Of a stretch of 64,000 nucleotides of DNA, positions 1 to 64,000 are shown one piece after another. Source of the stretch: an uncultured Clostridia bacterium. Its GTDB lineage: Bacteria; Bacillota; Clostridia; Oscillospirales; CAG-272. Location of the stretch: the NCBI GenBank assembly GCA_944384525.1, contig CALWTR010000016.1:4546-68545 (forward strand), given 5' to 3'. Position numbers and translations under genes: made by a program. Each line of letters starts with the position of its first letter. Within the stretch, counting starts at the first letter, position 1. The notes under the pieces are model-generated. The model ran no database searches, was not told where the DNA came from, and saw only the letters and a program-made list of their open reading frames with translations.

Positions 1-422
1 GCCTCTATCCGTTCAAGTCCCAGGACCTCGAAACCAAATCTTATGACCGCACGCAGAGCTTCCGGCGCTATGCCGCGGCCTCGGTATGCCGGATTTATCA
101 CATATCCGACCTCTCCGCTTTTATTTGAAAAATCAAATGATGTAAAACCGCACGTTCCGATCATTTTTCCGCTTTCACGCAATGTTATCGCCCAGTCGTA
201 GAACTCACCGGTACGGTATTTCGCTATCACATATTTTATATATCGTATCGTATATCTGACGTTTTCATGAGGTTCCCATAGCAGGTAACGCGTTACTTCA
301 TCATTTGATGCGTACTCGTACATATCGTTATGGTCGCTTACAGAAAAGCGCCTGAGCAAAAGGCGCTCAGTCTTAATTTCCGGAATGTTCCGGAATATCT
401 TCAAAACCCTGTCCCTTTTCAT
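1..422 (-). CDS. GNAT family N-acetyltransferase (RimJ/RimL-like); C-terminal part lies beyond the window start
   Basis: Own translation of the minus strand from ATG at 422-420: MKRDRVLKIFRNIPEIKTERLLLRRFSVSDHNDMYEYASNDEVTRYLLWEPHEN...EVGYVINPAYRGRGIAPEALRAVIRFGFEVLGLERIE. The ERLxLR N-terminus and RGRGIA acetyl-CoA loop are GNAT hallmarks. Missing from the ORF track because the frame is open at position 1. Confidence 0.75.
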   Translation of the reverse strand, partial: MKRDRVLKIFRNIPEIKTERLLLRRFSVSDHNDMYEYASNDEVTRYLLWEPHENVRYTIRYIKYVIAKYRTGEFYDWAITLRESGKMIGTCGFTSFDFSNKSGEVGYVINPAYRGRGIAPEALRAVIRFGFEVLGLERIE

Positions 423-542
423 CTTGAAAAACTCACTTGTTCTGAATTGCCGGAAAGCGGCTTTTTATAGAAATATTTTATCAAAGACGGCTCTGTTTTT
501 CAACTTAATTTTAAAATAATTTTGAATTGTGACGTTTTGATA

Positions 543-571
543 TTGAAATTGCGTTCAAAATATGTTACCAT
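543..571 (+). promoter_or_regulatory. candidate sigma-A type promoter for the 610-1626 gene
   Basis: TTGAAA (543-548), 17-nt spacer, TGt-TACCAT (566-571), about 40 nt upstream of the TTG start. Confidence 0.35.
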
Positions 572-609
572 GATTTAAATAACTTCATCTCAGCGCGAGG
601 TACAGATAC

Positions 610-1626
610 TTGGAAGATTTCGAAAACGATACCGAACCGAGAAAGAAAAAAAGGTTTCGCCTTTTTGACTCTCAACGCGTCGGTAAAGGCATAACTAAAG
701 AAGAGAGCGATCTGCCCCCGGGTCTCAAACGATTCTTTATAACTTACAGAACAAATTTCAGCAAGCTGGTCACTGTCAATATAATGATGGTGCTCGGAAA
801 TTTTCCGATCATCTTTCTCATATTGGCTCTTGCCGATTACACAAAAATAGAATATATGTCACCCCTGTCATCTCTCTACCAGAATATATCGGCTACGATC
901 ACTGCGAGCGGTGAGTTCTCGCCGCTGTCGCTGGCCGTTCTGGGCATTGAAGGGGTACAGACACCGTCCTATGCAATGTCCGCCGTGACTATCGCGTTCC
1001 TCGCGATAAGCGCGCTTACTGTCTTTACATTCGGGATTGTAAACGTCGGTACTGCATATATTCTCAGAAATATTGCTGCCGGTGAGCCTGTTTTTCTCTG
1101 GAGCGATTTTATATATGCGATAAAACGCAACTACAAACAAGCGCTCCCGTTCGGGATATTCGATATAATCATATGCGCGCTCATCCCTTTCAATATCTAT
1201 TCGATGTTTCAATATTCAGGCTTCATTTATTCAGTCATCCTTTGGTTCAATATCGTCATAGGATTTATATATTTCAGCATGCGGTTTTACATCTATGTCC
1301 AGATGGTGACATTTAAGCTTTCGATCTTCAAGCTTCTTAAGAATTCGCTGATATTTTCACTGATAGGATTAAAACGCAACATCTGTGCTGTTTTAGGTGT
1401 ATTTCTGCTCGTATTTATGAACGTACTTTTCCTGTTCAGCACGCCTTTTTTGGTACCGATCGGCGTGGCAATGCCACTGCTTGTACTTTTCTCAAACTGT
1501 GCTTTTATCAAGGTCTATGCATCTTACTTCGAGATCAAGAAGATAATGATAGATCCTTATGCGGATGAAAACAAAACGGACGACGGCCCGCAAGATGACG
1601 AGCCGATCATGATCGACCGCGGATAA
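610..1626 (+). CDS. multi-pass membrane protein, YesL/DUF624-like
   Basis: 338-aa ORF with a TTG start 10 nt after GAGG. Several long hydrophobic segments. The N-terminal pattern LKRFFITYRTNFSKLVTVNIMMVLGNFPIIF resembles YesL-family proteins. Followed directly by a hairpin terminator. Confidence 0.6.
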   Translation: MEDFENDTEPRKKKRFRLFDSQRVGKGITKEESDLPPGLKRFFITYRTNFSKLVTVNIMMVLGNFPIIFLILALADYTKIEYMSPLSSLYQNISATITASGEFSPLSLAVLGIEGVQTPSYAMSAVTIAFLAISALTVFTFGIVNVGTAYILRNIAAGEPVFLWSDFIYAIKRNYKQALPFGIFDIIICALIPFNIYSMFQYSGFIYSVILWFNIVIGFIYFSMRFYIYVQMVTFKLSIFKLLKNSLIFSLIGLKRNICAVLGVFLLVFMNVLFLFSTPFLVPIGVAMPLLVLFSNCAFIKVYASYFEIKKIMIDPYADENKTDDGPQDDEPIMIDRG

Positions 1627-1658
1627 AAAAGCCGGGACTTTTTGTCCCGGCTTTTTTA
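1625..1658. terminator. bidirectional rho-independent terminator between convergent genes
   Basis: 9-bp stem AGCCGGGAC / GTCCCGGCT (1630-1638 / 1644-1652), flanked by an A-run and a T-run. Confidence 0.8.
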
Positions 1659-2366
1659 TTATCCCGAACGAGCTATCAATTCAGATACCGTCACAAATCT
1701 ATAGCCTTCACGCAAAAGTTCCGGTATCAAAATTTCAAGCGCCGGTATGGTTGTGTTTTCGCCTGAAATATAATCGTGAAAAAGTATTATATCTCCATCT
1801 TTTATATTGCCGGTTACGTAGCGGTATATTCTCTCCGGAGACGTATGCTTCCAATCCTCGGTATCCAGGCTCCACAGCACGGTTCTGTAACCCAGTTTGT
1901 TTATGATATCAAGATCGCTTTTTCTATACGATCCCTGAGGAGGCCGAAAAAGCGAAGATCCTATTCCGTTTATCGAAGTTATCATACGGTCGTTTTCCGA
2001 TATTTCCTCCTCTACCTTTTCCGGACTGCATTTGCTTATTATTGTATGATCGTACGTGTGATTGCCTATTTCATGTCCGCGCTCGTATACCATTTTCGCC
2101 GTATCCCTGTAATATACGATATTTTGACCTATAAAAAAGAACGTTGCCTTTATATCGTATTTATCCAGGATATCGAGTATCCGAGGAGTATATTTAGGAT
2201 GCGGTCCATCGTCGAAGGTGAGCGCTATCGCCTTTTCGGTATTATTGCATCTGTACACCGGCATGAATGCCGCAGATCGTATCGAAAATGACGCGGATAC
2301 TGAGAGCACCAACAAAATAGACAGTATAGCGGACGATTTATTACGACGGTATCCCATAACTGTCAA
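1659..2366 (-). CDS. polysaccharide deacetylase (NodB homology domain, PgdA/PdaB-like), secreted or membrane-anchored
   Basis: Motifs LTFDDGPHPKYTPRILDIL, HEIGNHTYDH and LFRPPQG match the NodB catalytic motifs. N-terminal hydrophobic signal/anchor. 4-nt overlap with the upstream gene. Confidence 0.85.
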   Translation of the reverse strand: MTVMGYRRNKSSAILSILLVLSVSASFSIRSAAFMPVYRCNNTEKAIALTFDDGPHPKYTPRILDILDKYDIKATFFFIGQNIVYYRDTAKMVYERGHEIGNHTYDHTIISKCSPEKVEEEISENDRMITSINGIGSSLFRPPQGSYRKSDLDIINKLGYRTVLWSLDTEDWKHTSPERIYRYVTGNIKDGDIILFHDYISGENTTIPALEILIPELLREGYRFVTVSELIARSG

Positions 2367-3133
2367 AGCTCGTCAAGAGTCCCGAATCTGTACCCGAGTT
2401 TCTTCCACTCCCGGATAAGGTCGCCGAGTATAGCTGCATTTGTGGCAGACGTCGGATGCAGTAATATTATCTCTCCGTTATGGGTATTCTCCAGTATTTT
2501 TGTCTTAGCCGCATCAGGGTCCGGCTGTTTTTCGTTATCCCAGTCAGCATATGCAAAGCTCCAAAAAACCGTTTTATATCCAGCATCTGACGCACAAATA
2601 AGATTTTCCTCACTGTATTTGCCTTCCGGAGGTCTGTAATATTTTGCAAGCTCATAGCCGGTCTTTTCACGGTACAGATCCTCCAGCCGGCGCAGTTCAT
2701 CCGTCATTTGTTCCCTGCTGAATTTAGTCATATCCTTGTGCGAGCAAGTATGATTGCAAACGAGATTGCCATCCTCAGCCATGCGTTTTACAAGATCGGT
2801 ATTTTTTACGATAAGATGGGACAGCACAAAAAACGCGCCGTTTACCCCCTCCTCTTTCATCACATCAAGTATTTTTTCGATGTTTCCGTTTTCATATCCG
2901 GCATCGAACGTCAAGTATATGACACGGTCGCTGGAATCGTCAGAGACTTTAGGGTCAAGATAATACCCGCCGTGTTCAAGGATGATCTCCTGTGACGGAT
3001 CAAGTACAGGACGGCGTCCGCCGTTCCTCTTTATATACCAGCTTGCCGCACCGGCATTTCCGAATGACTGAAGCGTGAAAGATAGCATCAGGATACAAAA
3101 AAGCGGCAAAAAAAATATTTTTTTTATTTTCAT
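2363..3133 (-). CDS. pdaA: PdaA-like delta-lactam-biosynthetic de-N-acetylase (spore cortex)
   Basis: YLTFDAGYENGN...FFVLSHLI...NHTCSHKD...YYRPPEGKYS...VFWSFAYADW...ILLHPTS follows the B. subtilis PdaA motif order as I recall it. Signal peptide present. The symbol is tentative. Confidence 0.7.
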   Translation of the reverse strand: MKIKKIFFLPLFCILMLSFTLQSFGNAGAASWYIKRNGGRRPVLDPSQEIILEHGGYYLDPKVSDDSSDRVIYLTFDAGYENGNIEKILDVMKEEGVNGAFFVLSHLIVKNTDLVKRMAEDGNLVCNHTCSHKDMTKFSREQMTDELRRLEDLYREKTGYELAKYYRPPEGKYSEENLICASDAGYKTVFWSFAYADWDNEKQPDPDAAKTKILENTHNGEIILLHPTSATNAAILGDLIREWKKLGYRFGTLDEL

Positions 3134-3230
3134 GTTTTCACCTCGTTTCCTTACACTTTTATTTTCTTATTTGAGTCAGAAAATAACCGAGGTAAAAAAC
3201 GATATATTTGATAAAAAATCCATATACAAA

Positions 3231-3257
3231 ACAAAAAGACCGCTATCGCGGTCTTTT
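3231..3257 (-). terminator. rho-independent terminator of rpsU
   Basis: 8-bp stem AAGACCGC / GCGGTCTT (3236-3243 / 3248-3255). On the minus-strand RNA it is followed by UUUUUGU. Confidence 0.75.
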
Positions 3258-3271
3258 ATGCCATTATGCTA

Positions 3272-3448
3272 TTACTTATACTTGCGCTTTCTGGCTGCCT
3301 CAGATTTCTTCTTGCGCTTTACGCTGGGCTTCTCGTAATATTCTCTTTTACGAAGCTCAGTGAGGAATCCGGATTTCACGCAAGAGCGCTTAAATCTGCG
3401 AAGCGCGCTCTCGAGAGTCTCGTTTTCCTTGACCCTTATTTCTGCCAT
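3272..3448 (-). CDS. rpsU: 30S ribosomal protein S21
   Basis: [61 protein letters not shown] at 3448 is preceded by GGGAGGG. The longer track ORF (start 3472) would begin upstream of that SD. Confidence 0.95.
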
Positions 3449-3509
3449 TCTATTTTTTCCCTCCCTTCGCAATTGGCAAAGAGATAAAATATCTCAAAAT
3501 TTCTTATAC

Positions 3510-3538
3510 AGTATACACTATATTTTCATTTTTGTCAA
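3510..3538 (-). promoter_or_regulatory. candidate sigma-A promoter of rpsU
   Basis: On the minus strand: TTGACA (3538-3533), 17-nt spacer, TATACT (3515-3510). Confidence 0.55.
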
Positions 3539-3629
3539 TAGTTTTTACATTTTTTGATATATAAAATTGTATTTTTATTTAAGCTGAAGACAGACCAAGA
3601 AAATCTTATGTGACCAGTTGACCGCCAAG

Positions 3630-4535
3630 TCATCCGGATATCGTATAAGAAGCGCCCTTTCTCCTCTGTACACGACCTGAATGACGATGCTGTATCAAAG
3701 CGGCGCGTATCGTATTCATAAGAAGCATAGTTATCGTCATCGGGCCGACTCCTCCGGGAACAGGAGTTATTGCCGACGCCTTTTCCGCTACCTCTGCAAA
3801 AGCGACATCTCCGGTCAGTTTTCCGTCCTGACCTCTGTTGATCCCTACATCTATAACGACAGCTCCCTCTTTTATCATGTCAGCCTTTATAAATCCGGCT
3901 CTCCCTACGGCGGCAATAAGTATGTCCGCCGAACCCGTCATCTCAGAGATATTTACCGTCCTGGAATGGCAGATAGTCACGGTAGCGTTTTTTTCCAGCA
4001 TCAGAAGCGACACCGGTTTTCCTACTATATTGCTCCGCCCAACAACAGTGCATCTCTTGCCTGCGGGATCTATTCCGTAATATCTCAACAATTCCATTAT
4101 ACCCGCCGGTGTACACGGAAGAAAGTCGTGGCTGCCGTTTACCAGCTTGCCGACGTTTACGGGATGGAAGCAATCGACATCCTTTTCCGGAGAAATCGAA
4201 TACAAAACATCCCTTTCTTCTATCTGAGGCGGGAGAGGTAGCTGTACCAGGATACCGTTTACATCCGGATCACCGTTCAATTCGGATATTTTGTTTATCA
4301 GCTCAGTCTGCGAAATGTCTTCGGGCATAGCTATTATCGATGATCTCATGCCGCACTCGGCAAATGCTTTTGCCTTGTTTCTGACATACGTCTGAGATGC
4401 AGGATTATTTCCTACGATTATTACTGTAAGATTGGGGACGCTGCCTTTGAACATTTTGCGATAAAGTCTCACACGTTTTTTTATCCCTTCACGTATGACC
4501 GAAGAGACTTTTTTTCCATCTATCAAAGTCGCCAT
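3630..4535 (-). CDS. folD: bifunctional methylenetetrahydrofolate dehydrogenase / methenyl-THF cyclohydrolase
   Basis: MATLIDGKKVS..., LTVIIVGNNPASQTYVRNK, GILVQLPLP, PCTPAGIMELL, VVGRSNIVGKP and PVPGGVGPMTI are the classic FolD motifs. Confidence 0.93.
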   Translation of the reverse strand: MATLIDGKKVSSVIREGIKKRVRLYRKMFKGSVPNLTVIIVGNNPASQTYVRNKAKAFAECGMRSSIIAMPEDISQTELINKISELNGDPDVNGILVQLPLPPQIEERDVLYSISPEKDVDCFHPVNVGKLVNGSHDFLPCTPAGIMELLRYYGIDPAGKRCTVVGRSNIVGKPVSLLMLEKNATVTICHSRTVNISEMTGSADILIAAVGRAGFIKADMIKEGAVVIDVGINRGQDGKLTGDVAFAEVAEKASAITPVPGGVGPMTITMLLMNTIRAALIQHRHSGRVQRRKGASYTISG

Positions 4536-4536
4536 A

Positions 4537-5391
4537 TCAATCAGCCCCCGTCTTTTTCTCTTTCTTTTGCTTAAAAAACAGTTTTCCCTCTTTTTTAGTC
4601 ACAAGAAAATATATCAGTGCAGCTCCGCAGAGCAAAAAAGCCACGATGCCGACGACCTGAGATATTCTCAGAGAGCCGAGCATAAGGCTGTCCGTTCTCA
4701 TTCCCTCGATGAAAAATCTGCCGAAACCGTACCATGCAAAGGTCTCGAGAACTATCTGACCGTCATATTTCCGCTTTTTCCAAAACGCAGTTATCAAAAT
4801 AAATCCTGCTATGTTCCAGAGAGACTCGTACAAAAATGTAGGATGCACGTACATGGTAGCGTAACCGGTGAGATTATTATTTAACCCCATTCTGATCCAG
4901 GATCCGGTCTCATATCCGAATGCTTCTCCGTTCATGAAATTGCCCCATCTGCCTATTCCCTGAGCAAGAAGTACTCCCGGAACTATGCAATCTCCGACGG
5001 CAAAATATTTTATCTTTTTTATACGGCAGGCTATATATACACCGAGCGCACCTAAGATTATTGCGCCATATATCGCAAGCCCTCCGCCGCGGATATTGAA
5101 AAGTTCTTTTATAGATAAAAAGGCGCTCGGATCGTAAAAGATCACATAATACAGTCTCGCGCCTATAACACCTGACGGAACGGCCCAAAGGAGCAGATCC
5201 AGCACATCGTCGCTTGTAAGTCCTATATTTTTCGATATATAAACTACATAGAAAAAGCAGGCTATTATACCGAACGTTATTATTAGTGCATACCAAGCGA
5301 TATCTATACCGAAAACGGTAAAGGCGACACTGTTGACGCTGAATTCGCTTATCCCGAGACCGGGAAATGAGATCTTTGAAATCCTAAGCAT
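4537..5391 (-). CDS. lgt: prolipoprotein diacylglyceryl transferase
   Basis: Polytopic membrane protein containing GARLYYV, GGLAIYGAI and GRWGNFMNGEAFG (Lgt signature). Confidence 0.92.
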   Translation of the reverse strand: MLRISKISFPGLGISEFSVNSVAFTVFGIDIAWYALIITFGIIACFFYVVYISKNIGLTSDDVLDLLLWAVPSGVIGARLYYVIFYDPSAFLSIKELFNIRGGGLAIYGAIILGALGVYIACRIKKIKYFAVGDCIVPGVLLAQGIGRWGNFMNGEAFGYETGSWIRMGLNNNLTGYATMYVHPTFLYESLWNIAGFILITAFWKKRKYDGQIVLETFAWYGFGRFFIEGMRTDSLMLGSLRISQVVGIVAFLLCGAALIYFLVTKKEGKLFFKQKKEKKTGAD

Positions 5392-5395
5392 AAAT

Positions 5396-6685
5396 TCATC
5401 CCCTTTGCATAGTAGGTATAATTTTAGCTGTCACACAATTTTCTTCTTTGAAAACAGATAAACATTCCAAAACGTCGGAATATTTTATGGCAGAAAGCAT
5501 ATCCGGCTCCAAAAAAACATTATAACCGCTGAAATAAGAACGCATCATATCATTTGCTATGTCGTCAGTGCTGTCAAAAGAACGCACGCTTTCAGAATAG
5601 CGAGAGCGCCTGACACGCTCAAAATCATCCTTGCTGAAAGGCTTTCCAATTGCATTTTTTACTTCAGACAGCACTGCCTCTTTAAGCGCTTTATCATCGC
5701 CGCTTTCGTCAAAGATCATAACACTGCCGCAATCGGTATATTCGATATACTCGGCGGAAAAAGAGGAGGAAATAAGACCTTCCGCATACATTTTGTCATA
5801 GAATGCACTGCTCTTGCCGAAAAGCAGCTCACACAGTATCTCCATACATAAACTGCGTTTCAGCACATTTTTTGCCCCTGTCGGTATATCGTTGTCCTTG
5901 AACGCTATTGATACCATCGGTTTGGATATATCCATTTTAAGTTCGGCGTACTTTTCGTTTATTTCGTCCGGTTCATCCGGGCTCGTCAGAACAGCGGCAT
6001 CCCCGGCCTTTGCCGTGACTTTCCCGTCGACTATTGCCAAAACGCGTTCAGGCGATATATCTCCGCAGACGCAAAGCACCATATTTTCCGGCCGGTAAAA
6101 TGCATTATAGCAATTGTAAAGCAATTCAGGAGTTATTTCCGATATTGAGCTTACACTTCCGCAAATATTGTTTCTTACCGGATGATTCTTATAAAGAAGT
6201 TTCAGAGTGGCATAATAAAGCCTTGAAAACGGATTGTCGTCATACATTCCGATCTCCTGCGATATTATCCCCTGCTCTTTTTTTATATTTTCTTCGGTAA
6301 AATACGGGTCGTTCACGAAATCCAGAAGTACTCCGAGACATTTCTCGTGATCCTCTGCCGAAGAAAAAAGGTAAGCAGTATTAAGCGCAGATGTGTAGGC
6401 ATTTGCGCTGGCGCCGTATTCGGCATAAAGCTCAAATGCGTTCTTTCCGTTCTTACCCTCAAACATTTTATGCTCAAGAAAATGAGCAACTCCGTCGGGG
6501 ATCCGAAAATCTTTTCCGCCGACGGAAAAACGGTTGTTGACCGAACCGAATTTCACCGCGTATACCGCATAGAGTGAAGACATTTTCTTAGGAAATACCT
6601 GGACGGTAAGTCCGCTTTCGTGTTTGAGCGAGTAGAATTTTTCATTTAAAACAGCGTTCTCATATATTTCAAATTCACGCTTCAT
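5396..6685 (-). CDS. M16 (pitrilysin/insulinase) family zinc peptidase, catalytic subunit
   Basis: HFLEHKMFEG matches the HxxEH inverted zinc motif. I prefer the start at ATG 6685 (MKREFEIY), preceded by GAGGAGGA. It overlaps the upstream partner gene by 11 nt. Confidence 0.85.
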   Translation of the reverse strand: MKREFEIYENAVLNEKFYSLKHESGLTVQVFPKKMSSLYAVYAVKFGSVNNRFSVGGKDFRIPDGVAHFLEHKMFEGKNGKNAFELYAEYGASANAYTSALNTAYLFSSAEDHEKCLGVLLDFVNDPYFTEENIKKEQGIISQEIGMYDDNPFSRLYYATLKLLYKNHPVRNNICGSVSSISEITPELLYNCYNAFYRPENMVLCVCGDISPERVLAIVDGKVTAKAGDAAVLTSPDEPDEINEKYAELKMDISKPMVSIAFKDNDIPTGAKNVLKRSLCMEILCELLFGKSSAFYDKMYAEGLISSSFSAEYIEYTDCGSVMIFDESGDDKALKEAVLSEVKNAIGKPFSKDDFERVRRSRYSESVRSFDSTDDIANDMMRSYFSGYNVFLEPDMLSAIKYSDVLECLSVFKEENCVTAKIIPTMQRG

Positions 6686-7976
6686 CTTTTTCCTCCTCAA
6701 GCCCGGACGTTCCTGCTCCCCTAAGGAAAAACACAGTGTCAAGCTTTATACCGCGGGCAAATTCCGAGACTTTACCGGCATCCATTTTCATGATATCATC
6801 TGCCTTTTCCTCCGGAGTATAAAACTTTCCGCTGATCACTCTGTTGAAACACCAGTTCTCAATTGAAAACGGACTGTCGTTTATAGTCCTGTATATATCG
6901 TTCAGGGATTTCTTAGCGAAAAACATCTCCTCGTCTGTGATATCACCGCTTTTCACCGCATCAAGCTGGCGGAGTATCTCGGACTTAGCCGCTTTAAAAT
7001 TCGTATTATCTATTCCTGAAGATACGATTAGCACGCCCTTTAAATACTCAGGTACGCCTTGACAGTAATAGCAAAGGCTCAGCTTTTCCCGTACATTCAA
7101 AAACAGTTTGGAGACCGGAGACATACTGAATACCGCCATAAACAATGGTGCGGCATCGCACATAGCATCATAAGATGTACAGCCCAGGTCGAATCCCATG
7201 ACCATTTTCCCCTGAATTGCAGCCGCATCTTCCTGCGCCTCGTTCACCTTAACTGCCGCCTTACGCCTGACCTCCGGGAGAGCGGAATAATTTCTTTCAG
7301 AAAAGTGAAATTTTTCAGCAAAAATCTTTTCTATTTTTTCATGCGGCTCCGCGCCTATATAAAACGCCTCTATCCTTGCCTCCGAGAGAAACTTTTCGTA
7401 ATACGAGAAAAGCGTTTTCGGATCTATCCCGACAATGATCTTTTCACAGCCTTTCGGATTTACCGAGAAAGGATCTCCAGCAAACATATGCTCGACGCAT
7501 TTTTCCACCGCAAATGAGTTCTTGTTATTCCTCGTTGCGCGTATGCTGTCTATGAGCGTCTTTTTTTCCCTCTCAACATAAGCGGCAGAAAAAACTCCGT
7601 TTTCGGTATAGGGAGAAAATATCACTGAAGAAAGCAGTGATATCGCCTGCTCGGTTATATTTCCGCCATCGCCCATCGAGTATTTGCTGTCCAGCATTGC
7701 TATTGAAAATGAGACGGACTGATAATCGCCGACCTTAACTGAGGAGCTGAAAAGCTCCATGCCGTACAGCTCCTGAAGTCGTCTGCTAATCTCGCGTATC
7801 GTCGGCAGTTCTGCTGTACCGCATTTCAGCACATTCGGTATGAGGGCATAATATGATGCGGTCTTCTCCGACAGCGGCAGAATAAACTTGACGGTGAAAA
7901 CCGCCGTTTTGAATTTATCTGTACATATAGTATTTACATACTCACCATCGGAAATTTTTTTCCTCTTATAATCCAT
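6675..7976 (-). CDS. M16 family peptidase-like protein lacking HxxEH (probable non-catalytic partner)
   Basis: Length and C-terminal region are insulinase-like, with no HxxEH motif. ATG at 7976 lies 5 nt after GGAGG; the GTG at 7982 in the track overlaps that SD. Confidence 0.75.
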   Translation of the reverse strand: MDYKRKKISDGEYVNTICTDKFKTAVFTVKFILPLSEKTASYYALIPNVLKCGTAELPTIREISRRLQELYGMELFSSSVKVGDYQSVSFSIAMLDSKYSMGDGGNITEQAISLLSSVIFSPYTENGVFSAAYVEREKKTLIDSIRATRNNKNSFAVEKCVEHMFAGDPFSVNPKGCEKIIVGIDPKTLFSYYEKFLSEARIEAFYIGAEPHEKIEKIFAEKFHFSERNYSALPEVRRKAAVKVNEAQEDAAAIQGKMVMGFDLGCTSYDAMCDAAPLFMAVFSMSPVSKLFLNVREKLSLCYYCQGVPEYLKGVLIVSSGIDNTNFKAAKSEILRQLDAVKSGDITDEEMFFAKKSLNDIYRTINDSPFSIENWCFNRVISGKFYTPEEKADDIMKMDAGKVSEFARGIKLDTVFFLRGAGTSGLEEEKDEA

Positions 7977-8063
7977 GTACACCTCCGGACAAAAACAGCT
8001 TTTTGCGATTTATTTTCCCGCAATGTTTATTCTACCTTGCAGAGGATCAATTATAAGGCGATT

Positions 8064-8480
8064 TTAATTTTTTGAGTCCGAAATGATATCCGCGATAGTT
8101 ATCGCGTCCAGTTGTTCAGCCAAAACATCGTTCACCTTTTTAAAGGCACGGTGGAAAGCACAGGAATTTTTTTCAACTCCGTTAAGGCTGCACACCTCTG
8201 TATCATTCAGGCAACGAGAAATAGCTATCGGCCCGTCAACCAGCTCTATTATGGTTTTAAGCGTGATTTTATCCGGAGCTATTCGTAGCTTATACCCGCC
8301 GTTCACTCCTTTATGTGACTCAGCAACTCCGCCTTTCACAAGTTTGTGAAGTATTTTGAGCGTAAAGCGCAGAGTCACCGCCGTGGATTCAGATATTTTC
8401 TTTGCATCCGTCAAAACACCGCGCGTCGCAAGTACGCTGACTATTCTGAGTGTATAATCCGCTTCAAGAGTAAGTTTCAT
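8064..8480 (-). CDS. Rrf2 family transcriptional regulator
   Basis: MKLTLEADYTLRIVSVLATRG...TLRFTLKILHKLVKGGVAESHKGVNGGYKL is a typical Rrf2 winged helix. Cys residues at CLND..CS..C could bind a cluster. I prefer the start at ATG 8480 over the track start 8585. Confidence 0.85.
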   Translation of the reverse strand: MKLTLEADYTLRIVSVLATRGVLTDAKKISESTAVTLRFTLKILHKLVKGGVAESHKGVNGGYKLRIAPDKITLKTIIELVDGPIAISRCLNDTEVCSLNGVEKNSCAFHRAFKKVNDVLAEQLDAITIADIISDSKN

Positions 8481-8603
8481 ATTATCTGCCTCGCTGTTAT
8501 CAATAAAAACTATTCCGCAGGAGTTACGCGCAAAGTCGCACAGCCCCTGCGGAAAAACGAATACCCTATATATTACCGGCGGCATGCTCCGCCGGAATGC
8601 TGT

Positions 8604-9725
8604 TTATCTTGAAAGTTCGATCCTGTGCTTATCAAGGATCGTATGTATCTTCTTGGACTGATCGAGCAGATGGCTTATCGTCTCGTCATGGTTCAATGTG
8701 TCGATAATATAAGCGACGTATTTGCACATATTGACCTCGATATACCACTCTCTCTTGAGGAGCTCCGGCGTCCGGTAGACAAGATTAGTCGTAAATATCT
8801 TGGTTATCACGCCCTCTTCATATGCCTTATCTATATTGTCCAAACCATTGCAGAAAAGACCGAAAGTCGCAAATACGAATATCCTCCTCGCGCCTTTTTC
8901 TTTAAGCTGCTGTGCTACATCGATCACACTGTCTCCGGAGGATATCATGTCATCTACTATGATGACGTCCTTATCCTTGACGTCACGGCCCAGATACTCA
9001 TGCGCTACGATAGGATTTTTTCCGTTGATTATAACAGAGTAATCTCTGCGCTTATAAAACATTCCAAGATCTATGCCCATGACCGAGGAGTAGTACATAC
9101 ATTTTGACATCCCGCCCTCATCCGGGGAAATTATCATCATATTGTCGGGATCGATCACCATATCGGGATATGTGCGAAGGAGCGCTTTTATCATCTGATA
9201 TGACGAACGGACGTTGTCAAAACCGTTAAGGGGGATAGCGTTCTGCACGCGCGCATCATGCGCATCAAAGGTAATGAAATTCTCAACGCCCATATTTATG
9301 AGCTCCTGAAGTGCAAGAGCGCAGTCAAGAGACTCGCGCGAGGAGCGCTTATGCTGTCTGCCCTCATACAGCATCGGCATAACGACACTTATACGCCTTG
9401 CCTTTCCGCCGATAGCTCCGATTATACGCTTCAGATCCTGAAAATGATCATCCGGGCTCATGGGAACGGTCTGTCCATACATGTTGTATGTGACGCCATG
9501 ATTAAAAACGTCGGAAATAATATATACGTCATGACCTCTCATCGACTGATGGAGAAGACCCTTGCCCTCTCCGCTTCCGAAACGTGGGCATGATGCATCG
9601 GCGATGAAAGTCTCATCCCCGCCGTGTCTGCGCCACTCTCTGAGATAAGCGTCTACCTGGGATACAAAATCCTCGCATCCGCGCATTCCGACAACACTGA
9701 GCTCTCCGTACAATCCGTCCTTCAT
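8604..9725 (-). CDS. ribose-phosphate pyrophosphokinase (PRPP synthetase) family protein, long form
   Basis: RISVVMPMLYEGRQHKR, ITFDAHD, ISPDEGG and VIIVDDMISSGDS (PRPP loop) are present. About 373 aa, longer than canonical Prs at about 315 aa. ATG at 9725 sits 7 nt after GGAG. Confidence 0.8.
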   Translation of the reverse strand: MKDGLYGELSVVGMRGCEDFVSQVDAYLREWRRHGGDETFIADASCPRFGSGEGKGLLHQSMRGHDVYIISDVFNHGVTYNMYGQTVPMSPDDHFQDLKRIIGAIGGKARRISVVMPMLYEGRQHKRSSRESLDCALALQELINMGVENFITFDAHDARVQNAIPLNGFDNVRSSYQMIKALLRTYPDMVIDPDNMMIISPDEGGMSKCMYYSSVMGIDLGMFYKRRDYSVIINGKNPIVAHEYLGRDVKDKDVIIVDDMISSGDSVIDVAQQLKEKGARRIFVFATFGLFCNGLDNIDKAYEEGVITKIFTTNLVYRTPELLKREWYIEVNMCKYVAYIIDTLNHDETISHLLDQSKKIHTILDKHRIELSR

Positions 9726-9835
9726 CTTCACACTCCGTAATATTTAATTATCAGTATACAGTTATTTCTACGTCCGGAAAAATAAATTCTTCCTGACTAA
9801 GCCTGTATCACGCCGTAAGCTAACTTACATATAAT

Positions 9836-9864
9836 ATTATATAACCGCATCCGGAAAAAGTCAA
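9836..9864 (-). promoter_or_regulatory. candidate sigma-A promoter of the PRPP-synthetase-like gene
   Basis: On the minus strand: TTGACT (9864-9859), 17-nt spacer, TATAAT (9841-9836). Predicts a leader of about 100 nt. Confidence 0.55.
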
Positions 9865-9958
9865 GTTCATATATGAAATAAAATATCGTCGTGGATGACA
9901 GCCGAAGTGCTGTCTGTCACACGCTCCAATCAAGAACTCTAACATAAGGAGAAAGCAG

Positions 9959-10390
9959 ATGAAAATCGAAAAAAGCGTAGCTAATGAGGCAGAGACGTTT
10001 GGTTACCTTACGGTACGGGTGTTCGGCGCCGGGGGCAGTATCCCTATCGAGGGAGCAAATGTACGAGTCAGCGGCAATGATGAATCAAACAAGGACGTAA
10101 TTTACTCCGTCGTGACCGACAGAAGCGGAAAAACCCCGAAACTTAAGCTTCCGGCGCCTCCTGTACGCTACTCACTGAGCCCGAATTCGGAACAAGTACC
10201 GTTCTCTACATACAATGTGCAGGTAATACTGGAAGACTATTACGAAAACAGCACCAGTAATATACCGATATTTGCCGGAATATCATCGATCCAGTCCATA
10301 GTGCTTATAGGAAAAGCCCCTTACGACTCATCCAACTATTACCCTCGCGGCAATGTTGACATCGTCGAGTCGGAAAACAAAGAATTGTGA
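9959..10390 (+). CDS. small Ig-like (carboxypeptidase-regulatory-like) protein resembling the N-terminal pre/pro region of clostridial SleC
   Basis: FGYLTVRVFGAGGSIPIEGANVRVSG...SGKTPKLKLPAPPVRYSLSP...YNVQVILEDYYE. AGGAGA SD upstream. Ends at a TGA that is in frame with the next cistron (see findings). Confidence 0.7.
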   Translation: MKIEKSVANEAETFGYLTVRVFGAGGSIPIEGANVRVSGNDESNKDVIYSVVTDRSGKTPKLKLPAPPVRYSLSPNSEQVPFSTYNVQVILEDYYENSTSNIPIFAGISSIQSIVLIGKAPYDSSNYYPRGNVDIVESENKEL

Positions 10391-10399
10391 GGATCCGCC

Positions 10400-11800
10400 A
10401 TGCGCCCCTTATATCCTGTAATACCTACAAATATAACAGTCCACCTGGGCGCTCCGGATGAAGACGCCCAAAATGTCACTGTGCCGTACGATTATTATTT
10501 AAAGAACGTTGCTTCCAGCGAGATATACCCTACCTGGCCGGAAAACGCCATCAGAGCTAACATTTATGCTCAGGCATCATTCGCACTCAACCGGATCTTC
10601 ACTGAGTACTACCGAAGTCAAGGCTATGATTTCGACATAACGAATTCCACAGCTTATGACCAGTATTTCGTATACGGACGTGATATATTTGAAAACATAT
10701 CAGAGATCGTCAATGATCTGTATGATTCATATATCAGGCGCACAGGCTTTATAGAACCGCTGTTTGCACAGTACTGTGACGGTATAAACGTAACATGTGA
10801 AGGTCTGTCTCAATGGGGTACCGTGGATCTGGCAGAACAAGGATTTACACCCTTTGAAATACTTAAATATTACTACGGAGACGATATAGAGATCGTAACC
10901 AATGCGGAGGTGAGTGGTATAACCGAAAGTGCACCTACTAACAGCTATTCTATCGGTTCCGCCGGAAATTCGATAAGGCAGATCCAGATCCGGCTCAATC
11001 GCATATCAAAAAATTATCCGGCTATACCAAAGATATACCCTGTCGATGGTATATTCGGCATCGAAACGGAAAACGCCGTAAAAGCCTTTCAGGAAATATT
11101 CGGACTTGATCCCGACGGTATCGTAGGACGGGTAACATGGTATGAGATACAGTTCGTATATAATGCCGTCAAGCGGCTAAATGATCTGAATTCAGAGGGG
11201 ATCACACTTGAGGATATCGACAAGCAATTCAGCGAAAAGCTCAAAAAAGGTGATGAGGGACTCGGGGTCCTGGTCCTGCAACATTTTCTTGACTATATTT
11301 CGGATTTCGTACCCACTGTTACCCCGGTAACGGTAGATGGTTCATTCGGCGACACAACGGAAAATTCTGTCCTTTCATTTCAACAAACATACGGTCTTAC
11401 TCAAAACGGCGAGGTCGACGGTAACACCTGGGACGTTATCTACAACGTATATCTCGGACTGATCGAATCTCTGCCGCTGGTATATACCGAAGGAACTGTT
11501 TTGCCTTTCCCGGGTCGTATACTCAGAGAGGGGATAACCGGAGACGATGTGAGGCTGCTTCAAAATTATCTCAATTACATTGCCGATACTTACACTTCAA
11601 TACCGAAAATAACTCCTGACGGAGATTTCGGTCCCGCAACGACCGCCGCCGTCAAGGCCTTTCAGTCCCTGTTCGGCATAGTCGGTACGCCGGGTACAGT
11701 ATCAAGCGTTACCTGGAACGCTATCACGAACGTATACGAGGACCTTTATACTGCGTCACTCGTAAATGAGGGACAATATCCGGGTTATGAAATATCATAG
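10400..11800 (+). CDS. SleC-like spore cortex-lytic enzyme core with three C-terminal PG_binding_1 repeats
   Basis: NITVHLGAPDEDAQNVTVPYDYYLKNVASSEIYPTWPENAIRANIYAQASFALNRIFTEYYRSQGYDFDITNSTAYDQ...LFAQYCDG...GLSQWG matches the SleC/SpoIID-like core as I recall it. Three repeats of DG.FG..T..AV..FQ..FGL...G.V...TW. ATG lies 6 nt after GAGGA. Confidence 0.75.
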   Translation: MRPLYPVIPTNITVHLGAPDEDAQNVTVPYDYYLKNVASSEIYPTWPENAIRANIYAQASFALNRIFTEYYRSQGYDFDITNSTAYDQYFVYGRDIFENISEIVNDLYDSYIRRTGFIEPLFAQYCDGINVTCEGLSQWGTVDLAEQGFTPFEILKYYYGDDIEIVTNAEVSGITESAPTNSYSIGSAGNSIRQIQIRLNRISKNYPAIPKIYPVDGIFGIETENAVKAFQEIFGLDPDGIVGRVTWYEIQFVYNAVKRLNDLNSEGITLEDIDKQFSEKLKKGDEGLGVLVLQHFLDYISDFVPTVTPVTVDGSFGDTTENSVLSFQQTYGLTQNGEVDGNTWDVIYNVYLGLIESLPLVYTEGTVLPFPGRILREGITGDDVRLLQNYLNYIADTYTSIPKITPDGDFGPATTAAVKAFQSLFGIVGTPGTVSSVTWNAITNVYEDLYTASLVNEGQYPGYEIS

Positions 11801-11808
11801 GAGGTATT

Positions 11809-12336
11809 ATGTACCCTGTAACAGATAAAAAAGCCGCGATACGCGAGATACAAAAATATTTACTTGAGATCTCTGCCATACAGCCGGAGCTTCCTCATCT
11901 TGTCATAGACGGAGTATACGGCGATCTGACGCGGCAGACAGTTATAAAATTTCAGGAGCTCAACGGTCTTGAACCGACGGGAAAAGTAAACTACGAAACT
12001 TTTACTCTTATGTACGCGCAGTATACGACCGCAAAGAAAAGCAGGACTGAAGAAACTGAGCTGATCGATCGGGACAGCTTCCCTTTTCAAAGCGGTGACA
12101 GCGGCGATGACGTAGCGATCATAAATTCTATCCTTACGTCCCTCAGGAACTATTATCCGGATATAGGCAGAGTAACAAGCGGAAATTATTACTCGCGCAG
12201 GAGCGCATATGCAGTGGCATATATGCAAAAAATATTCGGTTATCCCCAAACCGGTATCACGGATATCCAAACCTACAACAGTCTGTTCCGGGAGCTCAAT
12301 TCAAGAAACACGATAAAAAATTCTACCTATCTTTGA
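11809..12336 (+). CDS. peptidoglycan-binding domain protein (PG_binding_1, one clear and one degenerate repeat)
   Basis: DGVYGDLTRQTVIKFQELNGLEPTGKVNYETF and a second, weaker repeat AYAVAYMQKIFGYPQTGITDIQTY. GGAGG SD. Lies 8 nt after the preceding gene. Confidence 0.7.
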   Translation: MYPVTDKKAAIREIQKYLLEISAIQPELPHLVIDGVYGDLTRQTVIKFQELNGLEPTGKVNYETFTLMYAQYTTAKKSRTEETELIDRDSFPFQSGDSGDDVAIINSILTSLRNYYPDIGRVTSGNYYSRRSAYAVAYMQKIFGYPQTGITDIQTYNSLFRELNSRNTIKNSTYL

Positions 12337-12430
12337 TTTTCCGCACATCGGGAAAGAAAATCCATTCAATGTGAGAAATCTCTGTTAATTCGGTCATAAT
12401 ATAAAGTAATAAAACTAACGGAGATAAAAT

Positions 12431-14851
12431 ATGAACAGCAGATTCACTGACAGGGCGGAAGCCGCCCTGAGCGAAGCGCTCAATGCGGCGCAGGATCTTG
12501 GTCACACCTACATCGGAAGCGAGCACATACTCATGGGACTGTGCGCGGCGGAGTTCTCATGCGCGAGAGATATAATAACCAAAAACGGTCTGACATTTGA
12601 AAAAATATTCGATACAGTCAAAGAATTTTCCGGTCAAGGAACAAAGAATATCCTGAGCGCCAAAGATATGACGCCGAGGACCCGACATATACTTGAACAG
12701 TCACATATAATTTCTCTGAGATACGGAAGTCCTAAGATCGGCACAGAACATTTACTGCTTGCATTGCTTTCGGAAAAAAGCTGTGTCGCAGTAAAGATCA
12801 TAGCTTATATAGGTGCCTCGGCTGAAAACATGAAGGAAGACGTCATAGCTTTTTTGCGTTCTTTCGATAAAAGTGAAACTTCAGTCAAAAAAGAAGCCCC
12901 CTCAAAAACCTCCGCACTCGCGGTATACGGCAAGGATCTTACCGCTCTGGCCGCAGCCGGCAAACTCGACCCTGTGATAGGCCGTGAAAAAGAGACGCAA
13001 AGGCTGATAAGGATACTGTCAAGGCGCAGTAAAAACAATCCTTGTCTCGTGGGAGAAGCAGGCGTCGGAAAGACTGCCGTGGTCGAGGGGCTGTCACAAA
13101 GGATATTCAAAGGCGATGTTCCGGACTCTCTCAAAGAAAAAAGGATAATTTCCATAGACATATCCTCAATGGTCGCGGGAGCAAAATATCGGGGAGACTT
13201 TGAGGATCGTATAAAAAACGTACTTCGTGAAGCATCCGAGGACAAAAACGTCATACTTTTTATTGATGAGATACACACGATAGTAGGAGCCGGAGGCGCA
13301 GAGGGGGCGATAGATGCGGCAAATATACTCAAGCCGCCGCTTGCCCGCGGTGAAATACGTCTTATAGGTGCAACTACGATAAGCGAATACAGAAAATATA
13401 TCGAGAAAGACTCGGCACTCGAGCGAAGATTCCAGCCGCTGAATATTGAAGAACCGAGCGGTCAGGAAAGCATAGAGATAATAAAAGGCTTGCGTCCGCT
13501 TTACGAAAAGCATCACAACGTTGTTCTTACAGATGAGGCTCTTGAAAGCGCAGTTAAACTCTCGGAGCGATATATAAACGACAGATATCTGCCGGACAAA
13601 GCGATCGATATAATTGACGAAGCTTGTGCAAAAAGCAAAGTATTTTATGTTGATGACGATCAAAAAATTAAAAATATGCGAAATAATATACGGCAGATAG
13701 AAATAAAAAAAGAAAACGCCGTAAAAATTCAAGATTTTCGCACGGCTGAGGAACTGCACGAGAATGAACGCATCGCAACAGAGGAGCTGGAAAAGCTTGA
13801 GGCGGTATCAAATCACGGAGCGTCTCCGATAAAAATAGATGAAAAGGCGATACGCGATATAATAACAGAGCTGACCGGTATACCGTCATCCTCCATCGAA
13901 GAAGACGAATCCTCTTCCCTTGCCACTTTGGCGGAAAGGCTGAAAAAAAGGATAATAGGTCAGGATGAGGCTATAAACGCAGTCGCTCATGCTATAATCA
14001 GAAATCGCGCCGGACTGTCGCCGCTCGAGCGCCCTATCGGGTCATTTATATTCGTAGGTCAAAGCGGCGTAGGAAAGACCGAGCTGGCAAAATGTCTTGC
14101 CGAAGAGATATTCGGCCGAAAAAGTGATATAATAAAATTCGATATGTCTGAATATATGGAAAAGCACAGCGTTTCCAAACTGATAGGCTCCCCTCCGGGA
14201 TATGTAGGATACGGAGAAGGCGGAATGCTGACTGAACAGGTGCTGCGGCATCCGTATTCCCTGCTGATTTTTGACGAGATAGAGAAGGCACATCCGGATA
14301 TACCGGATATATTGATGCAAATACTGGACGACGGGTATCTTACTGACTCCGGAGGCCGTCGTGTCAATTTCAGAAATACTATTATTATAATGACTTCAAA
14401 TATAGGATCAGACACGATCCTTGACAGTAACTCCGCAGGCTTTCTCAGAGCTGAGGGAGAGCTCCCCGGCGAGAATGCGGTCATAAAAGAACTCAAAACG
14501 CATTTTAAAAATGAATTCATAAATCGTATAGACGAGATAGTTCTCTTTAAGCCTTTGAGTCGAGAGTCACTGATAAAAATATGTACTTCTCTTCTATCGG
14601 GACTTTCAGAGCAGATGAAGGACAACGGATTCGATATCATGATCGGGGGCGGAGTCGCCGAATTCATCGTAGACAAAATAAGTTCCAGATCTTTCGGCGC
14701 ACGTCCGCTGAGACGACTTATATCAAAATATATATCGGACAAAATAAGTGAGGAAATAGTTACCGGCAACGTATTACCGGGAGAAGAACTTATTTTAACT
14801 GCCGGCGATAAAGGTATTGAGATAAGCAGAGCTCACACAGCAACTATATAA
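12431..14851 (+). CDS. clpC: ATP-dependent Clp protease ATP-binding subunit ClpC (class I Clp/Hsp100, two AAA+ modules)
   Basis: Clp_N repeats (YIGSEHILMGL, KIGTEHLLLAL). Walker A motifs GEAGVGKTA and GQSGVGKTE, Walker B motifs ILFIDEIH and LLIFDEIEKAH. 806 aa. Confidence 0.92.
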   Translation: MNSRFTDRAEAALSEALNAAQDLGHTYIGSEHILMGLCAAEFSCARDIITKNGLTFEKIFDTVKEFSGQGTKNILSAKDMTPRTRHILEQSHIISLRYGSPKIGTEHLLLALLSEKSCVAVKIIAYIGASAENMKEDVIAFLRSFDKSETSVKKEAPSKTSALAVYGKDLTALAAAGKLDPVIGREKETQRLIRILSRRSKNNPCLVGEAGVGKTAVVEGLSQRIFKGDVPDSLKEKRIISIDISSMVAGAKYRGDFEDRIKNVLREASEDKNVILFIDEIHTIVGAGGAEGAIDAANILKPPLARGEIRLIGATTISEYRKYIEKDSALERRFQPLNIEEPSGQESIEIIKGLRPLYEKHHNVVLTDEALESAVKLSERYINDRYLPDKAIDIIDEACAKSKVFYVDDDQKIKNMRNNIRQIEIKKENAVKIQDFRTAEELHENERIATEELEKLEAVSNHGASPIKIDEKAIRDIITELTGIPSSSIEEDESSSLATLAERLKKRIIGQDEAINAVAHAIIRNRAGLSPLERPIGSFIFVGQSGVGKTELAKCLAEEIFGRKSDIIKFDMSEYMEKHSVSKLIGSPPGYVGYGEGGMLTEQVLRHPYSLLIFDEIEKAHPDIPDILMQILDDGYLTDSGGRRVNFRNTIIIMTSNIGSDTILDSNSAGFLRAEGELPGENAVIKELKTHFKNEFINRIDEIVLFKPLSRESLIKICTSLLSGLSEQMKDNGFDIMIGGGVAEFIVDKISSRSFGARPLRRLISKYISDKISEEIVTGNVLPGEELILTAGDKGIEISRAHTATI

Positions 14852-14876
14852 TAAGGCACATTCAAATCATACAAAG

Positions 14877-14903
14877 AAAAAGCCCCGCATATGCGGGGCT
14901 TTA
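14877..14903. terminator. bidirectional terminator shared by clpC (+) and the tRNA operon (-)
   Basis: Perfect palindrome AGCCCCGCAT/ATGCGGGGCT (14881-14900). AAAA upstream gives a U-run for the minus-strand tRNA transcript. Only a TT(AAAT) tail on the plus side. Confidence 0.75.
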
Positions 14904-14907
14904 AATA

Positions 14908-14985
14908 TGGGGTGAGATATCGGGCTCGAACCGACGACGTTCAGGGCCACAACCTGACGCTGCTACCAACTGAGCTAATCCCACC
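14908..14985 (-). tRNA. tRNA-His (anticodon GTG)
   Basis: Reverse complement GGTGGGATTAGCTCAGTTGGTAGCAGCGTCAGGTTGTGGCCCTGAACGTCGTCGGTTCGAGCCCGATATCTCACCCCA. It has the extra 5-prime G(-1) typical of tRNA-His, anticodon loop TTGTGGC, a GGTTCGAGCC T-arm and an encoded CCA. Confidence 0.92.
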
Positions 14986-14994
14986 ATTTCACTG

Positions 14995-15071
14995 TGGCGT
15001 GCCTTGAGGGACTCGAACCCCCGACCTACTGCTTAGAAGGCAGTTGCTCTATCCAGCTGAGCTAAAGGCAC
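14995..15071 (-). tRNA. tRNA-Arg (anticodon TCT)
   Basis: Reverse complement GTGCCTTTAGCTCAGCTGGATAGAGCAACTGCCTTCTAAGCAGTAGGTCGGGGGTTCGAGTCCCTCAAGGCACGCCA. Acceptor GTGCCTT/AAGGCAC, anticodon loop CTTCTAA and an encoded CCA. Confidence 0.92.
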
Positions 15072-15090
15072 ACGCTCGACAACAAAAGGT

Positions 15091-15119
15091 ATTATAACAG
15101 ATACTTCGAACTTTGTCAA
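15091..15119 (-). promoter_or_regulatory. sigma-A type promoter of the tRNA-Arg/tRNA-His operon
   Basis: On the minus strand: TTGACA (15119-15114), 17-nt spacer, TGt-TATAAT (15096-15091). Lies about 20 nt upstream of the tRNA-Arg 5-prime end. Confidence 0.7.
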
Positions 15120-15166
15120 GTATTTTGATAAATTATTTATACTGTGCCCGATCTTGCATAGCGGAC

Positions 15167-15214
15167 AGATACCGGCGGGTGCCGCAAAAATCTCTGCGGT
15201 ACCCGCCGGTATCT
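15167..15214 (-). terminator. very stable 19-bp hairpin just downstream of the SPFH gene stop (atypical terminator, no U-tract)
   Basis: AGATACCGGCGGGTGCCGC (15167-15185), a 10-nt loop, then GCGGTACCCGCCGGTATCT (15196-14). There is one G-T / A-C position. See findings. Confidence 0.45.
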
Positions 15215-15223
15215 CCGGTAGAT

Positions 15224-16174
15224 TTACTGTTTTGCTATTTCAGTAGCGGAAGTTATTATTCCCGCAAGCCCCTGGATATCCGAGGGTATTATTATCTTGG
15301 TGGACTGTCCGTCTGCCAGCTTCACCAGTGCCTCCAGAGATCTTATTTTTATAACGCTGTCTGAAGGCGCCGCCTTATTTATCATTTCGATACCCTTGGC
15401 TGTCGCTTGCTGTATAGCGATTATGGCCTTTGCCTCTCCGTCTGATTCCCGTATCTTAGACTCTCTCAGCGCGTCGGCTCGAAGTATTGCCGCTTCCTTA
15501 TCCGCCTCTGCCTCAAGGATCATCGAGCGTTTCTTTCCCTCTGCTACAAGTATCGCGCTGTTCTTTTCGCCCTCTGCGCGAAGTATCGCTTCCCTGCGCT
15601 CACGCTCAGCCTTCATCTGCTTTTCCATCGCGTCCTGTATCTCTTTCGGCGGGATTATGTTCTTCAGTTCGACTCTGTTGACCTTTATACCCCATGGGTC
15701 TGTCGCCTCATCAAGTATCGAACGCATCCTTGTATTTATAACGTCCCTTGACGTAAGCGTCTGGTCAAGATCGAGCTCGCCTATGATATTGCGCAGCGTC
15801 GTAGCGGTGAGGTTTTCAATAGCAAAGATAGGATTTGTGACTCCGTATGCATAAAGCTTGCAATCCGTTATCTGATAAAATACGACGGTGTCTATCTGGA
15901 TCCTTACATTATCCTTAGTTATGACCGGCTGCGGCTCGAAGTCCGCTACCTGCTCCATAAGAGTCAGTTTCTTCGCAACAACTTCTATAAACGGGAGCTT
16001 CACATGCAGACCGGTCGTCCATGTTTCGCGATAGCTGCCGAAACGCTCTATAACATACGCATGTGCCTGAGGAACTATTTTGATATTTACAATAAGGATG
16101 ATCAGAACTACAAGTATGAGGATTATAAACGCCCAGATGAGCCCGGACTGCCACGTGATCAGAGAAAAGTTCAT
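15224..16174 (-). CDS. SPFH/band 7 (stomatin-prohibitin) family membrane protein
   Basis: N-terminal TM helix, then IVPQAHAYVIERFGSY...LMEQVADFEPQPVITKDN...RNIIGELDLDQTLTSRD and a C-terminal EA/K-rich coiled coil. Paired with NfeD upstream. Confidence 0.88.
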   Translation of the reverse strand: MNFSLITWQSGLIWAFIILILVVLIILIVNIKIVPQAHAYVIERFGSYRETWTTGLHVKLPFIEVVAKKLTLMEQVADFEPQPVITKDNVRIQIDTVVFYQITDCKLYAYGVTNPIFAIENLTATTLRNIIGELDLDQTLTSRDVINTRMRSILDEATDPWGIKVNRVELKNIIPPKEIQDAMEKQMKAERERREAILRAEGEKNSAILVAEGKKRSMILEAEADKEAAILRADALRESKIRESDGEAKAIIAIQQATAKGIEMINKAAPSDSVIKIRSLEALVKLADGQSTKIIIPSDIQGLAGIITSATEIAKQ

Positions 16175-16225
16175 ATCATTCTCCTTTTATATATTATTTA
16201 TTGGTTTTGTGTAGAAGGAAAGAAG

Positions 16226-16654
16226 TCATTTGCGGCATATGAGCTTTACGCCCTCTATCGCCACGACCGTAACGATATCGCCCTCATTAAGAGTCACATC
16301 GTCACTGACAGAACGTGCGGCCCAGTACTGTCCGTTATATTTAGCCTGACCGCATCCGGCGAGATTATCGACCTTTTCAGTTACTACGCATTTTGAACCT
16401 ATTATTGCCTCGATATTAGTTTTTTGAGGAGATCCGTAAAATTTGTTTTTGAAGATCCGTCTCAGCAAAAACACTCCTATTATACCGAGAACCAGAAATA
16501 CTATTACCTGAACGTACGGCGGTATGTTCTCAAAGATCGAAAGCAGCATTGCGACGAGCGCCGCAGGAATAAACCATACCGATACAAGTTCCGCAGTCAG
16601 AGCTTCGAATAAAACGGCAAGCAGTATTACCGCAAGCCATATGTATGTCCACAT
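16226..16654 (-). CDS. NfeD family membrane protein
   Basis: Three N-terminal TM helices plus a C-terminal OB-like domain (GSKCVVTEKV...GQAKYNGQYWAARS...GDIVTVVAIEGVKL). This is the classic NfeD-SPFH gene pair. Confidence 0.85.
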   Translation of the reverse strand: MWTYIWLAVILLAVLFEALTAELVSVWFIPAALVAMLLSIFENIPPYVQVIVFLVLGIIGVFLLRRIFKNKFYGSPQKTNIEAIIGSKCVVTEKVDNLAGCGQAKYNGQYWAARSVSDDVTLNEGDIVTVVAIEGVKLICRK

Positions 16655-16844
16655 AAAAGCACCTCACTGTTATAAATTTTAGCGAAAGAGGCGCAAGACC
16701 TCTCCGTATCAAATTCTAACATATTTGATCGGCAATGTCAAGTTGCGTCTCCCAAACAAACGGTAAAAAACGCCCGGTGCTGTGACCTGAGACAAAATGC
16801 ACTTACTTTGAAAAACAGGTCGTTAATTATTTTTATAATAACTA

Positions 16845-16873
16845 TTGACAAAACCACTGTTGTGTAGTAAAAT
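16845..16873 (+). promoter_or_regulatory. candidate sigma-A promoter of the stand-alone ACP gene
   Basis: TTGACA (16845-16850), 17-nt spacer, TAAAAT (16868-16873). Confidence 0.55.
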
Positions 16874-16956
16874 ATTGCTCGTGTAAGTTGGAACGCCCTA
16901 ATTATGCACTTTATTCTAACAGTTAGTTTTGATATTACTGTATTCAGGAGGAAGAT

Positions 16957-17181
16957 ATGTTCGAGAATGTAAAAAAGCTTCTTGTAGACGAACTTCGTGT
17001 AGAACCCGACGATGTTACTATGGAAGCTGAGCTTGCAAGCGACCTCGGTATCAATTCACTCGAGCTTGCCGATCTCATTCTGCTTTGCGAAGAAAAATTC
17101 AATATCGTTATAGACGACGAGGATCTCCACAATTTCGTCACTGTCGGCGACGTTGTAAAATATCTTGAAGCTCAGCATTGA
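16957..17181 (+). CDS. acyl carrier protein (stand-alone)
   Basis: 74 aa and acidic. LASDLGINSLELADLILLCEEKF is the ACP helix II region, with the phosphopantetheine Ser in an NSL rather than DSL context. AGGAGG SD. Confidence 0.8.
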   Translation: MFENVKKLLVDELRVEPDDVTMEAELASDLGINSLELADLILLCEEKFNIVIDDEDLHNFVTVGDVVKYLEAQH

Positions 17182-17198
17182 TTTTACATATTATATTT

Positions 17199-17234
17199 AA
17201 AAGGTTGCCCCCGTGATCGAGGGGCAACCTTTTA
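17199..17234. terminator. bidirectional rho-independent terminator
   Basis: AAGGTTGCCCC (17201-17211) pairs with GGGGCAACCTT (17221-17231), flanked by A- and T-runs. Lies between the convergent ACP and hypothetical genes. Confidence 0.8.
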
Positions 17235-17246
17235 AATATCTATACA

Positions 17247-17585
17247 TCAATTAAGCAGCAGTACCCTGCCAGGTGCGTCCTGATCGACCTGATCCGATAA
17301 ATACGGAAATCTGTTTATCAGATATTCCGACTCCGTACTGCCGCCTCCGAGCTCATCTGCACGGACAAATGCGCTGAGCTTCCCCTCTTTTTTAAGCCTA
17401 TGAAAAAGTCTGGCAAGCTTGGCAATGGCTCCGTTCAATTGGACGCTGTCAACAGCATTCAGTTCAAATTGGTAGAGCGACAGAGATCTTGACCTCGCAT
17501 CCGCAATATAATAAAGCGCCAGCCTCTCTAGCTCGCGTGAACTGATATCGTCAAGACCGATATGGTACGTAAATATTTTTTCCAT
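17247..17585 (-). CDS. hypothetical protein (about 112 aa), family not recognised
   Basis: MEKIFTYHIGLDDISSRELERLALYYIADARSRSLSLYQFELNAV...; soluble, with no motif I can name. The start is ambiguous: ATG 17585 or the adjacent TTG. The track start at 17657 adds a Gly/Ser/Arg-rich stretch that looks non-coding. Confidence 0.5.
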   Translation of the reverse strand: MEKIFTYHIGLDDISSRELERLALYYIADARSRSLSLYQFELNAVDSVQLNGAIAKLARLFHRLKKEGKLSAFVRADELGGGSTESEYLINRFPYLSDQVDQDAPGRVLLLN

Positions 17586-17730
17586 CAAAATACCGCCGCG
17601 TAACGGCGAACCTCCGTTTGATGAGCCGAACAGCCGTCCCGAAGGACCGCGCCGCAAGCGGCATAGTTTCTGCTATATCTATATTATATATTCAATGCCG
17701 CACTTTGTAAAGCGGCGAAAGGACAATTAA

Positions 17731-18909
17731 ATGACAAAATTACTAGTGCGGCTTTTTGTAAAAGACCGGAACAACACCTCGTCTCCGTCAGTCAGAAAAA
17801 ATTACGGTACTCTCTCCAGCATGGTCGGGATATGCGTAAACGTATTTTTATCCGCGTTCAAATTTATCGTCGGCAGTCTTTGCGGGTCGATAGCGATAAC
17901 GGCAGATGCCACAAACAATCTCTCAGACGCAGGATCTTCAATAATTTCATTTATAAGTTTCAAACTCTCGGCAAAGCCTGCCGACCGTGAACATCCGTAC
18001 GGACACGCAAGAATAGAATATATCGCATCCTTTATCGTGTCCATACTGATCATAATGGTGGGATTTGAGCTGATCGGTGAATCCTGGAACAAGATACGAA
18101 CATCTGAAATAATTATGGAAAACGGCTTCAGCAGAGAAATAATAATAGCGATAATTGTGCTCTGCACTTCCATACTGCTAAAGCTCTGGCTCGCTTTTTT
18201 CTACCGCAAAATAGGAACGACCATATCCTCCTCCGTGATAAAAGCGACATCTGTTGACAGCATATCCGACGTCATCTCAACATTCTCTATTTTGATATCT
18301 ACACTGCTCGTCGGGTTCTTCGGAGTGAATATAGACGGCTATATGGGACTTGCCGTTGCGATATTTATCATCATAAGCGGCGTCAAAATACTCGGAGAGA
18401 CCGAAAAGAACCTGCTGGGCAACGGACCTGTAGACGACATAATAGATTCGATGAAAAAGATCATAAACGAATATCCTGAGGTGCTCGGGATACACGATAT
18501 AATGGTCCATAATTACGGACCAGGACACACTATCACTTCACTGCACGTTGAAGTGGACGGCTCTGTCAATATTTTTGAGACCCACGACGTTATTGACAAT
18601 ATAGAAAAGCGAATAGCGTCAGAGCTCAATATCGTATGTACGATACATATGGATCCCATCGTCACTGACGATGAAGAAAGAAACCGTATGCACTCCGTAG
18701 TCTGCTCGATCGTCACGGCAGTAGATCCGTCCCTTAAAATACACGATTTCCGAATGGTCAAGGGAACGACGCACACAAACCTGATCTTTGATGTATCTGC
18801 GCCTTTTGAGTACAAAGCGAGCGACAAGGAAATAATAAAAAATATATCGGAAAGCGTATCGCAATACGATCCGAATCTGTTCTGCGTAATTACTGTAGAT
18901 AGAGAATAA
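17731..18909 (+). CDS. cation diffusion facilitator (CDF) family metal efflux transporter
   Basis: Six TM helices. ADATNNLSDAGSS, HPYGHARIEY and SISD motifs are present, with a C-terminal cytoplasmic domain (HDIMVHNYGPG..., IHMDP). Confidence 0.88.
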   Translation: MTKLLVRLFVKDRNNTSSPSVRKNYGTLSSMVGICVNVFLSAFKFIVGSLCGSIAITADATNNLSDAGSSIISFISFKLSAKPADREHPYGHARIEYIASFIVSILIIMVGFELIGESWNKIRTSEIIMENGFSREIIIAIIVLCTSILLKLWLAFFYRKIGTTISSSVIKATSVDSISDVISTFSILISTLLVGFFGVNIDGYMGLAVAIFIIISGVKILGETEKNLLGNGPVDDIIDSMKKIINEYPEVLGIHDIMVHNYGPGHTITSLHVEVDGSVNIFETHDVIDNIEKRIASELNIVCTIHMDPIVTDDEERNRMHSVVCSIVTAVDPSLKIHDFRMVKGTTHTNLIFDVSAPFEYKASDKEIIKNISESVSQYDPNLFCVITVDRE

Positions 18910-18930
18910 GGTAAAAAAATGCGGCAGAAG

Positions 18931-19887
18931 TCATTTGTTTATATCGACTCTGTTTTTATTCCCGCCGTTGAAATGTGAGATAATGTTCTCAGATATTATC
19001 TTGAAACACCTGACTCTTGATTCATAAGCTCCCCATGCCATGTGAGGTGTCAGCAGCACGTTTTCAAGGGCTTTGATCGATTCATAAGGATGATCCGGGC
19101 CAAACGGCTCAGTCGAATATACATCACAGCCGAACCCGCCTATTTTTCCGGACAGCACAGCGTCTCGTACAGCTTCCTCATCCAAGACAAGCCCGCGCGC
19201 TTCATTTACAAGCACAACTCCGTCTTTCATAGTCGCTATTCGTTCCCTGCTTATGAGCCCGCGTGTATCTTGAGTCAGCGGACAATGGATGCTTATTATA
19301 TCGGATCTTCGACAGAGCTCATCTATCTCCACGCATTCCGCCTCAGCCGTAGGTACTCTTTTATTTACTATCACTCGGCATCCGAGCGCCTCAGCCGCCT
19401 TCGCAACCTCTTTTCCGATACCGCCGTATCCTATGATCCCCCATGTCTTTCCGTATATTTCACGGTACTGCGGTACCAGTCTGTTTGCCGTCTTAGAGGC
19501 ATAATAATCTCCGCTGATGACGAAATTTCTGTACGACTCGATCCTGTTATACAAAAAAAGAACTGTGGCCACCGTTACCTGAGCGACGCTGTGGGAAGAA
19601 TATCCCGGAACATTAGCTACCGCGACGCCGTGTCTGCGGCATTCTGCAAGGTCAATATTATCATAGCCTGTAGCGGCTACGCATATCAGTTTCAGAGCGT
19701 CTGCCTGATCGAGCACTTCGCCGGTTATTTTTATTTTGTTTATTATTATGACGTCGAAGCCCTTTATCCTTTTCGGAACTTCCTCCGGCGCAGTATTCGG
19801 ATATTTTATGACATCGGCGTACGGAAAGAATTCTTCAAGTTGTATATCTTCCCCGAGCGTAGCCGCATCCAGCACTGCTATCCTCAT
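18931..19887 (-). CDS. D-isomer-specific 2-hydroxyacid dehydrogenase (glycerate/hydroxypyruvate reductase-like)
   Basis: Rossmann motif GIIGYGGIGKEVAK. Catalytic region NEARG...D...LTPHMAW. GGAGGT SD. Confidence 0.85.
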   Translation of the reverse strand: MRIAVLDAATLGEDIQLEEFFPYADVIKYPNTAPEEVPKRIKGFDVIIINKIKITGEVLDQADALKLICVAATGYDNIDLAECRRHGVAVANVPGYSSHSVAQVTVATVLFLYNRIESYRNFVISGDYYASKTANRLVPQYREIYGKTWGIIGYGGIGKEVAKAAEALGCRVIVNKRVPTAEAECVEIDELCRRSDIISIHCPLTQDTRGLISRERIATMKDGVVLVNEARGLVLDEEAVRDAVLSGKIGGFGCDVYSTEPFGPDHPYESIKALENVLLTPHMAWGAYESRVRCFKIISENIISHFNGGNKNRVDINK

Positions 19888-20144
19888 ATTTTACCTCCTC
19901 AAAAAACTACAGTTACAAACAAATCATACAGACGGCGGGCAGATACTGCACCGCCTTGTTTTATTATAACATTTAAGACGCACTTTTTCAACTTTGAGCT
20001 ATAAAATTCCGCTTATTCTGTTTTCTTTTCAATGAATCGCCCAATATATATTTAAAACATTTTCTTAAATATTTTCCGGTTCCGGAAGTTAGATCTAATT
20101 ATATCAAATAATCATAAAAAAGTAAAAAAATACATACAAAACTA

Positions 20145-20174
20145 TTGACAATACTATAAATAGTATGATATAAT
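20145..20174 (+). promoter_or_regulatory. strong sigma-A type promoter of rpmG-secE-nusG, with an AT-rich UP-like region upstream
   Basis: TTGACA (20145-20150), 18-nt spacer, TGa-TATAAT (20169-20174). About 100 bp of A/T-rich sequence lies upstream. Confidence 0.7.
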
Positions 20175-20290
20175 TACCTTACCTCGTGACGGGGTTCTTT
20201 TTTTGCGCGCTTTTGGGACGGCGCGCATCCCGCCTTAGAGGGAGGTATTTTAATGGGTCAGACCCAAATTTAATCAGGAGGTGCCGATAT

Positions 20291-20440
20291 ATGAGAGTCA
20301 AAATCACGCTCGCTTGTTCTGAATGCAAGCAGAGAAATTATGACACAATGAAAAACAAGAAGAACGATCCGGACAGGCTTGAGATGAACAAGTACTGCCG
20401 TTTCTGCCGCAAACATACTTTGCACAAAGAAACAAAATAA
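20291..20440 (+). CDS. rpmG: 50S ribosomal protein L33 (zinc-ribbon C+ form)
   Basis: [49 protein letters not shown]. Two CxxC pairs. AGGAGG lies 8 nt upstream of the ATG. The track ORF start at 20186 is a spurious 5-prime extension. Confidence 0.95.
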
Positions 20441-20455
20441 TTTGGAGAGGATTCT

Positions 20456-20830
20456 TTGATTATGTCTGAAAACATCAACAACAATAATCCGGAGATGGAG
20501 GAGAACGGCGCGGAGCAGCTCGAGCAGTCCGCAAACGTCTCCGCAGAGGCAGAGGAAGTATCGTCCCCCGTAGCTGATAAGACATCCGACGGAAAAAAGC
20601 AGAAATCCACTCAGAAAAAGCCGAACGCATTCAAACGCTTCGGTGCTTGGATAAAGAATCTCTTCAGGGGCTATAAGAGTGAGCTCGGAAAGGTCGTGTG
20701 GACCCCTAAAAGTGAACTCAAGAAAAGTACTCTTCTTGTCGTTCTGACTGTTGCGGTATTCGGGATAGTTATAGGTATCGTAGACACTACCTTCTATTAT
20801 CTCACTGATTTTATCGCAAAGTTGATCTAA
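20456..20830 (+). CDS. secE: preprotein translocase subunit SecE with a long acidic/lysine-rich N-terminal extension
   Basis: C-terminal ...ELGKVVWTPKSELKKSTLLVVLTVAVFGIVIGIVD is the SecE TM signature. Positioned between rpmG and nusG. The start is TTG 20456 or ATG 20462, after GGAGAGG. Confidence 0.85.
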   Translation: MIMSENINNNNPEMEENGAEQLEQSANVSAEAEEVSSPVADKTSDGKKQKSTQKKPNAFKRFGAWIKNLFRGYKSELGKVVWTPKSELKKSTLLVVLTVAVFGIVIGIVDTTFYYLTDFIAKLI

Positions 20831-20842
20831 TAAGGAGCCGCA

Positions 20843-21391
20843 ATGAGTAATATAAACGAAAAAAACCTTGGTCCCAGATGGTATGTTGCTCATACTTATT
20901 CCGGTTACGAAAACAAAGTAAAGGCAAGCATAGAGAAGATCGTAGAAAACCGCGGCCTCGGCCATCTTATCTACGATGTGAAGATCCCTATGGAGATCAC
21001 TAAGGAAACCGACGATAAGGGTCAGGAAAAAGAGGTAGAATCCAAACTCTTTCCCTGCTATGTTCTCGTTAAAATGACTATGACGGACGAAAGCTGGCAC
21101 GTGGTCAGAAATATCACGGGCGTTACCGGCTTTGTCGGCCCCGGATCGGAGCCCACGCCGCTCACTGACGCCGAAGTCGAGATGTTCAACGTCGAAGTTG
21201 TCAACGAAGAATTCAAGTTCAAGATCGGAGACAAGGTCATTGTCGCATCCGGCATTTTTGAAGGATACAGCGGTACCCTCATAGATATCGGAGAGGACAA
21301 AAAGCAAGTCACGATCCTCGCGTCGACAGAACGCCGCGAGATCCCTATCATTGTCGATTCCAAAGATATCCGCCTCGCGGATCAAAATTAA
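20843..21391 (+). CDS. nusG: transcription termination/antitermination factor NusG
   Basis: WYVAHTYSGYENKVK (NGN domain) and the KOW motif GDKVIVASGIFEGYSGTLIDI. Canonical secE-nusG-rplK synteny. Confidence 0.95.
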   Translation: MSNINEKNLGPRWYVAHTYSGYENKVKASIEKIVENRGLGHLIYDVKIPMEITKETDDKGQEKEVESKLFPCYVLVKMTMTDESWHVVRNITGVTGFVGPGSEPTPLTDAEVEMFNVEVVNEEFKFKIGDKVIVASGIFEGYSGTLIDIGEDKKQVTILASTERREIPIIVDSKDIRLADQN

Positions 21392-21478
21392 AACAGCTTC
21401 TAACAGAAGCATAATGTGGGAGGGAGAAAATTTTACTTCATTCTCCCGTAGCGTTCACCACATTCGGAGGTTATTGAA

Positions 21479-21907
21479 ATGGCTAAGAAAATCACAGGTT
21501 ACATCAAGCTTCAGCTTCCCGCCGGAAAGGCTACTCCTCAGCCGCCGGTAGGTCCCGCTCTCGGTCAGTACGGAGTTTCCATCCCTAACTTCACCAAAGA
21601 GTTCAACGAGAGGACCAAGAATGATATCGGTCTCATCATACCGGTCATCATAACCGTTTATGCAGACCGTTCCTTCACATTTATAACAAAGACTCCTCCC
21701 GCTCCTGTTCTTATCAAAAAGGCATGCGGTATAGAGTCCGCTTCCGCCACCCCGAACAAGCTCAAGGTAGCATCTATAACCAAAGAGCAGGTCCGGAAAA
21801 TCGCAGAGCAGAAAATGCCCGACCTCAACGCCGCTTCCATTGAAGCCGCTATGAGCATGATCGCCGGAACGGCACGCAGCATGGGCATTACCGTCGTAGA
21901 TGACTAA
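21479..21907 (+). CDS. rplK: 50S ribosomal protein L11
   Basis: [33 protein letters not shown]... is near-canonical L11. Confidence 0.96.
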
Positions 21908-21922
21908 GGAGGAAGCAGAGTT

Positions 21923-22615
21923 ATGAAAATGGGAAAGAAATACAAAGCAAGTACCGAACTTATCGATAAAACAAAAATGTACGACCCTGCAGAGGCTATG
22001 GATCTCGTATGCCAGACTGCAAAGGCCAAATTTGACGAGACAGTCGAAGTCCATATCAGACTCGGCGTCGATTCCCGCCACGCTGATCAGCAGGTCAGAG
22101 GCGCTATCGTGCTTCCTAACGGAACCGGAAAGAAAATCAAGACTCTCGTATTCGCCCGCGGTGACAAAGCTGATGCCGCTCTCGCAGCAGGCGCAGATTA
22201 CGTCGGAGCCGAGGAATACGTCACAAAGATCCAGAGCGAAAACTGGTTCGATTTTGACGTCGTTATCGCGTCTCCCGATATGATGGGCGTTATAGGACGT
22301 CTCGGTAAGGTCCTCGGTCCTAAGGGACTTATGCCTAACCCGAAAGCCGGCACCGTTACCCCCGACGTTGCAAAGGCTGTAACTGAGGCTAAGGCCGGTA
22401 AGATCGAGTATCGTCTCGACAAGACCAACATCATCCACTGCCCCATCGGCAAGGCATCTTTCGGTACCGAAAAGCTCACCGAGAACTTCAATGCTCTGCT
22501 TGGCGCTGTCATCAAGGCAAAGCCGGCAGCTACAAAGGGCCAGTATATAAAGAGCTGTGTCATAGCATCGACTATGGGCCCCGGCGTTAAGATCAACTAC
22601 GCAAAGCTTGGCTGA
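21923..22615 (+). CDS. rplA: 50S ribosomal protein L1
   Basis: GKKYKAS...[24 protein letters not shown]...[23 protein letters not shown] lies 10 nt upstream. Confidence 0.96.
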
Positions 22616-22635
22616 TAACATCATTGAAATAAAAA

Positions 22636-22670
22636 ATGACGGCTGGATATCCCGGCCGTCATTTTGTTTT
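22636..22670 (+). terminator. rho-independent terminator after rplA
   Basis: 11-bp stem ATGACGGCTGG / CCGGCCGTCAT (one G-U pair), followed by TTTTGTTTTT. Confidence 0.85.
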
Positions 22671-22753
22671 TCCATTTCTATTGTACACTTGGTTTACGTC
22701 TTTAATTATAGGTTTGCTGTTATTTACAGTTATGATGTTTGCACACCAAAAAA

Positions 22754-23425
22754 TCAAGCGTCTGTCCCGCCTCTGGCACCGCCGCGTTTTTTTAATATAC
22801 GAAACAGCGCAAAAGCAATTATTGAGGAGATCAAAAGTATCGTCCCTGTCAGGAAACAAGTTTTATCATTGCCGTAAAATCCGTATACCGCCAGACCGGC
22901 AAGCCCGGACATCGACATCACCGCGATCGGGTTAGGTTTCAGTACCCTAAGGAGCAAAAATGCGCAGAAGAAGATCAACACAGCCGCTATGTCTATCCCT
23001 TTAAATGCATAGGAAGTGCCGGAAAACCATGAGGTGACTATCATGGAATACCCTGCCGCCGCTATCATACCGACAACTGCGGGGCGCAAGCCTTTGAGCG
23101 CACCGTCTATAACATTCAGATTGCTGTATTTCTTATATAATGCGGCTATCGTCATTACTATTATGCAAGACGGGAGTATACATCCGGCAGTAGCGACAAG
23201 CGCTCCGGGTATACCTGCCATTCTTGCGCCGATAAAGCTGGCTGAATTTATAGCTATAGGTCCTGGGGTCATCTGTGATATCGTTATCAGGTCGGTAAAT
23301 TCTGACATTGTTATCCAACCGTATTTGTTTATCACCTGCTCCTGTATCAAAGGCAGAGCGGCATATCCTCCGCCTATGGAAAACAGACCTATTTGCAAAA
23401 ACGCCCAGAAGAGGTCAAGAAGCAT
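22754..23425 (-). CDS. chromate transporter (CHR) family protein, short-chain half
   Basis: FWAFLQIGLFSIGGGYAALPLIQEQV...WITMSEFTDLITISQMTPGPIAINSA is the ChrA signature. I prefer the start MLLDLF at 23425, which overlaps the upstream half by 11 nt. Confidence 0.85.
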   Translation of the reverse strand: MLLDLFWAFLQIGLFSIGGGYAALPLIQEQVINKYGWITMSEFTDLITISQMTPGPIAINSASFIGARMAGIPGALVATAGCILPSCIIVMTIAALYKKYSNLNVIDGALKGLRPAVVGMIAAAGYSMIVTSWFSGTSYAFKGIDIAAVLIFFCAFLLLRVLKPNPIAVMSMSGLAGLAVYGFYGNDKTCFLTGTILLISSIIAFALFRILKKRGGARGGTDA

Positions 23426-23984
23426 TTTTCTTACCGCCTCCTCTCCCGTACAGAAGAATACCGAACAAGAGACAGAACGCAACTATTATCATCACGTTCA
23501 CCGATAGCAGCGCCACAAGGATAAAGGAGATCACAGCTGTGACAGCGGCGATCCATTTGTTCTCCCGCCATACAGAGCACGCAAGAGACACGACCACATC
23601 GCATATCACTGCGGCTACTCCTGCCTGCATGCCGAGCATTATATAGCGCACTGCGGCGATCTCAATGAACTGAGCGTAAATATAAGATAGTGCCGTCAGT
23701 ATTACAAGAGGCGGGATTATTGTACCCAGGATCGATATGATCATCCCTGCCGCTCCGCCTATCTTTATACCTACAAGGATCGAGGCGTTAACGGCGATCG
23801 CGCCAGGCGATGACTGCGCTATGGCTGTATAATCTATCATTTCCTTTTCGCTGATCCAACCATAGCGGTCAACGAACTCCTTTTTCATAAGCGATATTAT
23901 TACATAGCCACCGCCGAAGGTAAATGCGCTGAGTTTTAACATTATAAAGAAGAGGCGCACATATGTACTTAAACTTCTTTTCAT
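23415..23984 (-). CDS. chromate transporter (CHR) family protein, short-chain half
   Basis: MLKLSAFTFGGGYVIISLMKKEFVDRYGWISEKEMIDYTAIAQSSPGAIAVNAS. Forms a pair with the downstream paralogous half. Confidence 0.85.
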   Translation of the reverse strand: MKRSLSTYVRLFFIMLKLSAFTFGGGYVIISLMKKEFVDRYGWISEKEMIDYTAIAQSSPGAIAVNASILVGIKIGGAAGMIISILGTIIPPLVILTALSYIYAQFIEIAAVRYIMLGMQAGVAAVICDVVVSLACSVWRENKWIAAVTAVISFILVALLSVNVMIIVAFCLLFGILLYGRGGGKKNAS

Positions 23985-23996
23985 TTATCTTAAACA

Positions 23997-24755
23997 CTAA
24001 CCTCCCCGCTTTTTTACTCTGAAAATGCGACGCACCGTTGTTGAAAAGGCGACAGACGGCGCAGCGCCGACTATCCTTGCGGCACCCGCATCATGCAGTG
24101 TCTCCGCGGCGCTCGCCATTGTTGCTCCGCTCGTCACAACATCGTCTACCAAAATCACCTTTTTGCCTCTGACAGCCTCAGTATCTTTAACGCAAAATGC
24201 GTTTTTTACATTTTCGCGTCTTTCAAGTGCGGTCAACGTCTTTTGCTCGCGCGTTGCACGCACCCGCCGCAATACTGGAACATATTCTATTCCGATATCC
24301 GCCGAAAGATATTTGCACAGCAGACGAGTCTGGTCGTATCCGTATTTCATAATTGAACCGGCGCTTCTTGGCAAGGATACTATCATCCATTTATCCGGAT
24401 CACTGAATTTACCGCGCAGCACATCGGCGAGCTCTTCCGCCAAAAATGCACTCACGTATTTATTGTTTCCGTGTTTGAGCGCCGCAATCAGATTATTTGA
24501 AACGGGGCACCCCGATTTTCTGGAATACCTGAATACCTTATAAAGCTTGTGTATATGATTTCTGTTCAGATATTTTGGAAGGCATGTACAGTTTCTCAGA
24601 TATTGAGCGCAATCCGGACAGCGTTCATCTTTATATGCAAGATACTCAAGCTCGCACCGCGGACACAAAACAAATCGTCCGAAGGAAAGCCGTTCCCCGC
24701 ATCCGATACATTTCGGAACCGACAGCAGAAAAAGCGCTCTGTCCGTCAATTTCAT
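23997..24755 (-). CDS. comFC: ComF family protein (ComFC-like phosphoribosyltransferase-fold, N-terminal zinc ribbon)
   Basis: CxxC...CxxC...CPDC N-terminus and a PRT-type loop [13 protein letters not shown]. The start overlaps the glnS stop by 4 nt (ATGA). Confidence 0.8.
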
Positions 24756-26401
24756 TTTCCGTAGCTGTCCTTAAGTCCAACTATGCGGTTGAACGTATTA
24801 GGATATTTTGTGTCTTTGACAAAATACCCGGTCCTGACAAACTGGAATTTATCTCCGGGCATGCTGTCTCGGAGAGAGGGCTCCACACGGCATCCGTTCA
24901 CTACCGTGACGGAATCCGGATTGAGATAGTCATCAAAACCCTTATCCTCCGGAATGTCAGCGACATTTTCGATAGTAAACAAATGGTCGTAGAGGCGGAC
25001 CGTTGCCTCCTCTGAATATTCGGCGGAGAGCCAATGTATAGTCCCCTTGACCTTTCTTCCGTCTGCAGGCGTGCCGCAGCCGGTATCAAAATCGCATGTA
25101 CAATGTATCTCGGAAATATTCCCGGCACTGTCCTTGACAACATCATTACACTTGATTATATAAGCGCCCATTAGCCGAACCTCACCACCCGGTTTAAGGC
25201 GGAAGAATTTAGGAGGCGGAACCTCTGAAAAATCGCTCCTCTCTATATACAGCTGGCGAGTGAAGCGGAGTTTGCGCTTCCCTTCCTCCTCATGCTGAGG
25301 ATTATTCGGAAGTTCAAAATACTCCACCTTATCCTCAGGATAGTTAGTAATGACGACCTTTACGGGATCTATAACTGCGATGCGGCGCGGAGCGCTCTCG
25401 TTGAGCTCCTCGCGTATGCAATGCTCAAGCAGTTCATAATCGACGACGCTGTATGCTTTGGCAACTCCTGCCCGGGAGACAAAGTCGAATATCGCACTGG
25501 GAGAATATCCGCGGCGTCTGAGCCCGCAAAGAGTCGGCATCCTAGGGTCGTCCCAGCCGTCCACAAGTCCTGTCTCGACAAGCTGGCGGAGATACCTCTT
25601 AGACATCACGGTGTGAGTTACGTTTAGGCGCGCGAACTCATACTGATGGGGCTTGTTTTTAACTCCGATATTGTCTATGACCCAATCATAAAGCGGTCTG
25701 TGGTTTTCAAATTCTATGGAGCAGAGCGAATGAGTTATACCTTCGGTCGCATCCTGTATCGGATGTGCAAAATCATAGAGCGGATATATACACCATTTAT
25801 CACCCTGGCGGTGATGGGAGGTATGAACTATCCTGTATATTGCCGGATCGCGCATATTTATATTTGGAGATGCCATATCTATCTTAGCTCGCAGAGTCTT
25901 TGCTCCGTCCGGGAATTCCCCGTTCTTCATTCTCTCGAAAAGCTCAAGATTTTCCTCAACGCTCCTGTCGCGGTACGGGCTGTTAACCCCGGGCTCAGTC
26001 AGAGTTCCGCGGTATTCTCGCATCTGATCCGCCGACAGATCGCATACATACGCCTTACCGTCCTTTATAAGTTTGACTGCATAGTTATAGCAGATATCGA
26101 AATAGTCTGAGCCGTAAAACACTCCTCCGTTCGGCTCACAGCCGAGCCACTTAAGATCTTCATATATGCTTTTTACATATTCATCATCCTCTTTGGCGGG
26201 GTTTGTGTCGTCGTATCTTAGGTTAAAAAGTCCTCCGTATTTTTTAGCGGTAGTATAGTTTATCCATATTGCTTTTGCACTGCCTATATGAAGATATCCG
26301 TTCGGCTCAGGAGGAAAGCGCGTATGGATCTTAAGAGAGGGATTTGCAGCCAGATCCGCATCTATTATCTCATGTATAAAATTGCTCTTTATCTCTTCCA
26401 T
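24752..26401 (-). CDS. glnS: glutamine--tRNA ligase
   Basis: [18 protein letters not shown] (HIGH), VMSKR (KMSKS) and GlnRS-type C-terminal beta-barrel domains. 549 aa. Confidence 0.93.
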
Positions 26402-26441
26402 TTCAATATCCTTTCATTTGATCAGCCCATGCTTATTTTAA

Positions 26442-27050
26442 TCAGATAATATAGCTCTTTTCACGCCTTACTGAAGTGATCTCCCCATGCCCCGGATATA
26501 TCTCACATGCGTCAGGCAACCGTAGTATCTTTTTTAGCGATATATGTATCGCCGACTCATCTCCGCCCGGAAGATCGGTCCTGCCGTATCCTCCCCCAGA
26601 GAAAATAAGGTCTCCTGAAAACAGCTTTCCGTCTCCGTAAAGTGACACTGATCCGGGAGTATGCCCCGGAGTCTCTATTACTTTTAAAATATTATCGCCA
26701 AGCTTGACAATGTCTCCATCGTGCAGTGCGGTAAAATTGCAATCAAAACTTCTTTTCTCACCTAGGAACAGATAAAAACCGTTCAGCAAAGGATCTCTGA
26801 GCGCGGCGGCATCTCCCACACCTATCAGTACGGTCACGCCGGGCAGCGCTGCAAAACGATCCAGAAAAAGTATATGGTCAAAGTGCGCATGAGTAACAAA
26901 AACGTATCTGATACCGTCTGTCACCCCTATGAGCTTAGGATCGCACGCCGGATCCACAACCATAGCTTCACCGCTCGCGGGGTCTCTTACCAGATATGTA
27001 TTGGCGGAAAAACCGCCGCCGTGGAACTGCTTTACATCAAGCATGATCAC
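26442..27050 (-). CDS. MBL-fold metallo-hydrolase (glyoxalase II-like)
   Basis: VFVTHAHFDH (HxHxDH), TPGHTPGS and a late GHG motif. GTG start follows AAGGTAGG. Confidence 0.85.
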   Translation of the reverse strand: MIMLDVKQFHGGGFSANTYLVRDPASGEAMVVDPACDPKLIGVTDGIRYVFVTHAHFDHILFLDRFAALPGVTVLIGVGDAAALRDPLLNGFYLFLGEKRSFDCNFTALHDGDIVKLGDNILKVIETPGHTPGSVSLYGDGKLFSGDLIFSGGGYGRTDLPGGDESAIHISLKKILRLPDACEIYPGHGEITSVRREKSYII

Positions 27051-27079
27051 ATTCGCCTACCTTATTTTCTATACGTTTT

Positions 27080-27108
27080 ATTATAACACAATCATCAGAT
27101 ATTGTCTA
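27080..27108 (-). promoter_or_regulatory. candidate promoter of the MBL-glnS-comFC-chrA operon
   Basis: On the minus strand: TAGACA (27108-27103), 17-nt spacer, TGt-TATAAT (27085-27080). Confidence 0.5.
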
Positions 27109-27202
27109 TATTAAAAGCCTTTTTTTACTTTAACTATAATTTTTTTATTGCATAAACTACTATTGCACGGCTTTATTATCGTGCGAGAAAGGAGTGCCTC
27201 GT

Positions 27203-27433
27203 TTGAACACTGGTTTTGTTACTGTTGGAAGTGTAACATACGCTATCAAGGCACGAAAAATTCTCAGCGCCGCCGGCATTACCACCGCAATGAAAAAAAT
27301 AAGCGGGAGCCGAACCGGCAAGAGGGGATGCGTATACGGGATAGAGTTCAGCGCGAACAGACTTTATGACGTCATGCGCGTGCTGAGGGAAAACAATATA
27401 GAATATGAGATCTATCAGGATGAGAATATATGA
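27203..27433 (+). CDS. DUF3343-like small protein (putative S/Se carrier-like)
   Basis: GFVTVGSVTYAIKARKILSAAGI...GCVYGIEFSANRLYDVMRVLRENNIEYEIY is typical of DUF3343 proteins found next to cysteine desulfurase-like genes. TTG 27203 lies 8 nt after AAGGAG, whereas the track GTG 27194 overlaps that SD. Confidence 0.65.
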   Translation: MNTGFVTVGSVTYAIKARKILSAAGITTAMKKISGSRTGKRGCVYGIEFSANRLYDVMRVLRENNIEYEIYQDENI

Positions 27434-28545
27434 TTTATCTTGATCAGGCCGCAACGACTTTTCCTAAGCCGGCTTCGGTCATAAAAGAATATAACAGATG
27501 CATTAAAGAATACTGCGGAAACCCGGGACGTTCTCAGCACCGGCTGTCATTCATGGCGTCGGAGGCGATATACAGTGCCAGAGAGAATGTCGCGGACTTT
27601 TTCAATTTTCCGAGCCCGGAGAATGTAGTTTTCACAATGAACGCGACCTATGCGCTCAATATTGCCATAAAAGGATTGCTTCGCAACGGCGATCACGTTA
27701 TAATCAGCGATATAGAGCACAACTCGGTTCTGCGCCCCGTCACTGCTCTTATACAGGAAAGAAATATAAGTTTCTCTGTTTTCAAGGTCGGTGAAGATCT
27801 GTACGAAAGCATCCCGCCGCTGATACGTAAAAATACGAAAATGATAATAGCCAGTCATGTGTCAAACGTTTTCGGAGATATAACAGATATAAAAGCAATA
27901 TCAGATATCGCCGGGAAACACGGGCTTTTATTCATGCTTGACGCGTCGCAGAGCGCGGGACACATTCCGATAGACCTTTTAAAAACTCCGGTAGACGTTC
28001 TCTGTGCTCCGGGCCACAAGGGACTGCTGGGGATACAAGGCTGCGGTTTTGCAATATTCAAGAGCAAGGATGCGCTCTCTACGATCATTGAGGGAGGGAG
28101 CGGCAGCGATTCAATGAACCCATCCATGCCGGATCTTCTGCCAGAGCGGCTCGAAGCCGGCACACTGCCGACACCTGCTATCGTTTCCCTTTCCACCGGC
28201 ATAGATTTTTTGCGTTCGGCCGGAATAGAAAACGTGCAAAAAAAGATAGAAAAACTTTCAGAGCGCATAAATGCATCTCTCAGAGACAATTCAAAAATCA
28301 TACTTTACAATAACAACAACAGCGGAGTCATATCCTTTAACATCAAGAATATGGATCCGTCATTTGTGGCATCTGAGCTTGACGGTATGGGAATATGCGT
28401 AAGGAGCGGCTTGCACTGCTCTCCGTTGGCCCACAAAAAATACGGGACCTCGGAAAAAGGTACCGTTCGTGTAAGCGTCGGATTTCTGAATGAAGAAAAA
28501 GACGCCGACATGCTTGAAAAAGCGCTATATAAGCTTACCAGATAA
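27430..28545 (+). CDS. class V aminotransferase / cysteine desulfurase family protein
   Basis: IYLDQAATTFPKP, SHVSNVFG, the PLP-lysine context CAPGHKGLLG, and SGLHCSP near the C-terminus. 4-nt overlap (ATGA) with the DUF3343 gene. Confidence 0.85.
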   Translation: MIYLDQAATTFPKPASVIKEYNRCIKEYCGNPGRSQHRLSFMASEAIYSARENVADFFNFPSPENVVFTMNATYALNIAIKGLLRNGDHVIISDIEHNSVLRPVTALIQERNISFSVFKVGEDLYESIPPLIRKNTKMIIASHVSNVFGDITDIKAISDIAGKHGLLFMLDASQSAGHIPIDLLKTPVDVLCAPGHKGLLGIQGCGFAIFKSKDALSTIIEGGSGSDSMNPSMPDLLPERLEAGTLPTPAIVSLSTGIDFLRSAGIENVQKKIEKLSERINASLRDNSKIILYNNNNSGVISFNIKNMDPSFVASELDGMGICVRSGLHCSPLAHKKYGTSEKGTVRVSVGFLNEEKDADMLEKALYKLTR

Positions 28546-28546
28546 C

Positions 28547-28586
28547 AAAAGCGGGATACTCGGACATATGTCTGAGTCCCGCTTTT
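28547..28586. terminator. bidirectional rho-independent terminator
   Basis: AAAAGCGGGA...TCCCGCTTTT long imperfect hairpin, lying between convergent genes. Confidence 0.8.
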
Positions 28587-28597
28587 GTATTATTCAT

Positions 28598-29131
28598 TCA
28601 AACTGACTGAGATACCGTCTTGGATCCGCCTCTAACAAGCTCGATTATCTTTCTGACGGTTGAATGGCATGACCGCTTATAGCCTATATTGTCGCATGGC
28701 ACAGTGATATCGGCATATTTTTCATAAAGCGGGATGCGTTCATCGTAAAGATCCGCTATGGTGGTACCCGGCTTCAAAGCTATTCCCCGCTTGCTGAAAT
28801 CACCAAGTCTTATTACGATAGTTTTAAGCTCCGCCTTGAGATAAACCACTTTGCCGAGGGTCTTAAGATGCTCCATAGCCCTATCGTAATAAACGGCGCT
28901 TCCTCCGGTGGCTATAACGGCGTCCTGCTCCGTTACGGTCATCAGTGTATCCTCTTCAATACGTTTGAACTGGTCAAGTCCGTCGCTGTTTATTATATCC
29001 TGAAGATGTCTTCCGGTGCGCTCCTCGATCAGATTATCTGTGTCTATAAATTTTATACCAAGTTCCTTTGCAAGAAGTTTTCCTACAGTGCTTTTACCGC
29101 TGGCCGGCATTCCTATGAGTGTTATCGTCAT
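28598..29131 (-). CDS. aroK: shikimate kinase
   Basis: ITLIGMPASGKSTVGKLLAKELGIKFIDTDNLIEERTG and ATGGSAV are present. Confidence 0.88.
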   Translation of the reverse strand: MTITLIGMPASGKSTVGKLLAKELGIKFIDTDNLIEERTGRHLQDIINSDGLDQFKRIEEDTLMTVTEQDAVIATGGSAVYYDRAMEHLKTLGKVVYLKAELKTIVIRLGDFSKRGIALKPGTTIADLYDERIPLYEKYADITVPCDNIGYKRSCHSTVRKIIELVRGGSKTVSQSV

Positions 29132-29168
29132 TTGTATTTCCTTTGATTGATCGGTTGATTGCCTTATT

Positions 29169-31127
29169 TCAATTGTGCTTCTGCCTTGATTTTAATATAT
29201 AATTTACGAAATTATCCTCTGTTTCCGTTTTTACTATAAATGCTTCAGATCCGCCCAGTGAAATGGACGTACCACTTTTCAGCTTTTGCGTGGATATCTC
29301 TATTTTTATGCTTTTGCCGAAAGTAAAACAGCATTCAGAATTTGAGTTGTTGACAGCAGTGATATAGGAATATTTACCGTAGCGACGCTCAAAAATGAGT
29401 ATTTCGGGCGTGAGCTCCAGTATCCTGAATTCGCCGAAAACAAATGCTCTCTTTCCGCGTCTGAAGGCGTTGATCTTTCGAAAGAACTCCAAAAGATCTG
29501 TGTTTTCGCGCCCCCACGGGAACGGCATGCGATTGAATGGGTCGGAATATCCCTGCATCCCTGCCTCATCGCCGTAATATACCGTTGGTATTCCGGGTAC
29601 AGCGGACAAAATCATATAAGCGCATTTGAGCATTTTGCATGCTGCATCGTATTTATCGCTGCTCATCCTGGTGATCGCCAAAACGCTGTTAGGAACACCG
29701 TTTGCGCTGTCACCGCCCAGAGCCGTCAAAATTCTGACCGTGTCATGAGTCCCGAGCAGATTCATCTGCCCGTCGCGGATCCTTTTTGGCATATTCGGCA
29801 TGACTTCAGTAAGCGCATATACTAATTTATCAGTTTTTTTATCGCGTATATATTCTATTATCCCGCTTCTGAGCGGATAATTCATAACTCCGTCCAGTTC
29901 CTCGCCGAGATAATAGCGCTTGCGTTTATCGTATGCCACCTTATTAGAGGCGTCCTCCCATACCTCGCCGTACAGTACCGAGCGCTTGTCGTAACTGTTG
30001 AGTGTGCGCTTTATATCGGATACAAAGCTATCCGACAGCTCGTCAACAACGTCAAGTCTAAAACCCCAGATACCTTTTTTAGCATAATGTGCTATGACTC
30101 CGTCCCTGCCCACAAAGAATTTGCGGCAGGAGGGTCTGTCCGGGTGTATACGCGGCAATATCTTAATACCCCACCAGCAGGAGTACTCATCCGGATATCT
30201 TATAAATTCATACCAATCATAATACGGCGACTTTTTTGAATTATATGCTCCAACAGACGGATATTTGGAATACTTATTGAAATATATGCTGTCGTCTCCG
30301 GTATGATTGAAGACCCCATCAAGAATTATGCGTATCCCTGCCTCTCCCGCTTTCTCTATAAGGAGATCGAGCGCCTTATCGCCTCCGAACATTTCGTCAA
30401 CAGTCAAATAGTCCCCGGTATCGTATTTATGATTTGAATACGCCTTGAAAACAGGGCTGAGATATATCGCTCCGACGTTCAGCGACTTAAGATATTCAAG
30501 TTTTTCAATGATGCCGTATAGCGTTCCGCCGAAAAACATATTATTTTCAAGATGCGCGCCCGGTCGCTCAGGATACTGCGGTATACCGCCGTACCAATCC
30601 TCATTCATGATCGCATCTTCTCTGATCGGTACTTCCCCGCCGCGGCGGAATCTATCTACAAAAATATGATATATTATACCTCCGTTCAAGGAGTGCGGCG
30701 CATTGTACCGGAAATCGGAAAATGAGAGCTGAAATGCAAAAGGCGCGCCGGAGTCCTCAGTAAATCCGACGCGGTTTCCGAACTCTCTGGCGGCGTAAAT
30801 TTTTTGACCGTCAAAGGTAAAAAAGAAAAATCGGAAAAAATACAGTCCCTCGTGTGTTACGGGATGCGATACGTTTATACCGTACTGATCGAAAGATCCC
30901 TTCAAGCCGGTCCATTCCATAGGGAAAGCCAGCACTCCGCCGGTGTGCGCATCTTTTACCTCAAAATAGACGTCATGAGCGCCAGCGCTGCGCGGAATTT
31001 CCAGAATGAGCAAAGGCTCATCTCCACACTCAAACGCGCGTGATAAAGTTAACTCACCGTCAAGGGCGAAAGCTATCGAGCCTCCGCCCTGCGGCGCAGA
31101 ATAGGGTACGAATCTGTCGCAGTACAA
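29169..31127 (-). CDS. glycoside hydrolase family 13 protein (neopullulanase / amylopullulanase-like alpha-glucan hydrolase)
   Basis: GH13 conserved regions are DGVFNHTG, GFRLDVVDE, GEVWED and LLGTHD. TTG start lies 6 nt after GGGGG and 3 nt after the glgP stop. Confidence 0.85.
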   Translation of the reverse strand: MYCDRFVPYSAPQGGGSIAFALDGELTLSRAFECGDEPLLILEIPRSAGAHDVYFEVKDAHTGGVLAFPMEWTGLKGSFDQYGINVSHPVTHEGLYFFRFFFFTFDGQKIYAAREFGNRVGFTEDSGAPFAFQLSFSDFRYNAPHSLNGGIIYHIFVDRFRRGGEVPIREDAIMNEDWYGGIPQYPERPGAHLENNMFFGGTLYGIIEKLEYLKSLNVGAIYLSPVFKAYSNHKYDTGDYLTVDEMFGGDKALDLLIEKAGEAGIRIILDGVFNHTGDDSIYFNKYSKYPSVGAYNSKKSPYYDWYEFIRYPDEYSCWWGIKILPRIHPDRPSCRKFFVGRDGVIAHYAKKGIWGFRLDVVDELSDSFVSDIKRTLNSYDKRSVLYGEVWEDASNKVAYDKRKRYYLGEELDGVMNYPLRSGIIEYIRDKKTDKLVYALTEVMPNMPKRIRDGQMNLLGTHDTVRILTALGGDSANGVPNSVLAITRMSSDKYDAACKMLKCAYMILSAVPGIPTVYYGDEAGMQGYSDPFNRMPFPWGRENTDLLEFFRKINAFRRGKRAFVFGEFRILELTPEILIFERRYGKYSYITAVNNSNSECCFTFGKSIKIEISTQKLKSGTSISLGGSEAFIVKTETEDNFVNYILKSRQKHN

Positions 31128-31130
31128 AGC

Positions 31131-33596
31131 TTACCCCCTGACAGGCTTTATGTGCCATATCTCGTCGGCATATTTTTTTATGCTGTTGTCGGACGCAAAT
31201 ACGCCGCTTGACGCTATATTTACGAGCGAACGTCTGTTCCAGTTATCCTTATCGTAATAATTGTGCACAGCCTTATCATAAGAGCAACGATAGGAATCAA
31301 AATCAGCCAGACACATAAAGGGATCGGCGACGCTGTAACCGCCGTTTATTAGATAATCGGCTATTTCCGAGAAATTCTCCCCTCCTATCGGACAGTTGAG
31401 ACGATCTATGACTTTCCGTATCTTTTCAGAATTATGATAGAACTCTCTTGCCTCGTATCCGTTTCTCCAGAGTTCCTCGACTTCATAGGTGTTGAGCCCG
31501 AAAATATATATATTGTCGTGCCCTACCGCCTCAAGTATTTCAACGTTCGCGCCGTCGAGCGTCCCTATTGTAAGCGCGCCGTTCATCATCAGCTTCATGT
31601 TTCCGGTACCGCTCGCCTCTTTGCCAGCAAGCGATATCTGTTCCGACAGATCGGCCGCGGGGATCAGTATCTCTGCAAGAGAAACGTTGTATTCCTCCAT
31701 GAACAGCACCTTGAGCTTGTCGCGGGTTAGCGGATTGTTTTCAAGCTCCTGACCCAGAAAATATATCAACTTTATGAGCTTTTTAGCCATTACATAGCCC
31801 GGAGCCGCCTTGCAGCCGAAAATAAAGGTCTGAGGCGGGATATCCGCATTCGGATTCTCAAGCATCTCATTATAAAGAGAGAGTATCTTCAAGACATTGA
31901 GGAGCTGACGCTTATATTCATGCATTCTCTTGATCTGAACGTCGAAGATTGATTCAGGAGAAATGACCTTTCCTGTCTTTGCCTTTACATAATCAGAGAA
32001 ACGTATCTTATTGGAATGCTTGATTTCTCCTATGCGCGACAGCACCGACTTATCATTCTCAAACTTTTTGAAGTTATCAAGAAGAGATGCATTTTCTCTG
32101 TATTCCGGCCCGATGCATTCATCAAGTAAGGAGCATAGCTCGGGATTGGAATAGGCGAGCCAGCGTCTGTGAACTACACCGTTCGTAACGTTTGTGAATT
32201 TCCACGGCGTCATTTTATAAAAGTCATGGAAAACGTTCTTTTTGAGTATATCGCTGTGAAGCTTTGAAACTCCGTTTACTGTATGCGAACCGACTATACT
32301 GAGATTTGCCATACGGACCTGACCGTACGCAACGATCGCCATTCTTGAGATGCGGTCCCAGTCACCCGGATAAAGATCCCAAAGATCGGCGCAGAAGCGC
32401 TTGTTTATCTCCTCGACTATTGCATATATTCTCGGGAGTTTCATCTTGAAAAGATCTATTCTCCAGCACTCGAGAGCCTCTGGCAGGACGGTATGATTCG
32501 TATAGGATACCGTTTTGCAAACTATCTCCCAGGCGCGATCCCATGAAAACGAATATACGTCCATAAGAATACGCATGAGCTCCGGTATGCAAAGAGCCGG
32601 GTGGGTATCGTTAATGTGTATCGCTATCTTATCTGAAAAGCTTTCAAGCGTGCCGTAGGCGGCAAAATGATCGCTCAGTATGCTCTGGAGAGACGCGGAT
32701 ACAAGGAAATACTGCTGGGTCAAACGAAGGAGCTTCCCCTCGTCGTAATTATCCGGGGGATAGAGCTGCCTTGTTATCTCTTCCGCTTTATTAGTATCAT
32801 TGAGATGTTTTATATATTTACCCTGTGAAGAAAAATCAGACGTATATTTCTGTACGTCCTTAGCGCGCCAAAGCCTTATGGTGTTGACGGCGTCTGTTTC
32901 TGTCCCCGGGATCAGAAGGTCGTAAGGAACGGCCCTGACCTCATCAAATTCTGTATGGTTTATACGGAGCTCCCCGCTTGACCAATCCTCCTGTACTCTT
33001 CCGCCGAATCTTACGGAAACGCTTTTTTCCGGCTTAGGGATGAGCCATGCTCCGCCTTTAGGTATCCAAACGTCGGGAAGCTCGACCTGTTCTCCGTCAA
33101 CAAGCTTTTGCTTAAAGAGTCCGTTTTCGTAACAGAGAGAATAGCCGTTGGCTACATAATCAAGCGCCGACAGTGAGTCCATGAAGCAGGCGGCGAGCCT
33201 TCCGAGTCCGCCGTTACCGAGACCTGGATCCACCTCATTATCGAAAACGTCGTCAAAGGTAGTGCCGTAATCCTTGAGTATAGTGCAAAGATCATCGTAT
33301 ATGCCGAGATTTTTTGCATTGTTTTTAAACGAACGGCCGATCAAAAACTCCATGCATAAATAGCATACCTTTTTGCTGTCCGCCGCCCTGGATCTGCGCA
33401 CGAAATTTGTTCTGTTTTCGATAAGGATATCTTTCATCGCATTGACGGACGCATGGTACAGCTGCTCCGTCGTTGCAGACTGAGGGTCGGATATTCCCCT
33501 CGCGTATAGCTTGCTCTCGATCCTTTCCTTCAGATCGCCGATAGAGATTGCGGGTCTCTTCCCGCTGATAAGGTTATCCTGGGGTTTAGTTTTCAT
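31131..33596 (-). CDS. glgP: glycogen/starch/alpha-glucan phosphorylase
   Basis: 821 aa. EFLIGR, GLGNGGLGRLAACF and the PLP site EASGTGNMKLMMNGALTIGTLDGANVE are present. Confidence 0.95.
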   Translation of the reverse strand: MKTKPQDNLISGKRPAISIGDLKERIESKLYARGISDPQSATTEQLYHASVNAMKDILIENRTNFVRRSRAADSKKVCYLCMEFLIGRSFKNNAKNLGIYDDLCTILKDYGTTFDDVFDNEVDPGLGNGGLGRLAACFMDSLSALDYVANGYSLCYENGLFKQKLVDGEQVELPDVWIPKGGAWLIPKPEKSVSVRFGGRVQEDWSSGELRINHTEFDEVRAVPYDLLIPGTETDAVNTIRLWRAKDVQKYTSDFSSQGKYIKHLNDTNKAEEITRQLYPPDNYDEGKLLRLTQQYFLVSASLQSILSDHFAAYGTLESFSDKIAIHINDTHPALCIPELMRILMDVYSFSWDRAWEIVCKTVSYTNHTVLPEALECWRIDLFKMKLPRIYAIVEEINKRFCADLWDLYPGDWDRISRMAIVAYGQVRMANLSIVGSHTVNGVSKLHSDILKKNVFHDFYKMTPWKFTNVTNGVVHRRWLAYSNPELCSLLDECIGPEYRENASLLDNFKKFENDKSVLSRIGEIKHSNKIRFSDYVKAKTGKVISPESIFDVQIKRMHEYKRQLLNVLKILSLYNEMLENPNADIPPQTFIFGCKAAPGYVMAKKLIKLIYFLGQELENNPLTRDKLKVLFMEEYNVSLAEILIPAADLSEQISLAGKEASGTGNMKLMMNGALTIGTLDGANVEILEAVGHDNIYIFGLNTYEVEELWRNGYEAREFYHNSEKIRKVIDRLNCPIGGENFSEIADYLINGGYSVADPFMCLADFDSYRCSYDKAVHNYYDKDNWNRRSLVNIASSGVFASDNSIKKYADEIWHIKPVRG

Positions 33597-33611
33597 ATTA
33601 CATCCATTCTG

Positions 33612-35039
33612 TTAGTTAAGTTTATTGTATATTTCGAGATATTTCTCCGCGGAGTTCTTCCATGAGAAATCCGACCTCATAGCCCGCCTTACAAGTTTGC
33701 ACCATTCCTTTTCTTTATCAGTATATAAATGCAGAGCATCTTTGACCTTGAAAAGCAACTCATGAGCGTTGAAATTATTGAAGACAAAGCCATTTGAGTT
33801 CTTGGCACCGTAAGGTATTATGCTGTCATACAGCCCGCCGACGGCCCTGACGATCGGTATTGTTCCGTAAGAGCACGCTATCATCTGGGCAAGTCCGCAC
33901 GGCTCGCTCTTGGATGGCATAAGGAAAATATCCGACGAGGCGTATATCTTCTTCGAGAGAACTCTGTCAAAGCGTATGAGAGCGCGTGCCCTGTCGGGAT
34001 GCCTTGCACAGATCGAGGAGAATATTTCCTCGTATTTCTTGTCTCCGGTACCGAGAATGACGAACTGAACATCAAGCTCAAGCAACTCGTCAAGGATATG
34101 GAGAACAAGGTCTACACCCTTTCCGGAGGTCAATCTGGTTATCATGGAGATAAGCGGCTTTTCCGTAGCCACCGGGAGTCCGAGCTCTTCCTGAAGCGCC
34201 GCTTTATTTTTCTTTTTCCCCTCAAATACGTCCATCACTCCGTAAGGATATGCGATATCTCCGCCCTTCTTCGGTGAAAAGTACTTGTAGTCTATGCCGT
34301 TTATGACACCGCTCATCTTGCCCCAGCACATATTTATTATGTTCTCAAGCCCAAAGGCGAAGAAGCTGTTTCTTAACTCACACGCATAATTCGGACTTAC
34401 AGTAGTTATTGCATCCGAAGTAACGAGAGCGCCTTTAAGAAGGTTTATGGAGTTTCCGAATCTCATAATATCGAGATACTTCGCGTCAAGAGAAAATACG
34501 TCTCCGAGAATATACGGATCGTATTTACCCTGATACTCTATATTATGTATTGTAAATACGGTTTTTATATCCTTAAAAGCCTCATAAGAGGAAAATTCTG
34601 TTTTCAGGTATACGACCGACAGCGCGCTCTGCCAATCGTTGGCATGAAGAATATCAGGCACATTTCCGCTCTGAAGCATGAACTGTACGACTGCCATCGA
34701 AAAAAACGCGAATTTCTCCCCGTCATCGTAATCGCCGTAGAGCGACTTCCTCTTGAAATAATAATTATTTTCGACGAAATAATAAGTCACTCCGCTGTTT
34801 TTAAGAGAATATATCGATGCTCCCGTATCTCTCCAGGAGAGTTTGAAAGAAATATCGATGACCTTTTTCATTTTCTTACGGTACTTTTCACAAGCACTGT
34901 ACAGCGGGAGTATTACTCCTACTTCTGTATCCGGAGAGCACTTCTTTATAGCTATCGGAAGCGCGCCCATCACGTCCCCCAGCCCTCCGCTCGCCGCATA
35001 GGGAGCGGCCTCGCTGGTGACATAAAGTATCTTGTTCAT
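33612..35039 (-). CDS. glgA: glycogen synthase (ADP-glucose type)
   Basis: ILYVTSEAAPYAASGGLGDV, HANDWQ and MPSKSEPCGLAQM are present. 1-nt overlap with the glgD stop. Confidence 0.95.
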   Translation of the reverse strand: MNKILYVTSEAAPYAASGGLGDVMGALPIAIKKCSPDTEVGVILPLYSACEKYRKKMKKVIDISFKLSWRDTGASIYSLKNSGVTYYFVENNYYFKRKSLYGDYDDGEKFAFFSMAVVQFMLQSGNVPDILHANDWQSALSVVYLKTEFSSYEAFKDIKTVFTIHNIEYQGKYDPYILGDVFSLDAKYLDIMRFGNSINLLKGALVTSDAITTVSPNYACELRNSFFAFGLENIINMCWGKMSGVINGIDYKYFSPKKGGDIAYPYGVMDVFEGKKKNKAALQEELGLPVATEKPLISMITRLTSGKGVDLVLHILDELLELDVQFVILGTGDKKYEEIFSSICARHPDRARALIRFDRVLSKKIYASSDIFLMPSKSEPCGLAQMIACSYGTIPIVRAVGGLYDSIIPYGAKNSNGFVFNNFNAHELLFKVKDALHLYTDKEKEWCKLVRRAMRSDFSWKNSAEKYLEIYNKLN

Positions 35040-36166
35040 CAGATACGCCTGCCTTTCTGAATATAGAACGGTATGTTTTCATTTCCCGACAGGACCGCCG
35101 TCCCGTCGCCTATATATACGTTTTTATCCGCTACGACGCAATTGACTCTCGCACCGCTCCCCACATGCGTGCCGTAAAAGAGAACGGAATTTTTGACGAC
35201 TGCGCCTTTTTCTACCTTGACTCCTCTGAACAGCACAGAATTTATGACGGTGCCCTCGATTACGCACTCGTCGGCGATCATAGAGTTCTCTACATGTGAG
35301 CCTGCCTTGTATATGACAGGAGCCGAGTTATGGACCTTGGTATATATCGGAGCGAATTGCTTATTTAAAAGCGACTCTCTTGCCGCGCAATTGTTGACCA
35401 TATCCATGCTTGCGCGGTAATAGTCCAAAAAGCTGCTTATGGATGCAACGTATCCGTCATACAGATATGTGCGGTAATCTCTGCTTCTGAGGGAACGGAA
35501 CAGCATTTCGGTAAGGCTCTTGTAATTGTAGCCCTCCGCCTCTCTGATTATTGTTCTAAGATACTCAGTCTTCATAACAAGGATATCAAGAGAGAGCTCG
35601 GGATTCTTCGAAAGATATGTATTGCTCATCGCTATATCCGTGATCTTTCCCGCCACGGTTGAGAACATGAGCCGTTTTATCTTTGCCGAAAAATCGGGAG
35701 TTATCCTCTTTGTAACAAAGGTGATCGCCGCGCCGCTCTTGTCATGCTGGCGTATCACGTCCTGAAGATCGAAATTCAGTATAGCGTCGCATCTCATGAG
35801 CACCACGTTATCTTCCTTGAACTCGGCTATATGCTCCTGCATATTTCTCAAAGCTTCAAGCCTTGTGGAATAGAGCTTAGCGCTGGAGGAATGAGAAGAC
35901 TGATACGGCGAAATAAAATTTATTCCTCCGGCGCGCCTCGCAAGATCCCAGTCCTTTCCGCTTCCGACGTGCTCGACAAGCGATCTATAATTATAGTTAG
36001 CGACTATGCTGATGTTCGATATATTGGCGTTGACCATATTCGAAAGGCCGAAATCCACTATACGGTAACGGCAGGCAAACGGTATTGCCGCGACTGTACG
36101 GTCAGATGTCAGACGCGTCAAGGTATCATTGTTAAGGCTTGAAAATATAATTCCTGCTGTACTCAT
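35039..36166 (-). CDS. glgD: glucose-1-phosphate adenylyltransferase regulatory subunit GlgD
   Basis: Nucleotidyltransferase fold lacking the GGxGxRL catalytic loop, with a LbH C-terminus. Positioned after glgC as in Firmicutes glgBCDAP operons. Confidence 0.85.
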
Positions 36167-37341
36167 TTTTTACCCTCCATTGCTACGCCGCTTTTTTCGG
36201 GACCCACCGTACTGCCTTTTGCTATAACTGTTACATGGTATTTATCTGCCTTAGGATCACCTACCGTGACGCCCTCTTGGATCACAGTGTCGCTGTCTAT
36301 TATAGACATGTAAACCTTTGCGTTTTTCTTGATCACTACATCGTCCATTATCACCGAGTCATGCACCTCAGCACCCTCCTCGATGATTACACCGCCCGAA
36401 AGTATGGAATTGTACACGCTCCCGAATATCCTGCATCCCTCGGAGATCATGGCGTTCGACATAACAGCGTCCTCTCCTATGAATTGAGGGGGTCTCGCAG
36501 AATTACGGGAATATATCCTGAAATCCGTATTGCTCAGATTGAGCGCCGGATCCTCGCCGATAAGATCCATGTTTGCCTCCCAAAGGCTGGATATCGTTCC
36601 GACGTCTTTCCAGTAACCCTCAAAGGTGTACGCATACAGCTTTTCCCCGTTTGCGAGAAGATTGGGGATCACATTTTTTCCGAAATCATTTGAGGAGCTC
36701 TCATCTTTTTCATCTATTTCAAGATAATCGATAAGCGTTGAGGTATTGAATATATATATACCCATAGAAGCCTGGTTGTTCTTGGGCTTTTTGGGCTTTT
36801 CTTCAAACTCGTAGATCCTGCCATCCGCGTTAGTATTGCAAATCCCGAACCGGCTCGCCTCTTCCATAGGAACAGTTATCGTAGCTACCGTGCAAGCTGC
36901 CTGGCGGCTCTTGTGATACTCGAGCATCTGAGAATAATCCATTCGGTATATATGGTCTCCGGACAGGATCAGTACATAGTCCGGATTATATTGCTTGATA
37001 AAATTTATATTTTGATAGATAGCATTTGCCGTACCCTTATACCAGTCAGAACTCTTGCTGCCCTGATACGGCGGAAGGACGTTAAGTCCTCCCCTGAATC
37101 TGTCGAGATCCCAAGGAGCGCCGTTCCCTATATACTCATTCAGCGCCAGAGGCTGATATTGAGTGAGAACGCCGACCGTATCTATTCCGGAATTGATACA
37201 GTTGGAAAGCGGAAAGTCGATTATCTTATACTTCCCGCCAAAGCTGACCGCAGGCTTTGCCGTATGCCGCGTCAAGTCATAGAGTCTGCTGCCTTGTCCT
37301 CCGGCAAGCAACATTGCTATGCATTCTTTTTTGAAAAACAT
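36163..37341 (-). CDS. glgC: glucose-1-phosphate adenylyltransferase
   Basis: [36 protein letters not shown] and WYKGTANA are present. GGAG lies 7 nt before the ATG. Confidence 0.95.
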
Positions 37342-37352
37342 AATGAAGCTCC

Positions 37353-39251
37353 TTACAGTTCTATATTTCCTTGTGTATTTATCTCTTTCAGTATGACGCC
37401 GGAAAATTTAGGGATATTGAATTTTATATAACGACCTCCTTCGTCGTGCTCCGGCACGATATCCGCCCTTTCTGCGCCGTTGGAATCAAATACGAACGAT
37501 ATTTTCTCGCATTCCCCGACCGGAAGGCGGAAATCATTGTTGTCGGCGCCGGAAAAGCTTATCACTACTATAAGACTGTCGCCGCATATCGCATTGCGCC
37601 TGAAGGCTATAAGGTTCTGTTCTTTCAGATCTGGGTATATCCAGGTAAAACCGGACGGGTCAAAGTCCTTTTCCCACAGCGCCGGATTTTCAAGGTAAAA
37701 CCGGTTGAGCGATGCGGTATATTCCCTGAGAGCGTAATGCATCGGATAATCGAGCATGAACCATTCGAGAGAATCCGAGAAATTCCACTCTCTGAATTGA
37801 CCGTACTCAGTGCCCATAAACAAGAGCTTTTTGCCTGGGTATGTCATCATCATCATCAGTGATGCGCGGACCTGGAGGAACTTTTCCTCATAAGTACCGC
37901 TCATCTTGTTTATGAATGAGCATTTTCCGTGCACGACCTCGTCGTGTGAGATCGGAAGTATATAGTTTTCTCGGTAAGCATACATTATCGGAAAATTAAG
38001 AGCATCGTGATGATATTTTCTGTATACGGAATCAAGGGCGATATACTTGTAAAAATCGTTGGCCCAACCCATGTTCCATTTCAAGTTGAATCCGAGTCCG
38101 CCTTCGCTGACAGGATGCGTCACGCCTTCAAATGATGTTGACTCCTCAGCCACCATCAAAGCGTCTGGAAACTTCGCAAATACCGCGCTGTTCAGCTTCT
38201 GCAAAAAAGCGATCGCCTCAAGATTACGGTTGTCTCCGTATTTGTTGGGTATCCATTCACCCGGCGAGCGGTCGTAATCGAGATACAGCATCGAGGACAC
38301 CGCATCTACCCGAAGCCCGTCCGCATGGAACTCTCCCAGCCAGTAAAGTGCGTTGGATATAAGGAAGCACTGCACCTCTTCTCTGCCCAGGTCAAAAAAT
38401 CTCGTGCCCCAAGAGCGGGACTCTTTTCTGTCGTCCCCCTGATACTCGTAGAGAGGCTGTCCGTCAAATTCATAAAGGCCCCATCCGTCTTTCGGGAAAT
38501 GCGCCGGTACCCAGTCCAGTATGACACCTATGCCGGCGCGATGCATCGAGTCGACAAAATACCTGAAGTCGTCAGGATCACCGAATCGGGAGGTCGGAGC
38601 ATAGAGAGCGCAGACCTGATATCCCCAGGATCCGTCGAACGGGAATTCCATAACGGGAAGAAGCTCTATATGTGTATATCCCATTGACTTGACGTAAGGA
38701 ACAAGCTCGTCCGCAAGCTCACGGTACGACAGAAAACTTCCGTCTTCATGCCTGGAAAAACTTCCGAGATGCACCTCATAGATATTGAGCGGAGCCGCAA
38801 GATACTCTCCGTCCCGGACGCATACTGTATCGGCACGATGCTTGAACCAACCGGAATCACCCCATTCAAAGTTGCTGTCCGGCGCTATCAAAGACGCGCC
38901 GTCAGAGCCGCTTTTGGAAAAGCGGGCGTATGGGTCTCCTTTGTAAAGGACTCTGGAATCCTGCGTTAGGATACGAAATTTATAAGCCTTGCACCGAAGA
39001 TCGGTATCAGACGAATAAATGAGCTCCCAAACGCCTTTAGCGGATATCCTCTTCAGATCTATTCCTCTGTCCCAGTCCGTAAACTCGGAAACAAGAGACA
39101 CTGCTCGCGCATTAGGCGCCCATGTTCTGAACGAGTAAATATATTTGTCTCCGTCGCGCGTAAGATTGCATCCCAGATATTCGTAAGCCGAGTAATTTGT
39201 GCCCTCGTGGAAATAATAAACGGGCAAATTGTTTTTTTCTTCCAAATGCAT
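37353..39251 (-). CDS. glgB: 1,4-alpha-glucan branching enzyme
   Basis: DWVPAHF, GLRVDAV, AEEST and SHDEVVHGK (GH13_9 regions) are present. I prefer ATG 39251 (MHLEEK), preceded by AAGGGG, over the track start at 39290. Confidence 0.93.
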
Positions 39252-39382
39252 CACACCCCTTATATTTTTCATTATCCTAAATTTTAGCACAAATCCGCTG
39301 TCGAATAAGGTTAAAAGCAGAATAAGAGTTAAATATATTGTGAGCTTTACTTCATATTAAGATACAGTTTTAATATATACTA

Positions 39383-39411
39383 ATTCTATCATAACTGGGG
39401 ATTTTTGTCAA
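39383..39411 (-). promoter_or_regulatory. candidate sigma-A promoter of the glg operon
   Basis: On the minus strand: TTGACA (39411-39406), 17-nt spacer, TGa-TAGAAT (39388-39383). Confidence 0.6.
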
Positions 39412-39428
39412 GCAAAGTGTTATTTTTT

Positions 39429-40046
39429 TTATGTTTTTTGTTTATTTTTTAGTAAATTTGATATCAATTCGTCCATTTCCCCCATTTTTTTACCTTCTAT
39501 ACGCATACGGTAGAGAATTATATCGATATAACGGGCTGTTCGGCTTAGGAGCATAGATATCAACATTGCGATTTTTTTGATCGTCCGACTTACAGGGCAA
39601 AGCAAAAATGCTGCCAACGCCATTACGGTTACGGACAACTTTTCAAACAAGTATTTTGCACCGAAAGTTGCCGCTCTGCCGAAAGTTTTTCTGTATATAA
39701 AAAAGACCGCCACAATAACAATTACACTTAAAACTCTTATTACACCGTCATAAAATGCATAAATAAATATGTTAAAAAAAACGCAGCCGAAAATCAAAAA
39801 TATAAAATCCCGAAAAAATATGCCTAAGGCGCCGGACGGTTTTATTTTCAATTCTGATATACGCTCGCCCGCCTTTGAAAATGAGGGCGAGAGGGACAGC
39901 TGAACTATATTTTTAGGCATCATGACTATATTTTTTATTATACAGAATACCAGCGTAACGGAGTCGTATGCAAAGCCCAATACGCACCCGGCAAGCAAAC
40001 AAAACAAAAGTTTTATCAGCTCATCCGAAAAGGACATATAGATCAT
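39429..40046 (-). CDS. yabQ: spore cortex biosynthesis membrane protein YabQ-like
   Basis: Polytopic membrane protein directly after yabP, matching the conserved yabP-yabQ pairing. N-terminus LLFCLLAGCVLGFAYD. The start is probably ATG 40046, after AGGAGA. Confidence 0.65.
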   Translation of the reverse strand: MIYMSFSDELIKLLFCLLAGCVLGFAYDSVTLVFCIIKNIVMMPKNIVQLSLSPSFSKAGERISELKIKPSGALGIFFRDFIFLIFGCVFFNIFIYAFYDGVIRVLSVIVIVAVFFIYRKTFGRAATFGAKYLFEKLSVTVMALAAFLLCPVSRTIKKIAMLISMLLSRTARYIDIILYRMRIEGKKMGEMDELISNLLKNKQKT

Positions 40047-40100
40047 TCTCAAAAATCTCCTATAAGGCGCGCCTTAAAGACGCGCCCGACTGTTACATGA

Positions 40101-40385
40101 TTACCGATCGGCTTTTTTTCTGCCGAATATACTGCGTTTCCCTTCTGTATCGCCGCTGTAAACCATTGCTGATATCTTGCCTTCAAGTATCATTTTTCCG
40201 CTGCCCTCAGAAAATTCACTGACTTTAAGATTTTCTCCCTCAACTGTAAGCTTTCCGAACGGAGTGATAACGACCACCTCTCTGTCATCCATAAAAACTG
40301 TTTCCGATATTCCCTCAAGAACGGCATTTTGCCTGTTCGCAACGCTTATTTTATGTTCTCTTTCCGCCTTTCTGATCTCTTCCAT
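40101..40385 (-). CDS. yabP: sporulation protein YabP
   Basis: HKISVANRQNAVLEGISETVFMDDREVVVITPFGKLTVEGENLKVSEFSEGSGKMILEGKISAMVYS matches the YabP family pattern. ATG 40385 lies 6 nt after GGAGG, and the track start 40400 is upstream of that SD. Confidence 0.8.
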   Translation of the reverse strand: MEEIRKAEREHKISVANRQNAVLEGISETVFMDDREVVVITPFGKLTVEGENLKVSEFSEGSGKMILEGKISAMVYSGDTEGKRSIFGRKKADR

Positions 40386-40449
40386 AAAAAACCTCCGCAT
40401 ACTTTTCTATAAAGAAAAATATGCGGAGATTTTGCGGGATATGATACGG

Positions 40450-40695
40450 TCACTCCGAAATGACCTCATACATTTCGTATGCGTCGGTCTTTTTTACGGT
40501 TTCCCGCACATCAAGAACTCTGATCTTCAGCGTTTTTGTACCGAAAGCTATCTCAACAATATCCCCCGGTTTGATATCATAAGACGCCTTTGCCTGCCTG
40601 CCGTTAACTGTGACATGCGACTCGTCGCACGCCTCATTGGCGACCGTGCGCCTCTTGATTATCCTGGAGACCTTAAGATATTTGTCAAGTCGCAT
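40450..40695 (-). CDS. S4-domain RNA-binding protein (YabO/Hsp15-like)
   Basis: [49 protein letters not shown] contains an S4 motif. Confidence 0.85.
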
Positions 40696-40696
40696 T

Positions 40697-40972
40697 TCAG
40701 CCGTTTATTGCATCCTTCATTGCTTTGCTGGGAGAAAACGCAGGACGCTTAGAAGCAGGGATAACTATTGTCTCCTTAGTCTGGGGATTTCTTCCCTCTC
40801 TCTCTGCCTTTTCCTTTACCTCAAAGGTGCCGAATCCGACAAGCTGTACCTTATTTCCTGCCTTGAGCTCATCTACGATCGCGTTGATCACTGCGTTGAC
40901 TGCAGCCTCAGCATCTTTTTTCTTGAGATCAGCGCTATCAGCGACAGCAGCTATGAGTTCTGTCTTATTCAT
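40697..40972 (-). CDS. hup: HU family DNA-binding protein
   Basis: [91 protein letters not shown]. Confidence 0.95.
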
Positions 40973-41095
40973 TGGTTTATACATCCTTTCGAATTTTGTA
41001 TGATAAATAAATTATACCTAAAATTCCAGATAATATCAACACTTTTTTAAAAAAAAACGCAAAAAAAACGTACAGTATTAGGTATTGTTAATAAT

Positions 41096-42679
41096 TTATT
41101 CGACAACTTTTGTGCGTTTTGACATTTCGACCAACTTGATTCTCCAAAATTTGTCAAATGCTAACAACAAAACCGCATATATCAGCGCAGATAACGCCGC
41201 CGTCACGATCAGATGTACAGTTCCACTCTGCAGATCGAAAAAGCGTTTTATAAGCCACGCTGAACCGAATACAGAAATCAAAGAAAATACCAGCGGTCTC
41301 ACCACAGCCGATATGACAGATAGTTTTATGATGCGATACCGATATATACAATATATATTCACGATCAGAGCTACCGCATAACACACGACAGTACCAAGCG
41401 GCGCACCAACGATCCCGCTCTCTCCTCCAATTGTAAAAAATCCGAATATCAATTTGGCAACAGCGCCTATGCTCATTGCAAGAAGAGGTATAGACGGATG
41501 AGATGCAGACTGCAATATAACATTTGTGACTGAGAGAAGCGACAGCATTACAACTGCAGGAGCCAGAGCCGCCAGTAAAGGCGCAGCAACGCTGGCACTC
41601 GAGTCCTTGTAAATGATCGATAGTATCTCATATGGGAACGCCGCAAGTCCCAGTGCAAACGGCACGCAGATATAAGCTATTATCTTTATTGTTGAAAGCG
41701 CACTTGCCTCATACTTTTCAGTCATACCGCGCGCCCGGAGTTCTGTAAGGAGAGGGAGAGCCGATGCACAGATCGGAGCTATAAAAATAGCCGTTAAATT
41801 CAGCATCGGAACTGCCAGTGTAGTATAATTGCCGTACAGCGCCGCCGCCTCGCTTTCGGAAAAGCCGCTGTTCGTCAAACGATTCATCATGAACGAAAGA
41901 TCGATTATATTGGTTATACTCATTACGCCCGCACTAAGTGATACGGGAAGGCAAAGCGACAGTAAACGTCGCTTTATATCTCTGTCGGAAAATCGACTTT
42001 TTTCCGCGACATCAATACGTTCATTTGATATGTATTTATTTGTGCAGATCTTAAGATAAAGCATTGATACGGCTGAGCCTACAGCTATCCCGACAACTCC
42101 CAGAGCGGCTGTAACCGGAAGTGAAAGCCCGCGCTTTATACCGATGATCACACCTGCTATACCAAGAACGAGCTTGAACACCGCCTCGATAAGCTGTGAT
42201 ACAGCAACGTGCGACATTCTGTTTTCTCCCTGAAGATAGCCGCGATAAACCGAGGAAACTGAAATGAAAAAAACAGCCGGAGCCACAAGCGCTACGGCGT
42301 ACGAGGCATTGCTGTTCCCTATTGCACCTGAAAGAAGAGGGGCGAACGCCACCATCGCCAGCGTACACACCGCACCGAGCTTTGCAAAAAATCCAAGTGT
42401 GATCCTGAACATTCTCTCCTTGTCCCGGTGCAGACCGAGCCCGGAAAGTTCGCTGGTCATTATAGATACCGAACTCGGAAGCCCCGATACCGCGATCAGA
42501 TAAACCGATGCATATATTGTATATGCAGCATTGAAATACCCCATCCCCTCATCGTCTATCAAATGAGAGAGCGGCACCTTGAATATGAGCCCGAGTATTT
42601 TTACAGCCAACCCTGCCGCGGCAAGCATAAATGCTCCGCCAAGCACTTTCCTCTCCCTGTATCCCGAGGTATCCCCCAT
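41096..42679 (-). CDS. MOP-superfamily polysaccharide biosynthesis/flippase protein (SpoVB / YabM / MurJ-like)
   Basis: About 14 TM helices. N-terminus LAVKILGLIFKVPLSHLIDDEGMGYFNAAYTIY is typical of SpoVB-like flippases. ATG 42679 lies 7 nt after GGAGGG. Confidence 0.8.
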   Translation of the reverse strand: MGDTSGYRERKVLGGAFMLAAAGLAVKILGLIFKVPLSHLIDDEGMGYFNAAYTIYASVYLIAVSGLPSSVSIMTSELSGLGLHRDKERMFRITLGFFAKLGAVCTLAMVAFAPLLSGAIGNSNASYAVALVAPAVFFISVSSVYRGYLQGENRMSHVAVSQLIEAVFKLVLGIAGVIIGIKRGLSLPVTAALGVVGIAVGSAVSMLYLKICTNKYISNERIDVAEKSRFSDRDIKRRLLSLCLPVSLSAGVMSITNIIDLSFMMNRLTNSGFSESEAAALYGNYTTLAVPMLNLTAIFIAPICASALPLLTELRARGMTEKYEASALSTIKIIAYICVPFALGLAAFPYEILSIIYKDSSASVAAPLLAALAPAVVMLSLLSVTNVILQSASHPSIPLLAMSIGAVAKLIFGFFTIGGESGIVGAPLGTVVCYAVALIVNIYCIYRYRIIKLSVISAVVRPLVFSLISVFGSAWLIKRFFDLQSGTVHLIVTAALSALIYAVLLLAFDKFWRIKLVEMSKRTKVVE

Positions 42680-42703
42680 ATCCGTGCCCTCCAATACACA
42701 ATA

Positions 42704-42745
42704 AAAAAATCACCGATATACAATTAAGTATATTAGTGATTTTTT
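42704..42745 (-). terminator. rho-independent terminator ending the recJ-relA-dtd-hemZ-kinase transcription unit
   Basis: AAAAAATCAC...GTGATTTTTT with an inner ATATAC/GTATAT stem. There is a U-run on the minus-strand RNA. Confidence 0.7.
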
Positions 42746-42770
42746 AAAATATTACCCGTCCCCTCACCGG

Positions 42771-43676
42771 TCACCCGAGGAATTCCCTGAACAGCGAATC
42801 GTACGGAAGATATTTGCTTTCGATCACAGGAACGTGTCTGAGTTTATCAAGAGTGTCTTTTGCGAAGTCGTAAAATCTTTCCTCACGCTCAAAGCCTGAA
42901 AGCAGAGATGAAATGTAAGGCTTGATCATATTGACTTCGTAACCCATATATGAATTTATTTTGAAATCGCATTTGTCAATATACGGATATATCCTTTTTT
43001 CCTCGTTTTCACGAACACTTTCCCAGTTGTTGAGCGTGAATTCAGGAGATGCACTTCTGAAATTATAATCCCGAACTATTCTGCGCATCAGGCGGATATC
43101 TTCCGGCAGAAACGTTTTTCCGTCTATTTCTGCGGATGACGCGACATTGATAGAGACTGAAAAGCATTTGTCCTTGTCATACAGTGCGGTTATTTCGGGA
43201 TACATGACCTGTATGCCCTCGAGTATAAAAATATCATTATCGCTGCGCTTGATCTTCTTTTCTCCGACGCGCATCCCGCTCTTGAAACTGAAGCGCGGTA
43301 CCAGCACGTCGCCGCCGGACAGCATAGATCCGAGGGAACTGCTTAGAGTCTCAAGGTCCAGAGATTCGGCAGATTCGAAATCCGGCTTTGAGCCGTTCTC
43401 TTCAGCATAGCGGATTATCTCGTCTCTTCCGCGATAAAAGTCGTCAATTGAAATTATATGAACGTTTTTTCCGTTATCGGCAAGCACCTTGCTTAGCAAA
43501 GCTGAAGATGTGGTCTTCCCAGAGCATGAAGGACCGAGCAGTGTCACCAGACCGACGCCTGAGGCAACCACCCGGCGCGCGGCGGAATATATCGTACTTC
43601 TGTACTTTTCCTCGCATCCCATTACATATGCATGTTTTTTGTCTTCTCCGTGAAATACCGTCTTGATCTTTTCCAT
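42771..43676 (-). CDS. uridine kinase family / nucleoside kinase-like P-loop protein
   Basis: Walker A motif LLGPSCSGKTT, plus ISIDDFYRGRDEI and FILEGIQVMYPE as in the Udk/PRK family. A long C-terminal extension brings it to 301 aa. Confidence 0.7.
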   Translation of the reverse strand: MEKIKTVFHGEDKKHAYVMGCEEKYRSTIYSAARRVVASGVGLVTLLGPSCSGKTTSSALLSKVLADNGKNVHIISIDDFYRGRDEIIRYAEENGSKPDFESAESLDLETLSSSLGSMLSGGDVLVPRFSFKSGMRVGEKKIKRSDNDIFILEGIQVMYPEITALYDKDKCFSVSINVASSAEIDGKTFLPEDIRLMRRIVRDYNFRSASPEFTLNNWESVRENEEKRIYPYIDKCDFKINSYMGYEVNMIKPYISSLLSGFEREERFYDFAKDTLDKLRHVPVIESKYLPYDSLFREFLG

Positions 43677-43678
43677 AT

Positions 43679-45196
43679 CTACCGACCTTTCCCGTAAAAT
43701 TCAAAGATTCTTTCCCGTATCGGCTTCCTCCCGGACTCCTCGTCGCCAAGCCTTATAGCGTCAGCTTCCCTTAAATATTCATACGGATATTTCGGCGTAA
43801 ATATTCTTTCTATACGCCTGTCGTTTATTCCGGCGCCGGTGTATTTTACAAGTTTGGTAACTGCACCCGCCCCGACAGCAAATATACTGTGTATCTCCTC
43901 CATCATAAGAATATTGTAAAGCCCCTCGTGCCCTTCACGGGAATATCCAACGTTTTCGAGATTTCCGACAGTGTTTTTCTGCCGATACATATAGTATGGC
44001 TTATATCCCGCGAATTTTGTCTTTATCTGCGAGTATTCAACGCATTTTGCGGCGTCTCCGCCGTATATCGAATACACGTCCTTATTGTTTTTTAGTACGT
44101 CTGCTGCCTTCTTTACACAAAAAGTATGTACTGTTATATTTGACGGAGCCAGTTCTATTATCCGGTCTACCGTGGAGGAAAAATTTTTGAAATCATCTCC
44201 CGGAAGTCCCGCGATAAGATCTATATTTATATCTCTTATTCCGCTTTCTTCCGCTATCCTGTAAGCGTTAAAGAAATCCTCAACAGTATGGCGTCTGCCT
44301 ATCTCCTTGAGTATATCGTCACTCAAAGTTTGCGGATTCACGCTTATCCTTGTAACACCGTATTTTTTAGCCGTCGCCAGCTTTTCCATTGTTATGGTAT
44401 CCGGTCTGCCGGCTTCCATGGTAAATTCCGCAAGCGACGAAACGTCGACGCAGGAATTTATCTCCGAAAGCAAGCGCTCAAGCTGCGACTCATTTAAGAC
44501 AGTGGGAGTCCCTCCGCCTATATAGACCGTGAGCAGCTTGGATCCTGTCTCTTTTATTATATCCGTGATATTCCTCAGATCCTTTATAAGCATCTCGAGG
44601 TAATCGTCTATCAGTGAAAGCAACTTGTTAGAAGTATATGAAACAAAACTGCAATATGAGCATCTGGATGGACAAAAAGGTATCGCGATATACAGAGAGC
44701 AGGAGTCTCTCGGCACTTTTTTCGTAATTTTCCATTCTGTCGACGCAACGCTGACGGCGAGAGCCGCTTTCTGAGGATTGACGAAATACTCATCTCTGAG
44801 TATCCGTTTTGACCGTATTATTCCCTTTCCCTGATACAAAAGCTCGCTTGCGATCTTTGAGGGTCTGACGCCGGTGAGTATCCCCCATGGAGGTATATGT
44901 CCGAACATGCTTTTTCCAGCGGCGTACAGCGCCCGCCCGACAGCTATCTTTGTAAGTCTCTCTCCGGTTATCTCCGGGTCTGAAACGCTCTCTTTGCTTT
45001 CACACAGCTTATCGTTCAGCTTTATCTTTGCAAATGCCGTTACAGTTCTCTCGCCGTCATTTTCGATCTTTATATCTACTTCTGCAACGTCTGTCCCTGG
45101 TTCCTCGTTCTCCGGGAATGTAGCGCCCGGGAAAAATATCATGCACAGAGTCTGGGCGTAATAGCGATTGATATTCCCGTCAATATTAAGTATCAT
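43679..45196 (-). CDS. hemZ: radical SAM coproporphyrinogen dehydrogenase-like protein (HemZ/HemN family)
   Basis: YIAIPFCPSRCSYCSF (CxxxCxxC) and the GGGTP motif are present. I prefer the start MILNIDGN at 45196, a 4-nt overlap with the dtd stop. The symbol is tentative. Confidence 0.8.
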   Translation of the reverse strand: MILNIDGNINRYYAQTLCMIFFPGATFPENEEPGTDVAEVDIKIENDGERTVTAFAKIKLNDKLCESKESVSDPEITGERLTKIAVGRALYAAGKSMFGHIPPWGILTGVRPSKIASELLYQGKGIIRSKRILRDEYFVNPQKAALAVSVASTEWKITKKVPRDSCSLYIAIPFCPSRCSYCSFVSYTSNKLLSLIDDYLEMLIKDLRNITDIIKETGSKLLTVYIGGGTPTVLNESQLERLLSEINSCVDVSSLAEFTMEAGRPDTITMEKLATAKKYGVTRISVNPQTLSDDILKEIGRRHTVEDFFNAYRIAEESGIRDINIDLIAGLPGDDFKNFSSTVDRIIELAPSNITVHTFCVKKAADVLKNNKDVYSIYGGDAAKCVEYSQIKTKFAGYKPYYMYRQKNTVGNLENVGYSREGHEGLYNILMMEEIHSIFAVGAGAVTKLVKYTGAGINDRRIERIFTPKYPYEYLREADAIRLGDEESGRKPIRERIFEFYGKGR

Positions 45197-45663
45197 TTGC
45201 GCTTTCCTCCCTTCACGAGAACTTCGGAATCCATTATTATCGTCACCGGTCCGGCAGTCACCATATCCGTCTTCATATCTGCGCCGAAGACCCCTGTTTG
45301 GCAAACATTTCCGGTAAGCTCAGATACGCACGCCGTAAATTTTTCATAAAGGCTGTTTGCGGGAGCCGGAGCTGCCGCTCCCAAATAACTTGGCCGATTA
45401 CCGTGAGAGTAGTCTGCGAGCAGAGTAAAATTAGATACAGCCAGCACATCTCCGGATATATCCTTGACCGAGAGATTCATCTTTCCGTTCTCATCCGGAA
45501 AGATCCTGAGGTTTACGATTTTGGCGGCAAGCGCTTCAGCGTCAGCCTCTGTATCTCCTGCCCTGACACCTAGCAAAACATAAAGCCCTCTGCCTATCTC
45601 TCCGCTTATTTCACCGTCAGCGCGCACTGACGCGCGCTCAACGATCTGCACTACTGCGACCAT
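45193..45663 (-). CDS. dtd: D-aminoacyl-tRNA deacylase
   Basis: MVAVVQIVERASV...GRGLYVLLGV...SNFTL...G.RPS and a C-terminal GPVT.I.D motif are present. Confidence 0.92.
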   Translation of the reverse strand: MVAVVQIVERASVRADGEISGEIGRGLYVLLGVRAGDTEADAEALAAKIVNLRIFPDENGKMNLSVKDISGDVLAVSNFTLLADYSHGNRPSYLGAAAPAPANSLYEKFTACVSELTGNVCQTGVFGADMKTDMVTAGPVTIIMDSEVLVKGGKRK

Positions 45664-45683
45664 AAAATACAATTCCCCGTTTT

Positions 45684-47888
45684 TCAGTGTCCGAATCCCC
45701 GCTCGACCGAAAGCACAGCCGGGATCGAGCGTATTTTTGACACGATAGAATTAAAGTGATTTACGTTTTTGCAACCCACGGCGATATTCAAAACAGTTGT
45801 CGACGCCTTAGGTATAGACTGAGTATTGAGTGAAAGTATTGAGACCTTCATATCGGCAAGGGCCAGCGATACCTGCGCAAGAACACCGATCTCGTCCTTG
45901 ACGAAGATCTGTATATGTGCCTCATACAGCGTATTGTCAGAATCGCTCTCGCCTTTTTCCCATTTGGCGCTTACCCACCTTGAGAGGTTATCTGCGTTCA
46001 TCCTGCTCTTGACGACGTTGGGGCAGTCGGACTTATGGATAGAAATGCCGTATCCTTTTGTGACAAATCCGACTATGTGGTCTCCGGGCAGCGGGTTGCA
46101 GCATTTTGCAAATTTGACCTGGTAACCGCCCTCGCCGTCTATCAATATACCGCTACTCCTCTTCAAATTTTTAGGTTCAGAGGAGATCTTGAGCTGCTCT
46201 GTCTCGCTTACAGGAGTCTCCTGCACCGTCATTTTGTCGAGCTCGTCCTTTATCTTGGGCATTATCCTTGATAAAGATATCCCGCCATAGCCTATGGTGT
46301 TATAGAGGTCTTCGACGCCGGCTATGCCGACTCGCTGTGCGGCATTCGCAACTGCCTCGGTTATCTGTGCATCGGTGTACTGCTTGCCAAGCCTTTTTAC
46401 TTCCTTTTCGACTTCGGCCCTGCCGACGACTATGTTCTCATCGCGTTTTTCCTTCTTGAACCACTGCCGTATTTTGCTCTTGGCCTCTGCCGTTTTGACG
46501 ATCTTGAGCCAGTCACGGCTCGGTCCCTTGGAGGATGAAGAGGTTATTATCTCAACGATCTCTCCGTTTTGCGGCACGCGGTCTATCGGCACTATCACGC
46601 CGTTTATTTTTGCGCCGACCATTTTGTTTCCGACAGCACTGTGTATGGAATATGCAAAATCTATGACCGTTGAGCCGAGCGGCAGAGATATCACGTCTCC
46701 CTTAGGAGTAAACACGAAAGTCTCGTCGTGAAAAATATCCGTTTTGAAAGAGCGCATGAACTCATCCGGATCGTGCGTGTTTTCGTCGGATTCCAATAGC
46801 TTGGATATCCAGCGGAGTTTTTCATCTATATTGTCGTCCGACTTTTCGCCGGACTTGTATTTCCAGTGTGCCGCTATACCATATTCCGCGATCTGGTGCA
46901 TCTCGCGGGTCCTTATCTGTATCTCGAAAGGTATACCGTCGCGGCCTATGACCGTTGTGTGCAGCGAGCGGTACATATTCGGTTTCGGAGTCGATATATA
47001 ATCCTTGAATCTTCCCGGCACAGAGTTGAACATCTCGTGTACAAGGCCCAAAACAGTATAGCACTCCAGCTCTGTCTCCACGATTATGCGAAGAGCGTAA
47101 AAGTCATATATTTCGTCAAAGGGCTTGTTGAAGTTATACATCTTTCTGTAAAGACTATATACCGATTTGACGCGCCCCTCAAGTTCGTACTCTATGTTAT
47201 TTTCCTTCAGTTTATTCTCTATCTGCTGTTTTGCGTTTTCTATAAAATTATAGTTCTGCCCGTACTTTTTTTCAATTGAATCCGAGACCTCTTTATAACC
47301 TATCGGGTCAAGGTAGGAAAGGCTGATATTTTCAAGCTCCTGCTTTATTTTCTGCATACCGAGCCGATGTGCAAGCGGGGCGTAGACGTACATTGTTTCA
47401 AGAGCTATCTCTCTTTGCTTTCCCTCTTTTTTTGCAGACAATGTCCGCATATTATGGAGCCTGTCGCACAATTTTATGAAGATAACGCGGATATCTTTGG
47501 TCATGGCGAGGAGCATTTTTCTTATATTCTCGATATGCGCCTCTTCCTTGTCCTCTACCTGGACCTGCAATATCTTGGTCACGCCGTCCACAAGCAAAGC
47601 CACTTCTTCGCCAAAGAGTTTCCGTATCTGATCGAGGCTGGTCTTGTCTGAGCAGTCTTCTACCGTATCGTGCAAAAGTGCGGCGCAGATAGATTCAGTA
47701 TCAAGGCCGAGCTCCGCGACTATTTCTGCGACCGCGACCGGATGACTTATATACGCCTCTCCGCTCTGCCGCATCTGCCCTTTATGAAGATTGTCCGCAT
47801 ATTCGAAGGCGGCGCGTATTTTATCCCTGTCATAATTTTTGCCGCTCTTATCGATTATTTCGAAAAGTCTGCTTAAAGTCTCTGCCAT
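45684..47888 (-). CDS. relA: bifunctional (p)ppGpp synthetase/hydrolase RelA/SpoT (Rel)
   Basis: HD domain (YISHPVAVAEI..LHDTVED), synthetase domain (SLHTTV, EIQIRT), and TGS and ACT C-terminal domains. 734 aa. Confidence 0.95.
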   Translation of the reverse strand: MAETLSRLFEIIDKSGKNYDRDKIRAAFEYADNLHKGQMRQSGEAYISHPVAVAEIVAELGLDTESICAALLHDTVEDCSDKTSLDQIRKLFGEEVALLVDGVTKILQVQVEDKEEAHIENIRKMLLAMTKDIRVIFIKLCDRLHNMRTLSAKKEGKQREIALETMYVYAPLAHRLGMQKIKQELENISLSYLDPIGYKEVSDSIEKKYGQNYNFIENAKQQIENKLKENNIEYELEGRVKSVYSLYRKMYNFNKPFDEIYDFYALRIIVETELECYTVLGLVHEMFNSVPGRFKDYISTPKPNMYRSLHTTVIGRDGIPFEIQIRTREMHQIAEYGIAAHWKYKSGEKSDDNIDEKLRWISKLLESDENTHDPDEFMRSFKTDIFHDETFVFTPKGDVISLPLGSTVIDFAYSIHSAVGNKMVGAKINGVIVPIDRVPQNGEIVEIITSSSSKGPSRDWLKIVKTAEAKSKIRQWFKKEKRDENIVVGRAEVEKEVKRLGKQYTDAQITEAVANAAQRVGIAGVEDLYNTIGYGGISLSRIMPKIKDELDKMTVQETPVSETEQLKISSEPKNLKRSSGILIDGEGGYQVKFAKCCNPLPGDHIVGFVTKGYGISIHKSDCPNVVKSRMNADNLSRWVSAKWEKGESDSDNTLYEAHIQIFVKDEIGVLAQVSLALADMKVSILSLNTQSIPKASTTVLNIAVGCKNVNHFNSIVSKIRSIPAVLSVERGFGH

Positions 47889-47933
47889 CGTAACACCTAC
47901 CGCTCTTTATATCGTGCGCCGTATCTCCGGCAC

Positions 47934-50147
47934 TCATCTGTCCTGTCTCTGCTGTGACCTCAATCTTCTCAACAGATTTGATTTTTCAAGATCTGTTTTC
48001 TGAGTTCTCGTATGTATCTTAAATATATAACAATCGTCGCTCAACTCTTTGGTGTCGACGATATTGAGCTCATTCAAAACTTTTATTATTATCCTCAACT
48101 TAACATAACCGAGCGTCTGTCCAGAGGACCTCACCCTGTTGAGTATAGAACGGTTCGTCATAGAATCGAAACCGTTTCTGAGAGAATTATATATGACCTT
48201 ATAAACCGCCGCGAAATCATCTCGTGAAGGTATGACATCGTCATCGCAAGAAAAGGCGCCGCCGTTCCAGATATATTCGAACTGTTTCTTTTCATCCGCA
48301 GTTTTCAGCGTTTCCGCTTCCGCAACTCTTATATCTCTGACTATCAGCTGTATGTTTTTTCTGCCGTTCCATTCGTTGATATCAATGTTAAAAATGAGAT
48401 CAGCCTTATCTCCGACATAGATATCCAGCCCGGACGGTGGCATGGAAAAAAACATTGCCGACAATTCCCTAGTTCCATCGCTCAACGTAAGTCTTGTATG
48501 TTTTCCGCCGCTGACTCCGTATATCTCGTTGACAGTAACGCCCCTCATCAAAAATACGGGAACGGGATTTTCAACGCCGTACGGCTCCAAAAGCTGGAGC
48601 TGCTGTGCCAGAGTCATCGTTATATCAGAAAATCCTATCTCGCAGTCAGCCTCAAGGATAGGCACCATATTCTCATCGTTGAATACAGAGCGCGCATAAT
48701 CGTTTATCTCTTTTTTGAACAGATCGAGATCCATCCTCCTGACGCTGAGCCCAGCCGCAAGTTCATGTCCTCCGAACTTTATGAGCCTGTCCGAGCAGTG
48801 GACAAGGGCATCTACCAGGTTCATACCTTTTATGCTCCTGCCGGAGCCCTTTCCGACATCATACGGAGATTTAACGAACGGATCGCACCCCTCAAACGAG
48901 ATCAAAATCGACGGGAGCGAGTATTTCTCGGTTATTCTCGAGGACACGATCCCTATGACTCCGTTATGCCAGTCATCCGCGTCAAGAACTATCACCGGGT
49001 CATTTTCAAAATCGTGCTCCTTTTCGATCTTGGCGTACGCCTCTTCGATTATGGAATTCTCCTCATTTTGTCTCTCCCGGTTTGCCTCACACAGCTCCGA
49101 GGCATAAAACATAGCTTTATCGTACGTATCAGCGAGGAAAAGCTCTACAGCGATCCCGGCGCTCCTTACTCGTCCGGCGGCATTTATCCGCGGAGCAAGC
49201 GTATATCCGATATAGCCCGAAGTTATCTTATGCTTTTTTTGTATCTTTTTATCGTCCGTCTCAACACGCTGTATCTTTCCCGACGCCGCGTCCATAAGGG
49301 CGCTTATCCCGGGCCGAGGCGAATTTTCTATCATCTTCAGTCCATAGCTGACTATTATGCGGTTTTCGCTCTTGATCGGCATAACGTCCGCTATTGTCCC
49401 TATGGCGACAAGATCGGCATATTCCGCAAATATACGCTTTGCGCACTCGATCTTACTGTCTCCGCTTCTCTTTTCCTCAAATGCCGAGATCAGCTTGAAT
49501 ATTACTCCGACCCCCGCCAGTTCCTTGAAAGGATACGTGCAGTCCGGGCGGTGCGGATTTATGACCGCGCAGGCATCCGGTATATTTCCCCTGCATTCAT
49601 GGTGATCCGTTACGATAAAATCTATTCCTTTTTCCCGAGCGTAAATTACCTCGTCGTTCGCAGTGATACCGGTGTCGACAGTAATTATCAGTTTTGTCCC
49701 GTTCTGCGCTATATTATCTATTGCCTGTACCGATACTCCGTATCCTTCGCCCGCCCTGTTCGGTATGTAGTAACCGACGTCTGCGCCGAGCGATTTAAGA
49801 TAAAGATACAAAGTGCATACCGCCGTAACTCCGTCAACATCATAATCGCCATAGACTGTTATTTTCTCATGGTCGCGCAGTGCCGCAGATATCCTGTCGC
49901 ATGCCTTGTCGGCGTCTGCCATAGCGAATGGATCGCATAGGAGCTCAGTCTCCATATATACGAACTCTCGCGCGCTTTCCGGAGTTTTATAGCCTCGGTT
50001 ATAGAGCAGCCTTGCCACCACAGAGCAAAGTCCGAGCGCATCGGAGATATCAGAGACCTCTTTCGGTGCCTCTGAATACTCCTCCTTTAGCACCCATTTT
50101 TTGTCCCTGCCGCTTTTGATTTTTCTGATCATTTTATATATTTCCAC
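47934..50147 (-). CDS. recJ: single-stranded-DNA-specific exonuclease RecJ
   Basis: DHH motifs (VYGDYDVDGVT, TVDTGI, VTDHH) and the DHHA1 motif (GGHELAAG). Follows the recJ-relA-dtd order common in Firmicutes. Confidence 0.93.
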   Translation of the reverse strand: MEIYKMIRKIKSGRDKKWVLKEEYSEAPKEVSDISDALGLCSVVARLLYNRGYKTPESAREFVYMETELLCDPFAMADADKACDRISAALRDHEKITVYGDYDVDGVTAVCTLYLYLKSLGADVGYYIPNRAGEGYGVSVQAIDNIAQNGTKLIITVDTGITANDEVIYAREKGIDFIVTDHHECRGNIPDACAVINPHRPDCTYPFKELAGVGVIFKLISAFEEKRSGDSKIECAKRIFAEYADLVAIGTIADVMPIKSENRIIVSYGLKMIENSPRPGISALMDAASGKIQRVETDDKKIQKKHKITSGYIGYTLAPRINAAGRVRSAGIAVELFLADTYDKAMFYASELCEANRERQNEENSIIEEAYAKIEKEHDFENDPVIVLDADDWHNGVIGIVSSRITEKYSLPSILISFEGCDPFVKSPYDVGKGSGRSIKGMNLVDALVHCSDRLIKFGGHELAAGLSVRRMDLDLFKKEINDYARSVFNDENMVPILEADCEIGFSDITMTLAQQLQLLEPYGVENPVPVFLMRGVTVNEIYGVSGGKHTRLTLSDGTRELSAMFFSMPPSGLDIYVGDKADLIFNIDINEWNGRKNIQLIVRDIRVAEAETLKTADEKKQFEYIWNGGAFSCDDDVIPSRDDFAAVYKVIYNSLRNGFDSMTNRSILNRVRSSGQTLGYVKLRIIIKVLNELNIVDTKELSDDCYIFKIHTRTQKTDLEKSNLLRRLRSQQRQDR

Positions 50148-50255
50148 ATGCAGAAAAATAATTTTCCGCCTTCCATTTTAATACATCCTTAAAAATACCG
50201 CAGGACTGGCTGATGCGCCCCGCTCACAGGTATGCACCTGTGACTTTGACCGAAT

Positions 50256-51887
50256 TCAGAACGCACGGTATTTTTTCATAAGCGCCGCCGCGGTATGTAT
50301 CCCGTCTGTGGCCGCGCTTGTTATACCTCCGGCATATCCCGCCCCTTCGCCTGCAGGATATAAGTTTTCATACCCGAGAGCTGTGCGCTCGGTCTTTGAT
50401 CTCAGGATCCTTATCGGAGCGGATGTCCTTGTCTCCGCACCGGTGAGCACTGCTCCATCCGAGGCAAAGCCGCGTATCTTGCGATCGAACGCATACAGCG
50501 CGTCGCGGATCGCCCCTGGAACGAGGGCCGGCAAATATAAGTCCGGTGAAACTATTTTATATTTCCCGCCTCGGTATGACGGGAAAACGTCGTAGGGCTC
50601 TGTCATAGCTCGGCCATTGAGAAAATCCCCGACCGTGACCGCAGGGGCAGAATAGTCTTCACCGCCGGCGACAAAAGCCGCTTTTTCTATTTTCCTTTGA
50701 AATTCTATCGCACCGATGGGAGTATTGCCATAATCCTCGGGAAATATCGAGCATACAACAGCGGAGTTTGAATTTTTTCCGTCGCGCGCAAATCGGCTCA
50801 TACCGTTGACCACGACGCCGCCTGCCTCGCTGGCGGCAGCTACGACCTCCCCGCCCGGGCACATACAGAATGTATAAACACCGCGCTGTTTCGTATTATG
50901 CGAAAGGGCGTACTCCGCATGCCCGAGCACAGGATCGCCCGCAAATTTTCCGTACATCGCACGGTCTATGTCCGTCCTGTGATGTTCGATCCTCATACCC
51001 ACGGAATACGGCTTGGGCTCTATGCAGAGACCCGTCTTGATCATTGAAACGTAAGTATCTCTCGCGCTGTGGCCGACAGCGAGTATCAGAGCGCCGCAAG
51101 GTATCTCGCCTTTATTTGTTACCGCGGAATATACCTTTCCGCCGGATGACTTTACACCGATCAATGTGGTATGAAAATATACGTCCGCACCGAGCTCCGT
51201 CAGTCTATTCAGGATTCCTGAAACTATGCCCCTAAGATAATCAGTCCCTATATGCGGTTTTGCCGTATAAAGTATCTCGTCCCGCGCGCCGAACTCGTGA
51301 AAACGCGAGATGACATAACCGGCCACGGGATCGTTTATCCTGGTCACAAGCTTTCCGTCCGAAAATGTTCCGGCTCCTCCGGCCCCGAACTGTATGTTGG
51401 TATCGGGATCGAGAATGCCCGTCCTATTGAAAAGCTCGACTTTTTCGAATCTCTCCGATATATCTCCGCCCCTCTCTATAAGGATCGGGCGGTATCCGTT
51501 CTCTGCCAGAACCAGCGCGGCGAAAATACCGCAAGGGCCGCTCCCGACAACTACCGGGCGGCCGCTCATAGTCTCATTACCGAACTCAAATACCGGGGCC
51601 GCAGAATTCAGTATGACGGCGCCGGCGGCGGTAAGCGCGGCAAGCTCCGCATCCGAAAACTCAGCGCTGACCGCTACGGAATACAAAAAGCATATCCTGT
51701 TTTTGTCTCTTGCGTCCACTGAACGTCGGAAGATCTTGTACGCCGCACCATCAACGACATCCCCGCTGTTTTTCAATATTGCCCGCGCCCTGGCAAATAC
51801 CTCTCCCTTATCCGCGTGTATATGTGACCTTATCCCTCCGATGATAACGGTACTGCGGCTCTCTTTGTCTTTTAAAGAAGTACTCAC
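50256..51887 (-). CDS. FAD-dependent oxidoreductase (COG2509-like)
   Basis: VVVGSGPCGIFAALVLAENGYRPILIERG dinucleotide fold, plus FGAGGAGTFSDGKL and GEGAGYAGGI. The start is uncertain: GTG 51887 overlaps the stop of an upstream micro-ORF as GTGA, and the alternative is TTG 51935 from the track. Confidence 0.8.
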   Translation of the reverse strand: MSTSLKDKESRSTVIIGGIRSHIHADKGEVFARARAILKNSGDVVDGAAYKIFRRSVDARDKNRICFLYSVAVSAEFSDAELAALTAAGAVILNSAAPVFEFGNETMSGRPVVVGSGPCGIFAALVLAENGYRPILIERGGDISERFEKVELFNRTGILDPDTNIQFGAGGAGTFSDGKLVTRINDPVAGYVISRFHEFGARDEILYTAKPHIGTDYLRGIVSGILNRLTELGADVYFHTTLIGVKSSGGKVYSAVTNKGEIPCGALILAVGHSARDTYVSMIKTGLCIEPKPYSVGMRIEHHRTDIDRAMYGKFAGDPVLGHAEYALSHNTKQRGVYTFCMCPGGEVVAAASEAGGVVVNGMSRFARDGKNSNSAVVCSIFPEDYGNTPIGAIEFQRKIEKAAFVAGGEDYSAPAVTVGDFLNGRAMTEPYDVFPSYRGGKYKIVSPDLYLPALVPGAIRDALYAFDRKIRGFASDGAVLTGAETRTSAPIRILRSKTERTALGYENLYPAGEGAGYAGGITSAATDGIHTAAALMKKYRAF

Positions 51888-52056
51888 GGTAAAAGGTAAA
51901 GCGTGAATTTTATCACGAAAGCCAGTATTATGCAAATAAATATTGCTATAATATCGGAATATTTTATCCCGAACAATCTTTTGCTCTTCTTCATATTCAA
52001 AACACCATAAATGTAATTTTTATCAGGATCAAAAACGCGGCTCTGCTAATAAACAT

Positions 52057-52929
52057 TTATGAAAGATCAGCGCGGGAGTCTTCCTTCGAGTCGCTTGCCG
52101 TTATAAAATTGTTTGCCATCTGATTTACGAGGAAGGTCTTAAGCGTCTTTGAGGTGTAGTCCCTTGTGAGCTCCCTGTTATGAGCTACCGAAATGATACC
52201 GGTCTCCTCAGATACCACTATTACGATGGCGTCGCTTATTTCGCTCATCCCGATAGCCGCGCGATGTCTTGTTCCCAGATCCGGATCAACATCCGACCTG
52301 TGAGTCAACTGCAGAAGGCATCCGGCGGCGGCGATCCGGTTATCCTTTATGACGACCGCACCGTCATGCAGGGGCGCTTTATTGAAAAAAATATTTCTCA
52401 GCAATACTGAGCTGACTTTCGCGTCTATCTCCACGCCCGTCCTTATTACGTCGTTCAACTTTTCTATTCTCTCTATCACGATAAGCGCTCCCGTCTTTGT
52501 TCTGGAGAGCTCGGACGCCGTCTCGCACAATATATCTATCATTGTGAAGAAATCTCCACCGCGCTCTTTCTGAACATTTTTTATGCTCTTGATGGAGTTT
52601 ATCCCTATTTTTTCAAACGCATCGCGTATCTCCGGCTGAAATATTATAACGAGGGCTATAAGGCCGTAACCGAAGAAGGATGAGAGAATGTAGTCGACCG
52701 CCGTAAGACCCAGCAGCCTGGCGATACCGGCGACGCAGAGATATATTGCCGCTCCGGTTAGCATCGCGCCCATGCGCCGAAAGCTTATAAATTTATATAC
52801 CGCAAAGAAAATGAGAGAAAGCAATAATATATCTACCGCATCTCTGAATCCGAAACCGGAAAAAAAGGCGCGTGCATTTTCAGCGAATGAGGAAAATGAA
52901 AAATCAACGCTCAGGAAGGAATCAAACAT
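52057..52929 (-). CDS. cdaA: diadenylate cyclase CdaA (c-di-AMP synthase)
   Basis: Three N-terminal TM helices plus a DisA_N domain: TGALIVIER, LHDGAVVI, LGTRHRAAIGMSE and VVSEETG. Confidence 0.93.
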   Translation of the reverse strand: MFDSFLSVDFSFSSFAENARAFFSGFGFRDAVDILLLSLIFFAVYKFISFRRMGAMLTGAAIYLCVAGIARLLGLTAVDYILSSFFGYGLIALVIIFQPEIRDAFEKIGINSIKSIKNVQKERGGDFFTMIDILCETASELSRTKTGALIVIERIEKLNDVIRTGVEIDAKVSSVLLRNIFFNKAPLHDGAVVIKDNRIAAAGCLLQLTHRSDVDPDLGTRHRAAIGMSEISDAIVIVVSEETGIISVAHNRELTRDYTSKTLKTFLVNQMANNFITASDSKEDSRADLS

Positions 52930-53039
52930 ATCTAAAACCTCATGAAGATCGGCACAAAATTCTGAAATCGATTGTTGCGCGGAGATATCCCCGACTGCAT
53001 GCGTCCGAAAGCGTATAGCTCCGGTATTTTAATATATTC

Positions 53040-53068
53040 ATTATAACATATGTACATTAGAAATTCAA
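53040..53068 (-). promoter_or_regulatory. candidate sigma-A promoter of cdaA
   Basis: On the minus strand: TTGAAT (53068-53063), 17-nt spacer, TGt-TATAAT (53045-53040). Predicts a leader of about 100 nt. Confidence 0.55.
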
Positions 53069-53381
53069 ACCTTTTTTTAATATTTTTTACTCGTTTTCTC
53101 CAATATATTTTCCGATATATTTTGTTTTTAAAGTTCCGAAACGCCTCATCAGTAAATTAAAGTTTGTAGAAGCGTTATTATTTTCGCAAACTTTTACAGA
53201 CGGCCACAGCTGATGTGCGTATGTATTTCTTCAATAAAAACAAATATTTTTCGCCTTGTATACGTGTTGTGTTTAAAATTAGAAATCATGCTCTTTCGTA
53301 GTTGCCGCACAGCCGATCCGTTATATCAGCAGCATGTTGAAAATAAATATACATTTTTTGTGTATTTTTCTCAAATAACAC

Positions 53382-53410
53382 TTGACTTGCAGAAAAATGC
53401 GTGCTATAAT
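53382..53410 (+). promoter_or_regulatory. sigma-A type promoter of the crp-ABC operon
   Basis: TTGACT (53382-53387), 17-nt spacer, TGc-TATAAT (53405-53410). Lies 33 nt upstream of the GTG start. Confidence 0.65.
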
Positions 53411-53442
53411 ATGTCTCATATGATACACATTGGAGGTTTGCC

Positions 53443-54099
53443 GTGGAAAAAGAATATATCGATTTCATGGAAAACACTTTTTTGTTCAGTGTGCTCCCTG
53501 CCGAAAAACGACGTGAAGCAATCAGAGAATGTGATTTTGAAATAAAAACGTTTTCAAAAAATGAAAACGTATATTCAGACCTTTCCGATGAAAAGAAGAT
53601 CGGGTTCGTATATACCGGCGAAGTGCTGGTTACAATGGGTAAAAAAACCGTCAAAAAGACTCAGCGCGGAGAATCCTTCGGCATTCTTTCCCTCTTCTCC
53701 GATTCACATTATCCTACCGTGATAAAAAGCGCAAATTCATGCGTCATAATTTTCATAAATCGTGCGGAAATTGAAAAAATACTTTACAAATATCCGCAGG
53801 TAGCGCTTGAGGTCATAAAATTCCTCTCAGGGAGGATACTGTTCCTCAATCAGAAAATAAACGAATATTCCGCGCCGTCTGCGGTATCAAAGCTGGCATG
53901 TTTTCTGCTTGGCAAAGACTGCGGAGACGGTGCCGTCGATATTCCGAACGGCAGAAAATTTCTTGCGGAAACTCTCTCGCTCGGACGCGCATCACTATAC
54001 CGTGCCATAGATACCTTGGAGCGCGCCGGGATCATACAATGTTGCGGGAAAAAAATAATAATAAAAAATAAAGAACATTTGGAGGAACTTTCAAAATGA
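53443..54099 (+). CDS. Crp/Fnr family transcriptional regulator
   Basis: cNMP-binding-like beta-roll (FGILSLFS...) and C-terminal HTH (ETLSLGRASLYRAIDTLERAGII). No N-terminal Cys cluster. GTG start lies 6 nt after TGGAGG. Confidence 0.85.
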   Translation: MEKEYIDFMENTFLFSVLPAEKRREAIRECDFEIKTFSKNENVYSDLSDEKKIGFVYTGEVLVTMGKKTVKKTQRGESFGILSLFSDSHYPTVIKSANSCVIIFINRAEIEKILYKYPQVALEVIKFLSGRILFLNQKINEYSAPSAVSKLACFLLGKDCGDGAVDIPNGRKFLAETLSLGRASLYRAIDTLERAGIIQCCGKKIIIKNKEHLEELSK

Positions 54100-55082
54100 A
54101 AAAAATCATCGCACTTATCCTGTTCGTATCGACAATGTTGACCGCTCTGGCAGCTTTCACAGCGTGCGGAGAAGATACCGACAACTACAAACTGAAAGTC
54201 GGTTATCTCTCGGGTCCTACCGGTATGGGAATGGCAAAACTGATAGAGGACGACAAAAACTCAGAGTCCCCCTCTTATGAATTCAAGCAGTTCAGCGATC
54301 CCAATACCGCTGTTACGGAGATAATATCCGGACAGCTCGACCTCGCATGCGTACCGACGAACACAGCATCGGTACTTTACAACAGAACAAATGGACAGGT
54401 AGATGTTCTCGCGCTGAATACTCTCGGGGTGCTCTATCTTCTGGAGGACGGAAACACTATCACATCTCTGTCAGATCTGAGGGGAAAGACCATCTATGCA
54501 AGCGTTCCCGGCTCCACTACCGAGTATATACTCAACCATATATTGACGACAGCCGGCATCGACCCTGAAAATGACGTTGATATAATATATGAGCCGGATC
54601 ACGACGCGCTTGTAGCCAAGATCGTTACCGGTGAAGCTAAGCTGGCAGTGCTCCCCGAGCCTAAAGTAACTGCGGCGCTCGTCCAGTCCGGCAAGGAAAG
54701 CCTGAGGATAGCAATGAGCCTTACCGAGGAGTGGGACAAGATATCCGATACGCCACTTGTTCAGGGATGCATAGTTGCAAGAAAAGGTATAATAGACGAG
54801 CACAAATCTGTTATAGATAAATTCCTCTCAGACTACGAAGCGTCTATAAACTATATCAAAAACCCCGACAATCTTGACAGTGCGGCACAGTTGATCGTCT
54901 CAGCCGGGATCATACCGAAACTTCCGATCGCAAAAACGGCTCTTCCCAACTCCAACATCACCTATATAGACGGCGAGGATATGAAATCGGCACTCTCCGA
55001 TTTTCTGACGGTACTCTATCAGAGCAATCCTCAATCCATAGGTGGAAGTATGCCTGAAGACGACTTCTATTATGCTAAATAA
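54096..55082 (+). CDS. ABC transporter substrate-binding lipoprotein (NMT1/THI5-like, NitT/TauT family)
   Basis: Lipobox LAAFTAC. KVGYLSGPTGMGMAKL and LAVLPEP motifs are typical of NMT1-type binding proteins. ATGA overlap with the crp stop. Confidence 0.8.
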   Translation: MKKIIALILFVSTMLTALAAFTACGEDTDNYKLKVGYLSGPTGMGMAKLIEDDKNSESPSYEFKQFSDPNTAVTEIISGQLDLACVPTNTASVLYNRTNGQVDVLALNTLGVLYLLEDGNTITSLSDLRGKTIYASVPGSTTEYILNHILTTAGIDPENDVDIIYEPDHDALVAKIVTGEAKLAVLPEPKVTAALVQSGKESLRIAMSLTEEWDKISDTPLVQGCIVARKGIIDEHKSVIDKFLSDYEASINYIKNPDNLDSAAQLIVSAGIIPKLPIAKTALPNSNITYIDGEDMKSALSDFLTVLYQSNPQSIGGSMPEDDFYYAK

Positions 55083-55839
55083 GCATCCGGCTCTCCTAAA
55101 AAAAACGCTGTCTGCATTTGCCGTACTGATATTCTGGATAGCGGTATGGTATGCCGCGGCGGCGATAGTCGGATACGAGCTGATACTTCCTTCTCCTTTA
55201 AACGTTATAATTTCATTCGGCGGCCTCATCCGCGGCGGCGAGATCTTTGCCGCCGTCGGAGCTTCATTACTGAGGGTCATGATCGGATATATAGCCGGCG
55301 TTGCCGCAGGTGTGATCACGGCACTGTTGACCGACAGGTCCGCAGTGCTCAGACAGATCCTCGCTCCCATGCTGACAGTGATCAAATCCACTCCTGTTGC
55401 GTCCTTTATAATGCTCGCATGGATGTTTGTCGGCAATGAGAAACTGCCGATCCTGGTCTCTTTCATGATGGTATTGCCAATAATCTGGCAAAATACTGAA
55501 GCCGGACTTTCTGCTATGGACAAAGAGCTCTCCGAGGTGGCCGAGATATATGAACTCAAGTTTGCCAAAAAGCTGCGCATATTCATCATCCCGTCGCTCC
55601 TGAGCTTTGTGATACCGGCGCTGATAACATCAATGGGACTGGCTTGGAAAGCGGGGATAGCGGCAGAAGTTATATCGCACTGTAAAAATTCCATAGGCAA
55701 CGGCATTTACGAGTCAAAGACCTATCTTGAAACTCCGGAGCTTTTTGCATGGACGGCGATAGTAATTGTTCTCAGCCTGATCATAGAATGGCTTCTGAAG
55801 TTGCTTGGGAGGAGGCTTATGAAATTTGAACGAATATAA
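55072..55839 (+). CDS. ABC transporter permease (NitT/TauT family)
   Basis: Six TM helices with an EAA-like loop. ATG 55072 overlaps the SBP gene by 11 nt. Confidence 0.8.
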   Translation: MLNKHPALLKKTLSAFAVLIFWIAVWYAAAAIVGYELILPSPLNVIISFGGLIRGGEIFAAVGASLLRVMIGYIAGVAAGVITALLTDRSAVLRQILAPMLTVIKSTPVASFIMLAWMFVGNEKLPILVSFMMVLPIIWQNTEAGLSAMDKELSEVAEIYELKFAKKLRIFIIPSLLSFVIPALITSMGLAWKAGIAAEVISHCKNSIGNGIYESKTYLETPELFAWTAIVIVLSLIIEWLLKLLGRRLMKFERI

Positions 55840-56413
55840 CATAAAAGCTCAAAATATAACTAAGCGTTTCGGCTCTGAGATCGTCATTGACAACTTCACG
55901 TGTGATTTTATGCCGGACACTCTGTATTCGATAAACGGCGCAAGCGGACGAGGAAAAACCACCCTGCTCCGTATCCTTGCAGGCCTTGACCGGAATTTTT
56001 CCGGGATCCTGGACATCCGCGGGAAATGCTCTGTCATGTTTCAGGAGCACAGACTTTTCCCCTCGCTCAGCGCTGTCGACAATATACTTGAGCTTTCTTT
56101 TGAAAAAAAAGATCCTGCTCTGACAGATATGACCATGTCAACTCTCTCCTCACTCGGATTTTCCCCCGAAGACATGAAAAAATATCCGGATGAGCTGTCG
56201 GGCGGAATGAAACAACGCATATCATTTGCAAGAGCACTGCTGTTTAAATCGGATATATTGATCCTGGACGAACCGTTCAAGGAGCTCGACGAAAACTTGC
56301 GCTCCGTTATATCCGATATAATTTTGGGCGAATCAAAGCATCGCACAGTGATCGTCAGCACACACGAAATACCGGAAATTTTTAAAAACTCTGCAATAAA
56401 CATACAGCTTTGA
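55826..56413 (+). CDS. ABC transporter ATP-binding protein (compact, 195 aa)
   Basis: Walker A GASGRGKTT, Q-loop FQEHRLFP, signature LSGGMKQR, Walker B ILILDEPF and H-loop STHE. TTG start lies 9 nt after GGGAGGAGG. Confidence 0.85.
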   Translation: MNEYNIKAQNITKRFGSEIVIDNFTCDFMPDTLYSINGASGRGKTTLLRILAGLDRNFSGILDIRGKCSVMFQEHRLFPSLSAVDNILELSFEKKDPALTDMTMSTLSSLGFSPEDMKKYPDELSGGMKQRISFARALLFKSDILILDEPFKELDENLRSVISDIILGESKHRTVIVSTHEIPEIFKNSAINIQL

Positions 56414-56434
56414 AGATCCGGATCGGCTCAGTAT

Positions 56435-56472
56435 AAAAAAACACCGCGGACATTTTGTCCGCGGTGTTTTTC
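56435..56472. terminator. bidirectional rho-independent terminator
   Basis: 11-bp stem ACACCGCGGAC / GTCCGCGGTGT, flanked by A6 and T5. Confidence 0.85.
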
Positions 56473-56523
56473 ATATTTTGTCGCCCGGTCAGCGGCATAA
56501 AATTGTATTACCGGATCGTATAA

Positions 56524-57786
56524 CTATCTTCGACCGCTTTTTTCCTTCTTCTTTCTCTTTTCAGAGCCAGAAGATGCTATGCCGAAGTTTGAGCACAGCT
56601 CAGAGGCGCGCATCAGAGATCCGCTTCCGAATCTCTTTTTTATATCGTCCACACTTCTTTCCTTGACCTCGATCTTTCTCCTTTTTTCATCGGAACCGTC
56701 CGAAAAAAAGTCTATTTGCTCATGTACGTCCGACGCCTTTATGAGATTTGATGCGCTTACTGTTATCGACCTTACTGGCGCATCTGAGCTCCAAAAAGAA
56801 GACATGACCGAGCATGCCGCCTCCGCTATTTCCTTGGAGAGATCGGTCGGCGCCGGAAGAGCCCTTTGTCTTGTCATATCCCTGAGCTGAACGTTCTTCA
56901 CATTTACCGAAACGGTCGAGCATTTCATTCCCTCACGTTTCAGCACCGTACCTATCCTGTCCGAAAGATATTCGATAGCGATGCGGTATTCCTCCGGTGT
57001 TACGAGATCCCTGCTGAACGTAAAACCGTTGCTTACGCTTTTTCTGTCCGGATTCATATCGGCGCTGACTACCGGTCCGTCGTCGATCCCGTTGGCATAT
57101 CTACCGAGCGCTTCGCCGTTTTTCCCGAGCAGTTCGCGCAAAAATTCATTTCCTGCCGACGCCAGGTCTCCGATCGTTCTTATCCCGCTTTCCTTGAGCT
57201 TCAGTGCAGTTTTTCCGCCGACAAAGAGCAGATTTTCCACGTCCATAGGGAAAACGATATCTCGGTAATTTGAGCGATCTATAACTGTTATGGCATCCGG
57301 TTTTTTATAATCACTGCCCAGCTTCGCATATATTTTGCTGAATGAAACGCCTATCGAAAGCGTTACACCGATCTCTTTTTTAACGGCATTACTGATCTTT
57401 TCAGCAGTCTCATAACCCCCGCCGAATATCGCCGCGCTCCCGGTCACGTCAAGCCAGCTCTCGTCTATTCCGAAGGGCTCTACGGTATCGGTAAATCTGT
57501 AATATATCTCGTTTATCCTGCGTGAATAACGTATATAATCGCCGTGATCCGGCGGAACTATGACAAGCGACGGGCACTTTTTCCGTGCCGAATGCACGGT
57601 CTCGGCAGTCTTGATCCCGCACTGTTTTGCGAGCTCATTTTTAGCCAGAACTATCCCGTGTCTGTCTCTCTCGCTTCCGCACACCGCCATCGGAACATAT
57701 CTGAGGGATGGGTCCTTTACCATTTCTACCGAGGCATAGAAAGAATTGCAGTCGCAATGAAGAATTATTTTATCCAAAAGCCTCAC
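56524..57786 (-). CDS. dinB: DNA polymerase IV (Y-family, DinB)
   Basis: ILHCDCNSFYASVE, GIDESWLDVT and SIGVS motifs are present. The start is GTG 57786 or TTG 57777, after GGGGGTGAGG. Confidence 0.9.
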   Translation of the reverse strand: MRLLDKIILHCDCNSFYASVEMVKDPSLRYVPMAVCGSERDRHGIVLAKNELAKQCGIKTAETVHSARKKCPSLVIVPPDHGDYIRYSRRINEIYYRFTDTVEPFGIDESWLDVTGSAAIFGGGYETAEKISNAVKKEIGVTLSIGVSFSKIYAKLGSDYKKPDAITVIDRSNYRDIVFPMDVENLLFVGGKTALKLKESGIRTIGDLASAGNEFLRELLGKNGEALGRYANGIDDGPVVSADMNPDRKSVSNGFTFSRDLVTPEEYRIAIEYLSDRIGTVLKREGMKCSTVSVNVKNVQLRDMTRQRALPAPTDLSKEIAEAACSVMSSFWSSDAPVRSITVSASNLIKASDVHEQIDFFSDGSDEKRRKIEVKERSVDDIKKRFGSGSLMRASELCSNFGIASSGSEKRKKKEKSGRR

Positions 57787-57807
57787 CCCCGGTTTTAGAA
57801 GATAGGT

Positions 57808-59280
57808 TCAACTCAGCTTTGCAGTTTCCGTACCGATCGCCGGCTTTAGAGTAAATATGAATTCGCAGTTCTGCTCATTAACGCTCTTTACTCCTATATG
57901 CTCGCCGTGAGCGTCGATTATCGTCTTTGAAATATAAAGACCGAGTCCGACCCCGACCTTATCGAGACCGCGGCTCTTATCCGATTTGTAGAACCTGTCG
58001 AAGATGTAAGGAAGATCCTCGGCAGATATCCCCTTCCCCTCATCGAATACGGATACGATTATTTTATTCTGTTCTCCGCGTCGTACTCCTATCCTGAATT
58101 TTCCGCCCTCGTTTGCAAATTTTATAGCGTTGTCGCAGAGATTATAGAACACCTGATATATAGCGTCCTTATCGGCGTAAACCAGCATTGAGTCTTCCTG
58201 CACATCGAATATGACGTCAAGTTTTTTATTCTCGATCTTCTGCTCAAACGATATAAGGATAAGCCTTGCCATTTCGCATATATCAAAATTCACAAAATTG
58301 AATTTCCTGTCTCCTGACTCAAGCCGCGATATATCGAGGAGCTGAGATACGAGCCTTGACAGCCTGTGTACTTCCGAGGATATGATACCCAGATAATACT
58401 CCTGCTTTTCCGGCGGTATCGCTCCGCTGTTGATACCGTCTATAAAGCCGGAGATAGTTGTCATAGGCGTGCGGAGATCGTGAGATACGCTCGCAAGGAA
58501 TGAATTACGCATATATTCCAGATGGTCGAGCGAATCAGCCATATCGTTGAACGCCGTGGCCAATTCCGCAACCTCATCCTTTCCGACGACAGGAACGCGG
58601 CTCTTGAAATCTCCTTTAGCATAATTTTTCGCCGCGCCTATCATGGAGCGGAGAGGCTGTATCATTCTGTCTGTTATGAAATAAACGGCTATAACTGCAG
58701 CGAGCATGACCCAAAGGCTCGTCATCACCACCATTTTTATCGTGTCGCTTATCAGTACGTCCTCATTCATATTTGAGCGGCAGGCAAAAACTATTCCGAT
58801 AGGAACGTCATTTGAATCCGGAATGTAACTTCCGAACACCGTGTAGTTTCCGGAAAGCACTCCGCTCAGTGTACACTTCCCCTCGTATTTACCGTCCTTG
58901 AACTCAGAGAGTATACCACTGCCTATAGTCCCGTAAAATTTATTTTGTGTCCCCAGAGATGATGCGACATTGAGAACATTGCCGTCCATATCGGATATAA
59001 CTATCACAAGATTGCGGTCTCTGTCGATAAAATTTTTAAAATACTCGCTGGGAGATACGATATCGGTTATAAACCCCTCAAAGGTATTGTCGTATCCGTT
59101 CTCATAACCGTTAGCCAATATCTCGGATACAGTCATAGCGGTCCACTCGAGATTTTCCTTCTGGTCCTTTGCCGAATAATCCTTAATTATAAATGTTATG
59201 AAAACCGCCTGCATTATAAAACTTATGAAAATTATCAAAGCAAATGCAGAAAGATATTTTATGAATATGTTTTTGAACAT
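57808..59280 (-). CDS. sensor histidine kinase (2 TM, extracytoplasmic domain, HAMP, HisKA, HATPase_c)
   Basis: H-box FLASVSHDLRTPMTTISGF, N-box YNLCDNAIKF, and G-boxes DEGKGI and GVGLGL. No response regulator gene is adjacent. Confidence 0.9.
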   Translation of the reverse strand: MFKNIFIKYLSAFALIIFISFIMQAVFITFIIKDYSAKDQKENLEWTAMTVSEILANGYENGYDNTFEGFITDIVSPSEYFKNFIDRDRNLVIVISDMDGNVLNVASSLGTQNKFYGTIGSGILSEFKDGKYEGKCTLSGVLSGNYTVFGSYIPDSNDVPIGIVFACRSNMNEDVLISDTIKMVVMTSLWVMLAAVIAVYFITDRMIQPLRSMIGAAKNYAKGDFKSRVPVVGKDEVAELATAFNDMADSLDHLEYMRNSFLASVSHDLRTPMTTISGFIDGINSGAIPPEKQEYYLGIISSEVHRLSRLVSQLLDISRLESGDRKFNFVNFDICEMARLILISFEQKIENKKLDVIFDVQEDSMLVYADKDAIYQVFYNLCDNAIKFANEGGKFRIGVRRGEQNKIIVSVFDEGKGISAEDLPYIFDRFYKSDKSRGLDKVGVGLGLYISKTIIDAHGEHIGVKSVNEQNCEFIFTLKPAIGTETAKLS

Positions 59281-59429
59281 CTTTCACCTCTCGCAAACAG
59301 GACGAACTCTCCCCGACCGCATATCTTTAACCGACATACTGTCTGATGTCAGGCACCGGTAAGCCCGCGGCGCCTTCTTAATTATACTACATTTTAACAT
59401 GCCGCGTCAAATAAATTTATAGTTAATCG

Positions 59430-59458
59430 TTGACTATATTTAAATTTTATGTTAAAAT
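59430..59458 (+). promoter_or_regulatory. candidate sigma-A promoter of gltX
   Basis: TTGACT (59430-59435), 17-nt spacer, TGt-TAAAAT (59453-59458). Confidence 0.6.
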
Positions 59459-59538
59459 ACTAGCAATAAAAAAAGAGCCTGGAGCCAGATGCTTTAACTT
59501 GTTTAAGGCTGCGCTCCGGCGCACGAAAGGATCACGTT

Positions 59539-60996
59539 TTGGACGTTCAAAAACCCGTAACAAGATTTGCCCCCAGCCCCACTGGCTATATGCATATAGG
59601 AAACCTGAGAACCGCGCTCTATTCCTTTCTCATAGCCAAGCACGACGGAGGCAAATTCATACTGAGGATCGAGGATACCGACAGAGAAAGGCTCGTTGAT
59701 GGAGCTGTCGATATAATCAAAAATACTTTAAAAATAACTAATCTGCGCTATGACGAAGGCCCGGACGTCGGGGGCGACCACGGTCCGTATGTTCAGTCCG
59801 AGAGGAAAGATATATACGCCGAATACGCAAAAAGACTTGTTGACGGCGGACATGCTTATTACTGCTTCTGCAGTAAAGAGAGACTGGAAGCGCTGCACAG
59901 TGATGACGATACTCACGGCGGATACGACAGACACTGCCGCAACCTCTCGGAAGAGGAGACGAAAAAACTGCTCGCAAGCGGGATCCCGTATGTAATCAGG
60001 CAGAAAATGCCGCTCGAAGGCACCACCACATATGAAGACGCCGTTTTCGGGACTATCTCTGTGAAAAACGAAGAACTGCAGGATCAGATACTCATGAAAG
60101 CGGACGGATATCCGACCTATAATTTTGCTCATGTGGTAGACGATCATCTCATGGGCGTGACACACGTTGTCAGAGGCAGTGAATATCTTTCATCCACTCC
60201 AAAATACGCCCTTCTGTACGATGCGTTCGGATGGCAGAGACCGGTTTATGTACATCTCCCCCTGCTCATGGGAAAGAATGCGGACGGCAGCGTTTCCAAG
60301 CTGTCAAAGCGACATGGCTCTGTAAGCTTTCAGGACCTTATAAAAGACGGCTATTTACCGGACGCAATAATAAATTATATTTCCCTCCTAGGCTGGAGCC
60401 CGAAGAATACAGAGAGCGAGATTTTTTCCCTTGATGACCTTATAAAACTGTTTACGATAGATGGGATAAACAAGTCTCCTGCGGTTTTCGATTTCGATAA
60501 ACTGCTGTGGTTCAACGGCGAGTATATACACCGCTTGAGCTTCGGCGATTTTCTTGATAAAGCGATGCCGTTTGTAAACAAGGACGTTATACCGGAAAAC
60601 GTCAATACCGAAAAAATGCTATCTCTGCTCCATACGAGGATAAGCAAGTTCAGCGAAATAAACGACAGGATATCGCTGTTTATCTCTCTTCCCGACTATT
60701 CAAACGACCTCTTTATAAACAAGAAGAACAAAGTCGACATTGACCTTGCTCGTAAAATTATAAATGAGGCGACGGAGCTCGAGGACGTTGAGGTATGGGA
60801 CAACGATACTATCTACTCCAAACTTATAGCTATGTCCGAAAAGCTCGGTGTCAAAAGCGGCGCCGTGATGTGGTGCCTGAGGATAGCCGTATCCGGTATG
60901 GCGGTAACTCCCGGAGGCGCTACGGAAATTATGGAAGTACTCGGAAAAAAAGAATCCATGAGAAGGATCATGGTTGCCGCAGGCAAACTTGCGTGA
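59539..60996 (+). CDS. gltX: glutamate--tRNA ligase
   Basis: RFAPSPTGYMHIGNLRTAL (HIGH) and KLSKRHG (KMSKS) are present. TTG start lies 7 nt after AAAGGA. Confidence 0.93.
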   Translation: MDVQKPVTRFAPSPTGYMHIGNLRTALYSFLIAKHDGGKFILRIEDTDRERLVDGAVDIIKNTLKITNLRYDEGPDVGGDHGPYVQSERKDIYAEYAKRLVDGGHAYYCFCSKERLEALHSDDDTHGGYDRHCRNLSEEETKKLLASGIPYVIRQKMPLEGTTTYEDAVFGTISVKNEELQDQILMKADGYPTYNFAHVVDDHLMGVTHVVRGSEYLSSTPKYALLYDAFGWQRPVYVHLPLLMGKNADGSVSKLSKRHGSVSFQDLIKDGYLPDAIINYISLLGWSPKNTESEIFSLDDLIKLFTIDGINKSPAVFDFDKLLWFNGEYIHRLSFGDFLDKAMPFVNKDVIPENVNTEKMLSLLHTRISKFSEINDRISLFISLPDYSNDLFINKKNKVDIDLARKIINEATELEDVEVWDNDTIYSKLIAMSEKLGVKSGAVMWCLRIAVSGMAVTPGGATEIMEVLGKKESMRRIMVAAGKLA

Positions 60997-61028
60997 TACA
61001 ACGTTTCGGCGCAGTTGCCAAGACTGCT

Positions 61029-61058
61029 GAAAACCCCGCCCGTGAGCGGGGTTTTCGA
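61029..61058 (+). terminator. rho-independent terminator of gltX
   Basis: AAAACCCCGC / GCGGGGTTTT stem with a 6-nt loop, followed by a T-rich tail. Confidence 0.85.
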
Positions 61059-61084
61059 TTTTGTTAATGATGCCGCCGTTGCTA

Positions 61085-61113
61085 TTGAAAAAAAGACGTA
61101 CCGATGCTATAAT
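61085..61113 (+). promoter_or_regulatory. candidate sigma-A promoter of the rpiR-like gene
   Basis: TTGAAA (61085-61090), 17-nt spacer, TGc-TATAAT (61108-61113). Confidence 0.6.
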
Positions 61114-61174
61114 ATAATTCAGTCAATAAAAAAAGCGTTAGAGTCAAAATCCCTTAAACTCTGCGGAGATAAAT

Positions 61175-62032
61175 ATGGAAAACAATATATCTAAAAAAAT
61201 AGCCGAGCTCATGCCTACCTTTTCAAAAGGCCAGAAGCGCATAGCCGATGCCATCCTTTACGAATACGATAAGACCGCTTTTATGACCGCCGCGAAACTC
61301 GGAGTCTTCGTCGGCGTATCGGAGTCCACCGTAGTGCGTTTCGCTAACGAGCTCGGATTCGACGGTTATCCGGAGTTCCAGCGCGCAGTCCAGGAGCTGG
61401 TGCGCGCCAAGCTCACTCCTAACCAAAGGATAGAGCTTACCGACAGCAGGATCGGCGGCGGAGATATACTTGAGAAAGTGATGTTCTCAGATATAGAAAA
61501 GATCAAATACACATATGAAAACATTGACAGGAAAGCATTTTCGGACGCGGTCGACGCGATACTTAACGCTAAAAATATATATATAACCGGTGTGCGCAGT
61601 TCTGCGTCCCTAGCTTCTTTTCTCAACTTCAATCTGTCTATGATTTTTGACAATATCAAATTCGTGCAGCCGACAAGTTCGAGCGAAGTCTTTGAGCAGA
61701 TCCTCAATATCGGTTCCTCCGACGTAATGATAGCGATAAGCTTCCCAAGATATTCAACAAAAATAATAAATGCGGTTCGGTTTGCACACCAGAACGGCGC
61801 GAACGTCATCGCGCTCACAGACAGCGCCATTTCCCCGCTTGCCGAGCACGCTACCTGCCTTCTGACAGCGCAGAGCGATATGGCGTCTTTTGTTGACTCG
61901 CTCGTAGCTCCGCTCAGTATAATCAACGCCATTATTGTTGCGGTGACCCAGCGCAAGAAAAAAGAAGTCACGGAAAGGTTTGACAAGCTGGAACGTATCT
62001 GGGACGAATATGACGTCTATGCTAAGAGGTGA
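61175..62032 (+). CDS. MurR/RpiR family transcriptional regulator (HTH_6 + SIS domain)
   Basis: N-terminal HTH (AAKLGVFVGVSESTVVRFANELGFDGYPEF) and SIS domain (IYITGVRSSASLA..., DVMIAISFPRYS). Confidence 0.88.
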   Translation: MENNISKKIAELMPTFSKGQKRIADAILYEYDKTAFMTAAKLGVFVGVSESTVVRFANELGFDGYPEFQRAVQELVRAKLTPNQRIELTDSRIGGGDILEKVMFSDIEKIKYTYENIDRKAFSDAVDAILNAKNIYITGVRSSASLASFLNFNLSMIFDNIKFVQPTSSSEVFEQILNIGSSDVMIAISFPRYSTKIINAVRFAHQNGANVIALTDSAISPLAEHATCLLTAQSDMASFVDSLVAPLSIINAIIVAVTQRKKKEVTERFDKLERIWDEYDVYAKR

Positions 62033-62042
62033 ATTTCCGTTA

Positions 62043-63269
62043 ATGAACAAAAAAAGAATAGCCGTCATAGGAGGCGGGGCGTCTGGGCTGATGGCGGCAG
62101 GCACTGCACTCAGATCCGGCGCTGACGTCGTGATATTCGAGCATATGAATACGGTCGGACGCAAGCTCTCCATAACCGGAAAAGGACGATGCAACGTTAC
62201 TAACGATTGCACGCCCGAAGATTTTATAAACAACGTCGTGACCAACCCCAGATTTCTCTATTCCGCGGCTAACGCATTCACGCCTCGCGATACCATGTCT
62301 TTTTTTGAGGAACTAGGAGTCCCGCTCAAAACAGAACGCGGGAACAGGGTCTTCCCTGTCTCGGACAAAGCCGCAGACATTGTTTCGGCATTGAAAAAAT
62401 ACTGTGCCGGGGGAAAAATGATCAATGAAAAAGTCACAGGCATAAAAATTTCGGAAGGCAGAGCGTGCGGTATTGAAAGCCGGAATGGCAGCTATCAGTT
62501 TGATGCCGTTATACTGGCTACCGGCGGAAGATCATATCCGAGAACCGGATCCGACGGCTCCGGCTACAAGCTGGCTCAGGCGGCCGGACACACCGTCACT
62601 ACTCTTTCCCCATCCCTTGTGCCTGTGGTAAGCAATGACTCGGTATGCGCGGAAATGCAAGGCTTGTCTCTGAAGAACGTAGGTCTTAAAGTTTTTCAGG
62701 ACGGAAAGGAATGCTATCGTGATTTCGGCGAGATGCTTTTCACCCACTTCGGGATGAGCGGCCCTATCGTTCTGAGCTCTACATCGCATATAAACAAGCG
62801 AAAGCTTTCGAATGTTTTGTTTGAGATCGACCTCAAACCGGCTCTTTCAGAATCCGCTCTCAACGACAGGATACTGAGAGATTTTTCAGAGCGAAAAAAC
62901 AAAATATTCTCAAACTCCCTGTCCGCACTTCTGCCGTCAAAAATGATAAAGCCGTTTATTGAGCGAAGCGGGATCGCTCCCGACAAGCAGGTCAATTCAG
63001 TAACTCGGGAGGAACGGCTGAAGCTCGTATCCCTTTTCAAAAAATTCGCCGTGCCGGTCAGCGGATTTCGGCCGATAGACGAAGCGATAATCACCTCAGG
63101 CGGGATAGACGTAAAAGAAATAGATTCTAAGACAATGCAATCCAAACTGATCAGAGGTCTGTTTTTTGCGGGCGAGATCATAGATGTGGATGCTTATACC
63201 GGAGGTTTTAATCTCCAAATTGCCTTTTCAACCGGGTTTTTGGCAGGAAAAAACGCGGCAGAATATTGA
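62043..63269 (+). CDS. NAD(P)/FAD-dependent oxidoreductase of the BaiN/HI0933 family
   Basis: IAVIGGGASGLMAAG, ITGKGRCNVTN, LATGGRSYP and a C-terminal FFAGEIIDVDAYTGGFNLQ motif. I prefer ATG 62043 (MNKKRIAVIGGG) over the track start at 61980. Confidence 0.88.
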   Translation: MNKKRIAVIGGGASGLMAAGTALRSGADVVIFEHMNTVGRKLSITGKGRCNVTNDCTPEDFINNVVTNPRFLYSAANAFTPRDTMSFFEELGVPLKTERGNRVFPVSDKAADIVSALKKYCAGGKMINEKVTGIKISEGRACGIESRNGSYQFDAVILATGGRSYPRTGSDGSGYKLAQAAGHTVTTLSPSLVPVVSNDSVCAEMQGLSLKNVGLKVFQDGKECYRDFGEMLFTHFGMSGPIVLSSTSHINKRKLSNVLFEIDLKPALSESALNDRILRDFSERKNKIFSNSLSALLPSKMIKPFIERSGIAPDKQVNSVTREERLKLVSLFKKFAVPVSGFRPIDEAIITSGGIDVKEIDSKTMQSKLIRGLFFAGEIIDVDAYTGGFNLQIAFSTGFLAGKNAAEY

Positions 63270-63288
63270 TTTTGCAGTGAGGTCAACT

Positions 63289-64000
63289 ATGTACAGAATT
63301 GCGATCGACGGCCCCGGCGGAGCCGGCAAGAGCAGTGTCGCCAAAATGGTGGCAAAAGCCTGCGGCATAATTTATGTCGACACCGGCGCACTCTATCGTA
63401 CCGTAGCGTTATACATGATAAAAAACGGGATCGACATCGACAACGAGGATGCGGTCCGGTCCGCTCTGGAGTCAGTAAAAATAACTCTCTCATTTTCGGA
63501 CGGAGTACAAAAGATATTTCTCTGCGGTGAGGATGTAGGCGACAGTATAAGGACACCGGAGATATCAATGGCGGCATCCAAAGTATCGGCCATACGATCC
63601 GTCAGAGATTTTCTTCTTGATACACAGCGCTCTATCGCGGCAGAACAGAGCGTTATAATGGACGGCAGAGATATAGGAAGCGTTATACTTCCGGATGCTG
63701 AGATAAAAATATTTCTGACAGCCTCGCCTGAGGCCAGAGCGCGCAGAAGATGCGACGAATTACATGCAAAAGGCATAGATGTTCAATATGAAACCGTACT
63801 GAAAGAAATGAATGAACGCGACAGGAATGATTCAACAAGAGCCCTGTCGCCGTGCATCCGTGTTAAAGATGCCGTCCTTATCGACAACTCGAAAATAACT
63901 CTTGAGGAAACGCGCGACAAGATCCTGCGCCTTATAAGAAAGCGCATGGACAAAAAATTCAAGCTTTATATAGCCTTAAAAGCAACGCTCGGATGGGCGG
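63289..64000 (+). CDS. cmk: cytidylate kinase; reading frame still open at the window end
   Basis: Own translation: MYRIAIDGPGGAGKSSVAKMVAKACGIIYVDTGALYR...IMDGRDIGSVILPDAEIKIFLTASPEARARRR...RD..D. GAGGT SD. Not in the ORF track because no stop codon occurs before position 64000. Confidence 0.9.
   Translation, partial: MYRIAIDGPGGAGKSSVAKMVAKACGIIYVDTGALYRTVALYMIKNGIDIDNEDAVRSALESVKITLSFSDGVQKIFLCGEDVGDSIRTPEISMAASKVSAIRSVRDFLLDTQRSIAAEQSVIMDGRDIGSVILPDAEIKIFLTASPEARARRRCDELHAKGIDVQYETVLKEMNERDRNDSTRALSPCIRVKDAVLIDNSKITLEETRDKILRLIRKRMDKKFKLYIALKATLGWA

Follow-up and report, generated by a model that had tools for sequence, protein, structure and literature searches.

Does a stop codon between the two parts of a SleC-type gene mark a decaying gene, or does it separate two functional cistrons? 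In the best-studied clostridia, activation of the spore cortex-lytic enzyme SleC is the committed step of germination, and in C. difficile the enzyme serves as a target for drugs. In the window analysed here, the whole stretch of 64,000 nucleotides from an uncultured Clostridia bacterium, ORF A and ORF B do not form a single pre-pro polypeptide; as in 67 related loci, the pre/pro part ends at a stop codon and the core has a start codon of its own. The original prediction had placed both ORFs in one reading frame, with the TGA of the first contained in a GAGGA sequence 6 nt before the ATG at 10400. These coordinates were confirmed and the quoted peptides are present. Comparison with related loci points to what is probably an old, functional fission of a SleC-type spore cortex-lytic enzyme gene into predicted translationally coupled cistrons. 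A literature search of limited scope found no paper on a split sleC. The features of the locus are listed below.

9810-9836, + strand: candidate sigma-K-like promoter motif AC-N16-CATATAATA, a consensus match 122 nt before the start of ORF A
9946-9952, + strand: Shine-Dalgarno sequence AAGGAGA of ORF A, from sequence reading; 7 nt from the end of GGAG to the ATG at 9959
9959-10390, + strand: ORF A, 143 aa, ATG start; stand-alone SleC 'pre' domain and start of the pro-peptide
9995-10303, + strand: beta-sandwich of ORF A (transthyretin/CarboxypepD_reg-like), aa 13-115, from AF2 and Foldseek
10304-10387, + strand: C-terminal tail of ORF A, aa 116-143, final residues NVDIVESENKEL, from the multiple alignment
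10388-10393, + strand: ORF A stop codon TGA (10388-10390) overlapping the ORF B Shine-Dalgarno sequence GAGGA (10389-10393), from the sequence
10400-11800, + strand: ORF B, 466 aa, ATG start; SleC-like lytic transglycosylase core and three PG_binding_1 domains
within 10400-11800, + strand: ORF B core, SpoIID/LytB-like, about aa 1-175, from Pfam and phmmer
within 10400-11800, + strand: three PG_binding_1 domains of ORF B, about aa 189-248, 284-346 and 383-447, from Pfam
11798-11804, + strand: ORF B stop codon TAG overlapping the ORF C Shine-Dalgarno sequence GGAGG, 4 nt before the ATG at 11809
11809-12336, + strand: ORF C, 175 aa, two PG_binding_1 domains (Pfam); third cistron, likewise predicted to be coupled

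A Pfam scan of ORF A gave no match at E<=0.01, and an NCBIfam scan gave only a weak match to hydroxyisourate hydrolase. PF13620 is recorded for one ORF A homologue, and a weak sub-cut-off match to the same family was found in one fused relative. Because the Pfam scan was empty, the SleC identity of ORF A is based on direct comparison with SleC. Residues 15-114 matched chain positions 61-162 of 9h68 (SleC 4-105) with an E-value of 8.6e-8 in phmmer. This structure is the C. difficile SleC zymogen; subtraction of 57 from the chain number gives SleC numbering, which was anchored on the SRQS/R119 YabG site (bioRxiv 10.1101/2024.06.10.598338, PMC6464247). The AF2 model of ORF A has a short helix in addition to seven strands, and its pLDDT is mostly above 90 over aa 13-115. 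Its best Foldseek match was again 9h68 (E 2e-9, TMq 0.69, rmsd 1.7-2.6 A), followed by transthyretin-like domains. The upstream product, predicted to be Ig-like and carboxypeptidase-regulatory-like, is indeed a beta-sandwich homologous to the N-terminal region of SleC according to phmmer, AF2 and Foldseek. A pre domain of the SleC type is hence present, but on the separate ORF A. In C. difficile SleC, this domain has been assigned to DUF3869/PF12985 (bioRxiv 2022.02.25.481979).

The tail of ORF A, modelled without a partner, reached pLDDT values of 55-62 in AF2 and is predicted to be disordered. When 64 split and 18 fused forms were aligned together with C. difficile SleC, the final residues of the tail corresponded to SELIFDIGEHTL, a conserved motif of the pro-peptide at C. 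difficile SleC 121-132. All fused forms and C. difficile SleC have kept this motif, and it forms the C-terminal end of the ORF A-type protein in 30 of the 64 split loci. Among the split forms, the ORF A proteins of a large Ruminococcus subgroup are devoid of the motif, have retained the beta-sandwich and have gained an N-terminal extension.

ORF B is the counterpart of the SleC core. Residues 6-264 matched chain positions 217-477 of 9h68 (E 1.9e-75, phmmer) at about 50% identity over the core and the first peptidoglycan-binding domain, and Pfam SpoIID scored 24 bits, just above its cutoff. The expectation that the downstream product begins with the mature SleC core proved correct, as M1 of ORF B corresponds to about residue 155 of C. 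difficile SleC. ORF B-type proteins start 9-16 residues, mostly 10-11, ahead of the ITVHLG strand (C. difficile 155-156). In the alignment, ORF A ends at the equivalent of C. difficile L132, and the variable linker corresponding to C. difficile SleC 133-154 is absent. Compared with SleC, nothing but this linker ahead of the core is lacking, as the pre domain, loop and first pro motif are all encoded by ORF A. No signal-peptide-like start was recognized in ORF A or ORF B on reading of the sequences, as expected for proteins of mother-cell origin.

The position of the break was compared with the known processing sites. The pro-peptide of C. perfringens SleC reportedly comprises 35 residues, a length that Miyata in 1995 and Urakami in 1999 are said to have described. 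YabG cuts SleC after R119 in C. difficile and after R114 in C. perfringens (R114: PMC6464247), and Csp subsequently cuts at the pro/mature junction (PMC6464247, PMC3567191). From these mapped pre/pro sites and the pro-peptide length given above, we infer that the mature N-terminus produced by the Csp cut lies at about C. difficile residue 155, and the variable linker at 133-154 is where the Csp site should lie. The original prediction had located the break in the processing region. This holds for the boundary between pro-peptide and mature enzyme but not for the pre/pro site cut by YabG.

ORF C extends the set of peptidoglycan-binding domains. PG_binding_1 is present in three copies in ORF B, in two copies in ORF C and in one copy in C. 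difficile SleC (alignment; bioRxiv 2022.02.25.481979). The ORF C repeats showed roughly equal similarity to every pair of PG_binding_1 repeats (23-43% identity), a pattern that speaks neither for nor against ORF C as the detached C-terminal part of the ancestral protein. An ORF C homologue directly follows ORF B on its 3' side in 40 of 64 split loci, with gaps mostly below 20 nt. Together, the three products comprise 784 aa with five PG_binding_1 domains and are colinear over residues 15-679 with the fused protein L058, which has 792 aa and likewise five such domains. The SleC2a and SleC2b proteins of C. botulinum Group II combine SpoIID/LytB with 4-5 peptidoglycan-binding domains in about 700-790 aa (PMC5083711). 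Compared by description in the case of C. botulinum, these proteins and the fused relatives have the same overall content, namely an N-domain, a core and 3-5 PG_binding_1 domains. They are single polypeptides, whereas in the window this content is distributed over three predicted coupled cistrons. The sum of the domains matches SleC2, which is one protein; the fused L058 has this one-protein form, and the window encodes three polypeptides.

At the A/B junction, GAGGA is followed by the 6-nt spacer tccgcc and the ATG, resulting in a gap of 9 nt between the cistrons. The gap at the B/C junction, where TAG overlaps GGAGG, is 8 nt. In both cases, the geometry of stop codon, Shine-Dalgarno sequence and start codon fits translationally coupled cistrons, and coupling is predicted from this arrangement. 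Similar arrangements were found in the relatives. A/B junctions among the split loci range from overlaps of 1-17 nt to gaps of 0-42 nt, the Shine-Dalgarno sequence lies near or overlaps the ORF A stop in most relatives, and a stop codon inside the Shine-Dalgarno sequence of the next gene is common (TGAGG, TAAGGAG, TAGGAG). A relative with only 39% identity has a TAATG junction in a different frame. The starts of ORF A and ORF B are both 2 mod 3, with three sense codons between TGA and ATG, and the original prediction had taken this in-frame arrangement as meaningful. That view had to be abandoned. The two ORFs are in frame in 21 of 68 split loci and in other frames in the remaining 47, which equals the chance value of one in three. 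As the relatives use all three frames at chance proportions and have overlapping stop and start codons, the shared frame is a coincidence without significance.

With ORF A as the only query sequence, a word search yielded just two homologues and was replaced by jackhmmer over the loci and by profile searches. The profile search revealed 3444 representatives of A-type proteins, the best 150 of which are all stand-alone, and stand-alone A-type proteins account for thousands of clusters. An A-type domain is located directly upstream of the core in all 87 loci, 68 of them split and 19 fused. Carriers of the split form are gut and rumen Clostridia whose records are labelled Ruminococcus, Oscillospiraceae, Acutalibacteraceae or Eubacteriales. 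The fused loci form a separate, more distant group (L052, L055, L058, L076 and others; 622-1366 aa), and all close relatives are split. One locus, L067, resembles a frameshifted fused gene; it is placed among the fused L070 and L078 on the tree, starts with TTG and has no Shine-Dalgarno sequence. In a NJ tree, the split forms constitute one clade. Under Fitch parsimony, the full tree required 2 changes between split and fused forms and the bootstraps 2-5, compared with about 17 when the labels were shuffled. The greater distance of the fused loci and the clustering of the split forms indicate one or a few old fissions. We prefer this wording to a single event because the strict bootstrap for a monophyletic split clade was 20/100, and therefore used the Fitch counts. 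The dN/dS values among relatives, 0.04-0.20 for ORF A and 0.02-0.13 for ORF B, showed that both ORFs are under purifying selection.

These data bear directly on the view that the locus is a decaying sleC pseudogene or the product of a sequencing or assembly error, in which a recent nonsense mutation at 10388 interrupted one ORF. The common frame with merely three codons from TGA to ATG is what such a mutation would leave behind, the 19 more distant fused loci do have a continuous ORF, and L067 does look like a frameshifted fused copy. However, the identical TGA/GAGGA/ATG junction occurs with substitutions nearby in an independent metagenome assembly (L003, ERZ17292902), and the ORF B product is identical over 466 aa in the NCBI record P0003; the agreement of the two makes an assembly error at 10388 very unlikely. 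Moreover, at least 8000 proteins match ORF B at E<=1e-10, and the best 120 of these all have a length of 463-475 aa at a coverage of 98-100%. A single nonsense mutation could not produce the junctions in other frames or with overlaps that occur in relatives (TGATG, GTGA, TAATG), and the uniform split among close relatives, the low dN/dS of ORF A and the thousands of stand-alone ORF A-type proteins argue in the same direction. We attach practically no probability to this explanation; a decayed or misassembled sleC at this locus is ruled out by the comparative data. The preference of the original prediction for coupled cistrons over a fresh nonsense mutation was borne out by the conserved split, the L003 junction and the dN/dS values, while its alternative of a decayed sleC was refuted by the conserved split, the varied junctions and dN/dS. 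The search for a continuous ORF in relatives, which it had proposed, gave a divided answer, with every close relative split but fused ORFs in the 19 distant loci. Programmed readthrough or re-coding of the TGA would instead yield a full-length pre-pro-SleC (...KEL-X-GSA-MRPL...) regulated as one polypeptide. In its favour, the 9-nt spacer leaves the two ORFs in frame, and TGA is the leakiest stop codon. Against this stand the chance proportion of in-frame junctions, the many overlaps of 1, 4 or 8 nt in other frames and the presence, in nearly all loci, of a separate ATG for ORF B behind a Shine-Dalgarno sequence at suitable spacing. Neither frame selection nor a conserved recoding signal was detected among the split loci, and we regard readthrough as very improbable.

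Given the old fission into coupled cistrons as the preferred reading, we examined the expression signals and the gene neighbourhood. On the + strand, no sigma-70-like promoter was found between prs and ORF A and no terminator-like site inside or between the three ORFs. In 12 of the 63 split loci, the region upstream of ORF A contains the sigma-K-like pattern AC-N15-17-CATAnnnTA, compared with 1.0 expected from shuffles (maximum 5); these loci include the closest relatives of the window (L003, L004, L005, L007 and L010). C. difficile sleC belongs to the sigma-K regulon (PMC6878958). The neighbours of the operon are prs, an Rrf2 regulator gene and a gene for a clpC-like ATPase, with no adjoining sporulation genes, and a sporulation-gene search of the window gave only one SpoVB-like match below the cutoff. 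Among window ORFs of >=500 aa, no Peptidase_S8 was found. A crude motif test for the triad D[TS]G...HG[TS]...G[TS]Sx[AS]xP was likewise negative for ORFs of >=250 aa across 784 kb, made up of the window and 88 loci. By comparison, sleC of C. perfringens and C. difficile is adjoined by cspB or cspBA-cspC. The csp operon is described in PMC3567191. While the csp genes are linked to sleC in these model species, these two tests found no csp gene in the window or adjoining the related loci.

Compared with the SleC proteins of C. difficile (CD630_05510; PDB 9h68) and C. perfringens, the locus encodes the same pre beta-sandwich on ORF A. C. difficile SleC further shares the motif at the start of the pro-peptide with ORF A, and the SpoIID/LytB-like core and first PG_binding_1 domain with ORF B. 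SleC also has no signal peptide, and a sigma-K-type promoter is plausible here. The difference is that SleC of both species is one polypeptide, whereas in the window the core is encoded apart from the pre/pro part.

In the mechanism that we propose, A, B and C would share one transcript, which probably starts at a sporulation promoter active in the mother cell, and A and B would be co-translated and hence produced together. The contribution of ORF A would be the pre beta-sandwich with the loop and the initial conserved motif of the pro-peptide. ORF B would supply the mature catalytic core with three peptidoglycan-binding domains, and ORF C two more of these domains. A may bind B non-covalently, so that the pre/pro region would act in trans as a folding helper and/or as an inhibitor or targeting module. 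Activation at germination would then have to occur by release or degradation of A or by substrate-level control. As the pro segment and the core have no joining peptide bond, a Csp cut at the pro/mature junction would not be the activation step in this model. Co-transcription, an A-B interaction and any role in germination are suggested by homology. More specifically, the spore might store a non-covalent complex of A with an already 'mature' B, helped by C, in which dissociation or destruction of A rather than a Csp cut triggers germination. We put this forward tentatively, as a possibility that has the odds against it.

There are precedents for such an arrangement. In Pseudomonas and Burkholderia, the lipase-specific foldase Lif is a steric chaperone with a gene of its own, adjacent to that of its target. 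The prodomain of subtilisin and CspB remains non-covalently bound after autoprocessing (PMC3567191, PMC13434707). Both follow the logic inferred for ORF A, a folding or inhibitory segment acting without a covalent link, but have no kinship with ORF A in sequence or fold. In Bacillus, the pairs SleB-YpeB and CwlJ-GerQ depend on a partner protein for stability, localisation or control of the enzyme (PMC5083711, PMC13393411). As at the present locus, the gene of a cortex-lytic enzyme adjoins a separate partner gene. However, these proteins and folds are unrelated, and the partners do not derive from the pro-region of the enzyme.

ORF A might also be functional and coupled without regulating the activity of ORF B, namely as a targeting or scaffolding module or as a folding helper that is discarded. 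Deposition in the cortex or coat would be an example of a targeting role. ORF B could in this case be held in check by the state of its substrate or by another factor, possibly still with ORF A as the target of Csp- or YabG-type proteases. Even in cis, the pre/pro region may be no inhibitor, because full-length C. difficile SleC reportedly acts on cortex fragments in vitro (PMC4619724). The title of Okamura 2000, cited in PMC3567191, describes the C. perfringens prepeptide as required for production of active enzyme. The disorder predicted for the tail of ORF A modelled alone points the same way, and the tail cannot be an inhibitor in general because the Ruminococcus subgroup, with its beta-sandwich retained, lacks the pro motif completely. 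The conservation of that motif in the other alignment members described above nevertheless suggests that it has a function, and we consider a non-regulatory ORF A unlikely. Chaperone, inhibitor and targeting roles of ORF A would all fit the present comparisons, which do not separate them. A still less probable alternative, to which we give little weight, is that the operon serves vegetative or sporulation-stage cell-wall remodelling by a SpoIID-like enzyme, in hosts that possibly do not sporulate, rather than germination. Some carriers of the split form, e.g. Ruminococcus flavefaciens, are usually described as non-sporulating, and the neighbourhood of prs, the Rrf2 regulator and the clpC-like ATPase, with the SpoVB-like match below its cutoff, would suit such a role. 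SleC is by far the closest characterised relative, though, with its E-value of 1.9e-75 standing against the 24 bits of SpoIID. An extracytoplasmic vegetative hydrolase would need a signal peptide, which both ORF A and ORF B lack. Furthermore, consensus matching gave a sigma-K-like motif and no sigma-70-like site upstream of A.

What the pre domain and the pro-peptide do is still a matter of debate, with the described requirement for the C. perfringens prepeptide (PMC3567191) set against the reported activity of full-length C. difficile SleC in vitro (PMC4619724). As the pre/pro part and the core occur as separate proteins that are widespread in nature, direct experiments in trans become possible. 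If the spore does store the non-covalent complex suggested above, SleC could be armed independently of a Csp site, and the locus would provide a natural trans system for dissection of the pre and pro segments. For annotation, thousands of 'hypothetical proteins' of about 130-260 aa (ORF A type) could be named as one SleC-like half and 'peptidoglycan-binding proteins' of the ORF B type as the other. The finding suggests that many abundant spore-formers of gut and rumen control cortex lysis in a manner unlike the model pathogens, which bears on the transmission of commensal Clostridia.

Three successive cistrons of the SleC-like locus, ORF A, ORF B and ORF C, lie on the forward strand of the window. 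Re-reading of the window sequence and the ORF list confirmed the coordinates and sequence details of the original prediction exactly.

9810-9836, forward strand: candidate sigma-K-type motif AC-N16-CATATAATA, matching the consensus
9959-10390, forward strand: ORF A, 143 aa
10388-10390, forward strand: TGA stop codon of ORF A, inside GAGGA (10389-10393), followed by 6 nt and the ATG at 10400
10400-11800, forward strand: ORF B, 466 aa, in the frame of ORF A
11798-11800, forward strand: TAG stop codon of ORF B, overlapping GGAGG 4 nt before the ATG of ORF C (TAGGAGG-N4-ATG)
11809-12336, forward strand: ORF C, 175 aa, two PG_binding_1 domains

Since just three sense codons (GGA TCC GCC) separate the stop of ORF A from the ATG at 10400, this is the earliest possible start of ORF B. 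The B/C junction repeats the stop-in-Shine-Dalgarno design. An independent metagenome assembly (L003) carried an identical A/B junction accompanied by silent or nearby substitutions, and the product of an NCBI record (P0003) was identical to ORF B, which makes an assembly artefact very unlikely.

In ORF B, Pfam identified a SpoIID-like segment as well as three PG_binding_1 domains. Residues 6-264 of the protein aligned with chain positions 217-477 of PDB entry 9h68 (E 1.9e-75), the zymogenic form of C. difficile SleC recorded as 'Spore cortex-lytic enzyme pre-pro-form'. A Pfam scan gave no match for ORF A. Residues 15-114 of this protein aligned with the N-terminal part of the same entry, chain positions 61-162 (E 8.6e-8). 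Modeling of ORF A in AlphaFold with 23 homologues gave a beta-sandwich at residues 13-115 and a low-confidence tail at 121-143 (mean pLDDT of the model 84.6). The model's top structural match in the PDB was again 9h68 (E 2e-9, TMq 0.69, rmsd 1.7-2.6 Å), followed by transthyretin-like and carboxypeptidase-D regulatory-like domains. Thus, both products had been described correctly as an Ig- or carboxypeptidase-regulatory-like protein and a SleC core, and the 143-aa protein does resemble the SleC N-terminal region in sequence as well as in fold. Signal-peptide-like starts were absent from the sequences of ORF A and ORF B, consistent with production in the mother cell.

Alignment of a fused relative (N-domain and core in one ORF) with 9h68 exposed the chain segment ...PRTRSKRSFSRQSELIFDIGEHTLYGTYPPKIPESNLKPLPPPTGFVVLDNPVVPEFIVVHDG.... 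The YabG site SRQS/QSELI has been mapped after R119 in C. difficile SleC, and in C. perfringens preproSleC the cut follows R114 (PMC6464247; for C. difficile also bioRxiv 10.1101/2024.06.10.598338). From the location of the YabG site in the segment it follows that the 9h68 chain number equals the SleC number plus 57. The beta-sandwich of ORF A therefore maps to the 'pre' domain (SleC 4-105), and P6 of ORF B to P160, placing M1 at about residue 155. In a multiple alignment of 64 split forms (N-domain on its own upstream ORF), 18 fused forms and C. difficile SleC, the beginning of the pro-peptide contains a short motif conserved in SleC (F-D-I-G-E-H-T-L, 125-132) and in all fused relatives (I-x-P-H-x-L). 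In 30 of the 64 ORF A-type proteins, including that of the window (NVDIVESENKEL), this motif forms the C-terminal end. The stretch that connects this motif to the first strand of the core (C. difficile 133-154) varies among fused forms, with about 20 to >100 low-complexity residues, and is missing from split forms. In the fused loci L059, L070 and L078, an Angelakisella-like subgroup, a Pro/Ala/Gly-rich, low-complexity linker of >100 residues connects motif and core. ORF B-type proteins start 9-16, mostly 10-11, residues ahead of the ITVHLG strand, equivalent to C. difficile 155-156. The C. perfringens pro-peptide is reportedly 35 residues long and, counted from the R114 cut, leads to a mature N-terminus equivalent to about C. 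difficile 155. Because the ORF B starts and this N-terminus agree, the cistron boundary is assigned to the pro/mature junction, cut by the subtilisin-like protease Csp in model clostridia, a position that depends in part on the 35-residue length. Processing had been proposed to occur about where the break falls; this holds for the Csp junction and not for the pre/pro site cut by YabG. ORF A accordingly corresponds to the pre segment and the beginning of pro, and ORF B to the mature enzyme.

The split is widespread. A protein 39% identical to ORF A (P0002, 136 aa) also stands alone, its stop overlapping the core-gene start (GAGGAtcttgaaTAATG) in a different frame. The best 120 ORF B homologues (59-100% identity) all measured 463-475 aa at 98-100% coverage. 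Gene order was the same in the sampled contigs: divergent prs, small ORF, core gene, small PG_binding_1 gene and clpC-like ATPase. A local iterative search of 80 loci (one genome per species) and those fetched earlier found the A-type domain directly upstream of the core in all loci searched, as a separate ORF in 68 and in the open frame of the core in 19. Junctions of split loci ranged from overlaps of 1, 4, 8, 11 or 17 nt to gaps of 0-42 nt, nearly all with a correctly spaced Shine-Dalgarno sequence, which often contained the stop codon. The two frames differed in 47 of the 68 split loci and agreed in 21, the one-in-three proportion expected by chance. The shared frame seen in the window is real but therefore carries no particular significance, and selection does not act on readthrough. 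Most of these relatives retain the split and the Shine-Dalgarno sequence, but junction geometry and frame vary and 19 loci are continuous.

A decayed sleC, considered earlier as an alternative, is refuted by the varied junctions, the full-length homologues, the 68 split loci and low dN/dS ratios (0.04-0.20 for ORF A in 15 moderately diverged pairs; 0.02-0.13 for ORF B). Persistence in 68 loci and the junction shared with L003 likewise bear out that this is not a fresh nonsense mutation. An exhaustive profile search assigned 3444 representative proteins to the A-type family (2441 at E<=1e-10); the best 150 were all stand-alone (127-448 aa, domain C-terminal), and A-type proteins, where named, were called 'hypothetical protein'. 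In a neighbor-joining tree of the core rooted on C. difficile SleC, split forms clustered in one clade with L067 as sole exception. Exact monophyly was recovered in 20 of 100 bootstrap replicates. Under Fitch parsimony, two changes sufficed for the full tree and 2-5 for the bootstrap trees, versus about 17 with shuffled labels. Clustering and parsimony counts led us to conclude that one or a few old fission events were inherited across a large group, whose records are labeled Ruminococcus, Oscillospiraceae, Acutalibacteraceae, Eubacteriales and others.

Several loci showed peculiarities. L067, nested among fused forms, has a TTG start, no Shine-Dalgarno sequence and a fused-type long linker broken by an apparent frameshift; it is probably a sequencing error or pseudogene. 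One A-type ORF precedes two tandem core genes separated by 3 nt in L069 (864-3764; Sedimentibacter sp.) and L071 (1327-4227; Firmicutes UBA1047). Two A-type ORFs (2940-3275 and 3569-3922) lie upstream of the single core gene in L074, where 42 nt, an unusually long gap, separate A from B and a simple rule found no Shine-Dalgarno sequence. Titles of the operon-bearing L088, L086, L075 and L081 include Barnesiella intestinihominis, 'Tenericutes', and Erysipelotrichaceae or Holdemania; at least the Barnesiella (Bacteroidota) label looks like a binning or labeling error in the MAG.

An ORF C homologue directly follows the core in 40 of the 64 split loci. Fused relatives comprise 622-1366 aa with 3-5 PG_binding_1 domains; ORFs A, B and C add up to 784 aa with five such domains, all in B and C, and align colinearly with most of the fused L058 (792 aa). 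By published description, SleC2a/b of C. botulinum Group II (SpoIID/LytB plus 4-5 PG-binding domains, about 700-790 aa) has the same domain content (PMC5083711). The repeats are about equally similar to one another, and ORF C may have arisen by a second fission or been added later.

Neither a forward-strand sigma-70-like promoter between prs and ORF A nor a forward-strand terminator-like site inside or between the three cistrons was found. The sigma-K-type pattern occurred upstream of ORF A in 12 of 63 loci (1.0 expected), including the closest relatives of the window; sleC belongs to the sigma-K regulon in C. difficile (PMC6878958). None of the window's large ORFs was a subtilisin-like (Csp) gene, and a motif scan of the window and 88 loci (784 kb) was negative, which says only that csp is unlinked to the locus. 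A SpoVB-like flippase-family gene (41096-42694, reverse strand; TIGR02900, 169 bits versus a cutoff of 372) was the sole other sporulation-flavored gene seen, so that support for sporulation within the window is thin.

Downstream of ORF C lies a ClpC-like AAA+ ATPase gene (12431-14851; Clp_N, two AAA modules, ClpB_D2-small), directly followed by a GC-rich palindromic hairpin (AAAGCCCCGCATATGCGGGGCTTT, 14879-14902). The clpC-like gene occupies this position in all four inspected neighborhoods (L003, L004, L005/L006, L007/L008). Elsewhere, two adjoining, overlapping M16-family peptidase genes (5396-7982, reverse strand), one with an active-type N-domain and the other with the inactive domain alone, resemble a heterodimeric pitrilysin-like pair. 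An apparent carbohydrate-storage cluster (29169-39290, reverse strand) encodes an alpha-amylase-family enzyme, a carbohydrate phosphorylase and a CBM48/alpha-amylase protein, with three further ORFs of 375-475 aa lying between them (33612-37341).

Two, and probably three, conserved, selected and tightly juxtaposed cistrons carry the domain content of a SleC-type pre-pro-enzyme cut at the pro/mature boundary. We infer that they are co-transcribed in late sporulation and that translational coupling would supply A and B in matched amounts. ORF A would associate non-covalently with ORF B and provide the pre/pro function in trans, which may consist in folding help, inhibition via the conserved tail motif, or targeting. 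With regard to folding help, active C. perfringens enzyme could reportedly not be produced without the prepeptide (Okamura 2000, cited in PMC3567191). Without a covalent pro-peptide, activation at this position cannot come about through the Csp cut of model species; it would require removal of ORF A, possibly still by proteolysis, or control at the substrate level. Inhibition is the least secure step, because full-length C. difficile SleC was reportedly active in vitro (PMC4619724) and one large ORF A subgroup (Ruminococcus; P0137, P0139, P0163, P0188 and others; loci L060, L062, L063, L072) wholly lacks the pro-motif tail. Its members instead carry a conserved stretch of about 40 additional residues at the N-terminus (MYRDYLNS...GE(S/T)PFR.EYE.YIR.YPGRG).

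SleC, PG_binding_1 domains and translational coupling are known, and gene fission as such is common. The searched literature treats SleC as one multidomain protein and contains no description of pre/pro on a separate coupled gene; as far as we found, its conservation in this form across a very large clade is new. The arrangement is of moderate interest: the fission is noteworthy as it coincides with a site of regulatory cleavage in a germination zymogen, and the split locus offers a ready-made trans system for testing the roles of the pre and pro segments.
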